A DNA stretch of 64,000 nt, taken from assembly GCA_963785235.1 (NCBI GenBank), contig CAWAUM010000005.1, positions 160,001 to 224,000 on the forward strand. Direction: 5' to 3'. Under the pieces are notes generated by a model. That model searched no databases, had not been told where the DNA came from, and saw only the letters and a list, made by a program, of their open reading frames with translations. Positions within the stretch are counted from its first letter, which is position 1. The number at the start of each line of letters is the position of its first letter. The position numbers and the translations under genes were made by a program. Origin of the DNA: an uncultured delta proteobacterium. GTDB taxonomy: Bacteria; Desulfobacterota; Desulfomonilia; UBA1062. Shown piece by piece: positions 1-64,000 of the stretch.

Positions 1-219
1 CAGTGGTTGTCCATGCGCACGATTACCATGGACTGAGGCGCTTTGAAACAGCATCGGTATGCCTGCTCAATATGCTCAAGCGCAGCAGGTGGCTAACCCT
101 TTCATGGCTGATTCCTGCGATAGTATGTTTGAACAGCAAGGCATCAGCTTTAAGCCATTCTAAAACCACTACCAAGGTTACTCACGCGAAAAGCCGACAA
201 ATGAACTGGGTCAAGGCTT

Positions 220-246
220 TAAGTTAGAAGAATCATTTTCCGATAG
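220..246 (+). promoter_or_regulatory. Candidate sigma28 (FliA-type) promoter
   Basis: TAAG-N15-TCCGATAG upstream of the STAS gene. A second similar site, CAAG-N16-GCCGACAA, lies at 173-200. Confidence 0.45.
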
Positions 247-287
247 TATTTGTATAAAATATCAATTGGATTACTTTTGGGGGGCTT

Positions 288-593
288 ATGGATTTAATAT
301 CAGAGGTAAGTGGAGATACTCATTTTATTAAAGTCATCGGTGCCGTTGACACTATTGCAGCAGAAAGCCTCAGATCCGATCTCAAAAAGATCATTCTTCA
401 AAAACCTCAGAAAGTAGTACTGGACCTTTCTATGGTACCGACTATGGGATCGTCAGGCATAGGGAAGATACTGATGTTCTTTAAAAGCCTTAAGGATCGC
501 AATTCTATTTTTGAAGTTAAAGGAATTCATGAAAATCTTTACTCATTTTTCAAGGTAATAAAGCTGGACAAACTTTTTCCCATTTCTCAATAG
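288..593 (+). CDS. STAS-domain anti-sigma factor antagonist
   Basis: 101 aa; VVLDLSMVPTMGSSGIG matches the STAS D-L-x4-M-D/G-S-S-G phosphoserine motif. Confidence 0.85.
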   Translation: MDLISEVSGDTHFIKVIGAVDTIAAESLRSDLKKIILQKPQKVVLDLSMVPTMGSSGIGKILMFFKSLKDRNSIFEVKGIHENLYSFFKVIKLDKLFPISQ

Positions 594-875
594 GCTGCCC
601 ACAGCAAGAGAAATATATAAATCCGAAGTGTAGCGTTCGCACCAATAACACACTCTAATATGGGGCGCCCTGCAGCATAGGTTTCAAACTAAAATCAGTT
701 TTCTGCCATCCTAAAACAAAGATGGAATCCCGGTTATATGAACTCTGATATGGATTTGATTTACATCTCATGATATAAAGATGAGTGGTTATACAGCTGT
801 GATCCTACATCAAAAAATCACTGATCACATTCAATGAGAATGCTGATGTAATTCGATTTATTTTAAGGAGAAGAA

Positions 876-1415
876 ATGAGTCCCAATATACCACTCCCCA
901 GCATTAAGAGCCTTCCCCAGGAAATCAAAGTACTCGTTGAAGCATTCCCACTCAACGTTTTCTTAATGACAGCGAATGCGCCTTCAAGCTTTAAAGGGTT
1001 AGGTGAATTAGCTCGTTCCATTTTATTTGATAGCGAATTCGAACCACGAAAACGCGAAATTGCTGTGCTCCGAGTTGCCCATGTAACACGCTCAATCTAC
1101 GAGTGGACCCACCATGTTGCTGTTGCAAAGGGTTATGGGCTCACTGATGATGAGATCGTAAAGATAAGAACCGAAGACCCGGTGATATCCCTTGGCGATG
1201 AAGGCAATCTCCTGTGCCGCGTTGCTGATGAAATCAGCAGAGACGTCAAGCTCAGTGATGAGGCCCTCACCCAAATCCTCAGTCATTATGGCGTTCGTGG
1301 TGCGACTGAACTCATCTTATGCGTAAGTTACTTCAATTTTCTCAGCAGATTCCTTGAATCCACTCGAGTAGAACTGGAAGATGAGGGTGTATTTAAAATG
1401 ATTCATAAAACATAG
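876..1415 (+). CDS. Carboxymuconolactone decarboxylase/AhpD-like protein
   Basis: REIAVLRVA..YEWTHH motif; AAGGAG RBS. Confidence 0.8.
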   Translation: MSPNIPLPSIKSLPQEIKVLVEAFPLNVFLMTANAPSSFKGLGELARSILFDSEFEPRKREIAVLRVAHVTRSIYEWTHHVAVAKGYGLTDDEIVKIRTEDPVISLGDEGNLLCRVADEISRDVKLSDEALTQILSHYGVRGATELILCVSYFNFLSRFLESTRVELEDEGVFKMIHKT

Positions 1416-1419
1416 AATA

Positions 1420-2580
1420 TCATTGTGATGTCGTGAAGACCCCGCCGCGTTGCCGGATCAGGTCGATCAACGCCTGTTTCTTGCCAATGACCGCCAGATC
1501 GCCCACGGTGTACCTTTCTCCTCCGGACAGGTAGTGCCGCTTGAGGTCACATCCCGATTCAATGAGGACGCGGGCGATTTCGTCATGGCCTTTTATGATC
1601 GCCCTGAACACAGGGGGATCTTCATCATTCTCTCCATCGGGCAGTGCACCCTTCGAGAGTAACAAATTGACCATTTCAAAATTCCCCGATTGTATCGCTA
1701 TCTCCAGAGGCGTACTGAGTATCATTTTGTTTTTCATGTTTACATTCGCACCGGCTTCAATGAGCAGGCGGGCCAGGTCCGGCCGATTTTTCTCCAGCGC
1801 CAGATGCAGCGGACTCTGATCGTGCTCGGTGAGAGTGTTGATCCCCTTTTTCTTCATGATCAGATCACGGGCCTCATCAAAGCGATTTTGTTCCAAGGCC
1901 TCTATTAATCCGTAACCAAAGCCCAATCGCATCTGTTTGACAAAAGGAATCAGTGCACCAGCCAGCGCGACAATGAGCACCACCGCTATGAAAATTCCTG
2001 TCCCCTTCATGAGAGCTCTGACGGTTATGGGGCCAACCTTGTCAGACAGAATCGAGTTGTACTGATCAGTTGCAAATTTTGACATCTCCATACCGGCCGG
2101 GGTATCCAGGGAAGGAATGACAATGTTTCCTATGAGTAAAGGAATGAACACAAAGCAAAGGCCGAACATAAGGATGCAGAGGTCTCGAAAATACAGAGAG
2201 TAGAACCCTGCCAGACGATGTTCTCCGTATGGCAATGACGAGACGATGATTTCAACCTCCTGTCCGGGCTTGAAATGCGTGATGATGTGATGTTTGGATT
2301 CTCTCACCTGTATTTTCTGACCATCTTTTGCGATAAACTCGAATTCAGGATAACTCATATAAGAAGTGGTGTCTTGAAAATCCACTTCGCCGAATTGGTT
2401 GGTGCTGGAACTCCGCGATACGACCTCCTCGTCATAGTAGCCCTTAAAGATGCCTTTTGTCCGCTCCGGAGTGTTTTTGACAAAAGTATACGTGGATAGC
2501 ATCTCCCAACCTCCGTAAAGAGAGATTAAGATGCCGGCAATAATGAATACAGCCAGGATACATTTAAGAACAGTTGCCAT
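1420..2580 (-). CDS. Membrane protein with DUF3592-like N-terminus and C-terminal ankyrin repeats
   Basis: Three hydrophobic segments; ankyrin motifs SPLHLAL..LLIEAGANVN and TPLEIAI..LLLSKGA; GGAGG RBS. Confidence 0.75.
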   Translation of the reverse strand: MATVLKCILAVFIIAGILISLYGGWEMLSTYTFVKNTPERTKGIFKGYYDEEVVSRSSSTNQFGEVDFQDTTSYMSYPEFEFIAKDGQKIQVRESKHHIITHFKPGQEVEIIVSSLPYGEHRLAGFYSLYFRDLCILMFGLCFVFIPLLIGNIVIPSLDTPAGMEMSKFATDQYNSILSDKVGPITVRALMKGTGIFIAVVLIVALAGALIPFVKQMRLGFGYGLIEALEQNRFDEARDLIMKKKGINTLTEHDQSPLHLALEKNRPDLARLLIEAGANVNMKNKMILSTPLEIAIQSGNFEMVNLLLSKGALPDGENDEDPPVFRAIIKGHDEIARVLIESGCDLKRHYLSGGERYTVGDLAVIGKKQALIDLIRQRGGVFTTSQ

Positions 2581-2906
2581 GAATATTTACCTCCACGTTC
2601 AACCGGTCAATTTATGTCCGAACTTTGTTCCAATGAAGCATGTTGAAGTGTGGAACTTTATATCATTTTATTTCGTGGTTTAACAGGGTACTGAAGTCAA
2701 ATCCCCAAACTTCGGTTTTCAGAAGGGATGAAACCGAGATGAACCAGCGATCTGTAATCCAACCTCAGGAGAAGATGACCGGGGTTTTTATGAAAGGCAG
2801 GGTCTGTCAACGCTTTTTAGAAATGTCCCCATCATGTGATTCATGGTAGAGACCTAGCCCTATCTTAGGTACATTCAAACTTAGAATCTGTGTTTACTGA
2901 CGGGTT

Positions 2907-4304
2907 CTAAGAACAGCAGATTTTCTTCCCACGCTTGCGGAAGTGCTCTTTTGCAGCAGATAAAAAAGCGACACAGCGGGCCATCTCATCGAAGACCGGG
3001 ATGCCCATGTCTTCAAGCCCGGACCTGCAGTTTTTCATGCGCTCGCCTATGCCTGTAAGCCATGCAACAACAGGCTTCCCGAGTTCATCCTTCAGCCTGG
3101 CCAGATTCTTGAACATGGAGCTTTCCACCATGCCGGTGAAGATGTGAATAATGACAGAGTCCACCAGGTCATCATGCATGATTGCCTCGGAAACCGAGGT
3201 GTAAACCTTTTCTATGCCGCTGTATTCGATGGCCGGCCATATGTCTGCCGGGTTTGACGGGTCCATCCAGGGGGGATAGACTTCTTTAAGGGCAGTAAGG
3301 GTTCCTGGGCTCAGTTCTGCAAGGCTTAACCCAGACTCATAGATCATATCGGAGGTGACTATGCCTCCGCCGCCTGAAAAGGTTACTACGGCAGTACCGG
3401 CATGGTCGTAGACCCTGCAATGTCTGGTCTTTGAGAAGCCCCTGAGAAAATCCATGAGCTCAGTCACATCCGTTACCTCTGTGATGCCCGATTGTCTCAT
3501 GGCCGAGCGGAGAATCGTGTGGTCGCCTGCCATGCTTGCCGTATGGCTCATGGCCGCCTTTGCACCGCCGGGGCTGCGACCGCCCTTGAGCAGCACAATG
3601 GGTTTGTCAGTTCCGGATGCGAGTTTGATGAATCTTCTGGGATCGGCGATGGACTCTGCATAGAGCCCGATAACATCAGTGGTTGCGTCATTGATGAAGT
3701 ACTCTAAAAGTTCTGTCTCGCTCACATCGCACTTGTTGCCGATGGAGCACATCTTGTTGATGGCGAGCCCTCCACGTTCAAGGATCATCATAAGAAATCC
3801 TGCCGAGAGCATGCCACTCTGGACGGTCATGGAGACATCGCCGGGCTTGAGGAGCGTCTTCCAAATGTCTGTGTACATGAATGATAAGACATGGCCCGTA
3901 TGGGAATCAAGCAGCCCCATGCAGTTGGGTCCCCAGAGCCTTATGCCATGCATTTTCGCAAGGGCGACACACTCTTCCTGCATCTTCCTTCCCTCAGGCC
4001 CCGCCTCGGCAAAGCCTGCTGACTCGATGATGATGCCCTTTACCTTCTTTTTTGCGCATTCCTCGATGGTCTTTATAAGAGCGGGGGCCGGGATGAAGAA
4101 AATGGCCAGGTCGAAGTGGGCAGGGATTGATGATACATCAGGAAAGCAGTGCCTTCCAAGGAGAGATTCATAGCGCGGGTTGACCGGGTAAACATCCCCC
4201 TTATAGCTTTGCAGCGTATTGTTGAGGAGGTGAAACCCGCCCTTAGCCTTGTTGTCGCTGGCACCGATGACTGCAATGCCCTTGGGTTTGAAAAAAAAAT
4301 CCAT
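2907..4304 (-). CDS. ADP-forming acyl-CoA synthetase alpha-like subunit (CoA-binding)
   Basis: IAVIGAS, YPVNP, GPNCMG, QSG and SHTAS (phospho-His) motifs; no ATP-grasp domain. Start placed at MDFFFKP. Confidence 0.85.
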   Translation of the reverse strand: MDFFFKPKGIAVIGASDNKAKGGFHLLNNTLQSYKGDVYPVNPRYESLLGRHCFPDVSSIPAHFDLAIFFIPAPALIKTIEECAKKKVKGIIIESAGFAEAGPEGRKMQEECVALAKMHGIRLWGPNCMGLLDSHTGHVLSFMYTDIWKTLLKPGDVSMTVQSGMLSAGFLMMILERGGLAINKMCSIGNKCDVSETELLEYFINDATTDVIGLYAESIADPRRFIKLASGTDKPIVLLKGGRSPGGAKAAMSHTASMAGDHTILRSAMRQSGITEVTDVTELMDFLRGFSKTRHCRVYDHAGTAVVTFSGGGGIVTSDMIYESGLSLAELSPGTLTALKEVYPPWMDPSNPADIWPAIEYSGIEKVYTSVSEAIMHDDLVDSVIIHIFTGMVESSMFKNLARLKDELGKPVVAWLTGIGERMKNCRSGLEDMGIPVFDEMARCVAFLSAAKEHFRKRGKKICCS

Positions 4305-4495
4305 AGATGCTTTAACCCTTTTTATGCATGCGGATAACCATTGCATAGAGGATTTAACACCCCTTGTCAATTATGGCCCGAAGACCAAACTATGGTGAAG
4401 AGGCATAAGGCGTCAATGGCATAACATGGCCACGTTCATTTCCATTAGATTTCGCAATATGATGATATCATGATGCCTTATCCAGTTATCAAAGG

Positions 4496-4511
4496 TGGCA
4501 TGGCATTCGCA
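4496..4511 (+). promoter_or_regulatory. Candidate sigma54 -24/-12 promoter
   Basis: TGGCATGGCATTCGCA (GG-N10-GC), about 40 nt upstream of ORF 4548. Confidence 0.55.
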
Positions 4512-4547
4512 AATACCTTTATAAAAACCAATATGGGATTCTATTAG

Positions 4548-4844
4548 ATGGGATCTGACAGCACAGGCATGAACTTATGCGGCATCTGCAATGAAAGGCA
4601 GGCCATCACAGAGTGCGATGGCTGCCTGAGGCCTTTATGCAAGAAATGCCGGGATATTGAAATATGGCGTACTGCACATGAGGAGATCATCATCAAGTCC
4701 TTCTGCCGCGAGTGCAGGGATAATGATCAGGTGAACCCGCATGGCCGGGAAGTCAAAGTGTTCGGCCTTGGCCAGGTAACGGATATGGTCAACCAGGAAC
4801 AGCATAAGATGCATAAGTTCAAGATCAGGCTGAAGATCAGATAG
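4548..4844 (+). CDS. Small Cys-rich (4x CxxC) putative zinc-binding protein, B-box-like
   Basis: CGIC-x8-CDGC-x4-CKKC-x18-CREC. Confidence 0.7.
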   Translation: MGSDSTGMNLCGICNERQAITECDGCLRPLCKKCRDIEIWRTAHEEIIIKSFCRECRDNDQVNPHGREVKVFGLGQVTDMVNQEQHKMHKFKIRLKIR

Positions 4845-4850
4845 GAAAGA

Positions 4851-4872
4851 AAAACCATAAGGTTATGGTTTT
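4851..4872. promoter_or_regulatory. Palindrome, candidate enhancer-binding-protein site (UAS)
   Basis: AAAACCATAA-GG-TTATGGTTTT perfect inverted repeat about 105-125 bp upstream of a sigma54 site. Confidence 0.5.
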
Positions 4873-4947
4873 CTGACCATAAATAATAAATGACTTATTG
4901 GGTGCAGCCACCAGACGGATGGAAATCATAATAACAGAATAAAGTAT

Positions 4948-4960
4948 AATCAGCATGTTA
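4948..4960 (+). promoter_or_regulatory. Candidate IHF site
   Basis: AATCAGCATGTTA is an exact match to WATCARNNNNTTR with an A-rich 5' flank, and lies between the palindrome and the sigma54 site. Confidence 0.5.
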
Positions 4961-4975
4961 CAAATAAAAAGCCCA

Positions 4976-4991
4976 TGGCATGCATTTAGCA
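4976..4991 (+). promoter_or_regulatory. Candidate sigma54 -24/-12 promoter
   Basis: TGGCATGCATTTAGCA (GG-N10-GC). Confidence 0.6.
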
Positions 4992-5001
4992 ATATATAAT
5001 G

Positions 5002-5162
5002 AAGAAAGACAGCAATGATAACGGGAGCCAGAAAAAACTGAGGAAAGAATAGGAAAGTCAATACTCAAAAAAACAAAGTAACTGAAACCTCCTTTTAATG
5101 CCAGAAGATGGGACACTCCATTCCGCAACCGTCCCTACCTAATTCTTCTGGCATATTTTTTT
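5002..5162 (+). ncRNA. Candidate sigma54-dependent small RNA (~160 nt)
   Basis: Lies between the sigma54 site and a terminator-like hairpin with a U-tract. No credible + strand ORF. A-rich body with GGA motifs and CCTCCTTT. Confidence 0.5.
5098..5162 (+). terminator. Hairpin plus U-tract (intrinsic terminator-like)
   Basis: ATGCCAGAAGA/TCTTCTGGCAT 11-bp stem enclosing GGGAC/GTCCC, followed by ATTTTTTT. Confidence 0.6.
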
Positions 5163-5375
5163 GTCTTAATATGTTTAAGGCATAAATGTACAATTAATAA
5201 GGTTAAAGGGGTAATGACATCTACCAAACCTAGAGACCATACACTTGAGCCTCATAACCTATCCTTAAGCCCTGCACCTTAAACATAAACTTTTAAGGCC
5301 TTTTTCCTTGACAACACCCGGTACATTCATTAATAGCTCTTCATTCTTTGAACGACCATGTTTTCGAGGTGCGTC

Positions 5376-5687
5376 ATGTATGCGGTTATAAGGACAGGCG
5401 GCAAGCAGTACAAGGTAGAAGAAGGCGATACTCTGCGAGTAGAGAAGCTGGAAGCAGCCAAGGGTGATACGGTAACCTTCGGCGATGTCCTGCTCATAGG
5501 CGGAGAAGACTACACAATCGGATCACCCACAGTCAAGGGTGCCCAGGTCAGCGCTTCTGTAGTGCGGCAATTCAAGGACAAGAAGATCATCGTGTTCAAG
5601 ATGAAGCGCAGGAAGAGATACCGCAAGACACAGGGACACAGGCAAAACCTGACTGAAGTCCGTATCACCAAGATAGCGAAAGAATAG
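5376..5687 (+). CDS. rplU: 50S ribosomal protein L21
   Basis: [14 protein letters not shown]...GHRQ. Confidence 0.98.
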
Positions 5688-5702
5688 GAGGCGAGTCGAG
5701 CC

Positions 5703-8097
<2,395 letters not shown>

Positions 8098-8098
<1 letters not shown>

Positions 8099-9351
8099 TG
8101 TCGAGTCAGGAGATTAAGGATATCGCTGTCAATGCCAAGAGGGCTTCCCGTGTTCTTGCCGGATTATCCAGCATGAAGAAGACCGAGGTCCTCAAACACA
8201 TGGCAGGCTCATTGAGACAGAAGGCCGGCTTCCTCAAAAAAGAGAATGCAAAGGATCTGGAGCAGGCTGCAAAAACAGGCCTGAGCGGCGCCATGACGGA
8301 CAGGCTCACATTAAGCGACAATGTCATTGAAGGCATGGCCCGGGCACTTGATGACATAGCAGACCAGGCCGACCCGGTAGGCAAGATTACGGACATGATC
8401 AGAAGACCCAATGGACTTATGGTGGGCAGGATGCGCATCCCCATCGGAGTGGTGGCGATTATTTACGAGTCGAGGCCAAATGTCACGTCTGATGCAGCAG
8501 GGCTGTGCCTGAAGTCGGGAAACGCCGTTATCCTGAGAGGCGGCTCAGAGGCCATTCACTCAAATATGGCAATCATAGAGGTCTTGAAAGATTCTTTGAC
8601 ACATTCCGGCATCGATCCGGATGTGATCGGTTTCATCCCGGTTACTGACCGGCAGGCAATTCTGGACATGCTCAAGCTGGAAGATTTCATCGACCTTGTC
8701 ATCCCCAGAGGAGGGGAGGGCCTTATAAGAACGGTTTCACAGAATTCACTCATCCCCGTGCTCAAGCATTATAAGGGTGTGTGCCATATCTTCGTGGACA
8801 GGCAGGCTGACCTTGAAAAGGCCTATTCCATCTGCCTCAATGCAAAGGTCCAGCGTCCAGGAGTATGCAATGCCATGGAAACGCTGCTCATCGATGGGCC
8901 TATTGCGGGTATATTTCTGACCAAGATGGCCCAGATCTATACGCTCCATGGCGTTGAACTCAGGGGTTGCCCAAGATGCCAGGCGTTCTTCCCGGAAATG
9001 AAGGCAGCTACAGAGGATGACTGGTATGCAGAATTTCTTGACCTGATCCTTGCCGTGAAGATCGTAGAAGACCTCAACGAGGCCATTGACCACATCGAGA
9101 AATACAGCTCAAACCATACCGAGGCCATCATAACGGAAAATTATTCAAGGGCCATGGAATTCATAAACCAGGTAGACTCATCAACGGTCCTGGTGAATGC
9201 AAGTACACGTTTTTCCGACGGTGGCGAGTTCGGCCTGGGTGCGGAGGTGGGCATCAGCACCTCAAAGGTTCATGCATATGGGCCCATGGGGATAGAAGAC
9301 CTCACAATCCGGAAGTTCGTCTGTTTCGGGGACGGTCAGATCAGGCAATGA
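8098..9351 (+). CDS. proA: Gamma-glutamyl phosphate reductase
   Basis: IYESRPNVT, VCNAMETLL, NASTRFSDG. Confidence 0.97.
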
Positions 9352-9990
9352 GGCTGGGAATCTTCGGCGGAACCTTCAATCCGATCCACATGGGGCACCT
9401 GCGTGTTGCGGAAGAGGTAAGGGAGGCGCTTAGGCTGGAAAAGATCATCTTCGTACCTTCCTATCTCCCGCCGCATAAAGAACTCTCCCATAATGTAACA
9501 GGGGCAAGGCGGCTCGAGATAGTAAAGATGGCGCTGAAGTCGAATCCTTTTTTCGAGATATCGTCCTTCGAGGTGGACAGTCAGGGAAACTCATATTCCA
9601 TTAAAACCATCGAGCATATCCGGGGATTGTACGATTGCACTCCCTATTTCATCCTCGGCCGGGATGCATTCAATGAGATATCCAGCTGGTATCAGTCACA
9701 GATGCTCTTCGACCTCGCCCACTTTGTGGTCATGTCACGTCCCGGTGCGCCTGTTTGCCCGCTGATTGAAGTGCTGGGTGAAGAAGCAAAGATCTTCCAG
9801 GTCAACCCCAAGGGGGTTTATCAATGAGCTTGGTAATGAGATTATATTTGTAGAAGTAACGTCCTATGCGGTATCATCTTCCCGGATCCGCGAACTATGT
9901 AAAAAAGGGAGATCCATAAGATATCTCGTACCTGAGGAGGTGCATGATTATATCAGACAAGAAAAAATCTACAGCGAGGATCAAGCCTGA
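9348..9990 (+). CDS. nadD: Nicotinate-nucleotide adenylyltransferase, split by an apparent +1 frameshift at ~9797
   Basis: GGTFNPIHMGH in the first frame; SSSRIR...YLVPEEVHDYI in the second. Removing one C at 9797-9798 joins them. Confidence 0.9.
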
Positions 9991-10297
9991 TTGGAGTGCC
10001 TATGTTGCGGCATTGGAAGACAAAAAGGCAACTGACATCGCCGTGCTGGATGTGCAAGGGGTTTGCTCCTTCACGGATCACATCATCATCTGCACCGGCA
10101 TGTCCGACAGGCAGATCAAGGCCATGGCTGATCATATCATCGGCACCTTCGGAAAGCCCTTGGGTAAAGAGGGCATAGAGCAGGGGCGGTGGGTGCTCCT
10201 GGATTATTTTGATGTAGTCATACACATCTTCCAGGACGAATTACGGCACTACTATGATATGGAAAGCATGTGGTACGAGGCCAAAAGGATTCGTTAG
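9944..10297 (+). CDS. rsfS: Ribosome silencing factor
   Basis: DKKATDI..WVLLDYFDVVIHIF..RHYYDMESMW. Start uncertain. Confidence 0.93.
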   Translation: MIISDKKKSTARIKPDWSAYVAALEDKKATDIAVLDVQGVCSFTDHIIICTGMSDRQIKAMADHIIGTFGKPLGKEGIEQGRWVLLDYFDVVIHIFQDELRHYYDMESMWYEAKRIR

Positions 10298-10708
10298 GTG
10301 AAGATCGTCTTTAGCTTTTCGAATAAAACCCATCAGGGGCCCATCAAAGAATTAGTGGATGAATATGCCAAGAGATTACAGAAGTATGCGCCCCTCGAAA
10401 TCATCGAATCAAAGGAACTTCATCCGCAATCCAGGGAAGGCAAACATATTGTTCTCGTGCCGAATGGAAGCACTCTGAGCTCTGAAGGTCTGGCTAAGCT
10501 TCTTGAACGATACCAGATTTCAGGGACCAAACATCTTTTCTTCTATGTGGGAGGCCCTGAAGGGCTTCCGAAAAGTGTGCTGGACAATGCCGACATGTCG
10601 TTGTCCCTTTCAAGTATGGTATTCAATCACCAGATCGTGCGAATAATGCTTTTGGAACAAGTCTACCGGGCCTTCACGATTATACGCGGCGAGCCCTATC
10701 ATAAATAG
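10298..10708 (+). CDS. rlmH: 23S rRNA pseudouridine-1915 N3-methyltransferase
   Basis: VGGPEG, LSLS..HQIVRIMLLEQVYRA..PYHK. Confidence 0.93.
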   Translation: MKIVFSFSNKTHQGPIKELVDEYAKRLQKYAPLEIIESKELHPQSREGKHIVLVPNGSTLSSEGLAKLLERYQISGTKHLFFYVGGPEGLPKSVLDNADMSLSLSSMVFNHQIVRIMLLEQVYRAFTIIRGEPYHK

Positions 10709-10867
10709 GTTACATAAGAAGCATAGAGAATTGCTGATGTGTGTTAATTGTGATCCCTGTTGGTGTTTTTGACCGTTGCTCTTTTGCAGAGAATCAATGT
10801 ATTATAAGAAGAAAAAGACGGGTTTGGAAGAAGCGCACGTCTAGTATACTTGGGAATTGGAGGAGTC

Positions 10868-11356
10868 ATGCTTTATTTGAAGATTATGGATGTTCTGAAA
10901 ACCGATGCCGAGCAACTGTCCAAAAGGGTTGTAAAAGATTTATTGAACAGAGGCGAGACGGATTACCATAAGAGGTATTCTGAAGATATTATGTATGAGC
11001 GGGTATATGATGTGTATAGCACATTGAGCTACTGGCTTGACAGGGCCCGTCCTAAAGAGGAGATACAGAAGCACTTCAAGGAGATTGGGAAAAGGCGCTT
11101 TGAAGACGGCATCCCGCTGCATGAGGTAATCATGTTCTTGATGCTCATTAAAAGACATCTCTGGCTGTATCTGCTTGAGAAGCACTTCTTTGAATCTTCT
11201 TATGAGCTTATGAAGAGTCTTGAGATAAACAACCGTATCGTGCTTTTCTTTGACCGGGCCATTCTTGCATCGAGCATCGGGTATGAGGAAGAGCTTGTCA
11301 AATATGTGAAGTCGGGTTCCGAGAGCCTGCTGAGCAAGTTCTTCAAGAAGAAGTAA
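10868..11356 (+). CDS. All-helical protein, RsbRD-N/non-haem globin-like; paralogue 1
   Basis: GGAGGAG RBS; shares YERVYDVYS, G..RF..GI.L, IKRHLWLY and FFDRAI..GYEEE with the downstream ORF. Confidence 0.65.
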   Translation: MLYLKIMDVLKTDAEQLSKRVVKDLLNRGETDYHKRYSEDIMYERVYDVYSTLSYWLDRARPKEEIQKHFKEIGKRRFEDGIPLHEVIMFLMLIKRHLWLYLLEKHFFESSYELMKSLEINNRIVLFFDRAILASSIGYEEELVKYVKSGSESLLSKFFKKK

Positions 11357-11499
11357 GCCCGGGAGATTTCCCGGAAGGCCATTGGTCAGGCATGGCTGTC
11401 CATTTTGTAAAAAAATGGCTTTGAACTCTTCCTTTGTTCAAAGATTACTATATAATAACTCAATATACAGGTGAAGATCTCAACTATGAGGGAGGCCAT

Positions 11500-11982
11500 A
11501 TGATATCAGAGAAGCTTGTTGAAATGATCAAGGAAAACGCTGACACATTGACCAACCGTCTCTGCAAGGACCTGCTGAGCAGGGAGGAGACCAAGGGCTA
11601 CAGGAAACTGAATAAAGACAGCGTCTATGAACGTGTGTACGATGTATACAGCAGGCTCGATTCCTGGCTCGTGGGGGACAAGGTAAGAGGCGAGATCAAG
11701 GATCATTACATGAAACTGGGGAAACAGCGGTTTCATGAGGGTATCGAACTGAGCGATGTGGTTATGGCGCTTCAGCTCATCAAAAGGCATCTATGGCTCT
11801 ATGTGCAAGAGGTGAATTATTTTGATTCATCGTTTCAGCTCATGCAGGCGCTTGAATTCAACAACCGGGTCGTGTGGTTTTTTGACCGCGCCATTTATTT
11901 TACCTGCGTGGGATATGAAGAAGAAGTGATTAAAACTCAGGGGAAACCCCAAGGCAGTATCATAGCCAGGATGTTTAAATAA
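11500..11982 (+). CDS. All-helical protein, RsbRD-N/non-haem globin-like; paralogue 2
   Basis: GGAGG RBS before ATG 11500; clear paralogue of 10868-11356. Confidence 0.65.
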   Translation: MISEKLVEMIKENADTLTNRLCKDLLSREETKGYRKLNKDSVYERVYDVYSRLDSWLVGDKVRGEIKDHYMKLGKQRFHEGIELSDVVMALQLIKRHLWLYVQEVNYFDSSFQLMQALEFNNRVVWFFDRAIYFTCVGYEEEVIKTQGKPQGSIIARMFK

Positions 11983-11996
11983 AGCTTGCTCTGAAA

Positions 11997-13214
11997 TTAT
12001 TGGCTCCCGGAGCAGACCGAATCGGCCCACCCAAGGGCATCAAGGTATATCTTCGGAAGTTTGTCATGTGATATGTGCAGAGTTTCGGCAAGGCTGCTCA
12101 CCTCTTCCCATGCGGCATTCTGATAACTCATTGCAAGATCGAGGTAGTTACTCAAGGCGTTCTTTTTGCCCAGAAGGGCCTTTTTGATGTTATCAGCAAG
12201 AGGAAGTTTTTTCATAATATTTTCCATGGTGTTGTCCAAGATGGCATCAATGTGGGAGAACATACCAAGGGTGAAAAGCTCGGAAGTGTCAGGGCCTATG
12301 CCCTGTTCCAGTCTCAATTTTTCACACATGCGGGCGCGTATGACCGAGCTCTTGAGCAGTTCATCCGGCTTGTCCTGGCTTAGCTCAGAAAGGATGATTA
12401 CCGACAGAAAGTTTCCGACCCCTTTTTCTCCAAGCATGACAATGGCCTGATGGATGGATGATATCTCCTGTCTCCTCCTGAAAAAAGGTGAGTTGAGGTA
12501 TCGTAACAACTTATACGATATACCCACATCCTGTTCGATGAGCTTTTGCAGCTTTGATACATTAAAAGTGTCGCCTTTAACTTCGGCTATGATCCTCAGG
12601 AGGTTCATCTTGAGCGCCGGAATCTCAGTCTCTTTGATAACCTGGGGTTTGCTGAAAAAATATCCCTGGAAATAGGTAAAACCCATCTTGAGGGCTTCCT
12701 CGAATTCAATTGCCGTTTCAACCTTTTCTGCAAGGAGCTTGATGTCTCTGGGGAGAAAGAGCCTGCAATAGTCATCAATCTGTTCTTTCGTGCTCTTCAT
12801 GAAATCGACCTTGATAATTTGTGCAAGGTCGATAACCGGTTCAAGGGCGGGCATGTACTCGAAATCGTCCAGGGCAATGTCATAGCCCTGGCGTGAAAGT
12901 TCTGCACACACGTCTATAACTTGTGCATCTGGTTCTACGTCCTCAAGAATTTCTATAGTGGTAAACTGTGGAGGGAACATCAGGGGAATCTTTTTTACAA
13001 GAAGTGATTTTGTGAAATTGATAAAGGCCCTTTTCCCACTGGTGAGTTGATCTACACCCGTGTTGAAGAAGGTGTTGGAGAGCACTCGGGATGTTGCGCT
13101 GTCGCCGTCTATACCGGTAAAATAATTTTCCGTACCCCCCCTGAAGAGGAGCTCATAGGCATAAATATCCTTCGTTCTGGTGAAGATAGGTTGCCGGGCT
13201 ATATATATGTCCAT
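11997..13214 (-). CDS. EAL and HDOD domain protein (YuxH/PdeH-like c-di-GMP signalling)
   Basis: ARQPIF, YELLFR, EILE, ALDDF, AEKVET, QGYFFSKP; C-terminal HDOD domain. Confidence 0.92.
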   Translation of the reverse strand: MDIYIARQPIFTRTKDIYAYELLFRGGTENYFTGIDGDSATSRVLSNTFFNTGVDQLTSGKRAFINFTKSLLVKKIPLMFPPQFTTIEILEDVEPDAQVIDVCAELSRQGYDIALDDFEYMPALEPVIDLAQIIKVDFMKSTKEQIDDYCRLFLPRDIKLLAEKVETAIEFEEALKMGFTYFQGYFFSKPQVIKETEIPALKMNLLRIIAEVKGDTFNVSKLQKLIEQDVGISYKLLRYLNSPFFRRRQEISSIHQAIVMLGEKGVGNFLSVIILSELSQDKPDELLKSSVIRARMCEKLRLEQGIGPDTSELFTLGMFSHIDAILDNTMENIMKKLPLADNIKKALLGKKNALSNYLDLAMSYQNAAWEEVSSLAETLHISHDKLPKIYLDALGWADSVCSGSQ

Positions 13215-13226
13215 GGGTTTATCACT

Positions 13227-13254
13227 ATATCGACTATGGCAAGTTGTATCTTGA
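13227..13254 (-). promoter_or_regulatory. Candidate sigma28 promoter of the EAL-HDOD gene
   Basis: Minus-strand TCAAG-N15-GTCGATAT immediately upstream of ATG 13214. Confidence 0.45.
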
Positions 13255-13513
13255 TTCGGAGTTTTGTAATGCAAGTACCCTTGGTCTTTAGGATGATCCT
13301 GAAGTCAGTCATCTCCTGGTCGAAACGTGATGTGTACGAGAGATGACCAAAGGGCTTGTGCTGAAAATCAATCAGAAAATATCTATAAAATTGATTTTAG
13401 TGTTATACCGTATTCACCGCTGAGAACTAACGAAAACAAAGGTTTATTATGTCTTATGTGATCAATATTAGTGAGTTATGAAAGTAAATAACATTACTAA
13501 AAGAGATTTGTCC

Positions 13514-13543
13514 TTGACCCAACTCGTATTTTACCATTATAAT
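13514..13543 (+). promoter_or_regulatory. Candidate sigma70 promoter of the Fe-ADH operon
   Basis: TTGACC-N18-TATAAT. Confidence 0.5.
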
Positions 13544-13709
13544 ACAATGGGTAAGAAAGCGGGGTATAATCTCTGGGTCGGAAAGGGAGACTTAATAAGC
13601 CTTTATTGTTTCTACCTGACTTCAGTTATGAATACAGTTCGCTCCCCAAGTTCAATGCTGTACTAGAAAAGGTCGCTGACCTTGATCTGCTGGGGGATAA
13701 GTATCGGCC

Positions 13710-15590
13710 ATGTTTCCTGACTATTTTGAATTCAGCCTTCCGACAAAACTGATCTATGGCATTGGGGTCTTAGGTAAGCTCGAAAATCTCATCAAGCCTT
13801 TCGGTGTGCGCAAGGCCATACTGGTGACAGATAAAATACTGGCCAAGGCAGGGCCTGTAGGCAAGGTCAAGGAAGGGTTCAAGGGCAGCAACATAGATAT
13901 TGTATGCACCTTTGACAAGGTCCCACCCAACTCCACCATCAATACCGTTGAAGATTGCGCCCTCTTGGCCAAAAAGAACGGCTGTAACATGATTATTGCC
14001 GTTGGTGGCGGGAGTGTAATCGATACGGCCAAGGTAGCAAACATCCTTATTGTTAAGGGTGGGCGAGTCGAGGACCACATGGGCGCCTACCTTCTTGACA
14101 AGAATGAAGTATTGTTACCCACTATTTTCATTCCCACGACCGCCGGAACAGGATCGGAGGTAACGAAGGTTGCCGTCATTGCAGATCCCGACCATGATGT
14201 GAAGCTTCCTTTTGCAGAAGATCAGTTCCTGCCCAACCTGGCCATTCTCGATCCCGAGGTAACTGTGTCCATGCCCCCCATGCTCACAGCCACTACGGGA
14301 ATGGATGCCCTTACGCATGCCATTGAGGCATATGTAGACAAAGAATGGTCGCCAGCCTCGGATGCCATGGCGCTGCATGCTATTAAACTCATTATCAACA
14401 ATCTTCTCTTGGCATGCGCTCATCCTGAAAACTTACAGGCCAGGGGTGGCATGCTCATTGGAAGTTTCCTGGCAGGGGTGGCATTCTCTCATTCCATGGT
14501 GGGAATGACCCATGGTATTGCCCATGCCCTTGGGGGTGTTTATCACATCCCCCACGGTCTTGCCAATGCCTTGGTACTGCCCGAGGTTATGGAATACAAC
14601 CTGGAATCACAACCGGAGCGTTTTGCCGATATCGCAATTGCCCTGGGCATCAATTTTCCACAGGTGGTCACAGAAAGCAGGAATCTGCTCAAGTCCGACT
14701 CCATGGACATCTTCATCAAGCTCTTTAGGAAAATGGATTTTACCTACCTGAGGGATAAATTAATCAGCGCATCCTCCTGGCTGCGCGGATCTGCAGCCGA
14801 TGCTGTGGGCAACCTCGATTTCATTGACCATTGGTTTCGACACCAGGCTGCCCGGGCAGGTATTGAAAAGATCCGAATGCTGAACCGTCAGCTTGCCTAT
14901 CTCACCAAGATGCCGCTTAACCTTGAACAGGCGGGCGTTCAAGACGACCTGGCAAGACTTGATCAGGTTGTAGCAACAGCCATGGAAGACGGTTCCATGC
15001 TCTACAACCCCATCGAACCGACACGGGAGATGGTCGAGGATATCATCAAGAAGATATTTGTGTCAGAAGCCAAACCGCAGCCTGTTTCACGTGAAGACCT
15101 GCACCCCCAGGATACGACCCTTGGGGGAGGTGACATGACCAATGTCTTTAAAGACTCAAAGATGCTCTACGACGTTCTTATAGGATTCTACAAAGAACTT
15201 AAGGATGATCCTGATATCGGACCGGCACTGGCTGAGACCAACATGATAGTGCAGTTCATATATAAAAACCCTTCCGCTGTTATCACCATTGATTCTACCG
15301 GAGACGATATCGTCATTCACAAGGGTGACTTTGCAGGGAAACCCGAGGTCAGCATGACAATGAATGCCGATTTTGCACACAAATTTTGGCATGGCAGGGC
15401 CAACCTTGTGACTGCCTTGACCCTCAGGCAGGTCAGCGCCAAGGGGAATGTTCCGAAGACATTGAAACTGTTGCCGATATTGAAACCGGCCTATGAAAAA
15501 TATCCACGCTTCCTCAAGGCCAAGGGTTTGGAGCACCTGGTCATGTATTCGATGGAAACCGAAAAAGAGGATCAAGAAGAGGACCTATGA
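13710..15590 (+). CDS. Iron-containing alcohol dehydrogenase fused to a C-terminal SCP2 (sterol carrier) lipid-binding domain
   Basis: GGGSVIDTAK, PTTAGTGSE, DALTHAIE, HGIAH..HG motifs; C-terminal PEVSMTMNADFAHKFWHGRANLVTAL..QVSAKGN is SCP2-like. Confidence 0.88.
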   Translation: MFPDYFEFSLPTKLIYGIGVLGKLENLIKPFGVRKAILVTDKILAKAGPVGKVKEGFKGSNIDIVCTFDKVPPNSTINTVEDCALLAKKNGCNMIIAVGGGSVIDTAKVANILIVKGGRVEDHMGAYLLDKNEVLLPTIFIPTTAGTGSEVTKVAVIADPDHDVKLPFAEDQFLPNLAILDPEVTVSMPPMLTATTGMDALTHAIEAYVDKEWSPASDAMALHAIKLIINNLLLACAHPENLQARGGMLIGSFLAGVAFSHSMVGMTHGIAHALGGVYHIPHGLANALVLPEVMEYNLESQPERFADIAIALGINFPQVVTESRNLLKSDSMDIFIKLFRKMDFTYLRDKLISASSWLRGSAADAVGNLDFIDHWFRHQAARAGIEKIRMLNRQLAYLTKMPLNLEQAGVQDDLARLDQVVATAMEDGSMLYNPIEPTREMVEDIIKKIFVSEAKPQPVSREDLHPQDTTLGGGDMTNVFKDSKMLYDVLIGFYKELKDDPDIGPALAETNMIVQFIYKNPSAVITIDSTGDDIVIHKGDFAGKPEVSMTMNADFAHKFWHGRANLVTALTLRQVSAKGNVPKTLKLLPILKPAYEKYPRFLKAKGLEHLVMYSMETEKEDQEEDL

Positions 15591-15847
15591 AACAGGGGGC
15601 ATTGTTTTCAATAAGACATAGGATTAGAGAAAATACCCCGGGAAAGTATTATATTACTGAACAATGTATCGGTTGCTCACTCTGCTATGAATTATCGCCT
15701 AAAAATATCGGAATGAATCTGGATGAAGGTTATGGTTTCGTATTCAAACAGCCTGAAACGCAGGAGGATGAAGCACGATGTCTGAAAGCCATGCTATCCT
15801 GTCCTGCAGACGCCATAAGGGATGATGGATTTGGGCCATTGAAATAA
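15587..15847 (+). CDS. Single-cluster ferredoxin
   Basis: CIGCSLC...CPADAI. Confidence 0.9.
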   Translation: MKQGALFSIRHRIRENTPGKYYITEQCIGCSLCYELSPKNIGMNLDEGYGFVFKQPETQEDEARCLKAMLSCPADAIRDDGFGPLK

Positions 15848-15862
15848 CAAAGGGGGATTATC

Positions 15863-18070
15863 ATGAAAAAGATCATCAGCATCAGCCTTGGAACAAGCGA
15901 ACGGGATTACGAGATCACCACGAAATTTTTAGGCAAGGATTTTTTTATAAAACGTATGGGCACCGATGGCGATGCGAATGAAATGGTTGAGCTCCTATAT
16001 GACTGGGAGCAGCAGGCCGACGCCATCGGACTTGCTGGTATAAAGTTTCCCAGTGAACTGGGCTTCAAGCGCAAAGCTGAAAAGCGCGACATTCGGATCA
16101 AAGAATTAAGTTCCGAACTCAAAATACCCGTCACCACCGGAGAGGCATTCAGAAATGTAGCCCAGGAGTGGGTCGCCCGCTATGTTCAGGAAACGCAGAA
16201 AGATTTTTTCACCAATGCCAGGGTCCTGGTCCTTTCCGGGATGACCGACTACAGCGTTGCAGCTGTCATTAACGGATATACGGATAATATACAGTTCGCC
16301 GACCCGGTCTTTGATCATGGAATTCCAAAATTTATCAATTCTTTAAAAGATATGGAGCTCTATGCCAAAGGGATACATGATGTGCTCTCCCTGTCCCCGG
16401 CCAAGGTGATATCTACTTCTTTGCCAATGGTTAATGAATGGAACAAATACATCTTACGGAAGGCAATGCAGAAGGCCACGGTTATAGTCGTCCCGTATGA
16501 GGGTTTTTATAAATATCTGGATAAGTGCACCCTGGAGGAACTGGGCGGTAAGATCATCCTCACATCCACTGCATATGATGATCGGGTCGAATTCCTGAAG
16601 AAGAGAGGCGTGGATGTCATTGTCGATGCCACTCCCCAGATACTTGATCGGATGGTCCAGGTGGATGTTCTCGAGGCTATGGTCATTGCAGCCTTGGGTA
16701 AGAAAGATGCCAAGATAAACAACGATGATCTTCTGGAGGTCATCAGCGAACAGGGCATACATCCCAGGATAGTCTATCCTTCCGGAAAGGTCAGGCGCGT
16801 GAACCGCTTTTCTTTTGTCATTCACCCCCTGTCCCAGGAACACCTGAAAAAGGAAAAGGCAGTGGAACTGATCGCCAGCATGACGCCTCCCGTAGCCATG
16901 GACGCTGTGGAGAAGATTATCGCCTATGCCCCGCCGTTTGTTTACTCCAAGGTGACCGGGATCAAATCTCCTACCGGAGTGGAAGCGGAAGGATGGCTGA
17001 TTACCGTTGGCGGAACGCCCAAGCAAATGCTCTCCCATCCGCCCGAGTTTACCTACAAGCGACTATTAGAGGCTGCTGCCATGTCCAAAAGGATGGGTGC
17101 ACAGATCATGGGTCTGGGGGCTTTTACCAAGGTCGTTGGTGATGCAGGGGTTACGGTGGCAAAGCTTGCGGATATTCCTATTACCACAGGAAACTCTTAC
17201 AGCGCATCTGGTGCGCTCTGGGCCGCAGCCGATGCAGTGCGTCGTATGGGTCTGATCAAGATCGAAGAGGGAAAGAAGATTAAGGCAAAGACCATGGTCA
17301 TCGGGGCCACAGGTGCCATCGGGTCGGTTTGCTGTCGTTTGCTTGCTCTTGCCTTTGAGAGTGTCTACATGGTCGATATCCGTGATGCCAGGCTTCTCAC
17401 CTTGAGAGATTCCATATTGAAGGAGACCCCGGATGTAGATATTCATGTCTCCACGAGGGCTGATAAGTACGTAGGAGATATGGATGTGATTGTAACGGCC
17501 ACATCTGCCGCAGGGAAGAAGATACTCCACATCGAGAAGGTCAAGCCGGGATGTGTCATCACCGACGTGGCCCGCCCGCTCGACCTGTCTCGGGAGGATG
17601 TGGCCAAGCGACCTGATGTGTTGTATATTGAATCCGGGGAAATTCTCCTGCCGGGTAATCCTAAATTCAAGGAAATCGGCCTGCCGCCGAAGGTTGCCTT
17701 TGCCTGTCTTGCTGAAACCATCGTCCTAGCCCTTGAGGGTCGTTTTGAAGTCTTCACCATAGGCCGTGAGATCGAATGGCAAAAGGTGAAGGAAATTTAT
17801 AAAATGGGCCTGAAGCACGGCATGAAGCTAGCCGCTATATCAGGTGTAAACGGGGTTTACAGCGATCAAGATATCAAAAAGGTTGTAACACTAGCCCTCA
17901 AAGCGAGAGCCAAGTGGAAAAAAGCAGAGGAAAAGCCACCCTTAAAGAAAGTTGCGACAAAAGGGGCGACCTCACCGAATAAAGTATCCAGCAAGACAAA
18001 GGCCACCGCCAAAAAAACAGCGGTGAAAGGTAAACCGGCCACTGGTGCTTCTCAAGAGAGAACCATTTGA
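15863..18070 (+). CDS. Two-domain dehydrogenase: uncharacterised N-terminal domain plus a long-chain acyl-ACP reductase (AAR)-like domain and Lys/Ala-rich tail
   Basis: FSFVIHP, GLGAFTKVV, TTGNSY, GATGAIGSVC and FACLAETI (catalytic-Cys position) parallel cyanobacterial AAR motifs. Confidence 0.75.
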   Translation: MKKIISISLGTSERDYEITTKFLGKDFFIKRMGTDGDANEMVELLYDWEQQADAIGLAGIKFPSELGFKRKAEKRDIRIKELSSELKIPVTTGEAFRNVAQEWVARYVQETQKDFFTNARVLVLSGMTDYSVAAVINGYTDNIQFADPVFDHGIPKFINSLKDMELYAKGIHDVLSLSPAKVISTSLPMVNEWNKYILRKAMQKATVIVVPYEGFYKYLDKCTLEELGGKIILTSTAYDDRVEFLKKRGVDVIVDATPQILDRMVQVDVLEAMVIAALGKKDAKINNDDLLEVISEQGIHPRIVYPSGKVRRVNRFSFVIHPLSQEHLKKEKAVELIASMTPPVAMDAVEKIIAYAPPFVYSKVTGIKSPTGVEAEGWLITVGGTPKQMLSHPPEFTYKRLLEAAAMSKRMGAQIMGLGAFTKVVGDAGVTVAKLADIPITTGNSYSASGALWAAADAVRRMGLIKIEEGKKIKAKTMVIGATGAIGSVCCRLLALAFESVYMVDIRDARLLTLRDSILKETPDVDIHVSTRADKYVGDMDVIVTATSAAGKKILHIEKVKPGCVITDVARPLDLSREDVAKRPDVLYIESGEILLPGNPKFKEIGLPPKVAFACLAETIVLALEGRFEVFTIGREIEWQKVKEIYKMGLKHGMKLAAISGVNGVYSDQDIKKVVTLALKARAKWKKAEEKPPLKKVATKGATSPNKVSSKTKATAKKTAVKGKPATGASQERTI

Positions 18071-18083
18071 TTCAATAGTTCGT

Positions 18084-18121
18084 TTGTTCAGGGTGGAGTT
18101 TTTTCTATCCACCCTGAACAA
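18084..18121. terminator. 14-bp inverted repeat after the reductase gene (terminator or stabiliser)
   Basis: TTGTTCAGGGTGGA / TCCACCCTGAACAA. Confidence 0.6.
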
Positions 18122-18276
18122 CCTGCTCTAGATGTAGACAGAGGCATCACTGATCTTTGAAATTTAGAATACAGCAACCCGCTTCTGTGTGTTGGAATCT
18201 TGACATATTTTTGCTAATATGATTATTCATAATGTGAAATTAAGGAAATAGATGAAATATTCCGAGTCAAAAGGGC

Positions 18277-20145
18277 ATGATGAACTATAACCTATCTCCA
18301 GTGACCCTTTCAGAACAATCATTCCTTCCCGATCAAGAATTAATATTCATCCCTGAGTTGGAAGAGCAGGTCTTTGATTTTATAAGTAAAATATGGCACT
18401 CCTTTGTCAACAAGACCGTTTCGCTTACCTTCACTGAAAGGGACTATTGTTTCGACTATGGTTTGTTCGAAGTTATCGATGGTGAAGACACTCGCATCGC
18501 CGCTGTTTCCAGCCAAGTCCGGTTAGGTGACATCGCGAAGCAGAGGATACCCAAGGAGTTTGCTCAATTCAAAAAGATGACCCGTTCCACACCATTGAGC
18601 TACAAGACCAGCTTAACATCGAATATCCTCAGGGAAGCCATCATCAACAAAGGAATCGGAGAAAAGCCTCCCGTAGTCACGGTAGATCTGAGAAATGACA
18701 AGCGGGTCCACCCTAAGCTGAAAGAAATTATTACTGAGGATATGAACTTCAGTGTTGGTATAACACTCTTTTTCGGCGAAAATCCCATCGGCGTCCTGTG
18801 GGGTGTCCGTCGGGATCCATTGACTCCCAAACAGAAAGCGCTTTTATTTCCCCAGTTGCATTCCTTGAGCAATGGTATCTCAACTATTATGGCCCTGGAG
18901 TTCAACAGGGGTAAATATAATTTCAGATCTGTCCGGAAAACCATAGAAAAGATCGATACCAACTCCAGCATCCTCAATCTTTTCTATACAAAAAAAGCCG
19001 GCCAATCTACCCCGGTACGAACGATCATCGGAAGATCAAATCTTTTTAATTCTAAATTCCGGCTGGATGCGAGCTACGTTGTCCCCACATCGCACGGTTA
19101 TTCCATCAGTTTGAAACGGTTTTTACCCGAACGTGAAAATAAATCAGGGAAAACACTGCTCATGATCCCCGGATTCTTTTGCAATCGCTCGATATTCGAT
19201 CAGATGGCCAGGGAGATGGCGTTCAGATACGGGTATAAGGTTATCTCCCTTGACTGCCGGGGAAGGGCCAAAAGTACTCTGCCGGACGGCTGGTTTAACA
19301 AGGCCTGGTCTATTGACGATTTTATTAACGAAGACTTTCCCAAGGCATTAGCCTGGATACATGAACAGTATCCTGATGAACGTATAGTGGTTTACGGTCA
19401 TAGCATGGGCGGAATCATCGCCCGTTGTTACACAGGTTCATATCAGGCAATTCAGCAGATGACAAACCGCGATGATTTGCCCGACCCGGACACCCACATA
19501 GCAGGTATTGTCTCTATTGCCTCACCGGATTATGTGGATGTGAAACTCGGTATTCCCGGCACCAATCTCATGAGATATTGTACGAAGCTCATTCCGGAAA
19601 GCTTTAACCTGCATACTATGACCGGTAATGTCTTCAACAGGCTTCTTGCCCTGTCCATATCAAAAGTAGTCCCTACGATTAACCTGAAAAATATATTTTC
19701 CCACCTTTTTGATTTCCATGAATCCATACGCCAGCTCACTTTCGATCTGAGCACCCGGGTCCTTTCTCTTCATGACATTATCGGTTTTCCGCAGATTACA
19801 CCCCCAGAGGTCTATCTGTTGATGGAAGACATCATCTGCGAGGAATCCACCAAGGTGATGATACAATTCTTACGCTCTCAGGTTTTCGGCAACAGCATCA
19901 TGTCTTTCGACGGAAAAATCAATTATACTGAAAATCTGAAGAATATAAAATTACCTGTCTTTCACATCATGGGCAGCCTTGATATAATTGCCCCTCCCGA
20001 TACCATCAAATATGGTTACAATGCAATTTCATCCACCAATAAGCATCTGAAGGAATTCAAACAAGGGCATATCGGACTGGTCATGAATCCGAAAACCGTC
20101 CGGGAAATTGCAAAAACCACTGATCAATGGATAGACACACTTTAA
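18277..20145 (+). CDS. N-terminal GAF-like domain plus alpha/beta hydrolase (lipase/PhaC-like fold with Ser nucleophile)
   Basis: IPGFFCN, GHSMGG, GSLDIIAPP, GHIGL. N-terminal DLRNDKRV...GENPIGVLWG resembles a GAF domain. Confidence 0.7.
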   Translation: MMNYNLSPVTLSEQSFLPDQELIFIPELEEQVFDFISKIWHSFVNKTVSLTFTERDYCFDYGLFEVIDGEDTRIAAVSSQVRLGDIAKQRIPKEFAQFKKMTRSTPLSYKTSLTSNILREAIINKGIGEKPPVVTVDLRNDKRVHPKLKEIITEDMNFSVGITLFFGENPIGVLWGVRRDPLTPKQKALLFPQLHSLSNGISTIMALEFNRGKYNFRSVRKTIEKIDTNSSILNLFYTKKAGQSTPVRTIIGRSNLFNSKFRLDASYVVPTSHGYSISLKRFLPERENKSGKTLLMIPGFFCNRSIFDQMAREMAFRYGYKVISLDCRGRAKSTLPDGWFNKAWSIDDFINEDFPKALAWIHEQYPDERIVVYGHSMGGIIARCYTGSYQAIQQMTNRDDLPDPDTHIAGIVSIASPDYVDVKLGIPGTNLMRYCTKLIPESFNLHTMTGNVFNRLLALSISKVVPTINLKNIFSHLFDFHESIRQLTFDLSTRVLSLHDIIGFPQITPPEVYLLMEDIICEESTKVMIQFLRSQVFGNSIMSFDGKINYTENLKNIKLPVFHIMGSLDIIAPPDTIKYGYNAISSTNKHLKEFKQGHIGLVMNPKTVREIAKTTDQWIDTL

Positions 20146-20171
20146 TGTTTGACTTTTTTAAGATTTAAATC

Positions 20172-20200
20172 TTGACTTGAACAGGTTTACCCTTTAAAAT
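20172..20200 (+). promoter_or_regulatory. Candidate sigma70 promoter of WS/DGAT
   Basis: TTGACT-N17-TAAAAT. Confidence 0.5.
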
Positions 20201-20235
20201 TAAAGTCTTTTCACATGCTCGCTGGAGGTGACTAT

Positions 20236-21708
20236 ATGGGGCGCACTGTAAAGCTTGAACCTATGTCGAGTATCGACAGTTTCTGGTTAAGCATGGACGA
20301 ACCGACCAACCTCATGGTCATTACGGGCATTATGGAATTTGATGAAATGCTCGATTTTTCTTCGCTGCGGGCACTGTTTGAAAAACGCCTGCTGTGTTAT
20401 GACCGTTTCAGGCAGAGGGTCGTATGGCCGACATCTAAACTGGGCAGACCATTCTGGGATGAAGACCCCAATTTCGATATCCGAAACCACATTTCCCGCG
20501 TGGCACTGCCGACCCCCAGGGATAAAGCCACCCTGCAGCGCATGATAAGCGATCTCTCCATTATCCCCCTGGATAAGACAAAACCGCTATGGCAGATTCA
20601 CCTTATTGAAAACTATGGCCAGGGGTGTGTCCTATTTGCGCGGATACACCATGCCATCGCCGATGGGATCGCTCTTATACGTGTATTGCTTTCCATGGCT
20701 GACACGGAACCGAATCTGTCTTATCTAAGCACGGATGATACAGGCGAAGAAGAGGGTGTCAGACAGCAAAAGCGGCAGTCGGGTTTAAATCTTTTCATGC
20801 GGGCAGCCCTGAACACCACTGTCAAGACCACGGGGTTTGTGTACGACGAAGTCATGAAGACCATAGCAGCCCCATCTCATCTGCCAAAAATGGCCAAGCT
20901 CTATGGGGAAATAGGCTTGGAAAGCTCCACCGTTTTGACAAAACTCGCTCTGATGCCCTCTGATTCCAAGACATCCCTGAAAGGAAAGCTGGGGGCACAG
21001 AAAAGTGTCTGCTGGTCCTCCCCAATGCCCCTGGCCAGCGTCAAGCAGATCGGTGTATATTTCAGGTGCACGATCAACGATGTCCTTATGGCCGCTGTTT
21101 CAGGGGCGATCAGGAGATATCTCCTGGAAAAGGGCGATGATCTGGATGATGCGGAGGTACGGGTGGCCATACCGGTCAATGTCCGTCCTGAAAGTTTTGA
21201 AATTGAACTGGGTAATCAATTCAGTCTTGTGATATTGTCTCTCCCGGTCAACATGGATGATCCGGTTCGCAGATTACGTGAGACGAGAAAGAGAATGCGA
21301 TCCATCAAGGAGTCTGCCGAGGCCTTTGTAGGGTTCCAGGTCATGAAGATCATGGGCATTCCCCCCCAAGCCCTTTCAAGGAAGGGGGCTAGATTCTTTG
21401 CCAGTAAGTTCACCGGTATTCTTTCAAATGTCCCCGGGCCCAGGCAAGCGCTCTATTTCACCGATAAAAGGATTAAAAACATGATGTTCTGGGTCCCCCG
21501 CTCAGGGGATGTGGCCATCGGTATCAGTATCATCAGCTATGCCGGCGAAGTGACACTCGGAATTGCCACAGATACCCGTGTCGCACCTGACCCTGAAAAG
21601 ATAACAGAATATTTCAGTGAAGAATTTTCTCATTTACTGCAGCTGGCAAAGGAGGATGTACTGCACAGATCTTCTCCGAGCGACCAAACTTCAGAACAAT
21701 CACCATGA
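20236..21708 (+). CDS. Wax ester synthase/diacylglycerol acyltransferase (WS/DGAT)
   Basis: HHAIADG (HHxxxDG), PLWQIHLIE, TINDV, LGNQF, SNVPGP; GGAGG RBS before ATG 20236. Confidence 0.95.
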   Translation: MGRTVKLEPMSSIDSFWLSMDEPTNLMVITGIMEFDEMLDFSSLRALFEKRLLCYDRFRQRVVWPTSKLGRPFWDEDPNFDIRNHISRVALPTPRDKATLQRMISDLSIIPLDKTKPLWQIHLIENYGQGCVLFARIHHAIADGIALIRVLLSMADTEPNLSYLSTDDTGEEEGVRQQKRQSGLNLFMRAALNTTVKTTGFVYDEVMKTIAAPSHLPKMAKLYGEIGLESSTVLTKLALMPSDSKTSLKGKLGAQKSVCWSSPMPLASVKQIGVYFRCTINDVLMAAVSGAIRRYLLEKGDDLDDAEVRVAIPVNVRPESFEIELGNQFSLVILSLPVNMDDPVRRLRETRKRMRSIKESAEAFVGFQVMKIMGIPPQALSRKGARFFASKFTGILSNVPGPRQALYFTDKRIKNMMFWVPRSGDVAIGISIISYAGEVTLGIATDTRVAPDPEKITEYFSEEFSHLLQLAKEDVLHRSSPSDQTSEQSP

Positions 21709-21764
21709 AGGATTGTTGAGCTGTGTTGATCCTTGTTTGATAAAAAATAAAAAGAGGGGGGATT

Positions 21765-22247
21765 ATGGCTGACAAGAAAACAACATCCAAAGCAAAACCA
21801 AAAACCGTTGCAAAACCTGTAACCAAAGCAAAACCCGTATCCAAGAAAGAAGATGTAGCTGATGCGGCTAACAAGATCTGGAAGGCCGGCCTTGGTGCTC
21901 TGCGTACAGCCGAGGAGGAGGGCTCGAGGATCTTCAAATCCCTTATGGAGAAGGGTGAGGATTTTCAGAACGCAAGCAGGAAAGGGAGCCAGAAGCAGAT
22001 CGACAAGGTGAGTAAGATTATTAAAGGGGGCGTAGGGTCCGTAAAGGGGAAAATCGATGACATCACAGATCAGAAGGAAGGCATTTGGGAAGTACTGAAA
22101 TTGGAAGATGCCTTCACCTCAGTCATGAAAACCTTTGGGGTAGCCACGAATAAAGAGATTGATATACTGAAAAAGAAGATTGATGCCCTTTCAAAGGTCG
22201 TCAACGAACTGAGAGGAGATTCTCAGAAGCCACCTGTAAAGAAATAA
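21765..22247 (+). CDS. Phasin / granule-associated protein (PhaF/PhaI-like)
   Basis: IWKAGLGAL..EEGSRIFKSLMEKGE and GVATNKEIDILKKKIDAL; Lys-rich N-terminus. Confidence 0.85.
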   Translation: MADKKTTSKAKPKTVAKPVTKAKPVSKKEDVADAANKIWKAGLGALRTAEEEGSRIFKSLMEKGEDFQNASRKGSQKQIDKVSKIIKGGVGSVKGKIDDITDQKEGIWEVLKLEDAFTSVMKTFGVATNKEIDILKKKIDALSKVVNELRGDSQKPPVKK

Positions 22248-22267
22248 GCCGTGCAATGCAATAAATC

Positions 22268-22320
22268 ATAAGATGAAAGGAGGTGACATGGGCAGGCAAT
22301 GTCACTTCCTTTCATCTTAT
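22268..22320 (+). repeat. 22-bp inverted repeat (long RNA hairpin)
   Basis: ATAAGATGAAAGGAGGTGACAT-N9-ATGTCACTTCCTTTCATCTTAT; 21 Watson-Crick pairs and one G-U. Confidence 0.85.
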
Positions 22321-22365
22321 ACCCTGCACAATTCCATGGAATCATTATCATAAAGGAAATTGTAG

Positions 22366-23404
22366 ATGAATCATATAAGGAGATACCGTTATCTTTTGAC
22401 ATACGGGCTGTGGTTCATGATTCTCGCAGGTTGCGGCCTCATTCTCAAGATGTGGTTAAATTCGCGCTTACGCCACAAAGCCGGAGAAATCCCGGAAAGA
22501 CAGATTATTGTGCCGACACCCGAGGATCATTTCGTGAAGATCGGGAAAAGTTGCTACCACTACACGGAATATCCGGCAATCGGAAAGGATATCCTTTTCA
22601 TACACGGCTTTGCCTCATCAACCTACACGTGGGAGAAAGTGGCCCCAGTACTCAATAAGCTGGGATACCATGTCTGGGCCTTGGACGTAAAAGGCTTTGG
22701 CTGGTCTGATAAGCCAAAGGATACATCATACGATATTTTAACATTGACTGAAGAGGTTTATCAATGGATGGAGGCTCTTGGTTTAGATGACGTCGTGCTT
22801 GTGGGTAATTCCCTCGGGGGTGGAATTGCAACGCTTATGGCCCTCCTGCATCCGGAAAAAGTCGGCCGTATGGTACTTATTGATGCTGCAGCCTACGATA
22901 CAAAATTTCCTTTGATAATGGAACTGGCTCGTTTGCCGTTGTCTGCTCAAATGACGAAACTGTTCTTCAGCCATTGGGTGGTAAAGCAAACATTATCCGA
23001 GGTCTATCATCATAAAGCCTGGATAACGAAAGATCAGGTGGATGCTTATTATGACAGGCTGCGAACAGATAATGCCCTGAACGCCCAGATTGCAGTAGTG
23101 AGGGCCCTGGAGTTCTCCAGAGTGGAGAAATATGTCGATCGAATACCGGAAATAAAATCCAAGACCCTGATCATCTGGGGCGAACATGACGGATGGATTC
23201 CGCTTGAGTAGCGCTTACAGGTTCAAGGCGGAACTCCGGGACTCAACCCTTGTAATCATACCGGAGTGTGGTCACATGCCGCAGGAGGAATTTCCGGATA
23301 TTACGGTAAGACTGATTGATGCCTTCATTCAGGACAAGCCTGTGGCAGGTATTAATGAATCTAAAACAACAGATGGTTTGCAAGAACAGGCATCTCTCAA
23401 CTAA
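22366..23404 (+). CDS. Membrane-anchored alpha/beta hydrolase, split by an apparent +1 frameshift at ~23204
   Basis: N-terminal TM segment, HGFAS, GNSLGG, WGEHD. The catalytic His segment CGHMPQEE is in the next frame. Confidence 0.85.
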
Positions 23405-23438
23405 TACGAGAATGCTCGTTTAAAAGGGTGATTGCCGT

Positions 23439-24155
23439 ATGGTAAAAGTGAACGGAAAACAAATCGGCACAAAGCCGGTAAAGTCTCGCAATGCTGCCAA
23501 AAAGCAAATGACTCGGCTGCCTGATGAGGAACGATCCCTTGTTTTACAGGTAGCCTCATTGGCGGCAAAGGCCTTTAGGCTTGCGGCAAAGGCCGGATAC
23601 TCTTCGGTTAAAGTCGGCAAGGCACTGCTCATGTCTTCATCAGGCGACACAAAATTGATGCAGGAAAGCGGCGCCTACCTCAAGGATGTTCGTGAACTGG
23701 CGGGATTAACCCAGGCTGAACTCACTGAAGCGCTCCATTTGTCGGACCAGTCTCTCCTTGCTGCCGTTGAGAAGGGTACGGCCACGCTGTCTTTTGAATT
23801 GATTCTGCGCTTGGCTGCCTTGCTTGCCAGACATGATCCCGTGCCGTTTATCATCAAGTTCACCAGAACCTATGATCCGGAGATCTGGGCTATTCTCGAA
23901 AGATGGGGTATTGGCCACATCCCTGTTCATTTTGAGAGAGAACGGGAGTTCATAAACATCTATCGTGGTCACGATGCTGCCCGGAAACTGAGTGACAAGG
24001 GTTTCGAAAAGGTGCTGCAATTTACCAGGGCAGCCTTTGAGACTGCCCTGCATTTCGTCTCAGAACAACAGAAAAAGGACTCTCATATCAGCCTGAACAG
24101 AAAAGCGAAGAAGCCTTCAGGGACAAAACCTAAAAAGCATCGTAAGGACACATGA
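23439..24155 (+). CDS. XRE-type helix-turn-helix protein
   Basis: LKDVRELAGLTQAELTEAL....LLAAVEKG. Confidence 0.8.
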   Translation: MVKVNGKQIGTKPVKSRNAAKKQMTRLPDEERSLVLQVASLAAKAFRLAAKAGYSSVKVGKALLMSSSGDTKLMQESGAYLKDVRELAGLTQAELTEALHLSDQSLLAAVEKGTATLSFELILRLAALLARHDPVPFIIKFTRTYDPEIWAILERWGIGHIPVHFEREREFINIYRGHDAARKLSDKGFEKVLQFTRAAFETALHFVSEQQKKDSHISLNRKAKKPSGTKPKKHRKDT

Positions 24156-25839
24156 ATGCGAATTCGCAAAATCGGTATTATCCCCGGAACATACCATAAC
24201 CTCGATCGCTATCGGCAGATTCTTGTAATCCTGTTCAAGTATGGCTTTGACAGCATGCTCGACAGGATCAATCTGGGTTGTTATTTTGAAACGGGTTTAC
24301 AGACGATCTCCCGAAAACGTGGTGAGCAGATTGAAGGCCTGAGCGATTATGAACGGCTTCGTATGGCCTTTGAAGAACTGGGCCCAACGTTCATTAAAAT
24401 GGGGCAGATCCTTTCCACCAGACCTGACCTTGTACCGCTGGATCTCATCTTGGAACTGAGCAAATTGCAGGACAAGGTGCCGCCGTTTCCCATAGCCCAG
24501 GTAAAAGAGATCTTGGAACAGGAACTTCGGGCCCCCATGGATAAATATTTTGCAAGGTTTGACGAGATTCCCCTTGCAGCGGCCTCAATCGGCCAGGTCC
24601 ACCGTGCTCAGTTGGTTACCGGTGAAGAGGTAATCGTGAAGGTCCAGCGGCCGGGGATCAAGAAGGCTATTGAAGTTGATCTTGAGATTCTCCACCACCT
24701 GGCCATATTGATGGAAAGACACATAGGAGAGGCCAAAGTATTTCAGCCGACAAAAATCGTCGATGAGTTTGCAGTCAGCATAGAAAAGGAAATCAATTAT
24801 GAGGTTGAGGCCCAGCATGCAGAGCGTTTTGCCAGGCAGTTCGCCAACAACAAATTCATTTACGTCCCGAAGATATACAAACTGACAACAACGAAACGCG
24901 TCCTAACCATGGAGTATGTGGACGGCATTAAGGTCTCTGATGTCGGCCTCCTGGAACATTCGGGCCTTGACTGTAAAATAATAGCCTCCCATGGCGCAGA
25001 CCTGACCTTTGAACAGATCTTCAAGCATGGTTTTTTCCATGCAGATCCTCATCCGGGAAACATCTGCATCTTGCCGGGAAACGTTATCTGCTATCTTGAT
25101 TTCGGTATGATGGATTATGTTGATAAACGATCAATAGATACATTTACCGATATCATCTTAGGCTATGTCAAATGGTGATAAGGCAGTCGTCGCTGAGGCT
25201 ACCATGCGGCTCGTGGAGTGGGACGAGAATCCTGACCTCCGAGCCCTGGAAGGTGATATCGAAGGGTTCATCGACCGGTATCTCAACAAACCGCTCAAAG
25301 GAATGCATATAGGTGATATAGTGCGGGAATCCCTCAGGCTTTTTGCGCGGCACGGTCTGAGGCTGCCGCCGGACATCTTTTTCATGATCAAGGCCATATC
25401 AGAAGTACAAAGCATCGGACTCATACTGGATCCTGCTTTCGATATATTCACCAAAGCGGCCCCATTTATTAAAAAAATTCAGACAGAGCGCATGAATCCC
25501 AGTCGTTTCATAGATGATTTCCTTACCTTGAGCAGTCATCTGAGGCAGTTTCCTCTAGATCTTCATGACCTTCTGAAACAGCTTAAACAGGGAAAAGGCA
25601 AGGTGCGAATTGAGCACAGAGGACTCGAACCACTCATTTTCGGTATCTACCGTTCCTCCAACCGCATCGCATTCTCATTCATTATTGCTTCCTTAATAAT
25701 AGGTTCCTCACTAATCATTACAACCCATGCAGGTCCGTCTATTTACGGGCTTCCCTTCCTTGGCCTTCTCGGCTTTTCCATAGCTGCCATTTTATGCTTG
25801 TGGCTTCTTATTCTGATCCGGCGATCCGGCAAACTCTGA
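24156..25839 (+). CDS. ABC1/UbiB (AarF) family atypical kinase, split by an apparent +1 frameshift at ~25171
   Basis: LGPTFIKMGQ, AAASIGQVH, VKVQRP, FHADPHPGN, DFG; C-terminal TM helices in the second frame. Confidence 0.9.
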
Positions 25840-25857
25840 GCATTGTCAAGCCGGTCT

Positions 25858-28008
25858 TCAGCCTAACATCCCTGTCTCTGTTGAAGTAGCATTTGCTGCC
25901 GGCAGGTAAAAGCGTTCGACATAATCTTTTACCATTCGATCCGCATTGAAGCGCCAGCCAAGGGTCAGCATTGCATGCTTCATCCGCTTGACCCACTGTG
26001 ATGGGACACCATGGGCGTCTCTCTGATAATACAGGGGGATTACCTCCTGTTCGAGTGTATCATAGAGATATTCAGAATCCCTCTGGTTCTGAACCGCCAG
26101 GTCATTGTCCATGCCGCCATGGCCGATGGCAAATCCGTTTTTACCGTCATATGCCTCGTTCCACCATCCATCCAGCACTGAGAGATTGAGGCCCCCGTTG
26201 AGGATCACCTTCTGGCCGCTGGTGCCGCAAGCCTCCAACGGACGCCTCGGGGTGTTCAACCACACATCCACACCCTGAACAAGATGGCGTGCAACATTAT
26301 AATCATAGTTCTCCACAAATACGATACTGCTCCTGAACTTTTTCGAATAGCTGAACTGGGCGATCCGCTGCAGGAGGTGCTTACCTTCGTTGTCCTGGGG
26401 GTGTGCCTTGCCGGCAAAGATGATCTGTATGGGGCGCCCCCTGTCCTTGATAAGACGGGTCAGACGTTCGAGTTGTGATAAAATCAGGTCTCCCCGTTTG
26501 TATGTGGCAAACCTTCGGGCACACCCGATGGTCAGTACATCAGGGTCAAGGATATGTTCTATCTTTTTTACAATATCTCTGTGTCCCAGGCGCTGGGCCT
26601 GTATCTTCAGGCGACGTCTCACAAAGTGGATGAGACGCATCTTCAGAGTCTGGTGTGTCTCCCATAGCTCTGCGTCGTCAATATCAGCAACCTTTTCCCA
26701 GACATCCGGATGTATCATGCGTGTGGCCCAGTCCTCGCCAAGGCGTGTCTGAAACAGCTGGTACATTTGGGGAGCAAGCCAGGATAACATGTGTACTCCA
26801 TTGGTGATGTGACCTATGGGAACCTCTGATTCGGTTCTATCCGGCCAGAGGCAGTTCCACATGAGACGGCTCACGTCACCGTGGATTGCCGAGACACCGT
26901 TGGCCAGGCGCGAGCTCTTCAGTGCCAGGACTGTCATGCAGAAGGTCTCTGTGTTGTCAGACGGATTGACCCGTCCGAGCGCCATAAAATCTCTATGGGA
27001 CAGCCCTAAATTATCCCTGAAGAGACCAAGATGCTCCTCAATCAGATCCGGGGAGAACCTGTCGTGACCGGCCGCAACAGGGGTGTGCGTGGTAAAGACG
27101 GTATACAGTGAAACACGCCGGTGGGCTCGCTTGAATGGAATGTGGTCGTATTCCATAACCCTTTTTACCTCTTCGAGGATGGCAAATGCGCTGTGTCCTT
27201 CGTTCAGGTGAAGCACTCCCGGCGAAATATTAAGCCCCTGCAGGATTCGAGCCCCGCCGATTCCCAGCAGCAGTTCCTGGCGAATACGCCTTTTCTGGTC
27301 GCCGCCGTAGAGCCTGGAGGTTAGTTCCCGGTCTTCTTGTGAGTTGCTCTCAATGTTGGAATCGAGCAGCATCAAACGGATGCGGCCTACCTGAACCTGC
27401 CAGACCCTTGCCAGGAGAGGGTTGGTCCGGGTATCTATCCGTACGACCAATTGTACACCGCTGGAATCCATAACCGGCCGTAGCGGCAGTTTGTGGACAT
27501 CGAGGTTGATATAATCTTCTTGCTGCCACCCGTCCTTGTTCAGGCGCTGAATGAAATAGCCCTGGTGATAGAGCAGGCCGATCCCGATCAGAGGAACACC
27601 CAGGTCAGAGGCGCTTTTCAGATGGTCTCCCGCCAGTATTCCCAAGCCCCCTGAATAGATGGGAATTGATTCATGAAGGCCGAATTCGGCAGAAAAGTAT
27701 ACAACGGGACGGTTGTTAAGATTCCCGCAATGAATGGCTCCCCAGGTATTTTGCTGTTCCACATACTCGTTAAGTCGTCTGAAGGCATAGTTTATCCTGC
27801 TGTGGAGAACAAGTTCGGATGCGCGTTCCTCAAGCTGTGCAGATGTAATCTGATTAATAAAGGCAACTGGGTTGTGCTCCACCTGGCGCCAGAGAAGGGG
27901 ATCCAGGTCACTGAGTCTGTTGCTGATAAGTTCAGGGTGCCATGTCCACCAGAGATTATCAGCCAGAGCACGAAGACGATTATGAAGATCACTTTTCGTA
28001 TCTTTCAT
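25858..28008 (-). CDS. glgP: Alpha-glucan (glycogen) phosphorylase
   Basis: YSGGLGILAGD, HLNEGH, RRFATYKR, EACGTSGQK (PLP Lys). Confidence 0.95.
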   Translation of the reverse strand: MKDTKSDLHNRLRALADNLWWTWHPELISNRLSDLDPLLWRQVEHNPVAFINQITSAQLEERASELVLHSRINYAFRRLNEYVEQQNTWGAIHCGNLNNRPVVYFSAEFGLHESIPIYSGGLGILAGDHLKSASDLGVPLIGIGLLYHQGYFIQRLNKDGWQQEDYINLDVHKLPLRPVMDSSGVQLVVRIDTRTNPLLARVWQVQVGRIRLMLLDSNIESNSQEDRELTSRLYGGDQKRRIRQELLLGIGGARILQGLNISPGVLHLNEGHSAFAILEEVKRVMEYDHIPFKRAHRRVSLYTVFTTHTPVAAGHDRFSPDLIEEHLGLFRDNLGLSHRDFMALGRVNPSDNTETFCMTVLALKSSRLANGVSAIHGDVSRLMWNCLWPDRTESEVPIGHITNGVHMLSWLAPQMYQLFQTRLGEDWATRMIHPDVWEKVADIDDAELWETHQTLKMRLIHFVRRRLKIQAQRLGHRDIVKKIEHILDPDVLTIGCARRFATYKRGDLILSQLERLTRLIKDRGRPIQIIFAGKAHPQDNEGKHLLQRIAQFSYSKKFRSSIVFVENYDYNVARHLVQGVDVWLNTPRRPLEACGTSGQKVILNGGLNLSVLDGWWNEAYDGKNGFAIGHGGMDNDLAVQNQRDSEYLYDTLEQEVIPLYYQRDAHGVPSQWVKRMKHAMLTLGWRFNADRMVKDYVERFYLPAANATSTETGMLG

Positions 28009-28298
28009 ATATCCCCCCCCACGCATTAATTGAGATGTATGAGAAATTTGTAAAAACAAGGTAATGCATAAAAATATATCATACATTCATCATTAATAAC
28101 AAGGGGGAGGGAGCATATAAGACCTATTTCAAACAAACTGATTCAAAAAGTCGTTTAATGAGAAAGGTACAATTCCTGGAAACCACATATCTTGTGCTAA
28201 TGTATTAGGTTCAATATCCACCACGTATGCTGGTGGATGATATTAAAGGGTAAAAGCTCAGAGAGTCAGTGTTTACCTGATCGCATATTGAAAATTGA

Positions 28299-28421
28299 TT
28301 ACATGGAAAAACAATCACGGAAAAACAAGTCGATGCTGATTTCCATTCCTATCAACAGTAACTCAATGAAATCAATAATACCATTTAATATATAGTCGAT
28401 GAAATTTGCGAAACTTTTCAT
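28299..28421 (-). CDS. Candidate 40-aa amphipathic small protein (not in the ORF track)
   Basis: MKSFANFIDYILNGIIDFIELLLIGMEISIDLFFRDCFSM, with GGAG 8 nt upstream. Confidence 0.35.
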   Translation of the reverse strand: MKSFANFIDYILNGIIDFIELLLIGMEISIDLFFRDCFSM

Positions 28422-28619
28422 AGTGCGATCTCCATTTATAAACAGTGTGGAAAGTATACTATCCAGTTTAGTATGAGAAAGAAAATATCATGTCAAGTTA
28501 TTAGTTAATTATAACAAGGGCTGAATTCATGGATTTCGACGGATATGAGTTGCTTTCTCTGCCAGGCCGTTTTATATCCGATCATTGGTGCTCAAAACCT
28601 TATAAAAAGGAGAAGTGAG

Positions 28620-28781
28620 ATGACCCTGTGTCCGATTGCCTTAGTTGCCAGCTGCAAGAAATGTCCAATATTCACAGTCTGCCCCCTGAAAAGCGTCATC
28701 GGAGATTACAAGAAGCCGGACCAGAGGCAAACGAAGCAGCGCGAAAAAAAAGCACCGAGCAGCTCGAAACGTAAAAGGTAG
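28620..28781 (+). CDS. Small Cys-rich hypothetical protein
   Basis: AAGGAG RBS; MTLCPIALVASCKKCPIFTVCPLK followed by a basic tail. Confidence 0.65.
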   Translation: MTLCPIALVASCKKCPIFTVCPLKSVIGDYKKPDQRQTKQREKKAPSSSKRKR

Positions 28782-28884
28782 ATTGAGACGACGAGGACTT
28801 TGGAAATGCCAAGATCACCTTCTCCCTTTTTAATACAGATGTCAGCCACTAACCGCCACTGAGATCCATCGTTATTCTAAGAAG

Positions 28885-29748
28885 GTGCAGACAATGCCCT
28901 CACGTGACTCGGGGAAAATATTGGCCACATCAAAAAGCCTAACCGTTTACGAAAAGAATCAGATAAATACAATAAAGGCCTGGAAAATGAAAACCCCGGA
29001 TGTTATCAGCCAGGCCGTTGGTTTGTTATCATATCCGGCTACAAGGGCGATACAACAAGCAATTCCGGAAACCGCTATTTTATTGATATTCCATGCAGTA
29101 AATTTTTTAGCCAATGAAATAGCCGATATAGGTGACATAGAAAAAGCCGCAGGGGTCAGCCAAATACGTGACCTGAAGAATAAAGATCTCAAACTTTCAG
29201 ATGAACTTTCAAATAGCATTCATAACTGGGCTATCGGGATAGCTGTAGCACAAGGAGGAGCGGCAGGCGCTGCCGGGTTGGTTGGGTTGGCTGCCGACAT
29301 TCCTGCAATTATTATGCTTGCACTCAGAACAATCCATAAAATCGGCCTGTGTTATGGCTACGAATGCCGCTCGGAAATGGACAAGAATTTTGCTTTGGGC
29401 ATTCTTTCTGTTTCAGGGGCCAACTCAATGAGTGAAAAAATCGAGGCATTAGAAACGCTGCGTTTTATCGAACTCACCATCGCAAAGCAGGAGTGGAAAA
29501 CCATAGCTGAAAAAGCAGCCGGTCGACAACTTTCAAAAGAAGGTGGCATCATTGCCTTAAGAAACCTTGTAAAACAACTTGGCATTAATATTACCAAGCG
29601 TAAGGCCATGCAGGCGGTCCCTGTCATTGGGGCTGCTGTCGGTGCCTCCGTGAATGGCTGGTATCTTAAAGATGTGGGTTGGACGGCACGCAGGTCATTT
29701 CAGGAAAGATGGTTGGTTGATAACAAGAAAGTCAAAGGAATTTATTGA
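28885..29748 (+). CDS. EcsC family protein
   Basis: QGGAAGAAGLVGLAADIP..LRTIHKIGLCYGY..QAVPVIGAAVGA. Start uncertain. Confidence 0.85.
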   Translation: MQTMPSRDSGKILATSKSLTVYEKNQINTIKAWKMKTPDVISQAVGLLSYPATRAIQQAIPETAILLIFHAVNFLANEIADIGDIEKAAGVSQIRDLKNKDLKLSDELSNSIHNWAIGIAVAQGGAAGAAGLVGLAADIPAIIMLALRTIHKIGLCYGYECRSEMDKNFALGILSVSGANSMSEKIEALETLRFIELTIAKQEWKTIAEKAAGRQLSKEGGIIALRNLVKQLGINITKRKAMQAVPVIGAAVGASVNGWYLKDVGWTARRSFQERWLVDNKKVKGIY

Positions 29749-29754
29749 AGTATT

Positions 29755-30963
29755 ATGCCTAAGAATCCCCATGTTCGACCGTCCGACATTCGTGGCTTCA
29801 GCCGACTCGCTATGGACGCGATTATCGCTCTGACAGACCTGGTAGAGACCATGCACCACAACATCAGCCGCGTTCCGGGCATTCTTGGCACAACCACTCT
29901 GGATCGCACGACCGGTATGACAGGGTTGGTTTACCAGATCATCAGGGGAGTTACCCGCCTGGTGGGAGGAGGGATCGACTCGGTGCTCGCGCAGCTGGTT
30001 CCACTTATCGGGCATGGGCCATCGTCAGGCGAGCGCGAAGCCGTGCTGGCGGCCCTGAACGGTATCCTGGGCGACCACCTCGCTGCCAATGGGAATCCAC
30101 TGACGATTTCCATGAGGCTGCGATACCACGGGCAGCCGCTTGAACTGACAAGGCAGTCTTTAACTGCAGCGATCCTTAAGCCCTGCGGTAAAATACTCAT
30201 TCTCGTGCATGGGCTGTGCATGAATGATCTGCAATGGCGGCGCAACGGGCATGACCACGGCGCGGCCCTGGCTATCACTGCCGGTTTCACGCCGGTGTAT
30301 CTGCATTACAACAGTGGCCTTCATATCTCCACAAACGGTCGCGATCTTGCCGAAATGATTGAGGACCTGCTTCAGGCCTGGCCGGTACCTGTGGATGAAC
30401 TGGTCATCATGGGACATAGTATGGGCGGGTTGGTTGCCCGCAGCGCCTGCCATTACGGCAAGGCTGAAGGGAACGATTGGCTGCGATACCTGCGTAAACT
30501 TGTCTTCCTCGGTACCCCACACCATGGTGCCACACTGGCACGGGGAGGCGCCTGGGCAGGAGTCATTCTGGAGGTCAGCCCATACACGGCCGCCTTTGCC
30601 CGTCTCGGAAAAATTCGCAGCTCAGGCATTACCGACCTCCACTACGGCAGCCTGCTGGATGAAGACTGGGAGCATCAGGACCGTTTTGCACGTTCAACAG
30701 ATATCAGGCAAGACGTACCTCTGCCGGACGGTGTGCAGTGCTACGCCGTAGGGGGCTCGATCGCAAAGAAAGCGAGCACTCTGAGCGAGCAACTCCTTGG
30801 CGATGGACTGGTGCCTTTGCGCAGCGCGCTAGGACAGCATGCAAATCCCAGGCGGAACCTGCCTATCTTAGAATCGCAGCAGTGGATCGGGTACGGCATG
30901 AATCACATGGACTTGTTGGATAGCCCAGAAGTTTACGAGCAGGTCCGACAGTGGCTGTCATGA
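29755..30963 (+). CDS. PGAP1-like lipase/esterase (alpha/beta hydrolase)
   Basis: VHGLC, GHSMGG, LGTPHHG, GDGLVP, NHMDLL. Confidence 0.85.
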   Translation: MPKNPHVRPSDIRGFSRLAMDAIIALTDLVETMHHNISRVPGILGTTTLDRTTGMTGLVYQIIRGVTRLVGGGIDSVLAQLVPLIGHGPSSGEREAVLAALNGILGDHLAANGNPLTISMRLRYHGQPLELTRQSLTAAILKPCGKILILVHGLCMNDLQWRRNGHDHGAALAITAGFTPVYLHYNSGLHISTNGRDLAEMIEDLLQAWPVPVDELVIMGHSMGGLVARSACHYGKAEGNDWLRYLRKLVFLGTPHHGATLARGGAWAGVILEVSPYTAAFARLGKIRSSGITDLHYGSLLDEDWEHQDRFARSTDIRQDVPLPDGVQCYAVGGSIAKKASTLSEQLLGDGLVPLRSALGQHANPRRNLPILESQQWIGYGMNHMDLLDSPEVYEQVRQWLS

Positions 30964-31139
30964 CCTTCATGTGCCGGTTTCAAACGTCTTAACAGGATTG
31001 CAAGCCGTATCTGCCGGCGGTTAACCTTGCTGTTACGAATCCCTGGAAAGTCGCATTCTTAAAGGCGCAACCATCTGTTGACAGCATGAGTTATCTATGG
31101 TCTAGATATAACTTATCGTTATAATAAGGGGTGAGGAAT

Positions 31140-31370
31140 ATGGAAGACACGGATCTTCAGTTGATTCGTAAACTCATCTCCAAAGACAAGGATCTCAAAG
31201 GTCTTTGGGATGAACATCAGGGGTATGAGGAAAAACTTGCGCTGTTGAACAAGAGAAGATACCTGAGCACCGAAGAAGAAATACGGCGCAAGGAAATCCA
31301 GAAGCTCAAGCTGCAAGGTAAAGACAAGATTGAGGACATCCTGCGCAAATACCGTAACGAATTAGGGTAG
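31140..31370 (+). CDS. DUF465 family coiled-coil protein
   Basis: LWDEHQ.YE...LKLQGKDKI; usual position upstream of ilvB. Confidence 0.8.
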   Translation: MEDTDLQLIRKLISKDKDLKGLWDEHQGYEEKLALLNKRRYLSTEEEIRRKEIQKLKLQGKDKIEDILRKYRNELG

Positions 31371-31417
31371 AGCGGCTAAGGATACCATTGAATTGACGTT
31401 GAGAGGTTTCAGAACAG

Positions 31418-33121
31418 GTGAGTGTTAAAAAGATTACAGGTGCATACGCATTTATTGAGGCCCTGCGGTGCGAAGGTGTCAAGCACATCTTCGGCTATCC
31501 CGGAGGGGCGGTACTGGATATATTTGATGCCATCATGGATGCGCCGGATATCCAGTTCATTCTGTCCAGGCACGAGCAGGGTGCGGTTCATGCTGCAGAC
31601 GGATATGCCCGGGCCAGCGGCAGGGTGGGGGTGGCACTGGTCACCTCTGGTCCCGGCGCTACGAACACGGTGACGGGCATCGCTACTGCCTGTATGGACT
31701 CGATTCCCATCGTGGTTTTTTCCGGGCAGGTGTCGACAAATCTTATCGGAAACGACGCATTCCAGGAGGCGGATACCGTAGGCATAACACGTCCTTGCAC
31801 CAAGCATAACTATCTTGTCAAGGACTGCGCCGATCTGCCCAGGGTCATCAAAGAGGCCTTCTACATAGCCGCCACCGGAAGGCCCGGCCCGGTTCTGGTT
31901 GACATCCCCAAGGATGTCATGAAAGGTCTCATCGCCTTCAAATATCCTGACAAGGTCCTGCTGGAAGGCTACTGCCCCAACTATCGGGGCCATCCAGGCC
32001 AGATCAAACGGATCGTAAGCACAATTCTAAAGAGCAGAAGGCCCGTTATCTATGCCGGCGGGGGCGTAGTAATCTCCAATGCCTCAGAGGAGCTCATTTC
32101 CCTTGCCAGGCAACTTCGTATTCCGGTAACCACCACACTCATGGGACTTGGCGCTTTTCCTGCCGATGACCCGCTCTGGCTCGGCATGCTCGGTATGCAC
32201 GGTACCTATGCAGCCAACATGGCCGTGACCGAGTCGGACTGCCTGATAGCCATAGGTGCCAGGTTCGATGACCGCGTTACAGGAAAGGTGGATGAGTTCT
32301 CTCCCAAGGCCAGGATTATCCATATCGACATCGATCCCACCTCCATCAGTAAAAATGTCCGTGTTGACCTGCCCGTAGTTGGAGACTGCAAGTTCGTGCT
32401 GACTGACATGCTTGATGGAATAAAGGAGAAGATTCATGATGTCCATGAACTTACCAGCGGCATCGGAGACTGGCTTGACCAGATAAATCAATGGAAGCAT
32501 GAACAGCCCCTGCGTTATGAGCAAGGTGATTCGCTGAAACCTCAGTACGTGATCGAAAAAATAAACGAGCTTGCCCCTGAAGATACAATTATCTCAACCG
32601 AGGTCGGCCAGAACCAGATGTGGACGGCACAGTTCTTCAAGTTCAACAAGCCGAGACACTTTCTCACCTCCGGAGGGCTTGGCACCATGGGCTATGGTTT
32701 TCCTGCCGCCATTGGCGCCCAGGCGGCCTTTCCCGACCGTACGGTTATAGACATAGCAGGGGACGGCTCCATCCAGATGAACATCCAGGAGCTTGCCACT
32801 GCAGTCCAGTACCAGCTGAACGTGAAGGTCATGATCATCAACAACGGCTTTCTGGGCATGGTAAGACAGTGGCAGTCGCTCTTTTACCGGGGCAGGTACT
32901 CTCATACCTCAATGGCTTTTTCACCTGATTTCGTGAAACTGGCAGAGGCCTACGGTGCATATGGAATACGTGTGGATAAACCATCCGAGGTGGAGGGTGC
33001 CATACGCAAGGCCCTTTCCATAAAAGGCCCTGTCTTTGTTGATTTCCATGTGGAGCCGGAGGAGGATGTCTATCCGATGGTGCCGGCAGGCGCGCCTATA
33101 AACAACATGCTTCTGGTTTGA
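31418..33121 (+). CDS. ilvB: Acetolactate synthase large subunit
   Basis: [29 protein letters not shown]-binding motif. Confidence 0.97.
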
Positions 33122-33129
33122 GGTATCTT

Positions 33130-34643
<1,514 letters not shown>

Positions 34644-34644
34644 C

Positions 34645-35268
34645 ATGAACATACGTAAGGAAGGTTTCCCGTTTATTGCAATCGCCACTGCCCTGTTCGG
34701 GCTGTTTTTTCTTACAGGCAAGCTAGCATTGCGCCTTCTGGGTCTCGTCCCTGTGCTCTTTGTCACCTGGTTCTTCCGGGACCCGGACCGGAGGGTGCCT
34801 GACGAGAAAGGGATTGTCGTCTCCCCTGCAGATGGTAAGGTTATCGAGGTCTATCAGACTGAAGATGGCAAAGTTGGACCGTGCACCAAGGTAGCGGTCT
34901 TCATGTCGGTATTCAGTGTTCATGTGAACCGCGCGCCAATGTCCGGAACAGTTCTGGAAGTACTCTACAAGCCCGGGGCGTTTCATGTAGCCAGCCTTGG
35001 CAAAAAGACCGAGGCGAACGAACGGATGATCACCTATATCGCTACCGATGACGGCATATTCAGGGTTGACCAGGTGGCAGGGCTTATCGCGCGGAGGATC
35101 ATATGCTGGCTTACACCTGGAGATAAGGTGATCCAGGGAGACAGGATCGGGCTTATCAGGTTCGGGTCGCTCCTTGAATGTTATCTACCAAAAGGTTATA
35201 CCGCGACCTGTGAGTGCGGGCAAATGGTACAAGCCGGAACAAGTGTGATCGGAAGGAGGAGCACATGA
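34645..35268 (+). CDS. psd: Phosphatidylserine decarboxylase proenzyme
   Basis: FFRDPDR, SPADG, VHVNRAP, IRFGS cleavage motif. Confidence 0.93.
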   Translation: MNIRKEGFPFIAIATALFGLFFLTGKLALRLLGLVPVLFVTWFFRDPDRRVPDEKGIVVSPADGKVIEVYQTEDGKVGPCTKVAVFMSVFSVHVNRAPMSGTVLEVLYKPGAFHVASLGKKTEANERMITYIATDDGIFRVDQVAGLIARRIICWLTPGDKVIQGDRIGLIRFGSLLECYLPKGYTATCECGQMVQAGTSVIGRRST

Positions 35269-36083
35269 GACCGCTGAGAAAAAGACGTGAGGTAATTGAG
35301 AAACGGAAGAGGTCAGTGCCTTTTTTGCCGAATTTCATCACCACCATGAGTCTGTTCTGCGGCTTCTACTCCATCATGTTCTCTCTGAAGGCCGATTTTC
35401 ATAAGGCAGCTATTTTTATCATCATAGCTGCCTTTATAGATGGACTCGACGGGAGGGTGGCCCGTATGACGAACACCACCTCTGAGTTCGGCAAACAGTA
35501 TGATTCGCTTTCAGACCTGGTTGCCTTCGGTGTTGCTCCTGCCATAATGGTTTATCTCTGGCAGCTCAATGCCTTCGGCAGGCTGGGCTTCATCGCAACC
35601 TTCCTTTTTGTGGCCTGCGGGGCGTTGCGTCTGGCAAGGTTTAATGTTGACACATCAGGATCCATGACAAACTTTACCGGGCTTCCCATTCCGGTTGCCG
35701 CGGCCGGGGTGACCTGCACCTATCTGTTGACCGAGGAGATTGCCTCGATGATAGGGGTAACTATGACACTGGCGCCGGTGACGATCCTCATAGGTGTATA
35801 CATCCTGTCATTTCTTATGGTGAGCAACATCCCCTACCCGAGCTTCAAGCATGTCAACTACATCAAGGCGCATCCGTTCCAGCTTCTTGTAGCAGGTGTC
35901 CTGCTGCTCGGGGCTGTAGCGCTGAGACCTGAGATTATGCTCTTCGCCCTGGCCATGGCATTTATTGTGGGAGGGGCGCTTTGGAGTGGCTTAATGTACA
36001 TGATTCAGGCAAGAAATGAGAAGAAAGGGATAATAAAAGAAGATACCCATGAAGGCGTCGCAGGACATGATAATCATATTTGA
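35265..36083 (+). CDS. pssA: CDP-diacylglycerol--serine O-phosphatidyltransferase
   Basis: DGLDGRVAR..FGKQYDSLSD; LRLARFN. Confidence 0.93.
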   Translation: MRPLRKRREVIEKRKRSVPFLPNFITTMSLFCGFYSIMFSLKADFHKAAIFIIIAAFIDGLDGRVARMTNTTSEFGKQYDSLSDLVAFGVAPAIMVYLWQLNAFGRLGFIATFLFVACGALRLARFNVDTSGSMTNFTGLPIPVAAAGVTCTYLLTEEIASMIGVTMTLAPVTILIGVYILSFLMVSNIPYPSFKHVNYIKAHPFQLLVAGVLLLGAVALRPEIMLFALAMAFIVGGALWSGLMYMIQARNEKKGIIKEDTHEGVAGHDNHI

Positions 36084-36099
36084 TGCAACGAGGAGATAA
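36049..36099 (+). pseudogene. Vestigial 5' end of leuA (2-isopropylmalate synthase)
   Basis: 16-codon ORF MKASQDMIIIFDATRR resembles the LeuA N-terminus (IIIFDTTLRDG) and sits at the expected position between pssA and leuC. Confidence 0.55.
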
Positions 36100-36104
36100 T
36101 ACCT

Positions 36105-37370
36105 GTGGGAATGACTATAGCCGAAAAGATCCTGGCTGCGCATTCGCAGGTTGAAGTATTTCAGCCGGGAGACATTATAAAGGTTAATGTGGACGTGGCT
36201 CTGGCTAACGATATCACTGCGCCCATTGCCATTCAGGCCGTAAAGGAAAGCGGTGTTGAAAAGATTGCTTACGCCGATAAGGTCGTGTTCGTTCTCGATC
36301 ACTTCACGCCCAACAAGGACATCGCCTCTGCCAACCAGTGCAAGTATGTTCGGGATTTTGCACACCAGCAGGCCATCGAAAAATTTTTCGACGGCGGCGA
36401 GGCTGGCGTCGAGCATGCCCTGCTCCCTGAGAAAGGCCTTGTGCTGCCAGGCGACCTCATCATCGGGGCTGACAGCCACACCTGCACCTACGGCGCCCTG
36501 GGCGCGTTTGCAACAGGCGTAGGCAGCACGGACCTTGCTGGCGCCATGATAACAGGCCAGGCATGGATGAAGGTGCCTCGTACCATGAAGTTCGTCTTCA
36601 ACGGCACACTTCAGCCGTGGGTGGGAGGCAAGGACCTCATCCTGTATCTCATCGGCAAGATCGGGGTGGACGGCGCCCTGTACAAGGTCATGGAGATGGA
36701 AGGCCCTGCCATTTCGGCTTTAGAGCTTTCCGACCGCTTGAGCATGTCCAATATGGCAATCGAGGCAGGGGCCAAGGCAGGCATCATGGCTGCTGATGAA
36801 AAGACGATAAACTATGTCAAAGCACGCGCCACCAGGGGGTATACGGTTTTCAAGAGTGATGCGGATGCGGTTTATGATTCTCTCACCACCTTTGACTGCG
36901 GTGAAATAGAGCCCCAGGTGGCATTCCCCCACCTGCCTGAAAACGCAAGAGGTATCAGCGAGGCAGGGGAGGTAAGGATCGACCAGGTGGTTATCGGTTC
37001 GTGCACCAACGGGCGTATTGAAGATCTGCGCATTGCTGCACAGATCATGAAGGGCAACAAAGTGGCAAAGGGCCTGCGCTGCCTTATCCTGCCGGCAACA
37101 CCCGAGGTGTATGGCCGGGCCTTGGCCGAGGGAATCATTGACATCTTTCTCAAGGCCGGCTCCATCATCGGACCGCCCACGTGCGGCCCATGTCTGGGCG
37201 GACACATGGGCATCCTTGCCAAGGGCGAAAAGGGGCTTGCCACCACGAACCGGAACTTTGTTGGCAGGATGGGAGACACGGCAAGCGAGGTCTACCTCTG
37301 CGGGCCTGCTGTTGCAGCGGCCTCAGCTGTGACAGGCAAGATATCCGCGCCCCAGGAGGTGGTGAAATGA
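36105..37370 (+). CDS. leuC: 3-isopropylmalate dehydratase large subunit
   Basis: DSHTCTYG, IGSCTNGR, CGPCLG, TNRNF. Confidence 0.95.
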   Translation: MGMTIAEKILAAHSQVEVFQPGDIIKVNVDVALANDITAPIAIQAVKESGVEKIAYADKVVFVLDHFTPNKDIASANQCKYVRDFAHQQAIEKFFDGGEAGVEHALLPEKGLVLPGDLIIGADSHTCTYGALGAFATGVGSTDLAGAMITGQAWMKVPRTMKFVFNGTLQPWVGGKDLILYLIGKIGVDGALYKVMEMEGPAISALELSDRLSMSNMAIEAGAKAGIMAADEKTINYVKARATRGYTVFKSDADAVYDSLTTFDCGEIEPQVAFPHLPENARGISEAGEVRIDQVVIGSCTNGRIEDLRIAAQIMKGNKVAKGLRCLILPATPEVYGRALAEGIIDIFLKAGSIIGPPTCGPCLGGHMGILAKGEKGLATTNRNFVGRMGDTASEVYLCGPAVAAASAVTGKISAPQEVVK

Positions 37371-37861
37371 ACTTTAAAGGAAGGGCTTTCAAATTCGGCA
37401 ACGACGTGGACACCGATGCCATCATCCCGGCCCGGTACCTGAGCACCTCAGACCCCGAGACATTGAAAAAGCACTGCATGGAAGATGCCGATCCCGAGTT
37501 TCCCGGCAAGGTAAAGAAGGGCGACATCATCGTTGCAGGCAAGAACTTCGGGTGCGGGTCATCCCGCGAGCATGCACCTATCGCCATCAAGGCATGCGGG
37601 GTCAGTTGCGTCATAGCGCCGAGTTTTGCGCGAATCTTTTTCCGCAACAGCTTCAACATGGGGCTTCCCATCTTTGAATCGGACGAGGCGGCTACCGCCA
37701 TTGCCGAGGGCGATACGGTGGAGGTGGACGCTGACAGCGGTCTCATAAAGGATCTCACCACCGGGAGCCAATTTCAGGCACGCCCAATACCGTCGTTCAT
37801 GCAGGAGCTCATTGCTGACGGCGGGCTGATGGAACATATCCAGAAGACTGGGGGTATCTAG
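37367..37861 (+). CDS. leuD: 3-isopropylmalate dehydratase small subunit
   Basis: DVDTDAIIP, NFGCGSSREHA, SFARIFFRN. Confidence 0.95.
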   Translation: MNFKGRAFKFGNDVDTDAIIPARYLSTSDPETLKKHCMEDADPEFPGKVKKGDIIVAGKNFGCGSSREHAPIAIKACGVSCVIAPSFARIFFRNSFNMGLPIFESDEAATAIAEGDTVEVDADSGLIKDLTTGSQFQARPIPSFMQELIADGGLMEHIQKTGGI

Positions 37862-38297
37862 CTCTTTTCGCCCTGGAAGTTGTTATAGAGTTTTTCTCGA
37901 ATTTGCAGATATTAGAGGGGGCATAGTGCCGGTTATCATTTTTGAGCTTTTCCTGTGGTCTGTGTTCCTTGCGAATCTATTTCTTGCGGGTCATCACTTT
38001 CAAGAAATATGAAAAACCATAAAGTTATCGCGTGAGATCAATGGTTTCAAGATTTAAAGAATAGTTGACCCACTACCTATTATATTCTTCTCTTGAAACA
38101 ACTTTACTCTTGAAGGGACGATTTATTATTGCTATATAATAATGACGTTTCATTACTTGATATGAGTAGGAGGAATTCTCGTCGTGGCCTGTAGGAATAT
38201 GAAATTGAGAATTCGTATTAACAATAGATTAAACACATTATTATTGCATTCAATATGGTCTGCATTTTTCTTCAGATGAACTGTTAGAGGTATCACT

Positions 38298-38885
38298 ATG
38301 ATAATACTAAAAAGCATTCTTGTAATGATTCTAACTTTTACAGCCCTGCTCCCAACCTTGGGTTTTAGTACAGTATTGCAGGTGACCTGGAGTGCTAATA
38401 CCGAGAACGACCTGGCAGGTTATAAAGTATACTGCGGTACTCAATCAAAAATCTATGGACAGCCTATTGATGTTGGAAAAGCAAGAAGCTATCAGATCAA
38501 TAATGTCCTGGGCGGAACTTCCTACTATGTGTCATTGACTGCCTATGACACCTCTGGAAATGAATCAGCCAAATCAGGAGAAAAGAGTATAAATGTCCCT
38601 TATACCATTACTCTTGTTTCTCCTTCTAATGGTGCAACTTGCTCGTCAAATCCGACGCTTACATGGATGGGGAATGGGTTCAAGAGCTATAGGGTATTTA
38701 TCTCCATCACCGGTGGGTTGATCTACACCCAGGTCTACTCAGGAAGCAATACCTGCACCACACTTGATCCATTCCTGATTTGGCTCTTTATCCCACCGTT
38801 CATCCCTGTTACCTGGTATGTTGAGGGAACAACTTTGAATGGTCAGATCATAAATAGCAAAAGCAGTACGTTCACCAAGAGATAA
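38298..38885 (+). CDS. Secreted fibronectin type III domain protein
   Basis: Signal peptide; WSANTENDLAGYKVY...YYVSLTAYDTSGNES. Confidence 0.8.
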   Translation: MIILKSILVMILTFTALLPTLGFSTVLQVTWSANTENDLAGYKVYCGTQSKIYGQPIDVGKARSYQINNVLGGTSYYVSLTAYDTSGNESAKSGEKSINVPYTITLVSPSNGATCSSNPTLTWMGNGFKSYRVFISITGGLIYTQVYSGSNTCTTLDPFLIWLFIPPFIPVTWYVEGTTLNGQIINSKSSTFTKR

Positions 38886-38992
38886 GTATACCTTAACAAT
38901 TAACAAGAATTTCAAAATTGATCAGGAGATCATCTGTTTTAGGATTTCTCAAGACCTTGATGATATAGCAGTTATGTTCACTACGATAAAAG

Positions 38993-39331
38993 TTATGAAT
39001 CCTTGGATTTCAGATTTATGCGTATAAGAAAGCTTTCCGTATCAGACATATCGCCGATAATCTTTCTCAGTGGCTGGGGGAGTTTCTTGATGAGCGTTGG
39101 TGTGGCAATAATCTGCTCTTCCTGGGCCAGCTTGGGCTGCTGGTAGATGTCTATCACCTCAAGTTCGTAGCGGCCTTCCAGGTAGGTTTCACAGAGTTTT
39201 TTGACCTTGGTGATTGCTTCGGTTGACTTTGGGGTCATCCCTGTAACATACAGCTGAAGGACATGCTTCGCCTGGTCTCGCAATGCTGCCGCTTTTTCAA
39301 ATTCCTTAGTGCTCGTTTTCACTCTCTTCAT
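38993..39331 (-). CDS. kaiB: KaiB family protein
   Basis: LQLYVTGMTPKS..ELEVIDIYQQP.LA...IIATPTLIK.LP.P.R.IIGDMSD. Confidence 0.9.
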   Translation of the reverse strand: MKRVKTSTKEFEKAAALRDQAKHVLQLYVTGMTPKSTEAITKVKKLCETYLEGRYELEVIDIYQQPKLAQEEQIIATPTLIKKLPQPLRKIIGDMSDTESFLIRINLKSKDS

Positions 39332-39471
39332 CTATGTCTCTGTTTCACCAAATTGATTTTTCACTTCATCAAGCCATAGGTAAGTCTAACTATCTTAATA
39401 CTGAGCTTGGTCAAGTCAAGGTATTCATCGGGACAGGGAAGAGGTGACAGAGCTGACCAACTGAAAAATGA

Positions 39472-39487
39472 TGGCAAAAACCATGCA
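39472..39487 (+). promoter_or_regulatory. Candidate sigma54 -24/-12 promoter
   Basis: TGGCAAAAACCATGCA (GG-N10-GC), about 85 nt upstream of the peptide ORF. Confidence 0.5.
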
Positions 39488-39570
39488 ACATATTTTCTTC
39501 TACTTAATTAAAACCCTTATCACTATATGTTCCATCTAAAATTATGACAAAGTAATAAAGGAGGCATATT

Positions 39571-39642
39571 ATGGAAAATTGTTTAGAGTGTATAAAAGAT
39601 GGTGGTGGAGAAGGTTGTCTACCTTTATGCAAATTAGATTAA
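39571..39642 (+). CDS. 23-aa four-cysteine peptide (not in the ORF track)
   Basis: AAAGGAGG RBS 6 nt upstream; MENCLECIKDGGGEGCLPLCKLD*; terminator hairpin immediately after the stop. Confidence 0.7.
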   Translation: MENCLECIKDGGGEGCLPLCKLD

Positions 39643-39645
39643 TTA

Positions 39646-39678
39646 ATAAAGGGGGAATCAATTAAATTCCCCCTTTAT
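39646..39678 (+). terminator. Intrinsic terminator-like hairpin
   Basis: ATAAAGGGGGAAT-N7-ATTCCCCCTTTAT, 13-bp perfect stem. Confidence 0.75.
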
Positions 39679-39956
39679 CAAATCCCTTTCCTGATGATTA
39701 TGTGCTGAACTGTGGAGTCTTAAATAATATGTTCTATGTGTAGATTTCGTTATGGTCTGGGATGAAGTGATCTTCATATGTTTCAAACAAAGATCATAGT
39801 TTTTAGGGCCTTTGGAATGCACCAAGTTATCGCAGAAATCTCTGGTTCATGATCTGAGATTGCGGCCGAACATTACGAGATTACGCAGTTATTTCTAAGC
39901 AATTAATTTACTAAGTCCAGGCAATAACAGCTTCGAATAGAGGTGTTTTCAAGCCT

Positions 39957-41012
39957 TCACATGAAGTTGGACAGCTTGAACATGACCAGGAAGGGTATGG
40001 TAGGGAGTTTTTCCCTATGCGCCCCGAACACCTTCGTTTCTGTGCCGCCGAACCGTGATTTGGTGAAATACAGCCCCTTGAAGCTGAATATCCAGTTGCC
40101 ATAATTGTACAGGAGACGATTGATCTTTTTCTGTATGCCCGATTCGCAGGGCATGTCATCATCTTCGATCACCAGGGGGCACAGGCCGAGGTTGATATGC
40201 TCCACGCCTTCAAGTTTGAATACCTCCATGGCATGGTTCATGAGCGGGTAGAAGATGCCCGATTTAAATCTGTTGGAAAAACGAGAAATGTTGGGTACAT
40301 AGCCGATGATGCGGTTATCGGAATAGATGGGATCGAAAAAGATGAATCCCACAAGTTCTCCGTTCAGATATGCATAGAATTTTCTCGTTCCCTCTTCATA
40401 TTCCATTTCCATGGGTCTTATGAGGAACCCGATCTCGCGGTTTCTTACCTTGCGTGTCTTCAACCATTCACCCGTAAGCTGACGGCATCCATTGCCGGGG
40501 CAGTCTTCGCTGAAGACAACCCCTTCTTTCCTGGCATGATTTACCGATGTCCTTATGATCTGCTTTTTCTTGCCTTTCAGGTCCCAATTTTCGAGATCCA
40601 GCAGGATTTCGACCCCGAATTGAGTGGCATAAAATCCGAATCTATTGTGGAGCAGCATTGCCGTTTCTTCTGAGATCTGCACAAAGGTTGTATGCGTGCC
40701 GCCTTTGAGAAATTCCCTGAGCAGAATCTCTCGGTCCTTCATGTCGCAAACGGGATCAGCGAGTGATAAACGATTACCCCATTTTTCTCTGAAGGCCATA
40801 AAGCCTAGGCCGGGTACGTCGAAATAGTGCATTTCAGGCTGAAGAATTGAAAAGGACATACAATGGGTTCCATACTTCCTGAGGTATGAAAGCCGTTCTT
40901 CAAGGGTAAAGAGATCAACCCCTCCCGTGATCCTTGGCCGGTAGAGGTCTATGGGAACAATCTTGGCCCTCGAAATGTCTGCACGTGGTTTAGTCTGTGC
41001 CAGAGTACTCAC
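39957..41012 (-). CDS. Stand-alone DUF2156 / MprF-synthase-like (aminoacyl-tRNA-dependent GNAT) protein
   Basis: LADPVC, LKGKKKQIIRTSVNHA, GFIFFDP, FKLEG.EHINLGLCPL, FSFKGLYFTKSRF; no flippase TM domain. Confidence 0.75.
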   Translation of the reverse strand: MSTLAQTKPRADISRAKIVPIDLYRPRITGGVDLFTLEERLSYLRKYGTHCMSFSILQPEMHYFDVPGLGFMAFREKWGNRLSLADPVCDMKDREILLREFLKGGTHTTFVQISEETAMLLHNRFGFYATQFGVEILLDLENWDLKGKKKQIIRTSVNHARKEGVVFSEDCPGNGCRQLTGEWLKTRKVRNREIGFLIRPMEMEYEEGTRKFYAYLNGELVGFIFFDPIYSDNRIIGYVPNISRFSNRFKSGIFYPLMNHAMEVFKLEGVEHINLGLCPLVIEDDDMPCESGIQKKINRLLYNYGNWIFSFKGLYFTKSRFGGTETKVFGAHREKLPTIPFLVMFKLSNFM

Positions 41013-41054
41013 GTAGGTGTATCTCCTTTTAAGGTTTTTCTAATCAACAATATC

Positions 41055-42662
41055 CTAGCGGTTTTTCCCCAAACGCTCATGGCTCGTGACCCAGTCCAGC
41101 GATGCGATGGCTCCGGCAAGGGAGATCTCACCGGCCGTTGCTGCAGCGGCAACGATCTCTGCAAATTTCAAGACCTTGCCCTGGCCATAACAGTCAAGTG
41201 ATTCCAGGCATTCACGCTGGGTGGGCAGCCCCGTACCGCCGCCATATGTGGCCACGATCAGAGAGGTAAGTGTCAGCGACCCATAAAAATCACCTTCCGG
41301 TGTGACCTCGGTACATACCATACCGGCAGATGATTCGGATACGTTCGCCACATCCTGGCCCGTTGCCATGAAGATTGCGGCCAGGGCATTGGCTGCATGG
41401 AGACCGTTACTCGAAGCACCTGCCATGAAGGCCCCGGTCTGGCAGGCCCTGCATAGGTAATCCAGCGTAACAGGGTCAACCCTCATATGCTGGATCATTA
41501 CCTCTTTCGGGATGTGGATCTCGCCAATGACCCTCTTGCCGCGGGTGATCAGGTTGTTGATGAAAGAGGCCTTCTTGTCAGTGGAGATGTTTCCGTCCAG
41601 ATAGAAGTGACGAACTGTATTCACCTGGGAGAGTATCCAGTTGGATGCCGTGTATGTACACATGCTGACCATGTTTTGTCCGGCGGCATCGCCGGTGAAG
41701 TAGTTGAATCTAACGTATACGAGCCTGCTGGCCATATACTTCTCTATAGACAGGAGCTTTGCAACCTTTGAGGCGGACTCGGCATGCATCCTGATCTCAT
41801 CCATATGTTCATCGATCCACAGCATGAAGTCCCTGCCTTCACGTGCCGAATCGAAGGCAAATGCCGGCGAGCGCTGCATGTGATCTTCAACTACGGTAAC
41901 CTTTACGCCCCCGCACATATTGATGAGTTTCATCCCCCGGCTATAGGATGCCACCAGACTTCCTTCGCTCGTGCACATGGGGATGAAGAATTCACCCTTG
42001 GCATGTTCGCCATTAACCTTGAGCGGTCCGGCAAACCCCAGGGGGATCTGCGCCACGCCGGTGAAATTCTCAATATTTCCCTTGGTGAGGATGGGGTCAA
42101 AGGAATGTTGCTTTATATGCTTGAACTGGGCGCCGGTGTACCCTTCTAAAAACTCCTGCCGCTGCCGGACAATATCCATGTTGTAGTTGTCAAGCTTGTC
42201 ATAGGGCATCTTCTTCTGGGCTTCTCTGGCCTCGATGACTGAGTCTGAGGCCTCCAGATCCAGTAATCCATAAAGATCAGTGTGGAAGGATATGGTTATA
42301 GTGTGCTGTGTGTTTTTTGCTAACGCCGTTGTCCGCACAGTGAATTCCACATCTTCGCCCATGGGGAAAGCAAGGGGTTGTTCCGGGTTTATCAGGGGGG
42401 CATTGAGGCAGGTTCCATTGCTCTTCATGGTTATGTCATCCAATGCGATTTCAAGCCCGTTGATGGAGATGCCAGCGAGTTCGGTGATCAGGGCATCCTT
42501 CATGGGGTTTTTCATGGAGAAATACACACCGTCATCAAGGTTTTTCAAGGTCCCGATAGAATAGATCTTCTTCATAATGATCGGTGGTATGGCAACATGA
42601 CTCTTGTTCTCTTGAGTATTGCGGATCAGCACAAGCCCTGACTCTTTTGTTGTATTGCCCAT
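41055..42662 (-). CDS. Class I-like HMG-CoA reductase homologue with a ~150-aa N-terminal extension
   Basis: GNIENFTG..IPLG.AGPL, PMCTSEGSLVASYSRG, TGDAAGQNM, DKK, GQDVA, TYGGGTGLPTQ and C-terminal SH. Confidence 0.88.
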   Translation of the reverse strand: MGNTTKESGLVLIRNTQENKSHVAIPPIIMKKIYSIGTLKNLDDGVYFSMKNPMKDALITELAGISINGLEIALDDITMKSNGTCLNAPLINPEQPLAFPMGEDVEFTVRTTALAKNTQHTITISFHTDLYGLLDLEASDSVIEAREAQKKMPYDKLDNYNMDIVRQRQEFLEGYTGAQFKHIKQHSFDPILTKGNIENFTGVAQIPLGFAGPLKVNGEHAKGEFFIPMCTSEGSLVASYSRGMKLINMCGGVKVTVVEDHMQRSPAFAFDSAREGRDFMLWIDEHMDEIRMHAESASKVAKLLSIEKYMASRLVYVRFNYFTGDAAGQNMVSMCTYTASNWILSQVNTVRHFYLDGNISTDKKASFINNLITRGKRVIGEIHIPKEVMIQHMRVDPVTLDYLCRACQTGAFMAGASSNGLHAANALAAIFMATGQDVANVSESSAGMVCTEVTPEGDFYGSLTLTSLIVATYGGGTGLPTQRECLESLDCYGQGKVLKFAEIVAAAATAGEISLAGAIASLDWVTSHERLGKNR

Positions 42663-42749
42663 TCGTTTTCCCTCTCGTTGAAGTATGAGATTTTATCCCA
42701 GCCAGTAATTATACGTTTTCAGATAGAGATAATGCCAAACTTATTTTTA

Positions 42750-42765
42750 ATCAAAAATCATGCCA
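42750..42765 (-). promoter_or_regulatory. Candidate sigma54-type promoter of the HMGR-DUF2156 unit
   Basis: Minus-strand TGGCATGATTTTTGAT (GG-N10-GA); inverted repeat AATCTTCTT-N12-AAGAAGATT at 42864-42893 as a possible UAS. Confidence 0.45.
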
Positions 42766-43029
42766 GGGAAAAGACAGGGTGAATATGGCAATAACCAACT
42801 GAATATACAAAAGATAAATATAACATTGTATCCATATGTAAATAATTCAATATGTGTAGAGGAAATCTTCTTCCGTTCTAAGAGAAGAAGATTCCTTTTC
42901 ATGTCAAGCCAACGCGTGGGATTACATCAAAAACTGTAATTTAAGTGAGTTGTTTTCAGTTCATTTAGTGTTAGTGCCGCATCCTTTTTTCTGCTAATAA
43001 CTTGCTACGATAATATCTGGAGAAAGCCT

Positions 43030-44031
43030 ATGCCGGCAGGTTTAAAAGTAGCCATAGTGGAGCCCACCGAACTGGTAGGTGCCGAGATAACTAAGATCCT
43101 GGAAGACCGTAGTTTTCCCGTTGCAGAGTTGATCCTGCTTGGGGGAAGCCGCTCAGCCGGGGAGAGGGTTGAATTCCAGGGCACCGAAATTCCGGTTAAG
43201 ATGCTGGACAGCCTCTCATTCACTGGCGTGGATCTGGCTTTTTTTGCGTGCGGTAAGGCAGTATCCATGGAATATGTCGCAAGGGCAAAGGCCGCAGGTT
43301 CTCTTATTATAGACCTCAGCTCCTGTTTTTCCCTTGCCGATTCAGTACCGCTCGTTGTGCCTGAGATAAACGCATCCGCACTGAAACTGCACCAGGGCAT
43401 CGTTGCATGCCCCAGGGCGTCCACCATACAGTTGGTCCTGGCGCTGGGACCCATCCACAAGGCAGCCAGGATAAAGAGAGTCATTGTCTCGACCTATCAG
43501 GCCGTGTCTGACAACGGAGGCAGGGCCTTGGATGAACTTACTTCACAGATAAGGGATCTTTTCAGCTTCCGCGAGATAAGCAGCAAGATCTACCCTCAGC
43601 AGATTGCCTTTAATGCCCTGCCCCAGGTGAGGCCATTTGCGAAAGGCGGCTATACCGAAGAGGAAATGACCATCTGTTCGGAGACACAAAAAATCCTGGG
43701 TGACAAGAACTTGCGTATATCTGCCACCAGTGTGTATGTGCCGGTATTCTTCTCCAACGCCGAATCCATCCTCATTGAGACGGCGAAAAAGATCACACCC
43801 GAAGAGGTCAGGGAGATATTGGAAAAGGCCCCGGGCGTGGGGGTTGAGGACGACCCCGGCGCCAACCTGTATCCCACCCCCATCCACGCATCCGGAACAG
43901 ACGAGTGCCTGGTGGGCAGGATCAGGCAGGACCTTTCCTCGGACAACGGTATAGTGCTGTGGAGCGTGTGCGACAATATCCGTAAAGGCGCTGCCCTCAA
44001 TGCAGTCCAGATCGCAGAACTGCTTATATAA
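43030..44031 (+). CDS. Aspartate-semialdehyde dehydrogenase-like protein with degenerate active site (Usg-like)
   Basis: Asd fold (VPLVVPEIN, STYQAVS, IAFNALP, DNIRKGAALNAVQIAE), but catalytic motifs are altered. Confidence 0.8.
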   Translation: MPAGLKVAIVEPTELVGAEITKILEDRSFPVAELILLGGSRSAGERVEFQGTEIPVKMLDSLSFTGVDLAFFACGKAVSMEYVARAKAAGSLIIDLSSCFSLADSVPLVVPEINASALKLHQGIVACPRASTIQLVLALGPIHKAARIKRVIVSTYQAVSDNGGRALDELTSQIRDLFSFREISSKIYPQQIAFNALPQVRPFAKGGYTEEEMTICSETQKILGDKNLRISATSVYVPVFFSNAESILIETAKKITPEEVREILEKAPGVGVEDDPGANLYPTPIHASGTDECLVGRIRQDLSSDNGIVLWSVCDNIRKGAALNAVQIAELLI

Positions 44032-44070
44032 GTATCCTCATGATCATATAAAGGCAATGGTGATCATGCC

Positions 44071-44844
44071 ATGAGAATGACGCTGGGACAATATCTGCCG
44101 CGAGATTCCTTTGTGCACAAGGTTGACCCCCGGGTTAAACTCTTTCTCATGGGCTTAGGTATAGGGATTACCTTCAAGCTGGAAGGGTTGCTTTCCCTGG
44201 CAGCACTTGTGCTGACCTGCATTGCATTCACCTTTTTTTCCAAAATATCATTGAAGAGTATCATGTCAGGACTGGCGCCGTTTCTGTGGCTCTTTCTTTT
44301 CACTGCAATCCTCCATATGTTCATGACACCAGGCGACCCTTTCCTTATCCCGTACACCACAAAGCAGGGGATCATGGGCGGCGGGCGCGTTGCCCTGCAA
44401 CTTATGCTCGCCATCTGGATTTCAACACTCACCACGCTCACCACATCCCCCCTGGATACGGTTTGGGCCCTTGAGTGGTACATGAAACCACTCAAATATA
44501 TGAACGTTCCCACTGATGAGATTGCCTTGGTGGTCATGCTTGCCATACGTTTCATTCCGCTGCTCTTTGAAGAAACCGACCGGATTATCAAGGCCCAGAA
44601 GGCCCGTGGCGTTGATCTGGAATCGTCCGGGTTCGTTCGCAAGGTGAAGTCCCTTGTTCCAGTGCTTGTTCCATTACTGCACAGTGTATTCAGGAGGGCG
44701 GACGATCTGGCGGTTGCCTTGACCCTTAGGGGCTACTCGCCCGGTATCACGAGGACCCGGATGAAGGAGATGGCCATGCATCGGGCAGATGTTATGGCCT
44801 TGGGTGGTGTGAGTTGCTGGTTTGTGGGGCTGCTTGTTCTCTAA
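44071..44844 (+). CDS. ecfT: Energy-coupling factor transporter T component
   Basis: VHKVDPRVK, AIRFIP, AQKARG and LRGY motifs. Confidence 0.88.
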   Translation: MRMTLGQYLPRDSFVHKVDPRVKLFLMGLGIGITFKLEGLLSLAALVLTCIAFTFFSKISLKSIMSGLAPFLWLFLFTAILHMFMTPGDPFLIPYTTKQGIMGGGRVALQLMLAIWISTLTTLTTSPLDTVWALEWYMKPLKYMNVPTDEIALVVMLAIRFIPLLFEETDRIIKAQKARGVDLESSGFVRKVKSLVPVLVPLLHSVFRRADDLAVALTLRGYSPGITRTRMKEMAMHRADVMALGGVSCWFVGLLVL

Positions 44845-44953
44845 GTATGAAGCACATGCCGGAATCATTTGTCATAACGCACAAATTTTTGTATAAAGGT
44901 TAATAGCTCGTTGCTTACTGGTGCCCGGCACCGATGAATAGCATGACATAAGA

Positions 44954-45415
44954 ATGGAGGCAGTAATGTCTGACGGACTTGATTTGATGATTGTTGACGA
45001 TGAACAGCATGTATGCGAGGTGCTCTCAGAGACCATAAAGAAGTTTTACACCTGGGGTGATGTCTTAATATTCAATGATTATGAAACTGCTGTATCCTAT
45101 TGTCTTGCCAGAGATAAAGGATTGATGATCTTTATCCTTGACGTGTTTGTGGGGGAAAGTAATGGCTTTGCCTTTCTGGATGCAATTGCAGAGAAATATC
45201 CCAATGCAAACTATGACACTGTGATGATTTCCGGCATGGCCAGTGAAGATGTGGTGGACATGTGCATTGCATCCGGGGTGAATCACCTCCTGGAAAAGCC
45301 TATAAAGAATTATGCCTTGCAGCTTGCCATAAGGTCTATTGTCATGAAGTATGTAAAATTTGCCAAGAAGATCCTGACTGATACGGAGTTTGCAGAGATC
45401 ATAGACCGTATTTGA
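44954..45415 (+). CDS. Single-domain response regulator (receiver)
   Basis: IVDDE, ILDV, ISG, EKP. Confidence 0.85.
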   Translation: MEAVMSDGLDLMIVDDEQHVCEVLSETIKKFYTWGDVLIFNDYETAVSYCLARDKGLMIFILDVFVGESNGFAFLDAIAEKYPNANYDTVMISGMASEDVVDMCIASGVNHLLEKPIKNYALQLAIRSIVMKYVKFAKKILTDTEFAEIIDRI

Positions 45416-45447
45416 TAAGGAAGGTAGTCAATAAGAGCGCCCTAAAT

Positions 45448-46254
45448 ATGGATATATCAACCAACCTTATTATCGCTATTGCGGTCTTTGCCGGCATCCT
45501 GCTTGTACTATGGTTCTTTTCACGAAGGGCTCTTGGTAGCGATGCAGATAGGATAGAGAGTATACGTGCAGACGCCCAAAGGGGCGATGTATATTCCCAA
45601 TTCAGGCTGGGCCAGATTTATTATGAAGGCAAAACCATAAGCAGAGATGATGCCGAGGCTGCAAAGTGGTTTCTCAAGGCCGCAGCACAGGAACATTCCG
45701 AGGCTCAGTATATCCTGGCATCTATGTATGAAAAGGGTGTGGGCCTCAAACAAAGCGATTCTGAGGCATTCGGCTGGTATATTTCCGCTGCAACCCAGGG
45801 GCATGAAAGGGCATCTGTCATTCTGGAGGCAGACAAGTGGACAGTCTTCAAGAAAAGCCACCTGGTCCGGGATGAGGTTAATCTTCCTAAGGCTATGGAA
45901 TCCCAGTTACAGCCGGAACACACAGAAGAGGTTAAGCCTTTAACCGGAGATGAACAGCTTCAGAAATATCTGGCCAAGGCACAGGCCGGGGATGTAGATG
46001 CCCAGTATAATATCGGCACCATGTACTACCATGGCGAAGGTGTTGAAAGGGATCTTGATCAGGCCCTGAAATGGTTCCATCTGGCTGCCGAGCAGAACGA
46101 TACAGCGGCCCAGTTTAACCTCGGCTTCATGTATGGTAAGGGCGAGGGAACTCCAAAAAATCACAGGGCGTCTATGGAATGGTTTAAGAAGGCAGCATCC
46201 CAGGGACATTCAGGAGCCCATGAGATCCTGGAAAAGATGTTCAGAAAGACTTAA
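45448..46254 (+). CDS. Membrane-anchored Sel1-repeat protein
   Basis: N-terminal TM segment; repeated AQYNIG.MY..GEGV..D...A..WF..AA.Q. Confidence 0.9.
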   Translation: MDISTNLIIAIAVFAGILLVLWFFSRRALGSDADRIESIRADAQRGDVYSQFRLGQIYYEGKTISRDDAEAAKWFLKAAAQEHSEAQYILASMYEKGVGLKQSDSEAFGWYISAATQGHERASVILEADKWTVFKKSHLVRDEVNLPKAMESQLQPEHTEEVKPLTGDEQLQKYLAKAQAGDVDAQYNIGTMYYHGEGVERDLDQALKWFHLAAEQNDTAAQFNLGFMYGKGEGTPKNHRASMEWFKKAASQGHSGAHEILEKMFRKT

Positions 46255-46331
46255 GTTACATGAGCCCTTTGTCTATCAAAGAAAAATGAGGGAACCACCC
46301 TTATAACTGCACAATGGTATCTGATTAAAGG

Positions 46332-47078
46332 ATGAGTGTGTCTGAAAATAAAAAACGATTTTATACCGTGGTAAGGGGCAGGGTGCCTGGGATATATACC
46401 AGCTGGTTCGGACCGTCAGGAGCAGAGGAGAAGATCAGGGGTTATGCCGGGGCCATATATCGCGGGTTTGCCACCATGGAGGAGGCCCAGAACTTTATGG
46501 CACACCCACAATCCTACCCGGTACGGAAACAAGGCGCATACAGTAATGGGCATACGGAAGAAGGCGACCAGGAAGACCATAAACGTCCAATCCACATATA
46601 CACGGACGGTGGGTGTATCGATAACCCCGGACCAGGCGGCTTCGGGGCGGTGATCATTGAAGGTGACAAACGAATTGAGATCTCCGGGGGATACCGGCTC
46701 ACCACGAACAACCGCATGGAACTCACAGCCTGTATCCAGGCTTTGCACAAGTTAAGGAAAGGCTCGACTGCAGTGATCTTCACGGATTCGCAGTATGTGG
46801 CAAATGCCATTCAGAAGGGGTGGGCTATGAAATGGCGCTCACGGAACTGGATGCGTGACAAGACCCATAAGGCCATCAACTCAGATCTGTGGGCAGAGCT
46901 GCTCAAACTCCTTGAAAAGCATGATGTGGTCTTCCGTTGGGTGCGAGGCCATGCCGGCAACCCGGAGAATGAACGGTGCGATGTGCTGGCCACAATGGCA
47001 GCAAAAGGGACCGAACTGGCCCCTGATACAGGATATGAGAGTGCTATGAATGAACTCAGAGAATCAAGACTGTTCTAA
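46332..47078 (+). CDS. rnhA: Ribonuclease HI with N-terminal hybrid-binding (viroplasmin-like) domain
   Basis: FYTVVRGRVPGIY..W; IYTDGGC.NPGPGG, TNNRMEL, TDSQY, WVRGHAG..ENERCD. Confidence 0.93.
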   Translation: MSVSENKKRFYTVVRGRVPGIYTSWFGPSGAEEKIRGYAGAIYRGFATMEEAQNFMAHPQSYPVRKQGAYSNGHTEEGDQEDHKRPIHIYTDGGCIDNPGPGGFGAVIIEGDKRIEISGGYRLTTNNRMELTACIQALHKLRKGSTAVIFTDSQYVANAIQKGWAMKWRSRNWMRDKTHKAINSDLWAELLKLLEKHDVVFRWVRGHAGNPENERCDVLATMAAKGTELAPDTGYESAMNELRESRLF

Positions 47079-47422
47079 ATTTTATTGCTGCTGATAAATT
47101 CAATCCACTTTTCATCATCAGAGGTGCTGGTAATGGTTATTGCGCCTTCACCCCTCTTGAGGTCGACCCAGGCAATAAGCCCATTGAGGGTCAAGGCCTC
47201 TACCGGGAGCATGACACGCAGAGGTGCGCCGGTAAAGTCTTTTTGTTGAACCATACTCATTGTTTTAAAGATCTGAGGCGAGATCAGGCGCATACCATGC
47301 TGGCTTATGTCCTGCGCGATGCCACGACCGTTGAGCAGCACGCCCATCTTGAGCAGCACCGTGATCTTGACCTTCTTCCGGTGCTCCACTCGCCGTTCTT
47401 GTGCAGCATCATCTGTGTCCAT
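47075..47422 (-). CDS. PilZ domain protein
   Basis: ERRVEHR (RxxxR) and DISQHG (DxSxxG). Confidence 0.8.
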   Translation of the reverse strand: MDTDDAAQERRVEHRKKVKITVLLKMGVLLNGRGIAQDISQHGMRLISPQIFKTMSMVQQKDFTGAPLRVMLPVEALTLNGLIAWVDLKRGEGAITITSTSDDEKWIEFISSNKI

Positions 47423-47602
47423 GGTACATTCCCTCTCGTGTAACCTTTCTCATATCATCACTATGAGATTGAAGATTATTATTTGATGTAATCTATACAA
47501 TACATTCAAATAAAAGTTAAGCAAGCAGAAGATCGGATTTTATGCCCTTGCATGAGTGATCAAGCCGATAATTCAGCCCCGGTATAAAGTATCTGCTCAT
47601 AA

Positions 47603-48079
47603 ATGACGAGAAGGGGTCTATGTCGGATAACAAAGGTAAGCACAAAAGATAAGCGTAAGCAGGAACGGCTGCCTTCCAGGCATCCTGCCCGGCTTAAAAT
47701 ATCCCTTTCGAGTCGGGATTCCGGTAAAATATTCCAGGGGATTCAGAGCGTGCTTGCCATGGCTGAAACAAAGAACATCAGTATAGGCGGAATGTCGCTC
47801 AAGATAGTTGGGTCACCCTTTGATGCCAAGAAGAGCCTCACCAGGGCTAATGCCGCACAGGTAGTTGGAAGACCCATAGAAGTAATCCTTGAAGAAGAGA
47901 ACATCATTATCTGGGGTGATGTCATCCGGACCGAGGCTGATACACTTGATCTTGCCATTGTGATTTACAAGGTGTCCGATGTGCAGGAGTGGAAGAAGCT
48001 CTGCAGCGAAAAGGCGCAGGGAATCAGCATTTTCCCTGACTCTCTGGCAGTGAGGCGCAAGAGAAGAAGCGATAAATAG
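47603..48079 (+). CDS. PilZ domain protein
   Basis: KRKQER (RxxxR) and NISIGG (NxSxxG). Start uncertain. Confidence 0.75.
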   Translation: MTRRGLCRITKVSTKDKRKQERLPSRHPARLKISLSSRDSGKIFQGIQSVLAMAETKNISIGGMSLKIVGSPFDAKKSLTRANAAQVVGRPIEVILEEENIIIWGDVIRTEADTLDLAIVIYKVSDVQEWKKLCSEKAQGISIFPDSLAVRRKRRSDK

Positions 48080-48198
48080 TCAACAAAAGCGTCCATACAT
48101 GGCAAAGCGCTTGTATAATACGACTTCGCATAACTTCTCGATTATCTCATAAACAAGTTATTATTCTTCGTAAACGCAAAATCTTAGGATAGTTCACA

Positions 48199-49287
48199 TC
48201 ACCCAAACGGCAGCAACATCTGGGTATACCTGAGTGCTCCTTGATTAGAGTCTGGAAAATGTGAAACGCTCACACCCAGGAGGCGTACCTTTTTAATCCC
48301 TGCATCCGTGTCACGTAATAATACGATTGACTGCCGTGCAATGGTATCTGCATCATCAACATATCCCGATAGGGTGATGCTCCTGGTTATGGACTGGAAG
48401 TCGAAATACTTCAGCTTCAGGGTTACGGTGCGGCCTGCAATGCAATCCCGCCTCAGGATGCGCGATACGTTCTGGGAGAGCTGTGCAAGGATGGCAGCCA
48501 TACGGGTCAGGTCGTCGATATCTTCAGTCAGGGTGATCTCCTTGCCCACGGATTTTCTCTCACGCTCCGGCATAACAGGCCTCGGGTCATATCCGCGGGC
48601 TATTCCAAAGAAGAACGATCCGGTCTTTCCAAACCAGCGAAGCAGGTCATCAAGTTGTTTTTCCATAAGGTCGGCACCGGTCCTTATGCCGAACGAGAGC
48701 ATCTTCTGCTCTGTAACCTTTCCCACCCCGTAGAACTTCCTGATAGGCAGGTTTGCGATAAAGGAAAGCGCCTTTCCGGGTGGGATGACCGTGAGGCCGT
48801 CAGGTTTTTTGAAATCGGAGGCCGCCTTGGCGAGGAACTTGTTGTAAGAAACCCCTGCCGATGCCGTCAGTGCGAGCGAGTCACGAATCCTTAACCTGAT
48901 CTCACGGGCGATATCCGTGGCAATGGTAATGTGCCTCTTGTTAACGGACACATCGAGAAAGGCCTCATCCAGTGACAAAGGCTCCACACAGTCGGTGTAG
49001 TGGAAGAAGATCTCCATTATCGCATCGGATGCCGCCTGGTATTCGCTGAACCGCGGGGGGAGAAATACGGCATGGGGGCAGAGTCTTATTGCTTTTGCCG
49101 ACGACATGGCCGAGTGGATGCCGTATTTGCGTGCCTCATACGAGCAGGCAGCAACGACGCCCCTGTGTTCAGGCGTTCCACCTACTATCACGGGCTTACC
49201 CTTCAGAGAGGGGTTGTCCCTCTGTTCCACCGATGCATAAAAGGCATCCATATCAATATGGATAATCTTGCGGGTGTCATCCACCAT
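48199..49287 (-). CDS. dinB: DNA polymerase IV
   Basis: HIDMDAFYASVE, SYEAR, SLDEAFLD. Confidence 0.96.
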   Translation of the reverse strand: MVDDTRKIIHIDMDAFYASVEQRDNPSLKGKPVIVGGTPEHRGVVAACSYEARKYGIHSAMSSAKAIRLCPHAVFLPPRFSEYQAASDAIMEIFFHYTDCVEPLSLDEAFLDVSVNKRHITIATDIAREIRLRIRDSLALTASAGVSYNKFLAKAASDFKKPDGLTVIPPGKALSFIANLPIRKFYGVGKVTEQKMLSFGIRTGADLMEKQLDDLLRWFGKTGSFFFGIARGYDPRPVMPERERKSVGKEITLTEDIDDLTRMAAILAQLSQNVSRILRRDCIAGRTVTLKLKYFDFQSITRSITLSGYVDDADTIARQSIVLLRDTDAGIKKVRLLGVSVSHFPDSNQGALRYTQMLLPFG

Positions 49288-49290
49288 AGT

Positions 49291-50151
49291 TTAGAGGTTG
49301 CCAAAAAACTCTCTGATTATCTCCAGCGACTCTTTGGGTTTCTCCTGGGGGATGAGGTGGCCCGCGACATTTACCATGCGGTAGGTTCCCTGTTTGAATA
49401 GGGAGGTTGCCTTCTTCAGGTCGATAAAGGCCCGGTTTTCGCTCTCTTGACCTTCCAGGACCAGGGTAGGGCAGGTCACCTTTGGCAATAGCGGCCAGGG
49501 ATCATACTGCATGCCGCCCATGAATAACGATGCCTCCCTGAAAGGCGAGCAAGCGAGCGTCAGTCCGCCTGCATCGAGTCTCTTCATGCCGTATTCAATA
49601 TAAAGGTCGAGCATCTCTTCATCCCAGTTCTTGAACATGGCCTTTGACTTCAGATATGCATGCACCTCGTCACGATTGCCCCAGGTATCTTTTCTTTTTA
49701 TGGCCTTGGAGGCCAGCGGGTGAAGATCAACGGTTATCCGGGCCTTATAGAAATCTTCGGGCAGGAATATGGGCTCGAAAAGGATGAGGCCCCTTGCCTC
49801 CAGACCAAAGGCCGCAGTGGCAATAGTTATTACCGTGGCGCCCATGGAGTGACCCGCCATGGCAGGCTTGTCAAGATCAAGGGCCTTGCAGAACTTTGTC
49901 AGGTCCTGTGCAATGGTCAGCCAGTTCAATCCCCCCTTGTCAGGGTCCGACTCCCGGTGGTCGCAGAAATAAGGCGCAATCACACGCCATCTGGGTGCGA
50001 GTTCCCTGGCTATGGGGTGCCACAGCCAGGGAAGAAAACCGGTGGCGTGCAAGAGTACAATGGTTGGCCCATCACCCTCGTAGAGGAGATAGGAAAGGTC
50101 TACATCTCCGATATCCTCTTTCAGCACCTGGGGCATGCGGTTATGAATCAT
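49291..50151 (-). CDS. Alpha/beta hydrolase
   Basis: LHATGF, GHSMG, AGHLIPQE. Confidence 0.88.
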   Translation of the reverse strand: MIHNRMPQVLKEDIGDVDLSYLLYEGDGPTIVLLHATGFLPWLWHPIARELAPRWRVIAPYFCDHRESDPDKGGLNWLTIAQDLTKFCKALDLDKPAMAGHSMGATVITIATAAFGLEARGLILFEPIFLPEDFYKARITVDLHPLASKAIKRKDTWGNRDEVHAYLKSKAMFKNWDEEMLDLYIEYGMKRLDAGGLTLACSPFREASLFMGGMQYDPWPLLPKVTCPTLVLEGQESENRAFIDLKKATSLFKQGTYRMVNVAGHLIPQEKPKESLEIIREFFGNL

Positions 50152-50318
50152 GTTGAGGGTCTCCTTGATAAGAGAAATTGTCTTACCATGTCAGTATGTA
50201 TTAAAAGCAGGGTCATATTCAAGGCGAAAGAGGGACTCAGAAATGAATGGAAAAACATTGGGGTTTAAAATTCATCTGAAATTAATATCGTATTGACAAG
50301 AATCGTATTACTATATAA

Positions 50319-50334
50319 TTAGTCAATCAACTAA
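50319..50334. promoter_or_regulatory. Candidate TetR operator, copy 1
   Basis: TTAGTCAATCAACTAA imperfect palindrome directly after a TTGACA...TATAAT pair. Confidence 0.6.
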
Positions 50335-50397
50335 TAATAAAATTTCCACTAATCCCTTAACTTTTATGTAGTGAATCGGGAAATGAAAGGAGATGCA

Positions 50398-50838
50398 ATG
50401 GATACAGTCATTTTGAGGCAAATGCTATCTCATGGGTTGACACGCTCAGGTGTTCTCCTGCTGTTGCTTGGTCTGCTCACCGGTCTTTTTGTCCCGAAGT
50501 TTAAAAACCCCAAGATGGGCTTATCGAGCCACGTTGAAGGAGTAATGGGTGGCATGATGCTTGTTATCCTGGGTTTTGTCTGGCCCAAATTATTGCTCAA
50601 ACCTGCAGCCCTGAAGGCTGCACATTGGCTTGCGGTTTACGGGGCGTATGCAAATTGGGCCAATCCTCTTATTGCAGCGGTATGGGATGCCGGCGGCTCC
50701 ATGATGCCAGGTGCTTCCAAGGGTAAGAAGGGCACACCGGTTCAGGAGATGATCATCAGCATCGTTGCAGTCAGCCTTGTGGCGGCATTACTCCCGGCAG
50801 TCATCCTTGTATTATGGGGGCTGCGAAGAGACGTCTAA
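50398..50838 (+). CDS. Four-TM membrane protein, styrene-oxide isomerase (StyC)-like family
   Basis: LLGLLTG..NPKMGLSSHVEGVMGG..WP.L; four hydrophobic segments; AAGGAG RBS. Confidence 0.55.
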   Translation: MDTVILRQMLSHGLTRSGVLLLLLGLLTGLFVPKFKNPKMGLSSHVEGVMGGMMLVILGFVWPKLLLKPAALKAAHWLAVYGAYANWANPLIAAVWDAGGSMMPGASKGKKGTPVQEMIISIVAVSLVAALLPAVILVLWGLRRDV

Positions 50839-50847
50839 ACTATGTGT

Positions 50848-51438
50848 CTAGATGATATCGAGAACCCTGTATTGGAATCCTTTGAGCACTTCCCTGATAT
50901 CCATCGAACCCGGTTCGAATATGGTGGAAAAGAGCGCCATACCCTCCCAGAATGCCACCATGGCAATGCTCACCTGCAGGGCAAACTGTTTGTCGTCCAT
51001 ATGCCTGCTCAGGTTTGCCACTAGTTCATCGATCCACCGCATATACGCCTCACGCAGTTTGGCCCTTACAGCATCATGGTATAATGCGATTTCCCAGATC
51101 TCCACGAATATCCGTGAAAGACCCTTGTTGAGGGTAATACGGTCGTTGATAAAGATAAAAATTTCCTCCATCAACTCCCTTTTTCCCAACCGGACCACGT
51201 CTTTGGATTTGAGCAATTCATTTACCTGAGCCCGGTAATCATCTATGACATAGTCGATGTAGTTGAGCAGGATGTCCTCTTTGCTGCTGAAATAGTAATG
51301 CAAGACCCCATGGTTCACCCCGGCGACACGGGCTATATCCTTGATGGAGGTCTTCTCGAAGGATTTTTCCTGCAGACAGGTGTCAAGGGCCTTGAGAATC
51401 TGTAACCTTCGTTCTTCCTGTATACTTTTACGAGCCAC
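50848..51438 (-). CDS. TetR/BetI-type transcriptional regulator
   Basis: TSIKDIARVAGVNHGVLHYYFSSKEDIL. Confidence 0.93.
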   Translation of the reverse strand: MARKSIQEERRLQILKALDTCLQEKSFEKTSIKDIARVAGVNHGVLHYYFSSKEDILLNYIDYVIDDYRAQVNELLKSKDVVRLGKRELMEEIFIFINDRITLNKGLSRIFVEIWEIALYHDAVRAKLREAYMRWIDELVANLSRHMDDKQFALQVSIAMVAFWEGMALFSTIFEPGSMDIREVLKGFQYRVLDII

Positions 51439-51608
51439 GTATTATGCCCCTTTTATGGTCTTTATCAGAGTGTGGACGAGGGGGATCAGACCCCCTTGTC
51501 CACCTGCACTACATACTCATTATTCAAGGTTACATTCAACCATGGATTAAGTATTCCAAGCTCACCTCTCCCAGGTTTCAGGGGAGCCTTTCCAGATATC
51601 CATGTATA

Positions 51609-52856
51609 TTACGCAATAGCAGTAAGTGCCATGGAGGTTTTAGCCACGATCTCCTTGAGTTCTGATTCGGTGACGAGAAGGCTTGGCCTGATCAGTACAG
51701 TCGATGTATCGACCTTTCCTGTGTCCACCAGCAGTCCGTTCTCTTTTGCCTTGGTACAGAACGAACCGGCAGTTTGGGGAGATGAAAACTTCAGCGACAC
51801 GAGCAGACCCATTCCTGCAATGGAGACAAGCTTACCCTTGTCCATCATAACATGGGCCGTCAGATCACCCATGAGTTTTTCGCCGAGCTTCGATGCATTG
51901 TTCCATGGCTCCAGACGGTCATATTCGTCCAGAGAGGTGATTGCCACCATGCATCCCAGGTCATGCCCGCCGAAGGTGCACAGGTGGATGAGGGGGTGGA
52001 TATCGAAGAAGCCCTTGAGCTCCGGTGTGAAGACCATGGCGGTCATGGGGAAGATACCGCTCGTGATGGCCTCTCCAATGATCAAAATGTCCGGGGCAAC
52101 GCCGATGTGCTCGAAGAAGAATCTCTTGCCTGTTCTGCCGAATCCACTTTGTGTCTCATCAAAGATGAGTTTCGCCCCGGTTGCATCACACAATGAGCGC
52201 ACCTGTGTGTAATAGAGGCCATCAGCTCTGCGACAGTTGTTTTCCACCTGGATCGGTTCCATAATGACCGCTGCGGTCCGTGCCCCGATGGCCTTTCTGG
52301 CAGCCTCGATATCGCCGAACGGGATAACCTTTACTGACTGGATGAGTTTTCCGAACTGTTCTTTTCCGGCCCTTTGAGAAAGTGAGAGGGCAAAGCCCGA
52401 CTCACCATAACAACCACCATCCACGGTGATGAGCTCGGGTCTTGCGGTAAATCCTCGGGCGAGCTTGCATGCGGCTTCCATGGATTCACCACGGGTGACA
52501 CCGAACAGTACACAGTCAAGGCTGCCCGGCATGAACTCGGCAATCCTCCTGGCGAGCAGCGCCTTTTCCTGGGAGGGCATGACAAAATTGCCCTGGTCCG
52601 TTTCATAGATGGCCTTCTTGAACCGCTGGATGATAGCCTGGTTTTTCCTGCCAAGGTTAAATGTCCCGCCCGAGGTGTAGCAATCGAGGTAGCGGTTTCC
52701 CTCAGAGTCAATTAGAAATGAACCATCCCCCTCCTGCTCAAGGAAGTCATGTCCCTTGTCTCGGATCATCTTTACATAACTTTTGGAAAAGACTTTTTCC
52801 GCTTCCTGGAAGATAGTGTCTTTGTTAACCTGTATGGTAGATTTTTTTTTCTTCAT
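51609..52856 (-). CDS. Class III aminotransferase homologue lacking the PLP-binding Lys
   Basis: DETQSGFGRTG..PDILIIGEAITSG (Glu at the Lys position). Confidence 0.85.
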   Translation of the reverse strand: MKKKKSTIQVNKDTIFQEAEKVFSKSYVKMIRDKGHDFLEQEGDGSFLIDSEGNRYLDCYTSGGTFNLGRKNQAIIQRFKKAIYETDQGNFVMPSQEKALLARRIAEFMPGSLDCVLFGVTRGESMEAACKLARGFTARPELITVDGGCYGESGFALSLSQRAGKEQFGKLIQSVKVIPFGDIEAARKAIGARTAAVIMEPIQVENNCRRADGLYYTQVRSLCDATGAKLIFDETQSGFGRTGKRFFFEHIGVAPDILIIGEAITSGIFPMTAMVFTPELKGFFDIHPLIHLCTFGGHDLGCMVAITSLDEYDRLEPWNNASKLGEKLMGDLTAHVMMDKGKLVSIAGMGLLVSLKFSSPQTAGSFCTKAKENGLLVDTGKVDTSTVLIRPSLLVTESELKEIVAKTSMALTAIA

Positions 52857-54268
52857 ATCCCCCCCTGCTTTTTTGAAATAAAACCGAGGACAAACTCCTC
52901 GAGGTCCCGCACCAGGTTGAAGGCAATGATCTGGACCTTTAGATTGTCCAGGAGCATGCGGATCAGAGGCACCCTGGCAAGGGGGAGAAGCGGGATCAGG
53001 TACCACCGCATGGCCTTTACTGCAGCGTTGATGCGGTGCAGGAGGTCTTCGACGTCATCCATGCTCGCAGTGATGGGTATCTGAAACCGCATGACCTGGG
53101 GGGCATTCCCCGAATATGCCGCCCAGACGCCCTGCCTTGCAAGGCAGTCGGCCATGAGGGCGCCGATGAACTCATACTTGTACTCGATTCCGATCATGAG
53201 GCCCAGGCCACGCACTTCCTTTACGTAGTTTCCATTGGCCCTCCAGATTTCGTTGAGTCCTTCCTTGAAGCGTTTACCAACGATTGATGCATTCTCCCAC
53301 ACCTTGTTCTCCACAAGAAAGTCGAGAACAGCTGAAGAGACGATGCAGCCCAGATCCGTCCCGCCGCCATGGGATGTATGGAAGAGAGGATTGGCCTCGA
53401 CATAACCGGTTAACAAATCGATGGCACGATAGACTACTGCCCCGTTGGGATAGACGCCGCCGCTTATGGACTTGGCTGTGAACATGATATCCGGTATCAC
53501 ACCGTACTGCTCCATGGCCCACATGGTTCCCGTACGACCGAAGCCCGTCTGCACCTCGTCAAAAACGAGCATGATACCGTGCTCATCGCAGATCTGCCGC
53601 AACCCTTTTATATAATCCTTGGTCGCCACATGGATGCCGCCCTCTCCCTGGATGGGCTCGAGCACAATGGCGGCTATGTTCTTGCCGGCAACACGCCTGA
53701 CCGCCTCAAGGTCATTGAAGTCCACCACATGGAACCCCGGCATCAGGGGGAGGAACAGCTCTTTGTAATAGTCCTTGCCGCAGGCGGAAAGGCTGAAGCC
53801 TTCATGGCCGTGATAGGCCTTGTTCATGGTAATCACATCGTTCCTGCCCGTGGCCCCCTTGGCAAGCTTGATGGCCCCTGCACAGGCATCCGCACCTGTT
53901 GCGCAGAGCACAACCTTTTTCATGTCGGCAGGACAGACAGATGCGAGCTTGGCGGCAAAGAGAACCTTGTGCTCGGACAAGATGCCGTGAGATCCCATGT
54001 CGTGCCCGTCAAGTGCATCTGCCAGGGTATCCATGATCGTGGTATTGCCTCTGCCCACATTGAAGCAGCCGGCCGAGCTGAAGCAGTCATAGAACTGTTT
54101 TCCGCTCTGGGCATCAATGAAGGTACACCCTTTCCTTGCACGCTCGTATACATCCAGGTGTGCGCATCTCAGGTACCTCACCTGACCCCATGAGATGTGC
54201 TTGCCGAAGAGGTGCTGGATATAGTCCCTCTCCTGTTTGTCCATTCTGATACCCGGTTTATCCGCCAT
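52853..54268 (-). CDS. Class III (omega-amine/putrescine-like) aminotransferase
   Basis: YHG, EPIQGEGG, DEVQTGFGRTG, PDIMFTAKSISGG. Confidence 0.9.
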   Translation of the reverse strand: MADKPGIRMDKQERDYIQHLFGKHISWGQVRYLRCAHLDVYERARKGCTFIDAQSGKQFYDCFSSAGCFNVGRGNTTIMDTLADALDGHDMGSHGILSEHKVLFAAKLASVCPADMKKVVLCATGADACAGAIKLAKGATGRNDVITMNKAYHGHEGFSLSACGKDYYKELFLPLMPGFHVVDFNDLEAVRRVAGKNIAAIVLEPIQGEGGIHVATKDYIKGLRQICDEHGIMLVFDEVQTGFGRTGTMWAMEQYGVIPDIMFTAKSISGGVYPNGAVVYRAIDLLTGYVEANPLFHTSHGGGTDLGCIVSSAVLDFLVENKVWENASIVGKRFKEGLNEIWRANGNYVKEVRGLGLMIGIEYKYEFIGALMADCLARQGVWAAYSGNAPQVMRFQIPITASMDDVEDLLHRINAAVKAMRWYLIPLLPLARVPLIRMLLDNLKVQIIAFNLVRDLEEFVLGFISKKQGGI

Positions 54269-54324
54269 TTCCTCCTCCTTCACTGCATGAAAAGGATCAT
54301 GCATCTTTTTGTTGAGGCACTCAT

Positions 54325-55959
54325 TTAGAATACCCTCTGCCCGTCGATCCAGGTCTGGACAACCCGGCTCGAATCCGAGAAGGGATCTCCATCCACCACG
54401 CAGAAGGTCGCGGTCGCACCCTCACAGAGTCCGTCGTTGTCGTTTCCGAACGAACTGCTGCCACCCATGGTCCCTGCCGTAAGGGCCTGGAATTCGCTGA
54501 GCCTTTCATCCGGGTCGAGCATGGAGCCGTCGGGCTTCTTCCGATCTACTGCACGCCTGATGTTGTGAAGCGGGTCATCGGCGGCACAGGGTCCGTCTGA
54601 ACTGATGCAGATGGAAACTCCCCGATCGAGAAGGCTTTTCAGGGGGAATGCCTTCAGATAGGGCAATGCACCCTGGCGTTCGATGGCATCGGCGTAATAG
54701 GGGATGAAGCCCGGCTGGATCGATGCAACTGCCCCACAGAGGGCAAAGCTGTCCAGGCTTTCATCATCCATGATGAGCATATGTTCCACCGATGCCCCCA
54801 CAGGCCCGGTCTTTTTTACCAGTTCCGTGGCCTGGCGTGCAGCCACATTGCCCAGCGCGTGGATGACGAGGCGGTAGCCCTTGTCAGTAAAGAAGCGTGC
54901 CCGGAGGACAAGATCATCAAGGTCATCAAAGCGTAAGTAGGGGAGGTACAGTTTTCCATCCTTAAGGGTTAGCTTCTGCTCGAAAAGCATGCGGAATGGC
55001 CATAGGCTGCCCTGTGAGATGCTTTCCTTGGCCGCCCTGTATGCCGCTTTCACGCCTCCTGCAATCGGCAGGGCAGCAGCCGCCCGGAAGGCCCCGTCAA
55101 GAAAGAACTTCACACTCTTGGGGGCATGATCAGAGGCAAGGGCATCCTCATCATCCTTGCTTGCTGGTGGCGCAAGCATGCTGTCATAGTCTGTCACGGA
55201 CCAGCTCATCTTGAGCGGTGTGTAAAGCTGCGCGTCTTTCAGGAGCATCTGGACATCGCTCGGGATCCCGGGGTCGTGGACATGGGTCAGCCCCTTGCCA
55301 AGGCATCGGTTAGCCTCATCTATGATGATCTTCCTCTTCTCTTCATCGGTATATGTCTGGAATATCTCCCGGAACATGGTGAAAAAAACCCTGCAGAGGG
55401 CATCTTCCCAGATGGTCCCCTTGGGTGTGCCGTCTCTATTGATGTCCATATCTATGGGACACCGCAGTCTGTCCCTGCTGATTCCGGAGCGCATAAGAGC
55501 CTGGGTAGATGCCATGCCACTATGAAAGGTGTTATCCACGACAATAACAGGAGATCCATGGGCCGCCGAATCGATTTCTTTTATACCGGGCATCAGTGGT
55601 GGGTTCCACCTGGAGTGGTCCATGCCTGAGAAGAAGACCCAGCCGCTGTCCGATGCTCTTGACCGGCATGCAACATCTATGGCTGACAGGGCATCGGCTT
55701 TTGATGTCCAGGTGCTCGCATCTCCATTGAGCGGCAACAGGGCCGATATGAAGAAGTGCCGGTGTGCGTCTATGAGCCCGGGTATGACATGCATCCCTTT
55801 GAGATCAATTGATGATGCATTACCCGTCGGGACAGCCTCCTGGTTATAGACCTGAAAAATCTTTCCATCCCTGATGTGCATGCCGCCTTTGATCTTTGCC
55901 ATGGGTGTCCGGGCCCAGATCACTGCATTTTCCAGTACGAATTCCTGCTGAAGACTCAT
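54325..55959 (-). CDS. Metal-dependent amidohydrolase (Amidohydro_3, YtcJ/NfdA-like)
   Basis: PGLIDAHRH, KFFLDG, IHALGN, VEH, SSDGP. Confidence 0.85.
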   Translation of the reverse strand: MSLQQEFVLENAVIWARTPMAKIKGGMHIRDGKIFQVYNQEAVPTGNASSIDLKGMHVIPGLIDAHRHFFISALLPLNGDASTWTSKADALSAIDVACRSRASDSGWVFFSGMDHSRWNPPLMPGIKEIDSAAHGSPVIVVDNTFHSGMASTQALMRSGISRDRLRCPIDMDINRDGTPKGTIWEDALCRVFFTMFREIFQTYTDEEKRKIIIDEANRCLGKGLTHVHDPGIPSDVQMLLKDAQLYTPLKMSWSVTDYDSMLAPPASKDDEDALASDHAPKSVKFFLDGAFRAAAALPIAGGVKAAYRAAKESISQGSLWPFRMLFEQKLTLKDGKLYLPYLRFDDLDDLVLRARFFTDKGYRLVIHALGNVAARQATELVKKTGPVGASVEHMLIMDDESLDSFALCGAVASIQPGFIPYYADAIERQGALPYLKAFPLKSLLDRGVSICISSDGPCAADDPLHNIRRAVDRKKPDGSMLDPDERLSEFQALTAGTMGGSSSFGNDNDGLCEGATATFCVVDGDPFSDSSRVVQTWIDGQRVF

Positions 55960-56022
55960 GGGTAATCTCCTTTTTAATAGCAAAGTATAGTACTGACATC
56001 ACAGAACTCTCCCGGGTCAATA

Positions 56023-57129
56023 CTATGCCCGGTATTCCTCGTAATCACAGCCAATGGCCTTGGCCACCTCGCAATTAGTGAGCCGGCCGGTATGCACGTT
56101 CAAACCCTTTCTCAGCGCATGGTTCTCTTTTAATGCCTTATCAACACCTTTGTCGGCAAGCTCGATTATATAGGGCATGGTGGCATTGGTGAGGGCATGG
56201 GTGGAGGTCCTGGGAACGGCGCCCGGCATATTGGCAACGCAATAGTGAACGATACCCTTTTCCACATAGGTCGGATTATCATGGGTCGTGGGTTTGCTCG
56301 TCTCGGCGCATCCACCCTGATCAATAGCGATATCCACAAGGACTGATCCCGGCTCCATCTTTCTGAGCAGTTCACGGGTGATGAGATGCGGGGCCTTTGC
56401 ACCCGGGATGAGCACCGAGGCGATGACCAGGTCGGCATGTATCACACTATCTTCGACATTGCCTGCATTTGCCATGAGCATTACTGCCCGGGAGTGAAAG
56501 ATGTCCTCGAGGTAGTTGAGCCGTTTCTGGTTGATGTCGAGGATGGTGACCAGTGCCCCCAGGCCCACGGCCAGGTGCGCTGCATTAATCCCGGATATCC
56601 CTGCCCCGATGATGGTCACCCTGCCTGGCCTTACCCCCGGCACGCCGGAGAGGAGGACGCCTTTGCCCCCATTGATGGACTCCAGGCAAGTGCAGCCCAT
56701 CTGTATTGCGAGCCTTCCGGCAACTGCGCTCATGGGCGCAAGCAGCGGCAGACCACCATCGTCAAGCTGGATGGTTTCGTAGGCAATACCGATGACCTTG
56801 CTCTTGAGCAACTCACGGGTGAGTTTTTCATTGGCTGCAAGGTGGAGGTACGTGAAGAGGACCTGGCCCTGGCGCATCCTGGAATATTCTTCCTCAATGG
56901 GTTCCTTGACCTTGACGATCATATCAGAAGTGTCCCAGAGCTTGTCTGTGCTGTCAACAAGGCATGCGCCGGCCTGCTCATAAGCGGAATCGGATATGCC
57001 CGAACCAGCACCAGCTGACCTTTCAATTGATACCTTGTGTCCATGGTGCGCCAAGGTTCTCACTCCCACAGGGGTGAGGGCAACCCTGCCTTCCCTTGTT
57101 TTGATCTCTTTTGGTATACCGATATTCAT
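56023..57129 (-). CDS. ald: Alanine dehydrogenase
   Basis: GIPKEIK..E.RVALTP, VKVKEP, FTYLHLA, DIAIDQGGC, YCVANMPGAVPRTST. Confidence 0.95.
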   Translation of the reverse strand: MNIGIPKEIKTREGRVALTPVGVRTLAHHGHKVSIERSAGAGSGISDSAYEQAGACLVDSTDKLWDTSDMIVKVKEPIEEEYSRMRQGQVLFTYLHLAANEKLTRELLKSKVIGIAYETIQLDDGGLPLLAPMSAVAGRLAIQMGCTCLESINGGKGVLLSGVPGVRPGRVTIIGAGISGINAAHLAVGLGALVTILDINQKRLNYLEDIFHSRAVMLMANAGNVEDSVIHADLVIASVLIPGAKAPHLITRELLRKMEPGSVLVDIAIDQGGCAETSKPTTHDNPTYVEKGIVHYCVANMPGAVPRTSTHALTNATMPYIIELADKGVDKALKENHALRKGLNVHTGRLTNCEVAKAIGCDYEEYRA

Positions 57130-57142
57130 GGCCGACTCCTAT

Positions 57143-57158
57143 TTAGTTGAATGACTAA
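57143..57158. promoter_or_regulatory. Candidate TetR operator, copy 2
   Basis: Reverse complement TTAGTCATTCAACTAA (15/16 to copy 1), between the minus-strand TTGACA-N17-TATAAG promoter and the ald RBS. Confidence 0.65.
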
Positions 57159-57196
57159 CTTATAAAGATTATCCATGAGCCTGTCAATAACTAATA

Positions 57197-57212
57197 TTAG
57201 CTGAGTGACTAA
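57197..57212. promoter_or_regulatory. Candidate TetR operator, copy 3
   Basis: Reverse complement TTAGTCACTCAGCTAA (14/16 to copy 1), just upstream of the ald -35. Confidence 0.6.
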
Positions 57213-57324
57213 AAAAGCGGAGATCGTTCAGATTCATTTCAATTTTGAATGCAGGAACGGTTTCAACCACGACCAGGATCAGGTATATAGTCAACAGGGT
57301 ATTCGTGTATAAAAGGAACATACC

Positions 57325-58668
57325 GTGAAATATGTCAATGATCTGGTGAGAATATTCCAAGATGCCGTCCACGCGGTTGATCCTGCCGGTCTCATTGAGC
57401 GGCATGTGAAGAAAGAAGGCAGAACCCTTCTTATCGATACTCATGACAAAACCATTTCAGAAGACCTTTCAAGTTATAACAAGATAATAGTCCTGGGCAT
57501 CGGCAAGGCATCGGCACGCATGGCAGCCGCCATGGAAGGCATCCTCGGGGACGACCTTGCAAAGGGCCTGGTCATCACGAAATACGGTCATAGTCTGCAG
57601 CTGGCAAAAACCCAGGTCCATGAAGCGGGACATCCCATGCCCGATGGAAACAGTATGGATGGTGCCCGAATGCTGACTCAGATCGCACATGATTCCGATA
57701 AGCACACCCTTATCATCAGCCTTATCTCAGGAGGGGGTTCATCCCTGTTCAGTCTGCCCGCAGACGGGATCAGCCTTGAAGACAAGATTGAGACTTTCAG
57801 GGTTCTGCTGGCATCAGGCGCCAGCATTGATGAAGTCAACTGCATAAGAAAGCATATATCAAAGATCAAAGGTGGCCGCTTCGCAAAGATCGCTTACCCG
57901 GCCAGGCTCATAAGTCTTATCCTCTCGGATGTGATAGGTGACAGGCTCGACACCATATCTTCAGGCATCACGACTCCTGACCCCACCACATTCAAAGACG
58001 CCCTTTCCGTCCTGGCAAAATACTCTCTGGAGGAAAAAGTCCCCAGGGCTGTAAAAGAACTGCTCAGATCAGGTTCTCAGGGGTATATTCCTGATACGCC
58101 AAAGGATAATGACCCTGCATTTACAAACTCGCTGAATATCCTTGTGGGAAACAACATGCTCGCCTGCAAGGCGGCCCTCTCATGCGCGCAGAGGCTCGGA
58201 TATGACGCGCACATCCTGACCACCACGCTGGCAGGCGAGGCACGCCAAGCAGGGGAGTGTTTGTCAGTGCTTGCCAGGGATGTGGATTCAGGCAGATCCG
58301 GCCTGAAAAAACCGGCCGTGCTTATCCTGGGTGGGGAGACCACCGTGACGCTGCGCGGCGCAGGGAAGGGCGGCAGGAACCAGGAGATGGCCCTTGCCTT
58401 TGCATGCGCTCTGCATACGGCAAGCCCTGGCTCTACGAACATCTTCTTCCTCTCGGCAGGCACAGACGGCACCGATGGTCCCACGGACGCAGCCGGAGCC
58501 ATTGTCACCCCATTGCTGATGGAGGAGATGAAGAAGATTTCGGTTGAAGCGGTGAGGCACCTTGAAGACAACGATGCATATCATTTTTTCTCTCAACAGG
58601 ATCTGCTCTTCAAAACAGGGCCTACCTATACCAATGTCTGCGACATCCAGCTCCTGATGGTGGTCTGA
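57325..58668 (+). CDS. Glycerate 2-kinase (MOFRL/DUF4147 family)
   Basis: GIGKAS, AGHPMPD, LISGGGSSL, GGETTV, GGRNQE, GTDGTDG, TGPT.TNV.D. Confidence 0.92.
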   Translation: MKYVNDLVRIFQDAVHAVDPAGLIERHVKKEGRTLLIDTHDKTISEDLSSYNKIIVLGIGKASARMAAAMEGILGDDLAKGLVITKYGHSLQLAKTQVHEAGHPMPDGNSMDGARMLTQIAHDSDKHTLIISLISGGGSSLFSLPADGISLEDKIETFRVLLASGASIDEVNCIRKHISKIKGGRFAKIAYPARLISLILSDVIGDRLDTISSGITTPDPTTFKDALSVLAKYSLEEKVPRAVKELLRSGSQGYIPDTPKDNDPAFTNSLNILVGNNMLACKAALSCAQRLGYDAHILTTTLAGEARQAGECLSVLARDVDSGRSGLKKPAVLILGGETTVTLRGAGKGGRNQEMALAFACALHTASPGSTNIFFLSAGTDGTDGPTDAAGAIVTPLLMEEMKKISVEAVRHLEDNDAYHFFSQQDLLFKTGPTYTNVCDIQLLMVV

Positions 58669-58889
58669 TTTTTTTTATCCGCGACATTACGGTTAAAATA
58701 GCGAGGAGTACGATGATCTGCAGTAGTCAAGATCTGAACATGCACAAGTAGCACTGAAGTCAACATGAGATCTGACAAGTACCCTTATATTTCCTTAAAG
58801 GAAGTATGATTTATGCAGATCTTGTCTTGAAATCATCAATTTATATCGTATGAGCAAAACAGAACTTTTATTGCTATACTCAACGGAGT

Positions 58890-58933
58890 TGATGGCACAA
58901 GGTGATGGCACAGGGACAGGTGATGGCACAGGG
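58890..58933 (+). repeat. Three short direct repeats TGATGGCACA(A/G)GG
   Basis: Copies start at 58890, 58903 and 58921. Confidence 0.85.
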
Positions 58934-58967
58934 CTTGACATCTCCTCGACCCGTATTAATATTTAAC

Positions 58968-59035
58968 CAAATCATCTATCTCCTCTTCCACAATCGGGCC
59001 GGTCTGCATGGAGTGGATCGGCCCCTTTTGTTTGT
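58968..59035 (+). ncRNA. Candidate ~65-nt small RNA
   Basis: TTGACA(58935)-N16-TAATAT promoter, CU-rich single-stranded segment, then a 12-bp hairpin (58996-59024) and U-rich tail. Confidence 0.4.
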
Positions 59036-59207
59036 TCCAATGGCAACTTCTCTGACTTCTTGAAGTCCTTGTGGAGGGTAAAATAACCGGACCGCACGGG
59101 GATGCGGACCGGAAGAGGAGGTTTCACCACACCTCTACAAGGATGCAGAGAAAGGGTCTACCTTGTAGACGGCAAGGTGGATAGAACAAAGACTGAATCA
59201 GCTATCT

Positions 59208-59618
59208 TTACCTTCCTTCCCATTTCTTCCAGTTATCCTGGCCAGGGCCTTCTCCTTGATATCTATTGTCGTTCTGGTTCTTGTCATTGTACCTATAATC
59301 ACGAGGCCGGTAATTATCATTGTTCCTGTAATCATGGGGCCGGCCATTATCATTGTATCTGTACTCACGGGACCGGTAATTATCATGGCTCCTGGAATCA
59401 TATGGTTTGTTAGAATAGTGTCGTGGAGCAGGTCGCTGTTCTCTATGCCTGTCATGGGAAGCAAGCAAAAAGACCGCAGTTACAGCGGTGAGGACTGCGA
59501 CTATTGCAATACCTGCTGCTTGGTCATTCCCATGATCATCTTCGGGACCGTAGGCATATGCTGTTGAAAAACCGAGAAAAGAAAATATCACCAGTATGGT
59601 TATCATCTTCTTGATCAT
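59208..59618 (-). CDS. Exported/membrane protein with R/Y/D/N-rich ~10-aa repeats
   Basis: AGGAGG RBS, signal peptide ending AYA, second hydrophobic helix, repeats such as NDNYRPRDYR. Confidence 0.7.
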   Translation of the reverse strand: MIKKMITILVIFSFLGFSTAYAYGPEDDHGNDQAAGIAIVAVLTAVTAVFLLASHDRHREQRPAPRHYSNKPYDSRSHDNYRSREYRYNDNGRPHDYRNNDNYRPRDYRYNDKNQNDNRYQGEGPGQDNWKKWEGR

Positions 59619-59895
59619 GTTGTCCTCCTTATCTCTTTTGCTGAGCTCCAGGACCGTCTTATTTGCTCTTCATCTTTTTCAGGTAAGACGTACACACGAC
59701 GGAAAAGTTTACATGATCAGAATGCAGCATATTATCCCATGCTTCAAAGAATTATCCCTGGTTTTATCCCAAGCATGATAGGATCTTGTTTTCTACAGAT
59801 AATCCATAAGACTAGTCAGACAGTGTCGGAACAGGTCTGATTTATGATATGATCTGATCAATCGGAATGAACGACATTGCCCATAAGGAGATGTT

Positions 59896-61167
59896 ATGTG
59901 CGATACGCTTGGAATCGGGCCGAGTTATACCAGCTCAGGCATAAGCATCTTTGCAAAGAACTCCGACAGGGAGGCCGACGAAACCCAGCTCGTCCTTTCC
60001 ATACCCCGGAAAACCTTTCCTGAAAGAAAGGACCTGCGCTGCACATACATCACCATCCCTCAGACCGGTTCGACCCATGCCATTGTGCTGTCCAAACCTT
60101 TCTGGCTCTGGGGGGCGGAGATGGGGGTGAACGAGAAGGGTGTGGCCATCGGCAACGAAGCCTTGTTCACCAGGGTCAAGACCGAGAAGGAACCCGGACT
60201 CATCGGCATGGACCTCGTGCGTCTGGCCCTCGAGAGGTCTGCTGCTGCCGACGAAGCGGCAGACATCATTATCGAACTCCTTGTAAAATATGGTCAGGCA
60301 GGCCCCTGCGGATACCGGGACAAGAAATTCAGTTACATGAATTCCTTCATCATCATGGACAGACAGGGCATCTTGACCCTGGAGACCGTAGGCCGTGACT
60401 ATGCCGTCAAGCATCATACCGGCCATGCAGTGATATCCAACGGTATCACCATCACTGACGATTGGGACAGGTCTTCGCTCCCCACGGGTACTGATCTGAG
60501 TATATATACAGACCCGCTCACCACCTTTTTTGCAGGCAGCAGATACAGGAAAGGCCAGGGTGATGCCTCTATCCTCAAGGCAAAAGGCGCCATCAGCGTA
60601 ACCGATGTATTTCAAATTCTGAGAAGCCACTACAACCATTCACCCGCGAATGGGTTTAATCGTGATGTGTGCATGCACGCATCCGACCCGCTCATCAGGA
60701 GGTCCCAGACCACCGGGTCCTTGGTGGTGGAGCTGCACCCCAATGACAGGATCAGGATATTCGTCACTGCAGGTTCTGCGCCCTGCCTTACCCCATACAA
60801 GCCGTTCATGCCTGCAGCGCCGCTTATGGATGCAGGCAGGGGGGTCGGGTCTTATTCTGAAGATTCATACTGGTGGAGGCACGAAGCATACCATATCAAT
60901 GCAATGTTCAGGTATGATTCCATAAGGCCCCTGGTGAAGGACCGAATCAGGGAACAGGAGACGCAGTGGACAGCACGCATGCCTGCCCATGAATGGAACA
61001 GCACGGAAGTGACTTTGAAGGATACTTCCCATAACGCCTTTGCACAGTCGGAACACGTGGAAAAGGCCGCACTCCATCAAATGATGGGGATGAAAAGGCA
61101 GCCCTTCAGGATGTCAAACCTGTTCTGGAGACGTATGGCAAGACGATCCGGAGTCCCTGTGGTATGA
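59896..61167 (+). CDS. C69 family dipeptidase / secernin-like Ntn hydrolase
   Basis: MCDT N-terminal Cys; FAKNSDR; WLWGAEMGVNEKGVAIGNEA; GMDLVRLALER. Confidence 0.92.
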   Translation: MCDTLGIGPSYTSSGISIFAKNSDREADETQLVLSIPRKTFPERKDLRCTYITIPQTGSTHAIVLSKPFWLWGAEMGVNEKGVAIGNEALFTRVKTEKEPGLIGMDLVRLALERSAAADEAADIIIELLVKYGQAGPCGYRDKKFSYMNSFIIMDRQGILTLETVGRDYAVKHHTGHAVISNGITITDDWDRSSLPTGTDLSIYTDPLTTFFAGSRYRKGQGDASILKAKGAISVTDVFQILRSHYNHSPANGFNRDVCMHASDPLIRRSQTTGSLVVELHPNDRIRIFVTAGSAPCLTPYKPFMPAAPLMDAGRGVGSYSEDSYWWRHEAYHINAMFRYDSIRPLVKDRIREQETQWTARMPAHEWNSTEVTLKDTSHNAFAQSEHVEKAALHQMMGMKRQPFRMSNLFWRRMARRSGVPVV

Positions 61168-61198
61168 TGCTGGCCCGGTGTCGCTGTTAAAGCCACAT

Positions 61199-62164
61199 TT
61201 AGGACTGTTTCTTCTCGCTTGAGACCTTCCTGCCCAGGATTTCATCCAGCGATTTTTTCATGGTCTCGAGTTTATAGCCAGGAAACACAAAGGGTGATTC
61301 GCCTTCGGAAGAGACGGCAGGGAGGATCTCCCCGGTCTTTTGAAAGATGGACAGGGTATATTCCTTTGCCCCCTTGAACTTCAGGGTTATAACAGGATTA
61401 ATGAGAGATGTCTTCATGGCATCGTCCAGGTATTTCTCGCAGTATGTCCTGCTCAGGCCCGAGAGGAAGGGGTCAATGATGGCTTTATCCACAGTCTCGC
61501 CTTTTCCGTTCTTCCAGATGTACAGTTTGACTGTCCTCTTGGCAGGATCTTTCTGTGACTTGTCGGGAGGCAACCCTTCCTTGGTGAGAACTGTTGATGT
61601 CCCTGCTTCAAGGATTTCTATCGAGGTAATCAGCTCGGGTGCAAAACCAAGAACCAGCATGTCCCTCAACTCGGCAACGGGGGCCAGAAACAGCCGGGGC
61701 AGGTCGCCGCTTGCAAGATATACCTTGTTGTCGCCCGGGAGCCTGATATAGGTATGCGAATTGGTGGGGGCGGTCTTGCCCGCAGAAAGTTCACGTCTGA
61801 TCTCGTTGCCGGAGAATGCTTTGAGTACGACCTTGCTCTTGTCATCGAGCTGGTAGCGCTCATAGGACTTGGCTTCGGATACGAGGTCGGTAACGGTAAG
61901 TCCTGAGAGTTTGTCGAGCATCTCAGAGACCTTGGTCTGGTCAGCTCGCCAGTTGCCAGGAGAGATGTGCCAGTACTTGTCTTTTTTGTACAGCGCGGTA
62001 GTTTTCCCTGCTCGGGTTATCTCGACCCTGGTTATGTCATCTGCCTTGAGCGCCTTGAGCACAGGCAAGGTGTAGTGGATCCGGTCCGTCTGCTTGAACA
62101 CGAGGTACAAGATGGATGATACGATGAGCAGCCCTAGCAGGATGTATTCCTTTTTCACTTTCAT
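61199..62164 (-). CDS. DUF4340 domain protein (partner of GldG-type ABC system)
   Basis: N-terminal TM anchor; pattern W...AD..V..L..L and G..AP....Y.R....VY; position after the GldG-like gene. Confidence 0.75.
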   Translation of the reverse strand: MKVKKEYILLGLLIVSSILYLVFKQTDRIHYTLPVLKALKADDITRVEITRAGKTTALYKKDKYWHISPGNWRADQTKVSEMLDKLSGLTVTDLVSEAKSYERYQLDDKSKVVLKAFSGNEIRRELSAGKTAPTNSHTYIRLPGDNKVYLASGDLPRLFLAPVAELRDMLVLGFAPELITSIEILEAGTSTVLTKEGLPPDKSQKDPAKRTVKLYIWKNGKGETVDKAIIDPFLSGLSRTYCEKYLDDAMKTSLINPVITLKFKGAKEYTLSIFQKTGEILPAVSSEGESPFVFPGYKLETMKKSLDEILGRKVSSEKKQS

Positions 62165-62180
62165 ACGTTACCCCTTATCC

Positions 62181-64000
62181 TTAAAAGGCGGCTTCGATAC
62201 GTTTTTTCCGGTTGTGCCGCCTGAGCAAAACAAGCATACCAAAAAAAACCACAATCACAGGAAGTCCTGCAATATTGAAAATCTTCGCCGCAACCTTGAC
62301 CTTCTCGTCCCTGACATCCAGGGGATTGAAGGTCTGCACCTTGCTCCGCATGAGTGCGATATCTTCCCTGTTGTTCAGTACGTCGATGATATTCATGATG
62401 AGGGTTGTATTGGTATTGTCGGCCTGTTCGGATATGAGATTGTCAGAAAGCATCTCGGAAGAACCGATGATAAAGATCTTGGCCGGTTTCGAGGCTGAAA
62501 GGAAACCACCCTTTTGCTCAAGCTGGTTCGTGGTCGGCTCTTTTGGGGCATCATTACCCTTATTGTTCTCTGGATTTGCAGCAGGGCTTGTTGCATCATC
62601 AGCGGGTTTGCCAGGGATTGGCTTGTGGGCAAAATAACTCGGGAAGCTCCCCTCAATGATATAGGCAAGAGGCCTGCTTGCCATGCCCTCGCCGCCGGCA
62701 GGGGGTTTGATGAACATGGGGTTGAGCATTATCTGCCCCTTCATCTCCCATGATTTTTCGCTAGAGGAAAAGAGTTTTAAGGTCTTGAGCTTGTTGTTTT
62801 TAATCTGCTGGTCATGAAGCGTAAGGGGTGAAATCTTGTATGCTATGAACTGCTTGATGTTTTTCATGAAATCGAGCTGGCTGTTGATCTGGCCTGCTTC
62901 AATGATGGGGGCAAAATAGATGGTCTGCTCTCCGCCGCCATATTGCTCGGGGAGCCTCTGCTTGAAACAGTTTTCATCAAGCACAAGTGACTGATTTACC
63001 TTGACTCCGTAATGATCCATCAGTTTTTCAAGACCGGTATTCACCGGTACAAGCTGGCCCTGCTGCTGATAGGGGGAACCTGCCGGGGTGGGCTCCATGA
63101 AGGAGTCGAGGAAAAAAGCGAGATTTGTGCCCCTCATGAGCGCCTGGTCGATCTGGTACAGGTCGTAATCACTGAACTGTTCGGTAGGACGCACAATGAG
63201 AAGGGATGAAAGCCCCTCGGGGATGCCTTGCTTGAAGCTGATCTCTTTTATGGAATAGCTCCTGGATGCAAGGTTGGAGAAATTGCCGAGCGATGCCGGT
63301 GCTGATGGCCCGCCGTACAGGCTGAGGGTACCCCTGTCTGTCAGGTACCCCAGGTTCTCATTGATGCCGATCAACGACTCGATACCCTGTTCAAGGGCAT
63401 CTTCGATGGCGGGTGTCTCCGTGAGCTTGTACTGGGTTCCGAACAGGGGGATCTCGTATGCCTGCAGGACAGGTATCATGAACGATTTTGAGTCATATTC
63501 CGTAACCAGACCGATGATACCTGCACCTGCGGGGATTTTGCCGTCTTCAAGGGCAGGCCATTTGAGCATCATCAGGTTGTAGCTTTTGGACAAGCTTGTC
63601 ATCTCGGCTTCGGTTGACGGCTCAGAAAGGTTGAAATCCAATCTGCCGTACATGCGTGTGTTCAGGTCATCCACCACCTTCTTCACATCAGTTGAGACCT
63701 TGGGCAGGTCCTTGATACCCATTTGGGGTGCAATGGTCTGGAGGGAAGGGGAGAGATAGAGTCGCACCTTCACCTTGTTTTTCAGGTTCAATAATGCGCT
63801 GATCTTGCTGTTGAGCCTCTGTATTGAAGTGGTGAGCTTGTATTCCAAGTCCATCGGTCGTGGTAATGGTAGGTATGCGCTCCACCATGTCGCCATGGAT
63901 GATCACGAGGCCCATATAGGCCTTCTTGAATTTCATCTCATCCTTTTCAACCACCTGGATCTGCACAGGGCTGATGCCATAGTTCTGTGCCAGCTTGCGG
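62181..64000 (-). CDS. GldG-family ABC transporter auxiliary protein; 5' end outside the window, apparent +1 frameshift at ~63845
   Basis: Upstream frame (..GISPVQIQ..KKAYMGLVI..) joins LEYKLTTSI when one base is removed; YQIDQALMRG; C-terminal TM segment. Confidence 0.8.

Follow-up and report, generated by a model that had tools for sequence, protein, structure and literature searches.

The spacing Cys-X2-Cys-X8-Cys-X3-Cys is that of the second [4Fe-4S] motif of the R. capsulatus ferredoxin FdN, in which, according to the available portion of the source, the last cysteine of the motif is not followed by proline (PMC12223475), and the same spacing defines the ferredoxin subtypes 2[4Fe-4S]ST2 and AlvST1 in the accessible sections of the respective report (PMC11430716). 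E. coli YfhL has this spacing as well, and a literature search for C-x2-C-x8-C-x3-C returned ferredoxin papers only. Half-ferredoxins, which bear on how the first electron carriers arose, were described under the name of 'semidoxins', both designed and natural, in a 2025 paper (PMC12648291); the available parts of that paper present 55 natural candidates of ~30 aa with one motif each, which were drawn from InterPro ferredoxin signatures, come nearly all from anaerobes and so far from thermophilic anaerobes only. One of these natural semidoxins, PD1 from Thermoanaerobacter, is described in the same parts of the text as redox-active, with a potential of -438 mV, and as a mix of monomer and dimer (PMC12648291).

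Here we analyze a 23-codon gene that encodes a peptide with the same cysteine spacing. The gene lies in a 64,000-nucleotide stretch of DNA from an uncultured delta proteobacterium (hereafter, the window; all positions are counted from its first letter) and had been singled out, in a reading of the letters and a list of open reading frames alone (the sequence-only reading), as a self-contained gene below the cut-off of that list. The features of the locus are as follows.

39434-39570, + strand: conserved upstream block, the putative promoter and 5' leader.
39472-39487, + strand: doubtful sigma-54-like site TGGCAAAAACCATGCA, with two mismatches to TGGCAC-N5-TTGCW.
39530-39549, no strand assigned: block TTCCATCTAAAATTATGACA, derived from the alignment of 17 copies.
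39557-39564, + strand: Shine-Dalgarno sequence AAAGGAGG, 6 nt ahead of the ATG.
39571-39642, + strand: ORF of the mini-gene, 23 codons for MENCLECIKDGGGEGCLPLCKLD, stop codon TAA; unannotated.
39646-39678, + strand: terminator hairpin with a perfect 13-bp stem and a 7-nt loop, -18.3 kcal/mol.
39679-39705, + strand: right edge of the cassette; homology ends at 39676 in contigs L022 and L054, and at 39705 in L044.

Exact translation of the ORF gives MENCLECIKDGGGEGCLPLCKLD, with the cysteines at positions C4, C7, C16 and C20, in agreement with the CxxC-x8-CxxxC pattern read from the letters. The peptide is acidic, lacks a signal sequence as well as serine, threonine and tyrosine, and does not show the hydrophobicity of type I toxins. 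On its left the mini-gene is flanked by a KaiB gene (38993-39331, - strand) and on its right by a convergent gene for a DUF2156/LPG_synthase_C protein (39957-41012, - strand), followed by a gene for HMG-CoA reductase (41055-42662, - strand), so that the nearest enzymes are those that had been named. Neither a second copy of the mini-gene nor another small, cysteine-rich ORF of like kind led by a Shine-Dalgarno sequence was found in the genome.

Several features of these neighbors are recorded here in their own right. The KaiB-domain gene has a second copy, with 81% DNA identity, on another contig (C1:634662-635030), and no kaiC was seen within 30000-50000 of the window. The HMG-CoA reductase carries an extra N-terminal domain (PF25653) and is encoded directly upstream of the DUF2156/LPG_synthase_C gene (39957-42662, - strand, for the two together); the DUF2156/LPG_synthase_C protein is missing the usual membrane flippase part, and the pairing of these two genes is unusual for a bacterium.

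Among the relatives, a six-frame search revealed the peptide in a second species of the genus (G010), and a profile search added a species from a different genus within the family (G071). With the host genome counted, carriers comprise 3 of the 52 genomes of the family and 3 of the 122 genomes of the class, and among 401 sampled genomes of the phylum no match was convincing. With every prokaryote species represented by a single genome, a pattern scan again yielded these two relatives, and an analogous scan of metagenomes gave 14 contigs, the seed patterns confining both scans to close relatives. This gives 16 further copies, of which two come from species genomes and 14 from metagenome contigs; the 17 ORFs comprise 11 different nucleotide sequences, which encode eight versions of the peptide. 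None of the eight variants has an exact copy among ~15 billion predicted proteins, the peptide strings do not occur in the searchable literature, and a collection of viral contigs yielded no relative of the peptide. Weak matches that came up in wider genome searches were rejected because they either fell within larger genes, in a different frame, or did not have the motif.

The check that the sequence-only reading had called for, a search for homologs that keep the spacing of the cysteines, came out in its favor, with the spacing retained in 17 of the 17 copies. Altogether 17 of the 23 residues are invariant, among them all four cysteines, the GGGEG loop, L5, L17, P18, L19 and L22. The variable sites are distributed over codon positions 1, 2 and 3 as 6, 3 and 17, with synonymous leucine changes accounting for four of the six at the first position; between the copies on contigs L022 and L046 there are 13 synonymous substitutions and no non-synonymous one, and dN/dS amounts to 0.03-0.07 in the pairs with computable, unsaturated dS. 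The pattern of substitutions shows that the mini-gene is evidently subject to strong purifying selection. We consider it nearly certain that 39571-39642 is a genuine protein-coding gene, and the claim of a real gene below the ORF cut-off is borne out by the codon-periodic variation of its homologs together with their invariant cysteine spacing. It would be highly improbable, by comparison, that the ORF is an untranslated chance frame within a conserved non-coding RNA or a bidirectional terminator region: the 6/3/17 periodicity and the 13 to 0 count in one pair run against that explanation, the ORF is kept while the flanks are unrelated, its RNA fold in the window sequence is not significant (MFE of -13.6 versus -10.3 +/- 2.5 for shuffles), and Rfam gave no match over 38800-40200.

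A single metatranscriptome shares 9% of the sampled words of 38900-41100. Its contigs, 85-95% alike, correspond to the kaiB and DUF2156 genes of relatives, and 39344-39935 is free of them; these contigs come from other strains and therefore have no bearing on the expression of the mini-gene.

Four independent signals had been invoked in support of the gene, and three of these, namely the ORF, the ribosome-binding site and the hairpin, are conserved far beyond chance, whereas the sigma-54 site is not. The ribosome-binding site was located as read, and AAGGAG, 7 nt ahead of the ATG, is present with constant spacing in 17 of the 17 copies. The perfect 13-bp hairpin was likewise found where it had been described, starting 3 nt past the stop codon, with its stem arms at 39646-39658 and 39666-39678. 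A hairpin follows the stop codon in all 17 copies (-14.7 to -25.8 kcal/mol), in the form of two unrelated types, the second of which, a canonical GC stem with a T-run behind it, takes the place of the hairpin seen here in 10 of the 17. Since there is a hairpin behind the stop in every copy, the unit ends directly after the ORF, and the comparison of the copies shows what is evidently a single-gene unit whose boundaries are set by a ribosome-binding site and a terminator of its own. The 3' arm of the 39646-39678 hairpin is complementary to the Shine-Dalgarno sequence; pairing between the two was considered and rejected, as it is not kept in the copies with the other type of terminator.

The combination of four cysteine codons among 23 with a terminator directly past the stop is also what would be expected of a cysteine-sensing leader peptide that acts, with its terminator, as a transcription attenuator. 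However, the next gene is convergent in the window and the largest group of copies has a convergent tRNA gene in this place; furthermore, there is a single hairpin with no alternative antiterminator fold, and conservation extends to all residues, beyond the cysteine codons. Owing to the gene orientation, this explanation is close to refuted and we give it hardly any credence.

The sigma-54-type site does occupy 39472-39487, and it contains GG-N10-GC, and rpoN (sigma-54) is encoded in the genome; as a signal, however, TGGCAAAAACCATGCA found no support, its match quality being no better than chance (23 matches of this quality in the window versus 36.7 +/- 5.9 in shuffles), and it is kept in 5 of the 16 other copies, namely the ones in which the upstream block is shared in full. 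Apart from the Shine-Dalgarno sequence, TTCATCTAAAAT, the core of TTCCATCTAAAATTATGACA, is the one upstream element common to all copy types. On the + strand, the TTCCATCTAAAATTATGACA block may hold a -10-like TAAAAT, and on the - strand it corresponds to the -35 element and spacer of a TTGTCA-17-TATAGT match. A scan for sigma-70 promoters gave 6 matches (3.6 +/- 1.6 expected), none of them kept in all copy types.

The sigma-70-like TTGTCA-17-TATAGT, at 39522-39550 on the - strand, faces away from the mini-gene and overlaps TTCATCTAAAAT, and inspection by eye of the equivalent place in L022 (3960-3990) reveals TTGTCA-17-TATAAT. Because this minus-strand match overlaps the block found in all copies, the cassette may include a divergent promoter or give rise to an antisense or upstream RNA.

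Alignment of the copies delimits a cassette of ~245-270 bp (39434-39676/39705). At its left edge, homology to L022, the contig from G071, and to L044 starts at 39434-39435, and homology to L054 starts at 39501. Identity within the upstream block is 117/138 with L022 and 125/136 with L044, and the ORF is identical to that of G071 at 63 of 72 positions; the module as a whole is 85-87% identical to its G071 counterpart, to be compared with 71-73% for the ilv-leu housekeeping genes. The genome of the closest relative (G011, 94-96% identical, and 92-95% identical over ilvB-leuC) follows the window as far as 39436 and departs from it thereafter; its assembly, which is 88% complete, does not contain the peptide. 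A repeat search in four copies detected neither terminal inverted repeats nor target duplications at the cassette edges. An apparent 10-nt match between the left edge here and the right edge of L044 was noticed by eye.

The cassette occurs in about ten distinct gene neighborhoods. In G071 it is flanked by genes for a nitroreductase and a flavin reductase and by adjoining AbiE toxin-antitoxin genes, in L054 by a hemerythrin gene, in L045 by an IS3 transposase and a Fer4-nitroreductase, and in L044 by a gene that, in the present genome, is located 20 kb away. The copies of the GC-rich group are flanked by a gene for a PEGA lipoprotein and a convergent tRNA-Thr or tRNA-Ala gene and, in one case, by prophage genes; the orthologous tRNA-Thr locus of the present genome is without the mini-gene. 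Redox proteins (nitroreductase, Fer4-nitroreductase, flavin reductase and hemerythrin) are thus encoded next to the cassette in three other contexts. The KaiB, DUF2156 and HMG-CoA reductase genes, in contrast, are neighbors of the mini-gene in the present genome only, and for this reason the suggested link between its homologs and DUF2156-HMGR or kaiB found no support.

Comparison of these contexts shows that the cassette evidently occupies differing positions in the genomes of a small number of related anaerobic Thermodesulfobacteriota. The GC3 of the ORF is 0.12 here, versus 0.57-0.69 in host and neighboring genes, and that of the tRNA-linked copies is 0.43-0.61. Taken together, the patchy occurrence of the gene (3 of 52 genomes of the family), the diversity of its neighborhoods and its deviant GC3 point to horizontal spread of the cassette. 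We read the data as suggestive of two forms, an old resident one and an AT-rich one that would have spread horizontally.

Several observations pertain to the surroundings of the cassette and of its relatives. Between the terminator of the mini-gene and the stop codon of the DUF2156 gene, at 39746-39867, there is a short dispersed repeat with no match in Rfam, of which about eight partial copies (35-92 nt, 76-88% identical) are present elsewhere in the genome and many copies in the same-genus genomes G002, G003, G004 and G011; both G011 contigs end near this segment, as expected for a repeat. In genomes of the G010 type, the mini-gene is located in a tRNA-Thr(CGU)/amino-acid ABC transporter locus (L049, 3300-4340). 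At the same tRNA-Thr(CGU) locus of the present genome (contig C5, ~593.6-594.7 kb), the tRNA gene is preceded by unrelated DNA that includes an apparent partial copy of the tRNA, which suggests an integrated element at that site. Just upstream of the cassette in G071, an open frame on the - strand (L022, 3712-3825) resembles, by eye, the C-terminal part of a DsbA/thioredoxin-like protein and may be the remnant of a gene that was cut when the cassette arrived.

Two explanations of the function are taken up next. One holds that the product is a metal-free small protein with a function tied to the mobile cassette, which would bind one host protein as a regulator, an inhibitor, or a selfish, defence-related or addiction-type peptide. 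The patchy distribution (3/52), the sharp edges of the cassette and the foreign codon usage are in line with such a role, as are the constraint on almost every residue and the occurrence of the cassette, elsewhere, next to prophage, IS3 transposase, AbiE toxin-antitoxin and tRNA genes. On the other hand, the peptide lacks the hydrophobicity of type I toxins and is absent from the viral contig collection, its conservation does not extend to an antisense partner or a second gene, and four invariant cysteines at ferredoxin spacing would be left unexplained. We regard this possibility, which comes next after the mononuclear metal site discussed below, as unlikely.

The other explanation, a RiPP-like precursor of a modified peptide or cofactor, of the kind of PqqA and MftA, with the maturase encoded elsewhere in the genome, had been one of three functions offered by the sequence-only reading, and we consider it distinctly unlikely. 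The cofactor precursor PqqA is of comparable size and shows near-total sequence invariance, and in both respects the present peptide is similar to precursors of this type; in addition, the genome has 49 radical-SAM matches. None of these 49 falls inside the window, as had been noted, and maturase families are represented by 0 of the 31 neighboring proteins in nine other contexts. There is also no match to an NCBIfam precursor model, the peptide contains no serine, threonine or tyrosine, the conservation shows no split into leader and core, and the cassette moves alone. The absence of an adjoining maturase in any context disfavors the RiPP precursor, just as the absence of a co-directional gene behind the mini-gene in the window disfavors the attenuator. 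A disulfide-stapled hairpin, also among the three functions offered, appears unlikely because the peptide has no signal sequence and the host is a strict anaerobe. The remaining one, a mini-protein binding zinc or an iron-sulfur cluster, is favored by the known [4Fe-4S] spacing.

In comparisons with protein families, no match was obtained in Pfam at E<=1 (with Fer4 families, rubredoxin, desulforedoxin and zinc fingers included), in NCBIfam (0 families at E<=10) or among PDB sequences at E<=10. With respect to Fer4, the peptide shows a documented cysteine variant but no match to a profile or solved structure and no two-motif fold; an FdN-type ferredoxin as a possible source was not found in the genome, and no remnant of a first motif is present in any upstream frame. 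A BLASTP comparison aligned residues 2-22 of the peptide with residues 36-56 of YfhL without gaps (E=0.028 for a single comparison), and hhalign against a YfhL profile gave the same register (P=0.0045, probability 7.7%). When the cysteines were held fixed, the 19 non-cysteine columns scored better than 95.6% of 20,000 permutations (p=0.044), a result obtained with 62 distinct YfhL segments that form one narrow group close to the E. coli protein. The likeness to YfhL outside the cysteines is statistically weak and is best described as a resemblance that falls short of demonstrated homology and could be due to the cysteine spacing plus chance.

Some metal-thiolate centre in the peptide seems somewhat more probable than none. 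The reading that we put forward, tentatively and at less than even confidence, is that this centre is specifically an iron-sulfur cluster and that the product is a tiny Fe-S peptide resembling semidoxins. The 23-residue peptide would stay in the cytoplasm, as it lacks a signal sequence, and C4, C7, C16 and C20 would hold the cluster. The cysteine spacing, the hydrophobic residues after Cys1 and Cys2, the glutamate before Cys2 and the (L/V)-C-x-(L/I)-(D/N) end appear to copy the extended-loop [4Fe-4S] motif of FdN/YfhL/Alvin-type ferredoxins, and on this basis the peptide would represent a free-standing half-ferredoxin motif. The redox proteins encoded beside the cassette in three other contexts are in keeping with this reading. 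It might exist as a monomer around one [4Fe-4S] cluster or as a homodimer sharing two clusters in the manner of the two ferredoxin halves, and could act as a low-potential one-electron carrier or as a carrier of clusters; the exposed invariant Leu/Ile residues and the Gly-rich loop would form a docking face for a partner. The complete proposal, that is, an encoded 23-residue [4Fe-4S] peptide which would be the smallest natural iron-sulfur protein, with the extended-loop motif alone, in the form of a monomer or a cluster-sharing homodimer, on a ~250-bp cassette spreading between anaerobes, is rather doubtful when all its parts are taken together.

Several considerations weigh against the Fe-S reading. 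The peptide, with its 23 aa, is without the flanking strands of a ferredoxin motif and is below the ~30-aa size of the semidoxins. In ferredoxins, it is the other cluster to which a motif's fourth cysteine is bound, and a monomer of the peptide would therefore need a different geometry. The near-invariance of residues that are not ligands is unusual for a simple metal loop, and a specific protein partner or a processing enzyme fits this pattern equally well; moreover, there is no Pfam, NCBIfam or PDB match, the hhalign probability is low and the permutation result derives from a narrow YfhL group.

The main rival is a micro-protein with a mononuclear Cys4 site, holding one Zn2+ or, in a rubredoxin- or desulforedoxin-like manner, one Fe2+/3+, where the metal would be the only core of a hairpin-plus-turn fold that acts by docking on a partner. 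The four invariant cysteines indeed form two pairs around a Gly-rich turn, and hydrophobic residues that are both exposed and invariant point to a binding face. In zinc ribbons and rubredoxins, the consensus of the knuckle is C-x2-C/C(P)XCG. The pairs of the present peptide are CLEC-I and CLPLC-K, the second of them being C-x3-C, that is, without such a knuckle and at odds with the two knuckles of zinc ribbons; nor are there the CxxCG and CPxCG or CC pairs of rubredoxins and desulforedoxins, no rubredoxin, desulforedoxin or zinc-finger Pfam profile is matched, and the full spacing is exactly that of the ferredoxin motif. On the positive side, one-domain zinc-finger proteins are widespread in prokaryotes, according to the available parts of the respective reports (PMC6562870, PMC11241148, PMC10716476), and a designed 28-residue miniature of rubredoxin exists, as described in the accessible text of PMC10130062. 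We assign the mononuclear site a minority share of the probability, as possible but doubtful. Under the Fe-S, Zn/Fe-Cys4 and metal-free readings alike, a specific partner is suggested by how strongly each residue is constrained.

A strongly selected, conserved gene has thus been wholly missed by current annotation, and, as units of horizontal transfer go, a cassette that carries one gene plus the signals for it and changes position between genomes is unusual. Should the peptide bind a cluster as the Fe-S reading has it, the class of half-ferredoxins would be widened by a directly synthesizable 23-mer. The peptide would then also be a living counterpart of the metallopeptide and half-ferredoxin stages in the Eck-Dayhoff model of the origin of ferredoxins.

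The closest known systems include FdN, YfhL and Alvin-type ferredoxins, with which, as far as the available parts of the sources describe them, the peptide shares the identical cysteine spacing, C-x-E-C-(I/V) and (L/V)-C-x-(L/I)-(D/N); a final cysteine without a proline behind it is shared with FdN, and the glutamate ahead of Cys2 as well as the hydrophobic residues after Cys2 and before Cys4 are shared with the YfhL segments. However, those proteins, as described there, are 80-90 aa long, with two motifs and a C-terminal helix, whereas here the motif stands alone, and their loop is of the type GHY..PT, whereas the present one is GGGEG-rich.

They also include the semidoxins, which, in the available text, are likewise very short, stand-alone peptides of anaerobes with a single ferredoxin-type Cys4 motif, for which a [4Fe-4S] monomer and/or homodimer is proposed as it is here. 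The differences are in length (23 aa here versus ~30 aa) and in the motif (C-x2-C-x8-C-x3-C here versus C-x2-C-x2-C-x3-C); furthermore, the present peptide is missed by ferredoxin signatures, comes from MAGs of Thermodesulfobacteriota and is encoded on a mobile cassette, and its cluster binding is putative. It is accordingly shorter than the semidoxins, has another documented motif variant and is out of reach of a signature-based search.

The one-domain zinc-finger micro-proteins of Haloferax volcanii, as presented in the accessible portions of PMC6562870 and PMC11241148, are similar in being Cys4 proteins of tiny size that stand alone and have often escaped annotation, but have ~40-70 aa and two C(P)XCG knuckles, in contrast to the bacterial, knuckle-less peptide described here. 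Finally, the synthetic ferredoxin maquettes and [4Fe-4S] peptides, in the available parts of PMC10946529 and PMC3320576, demonstrate that four-Cys peptides of this size can hold a redox-active cubane; those are man-made, whereas the present peptide is genetically encoded and evidently under selection.
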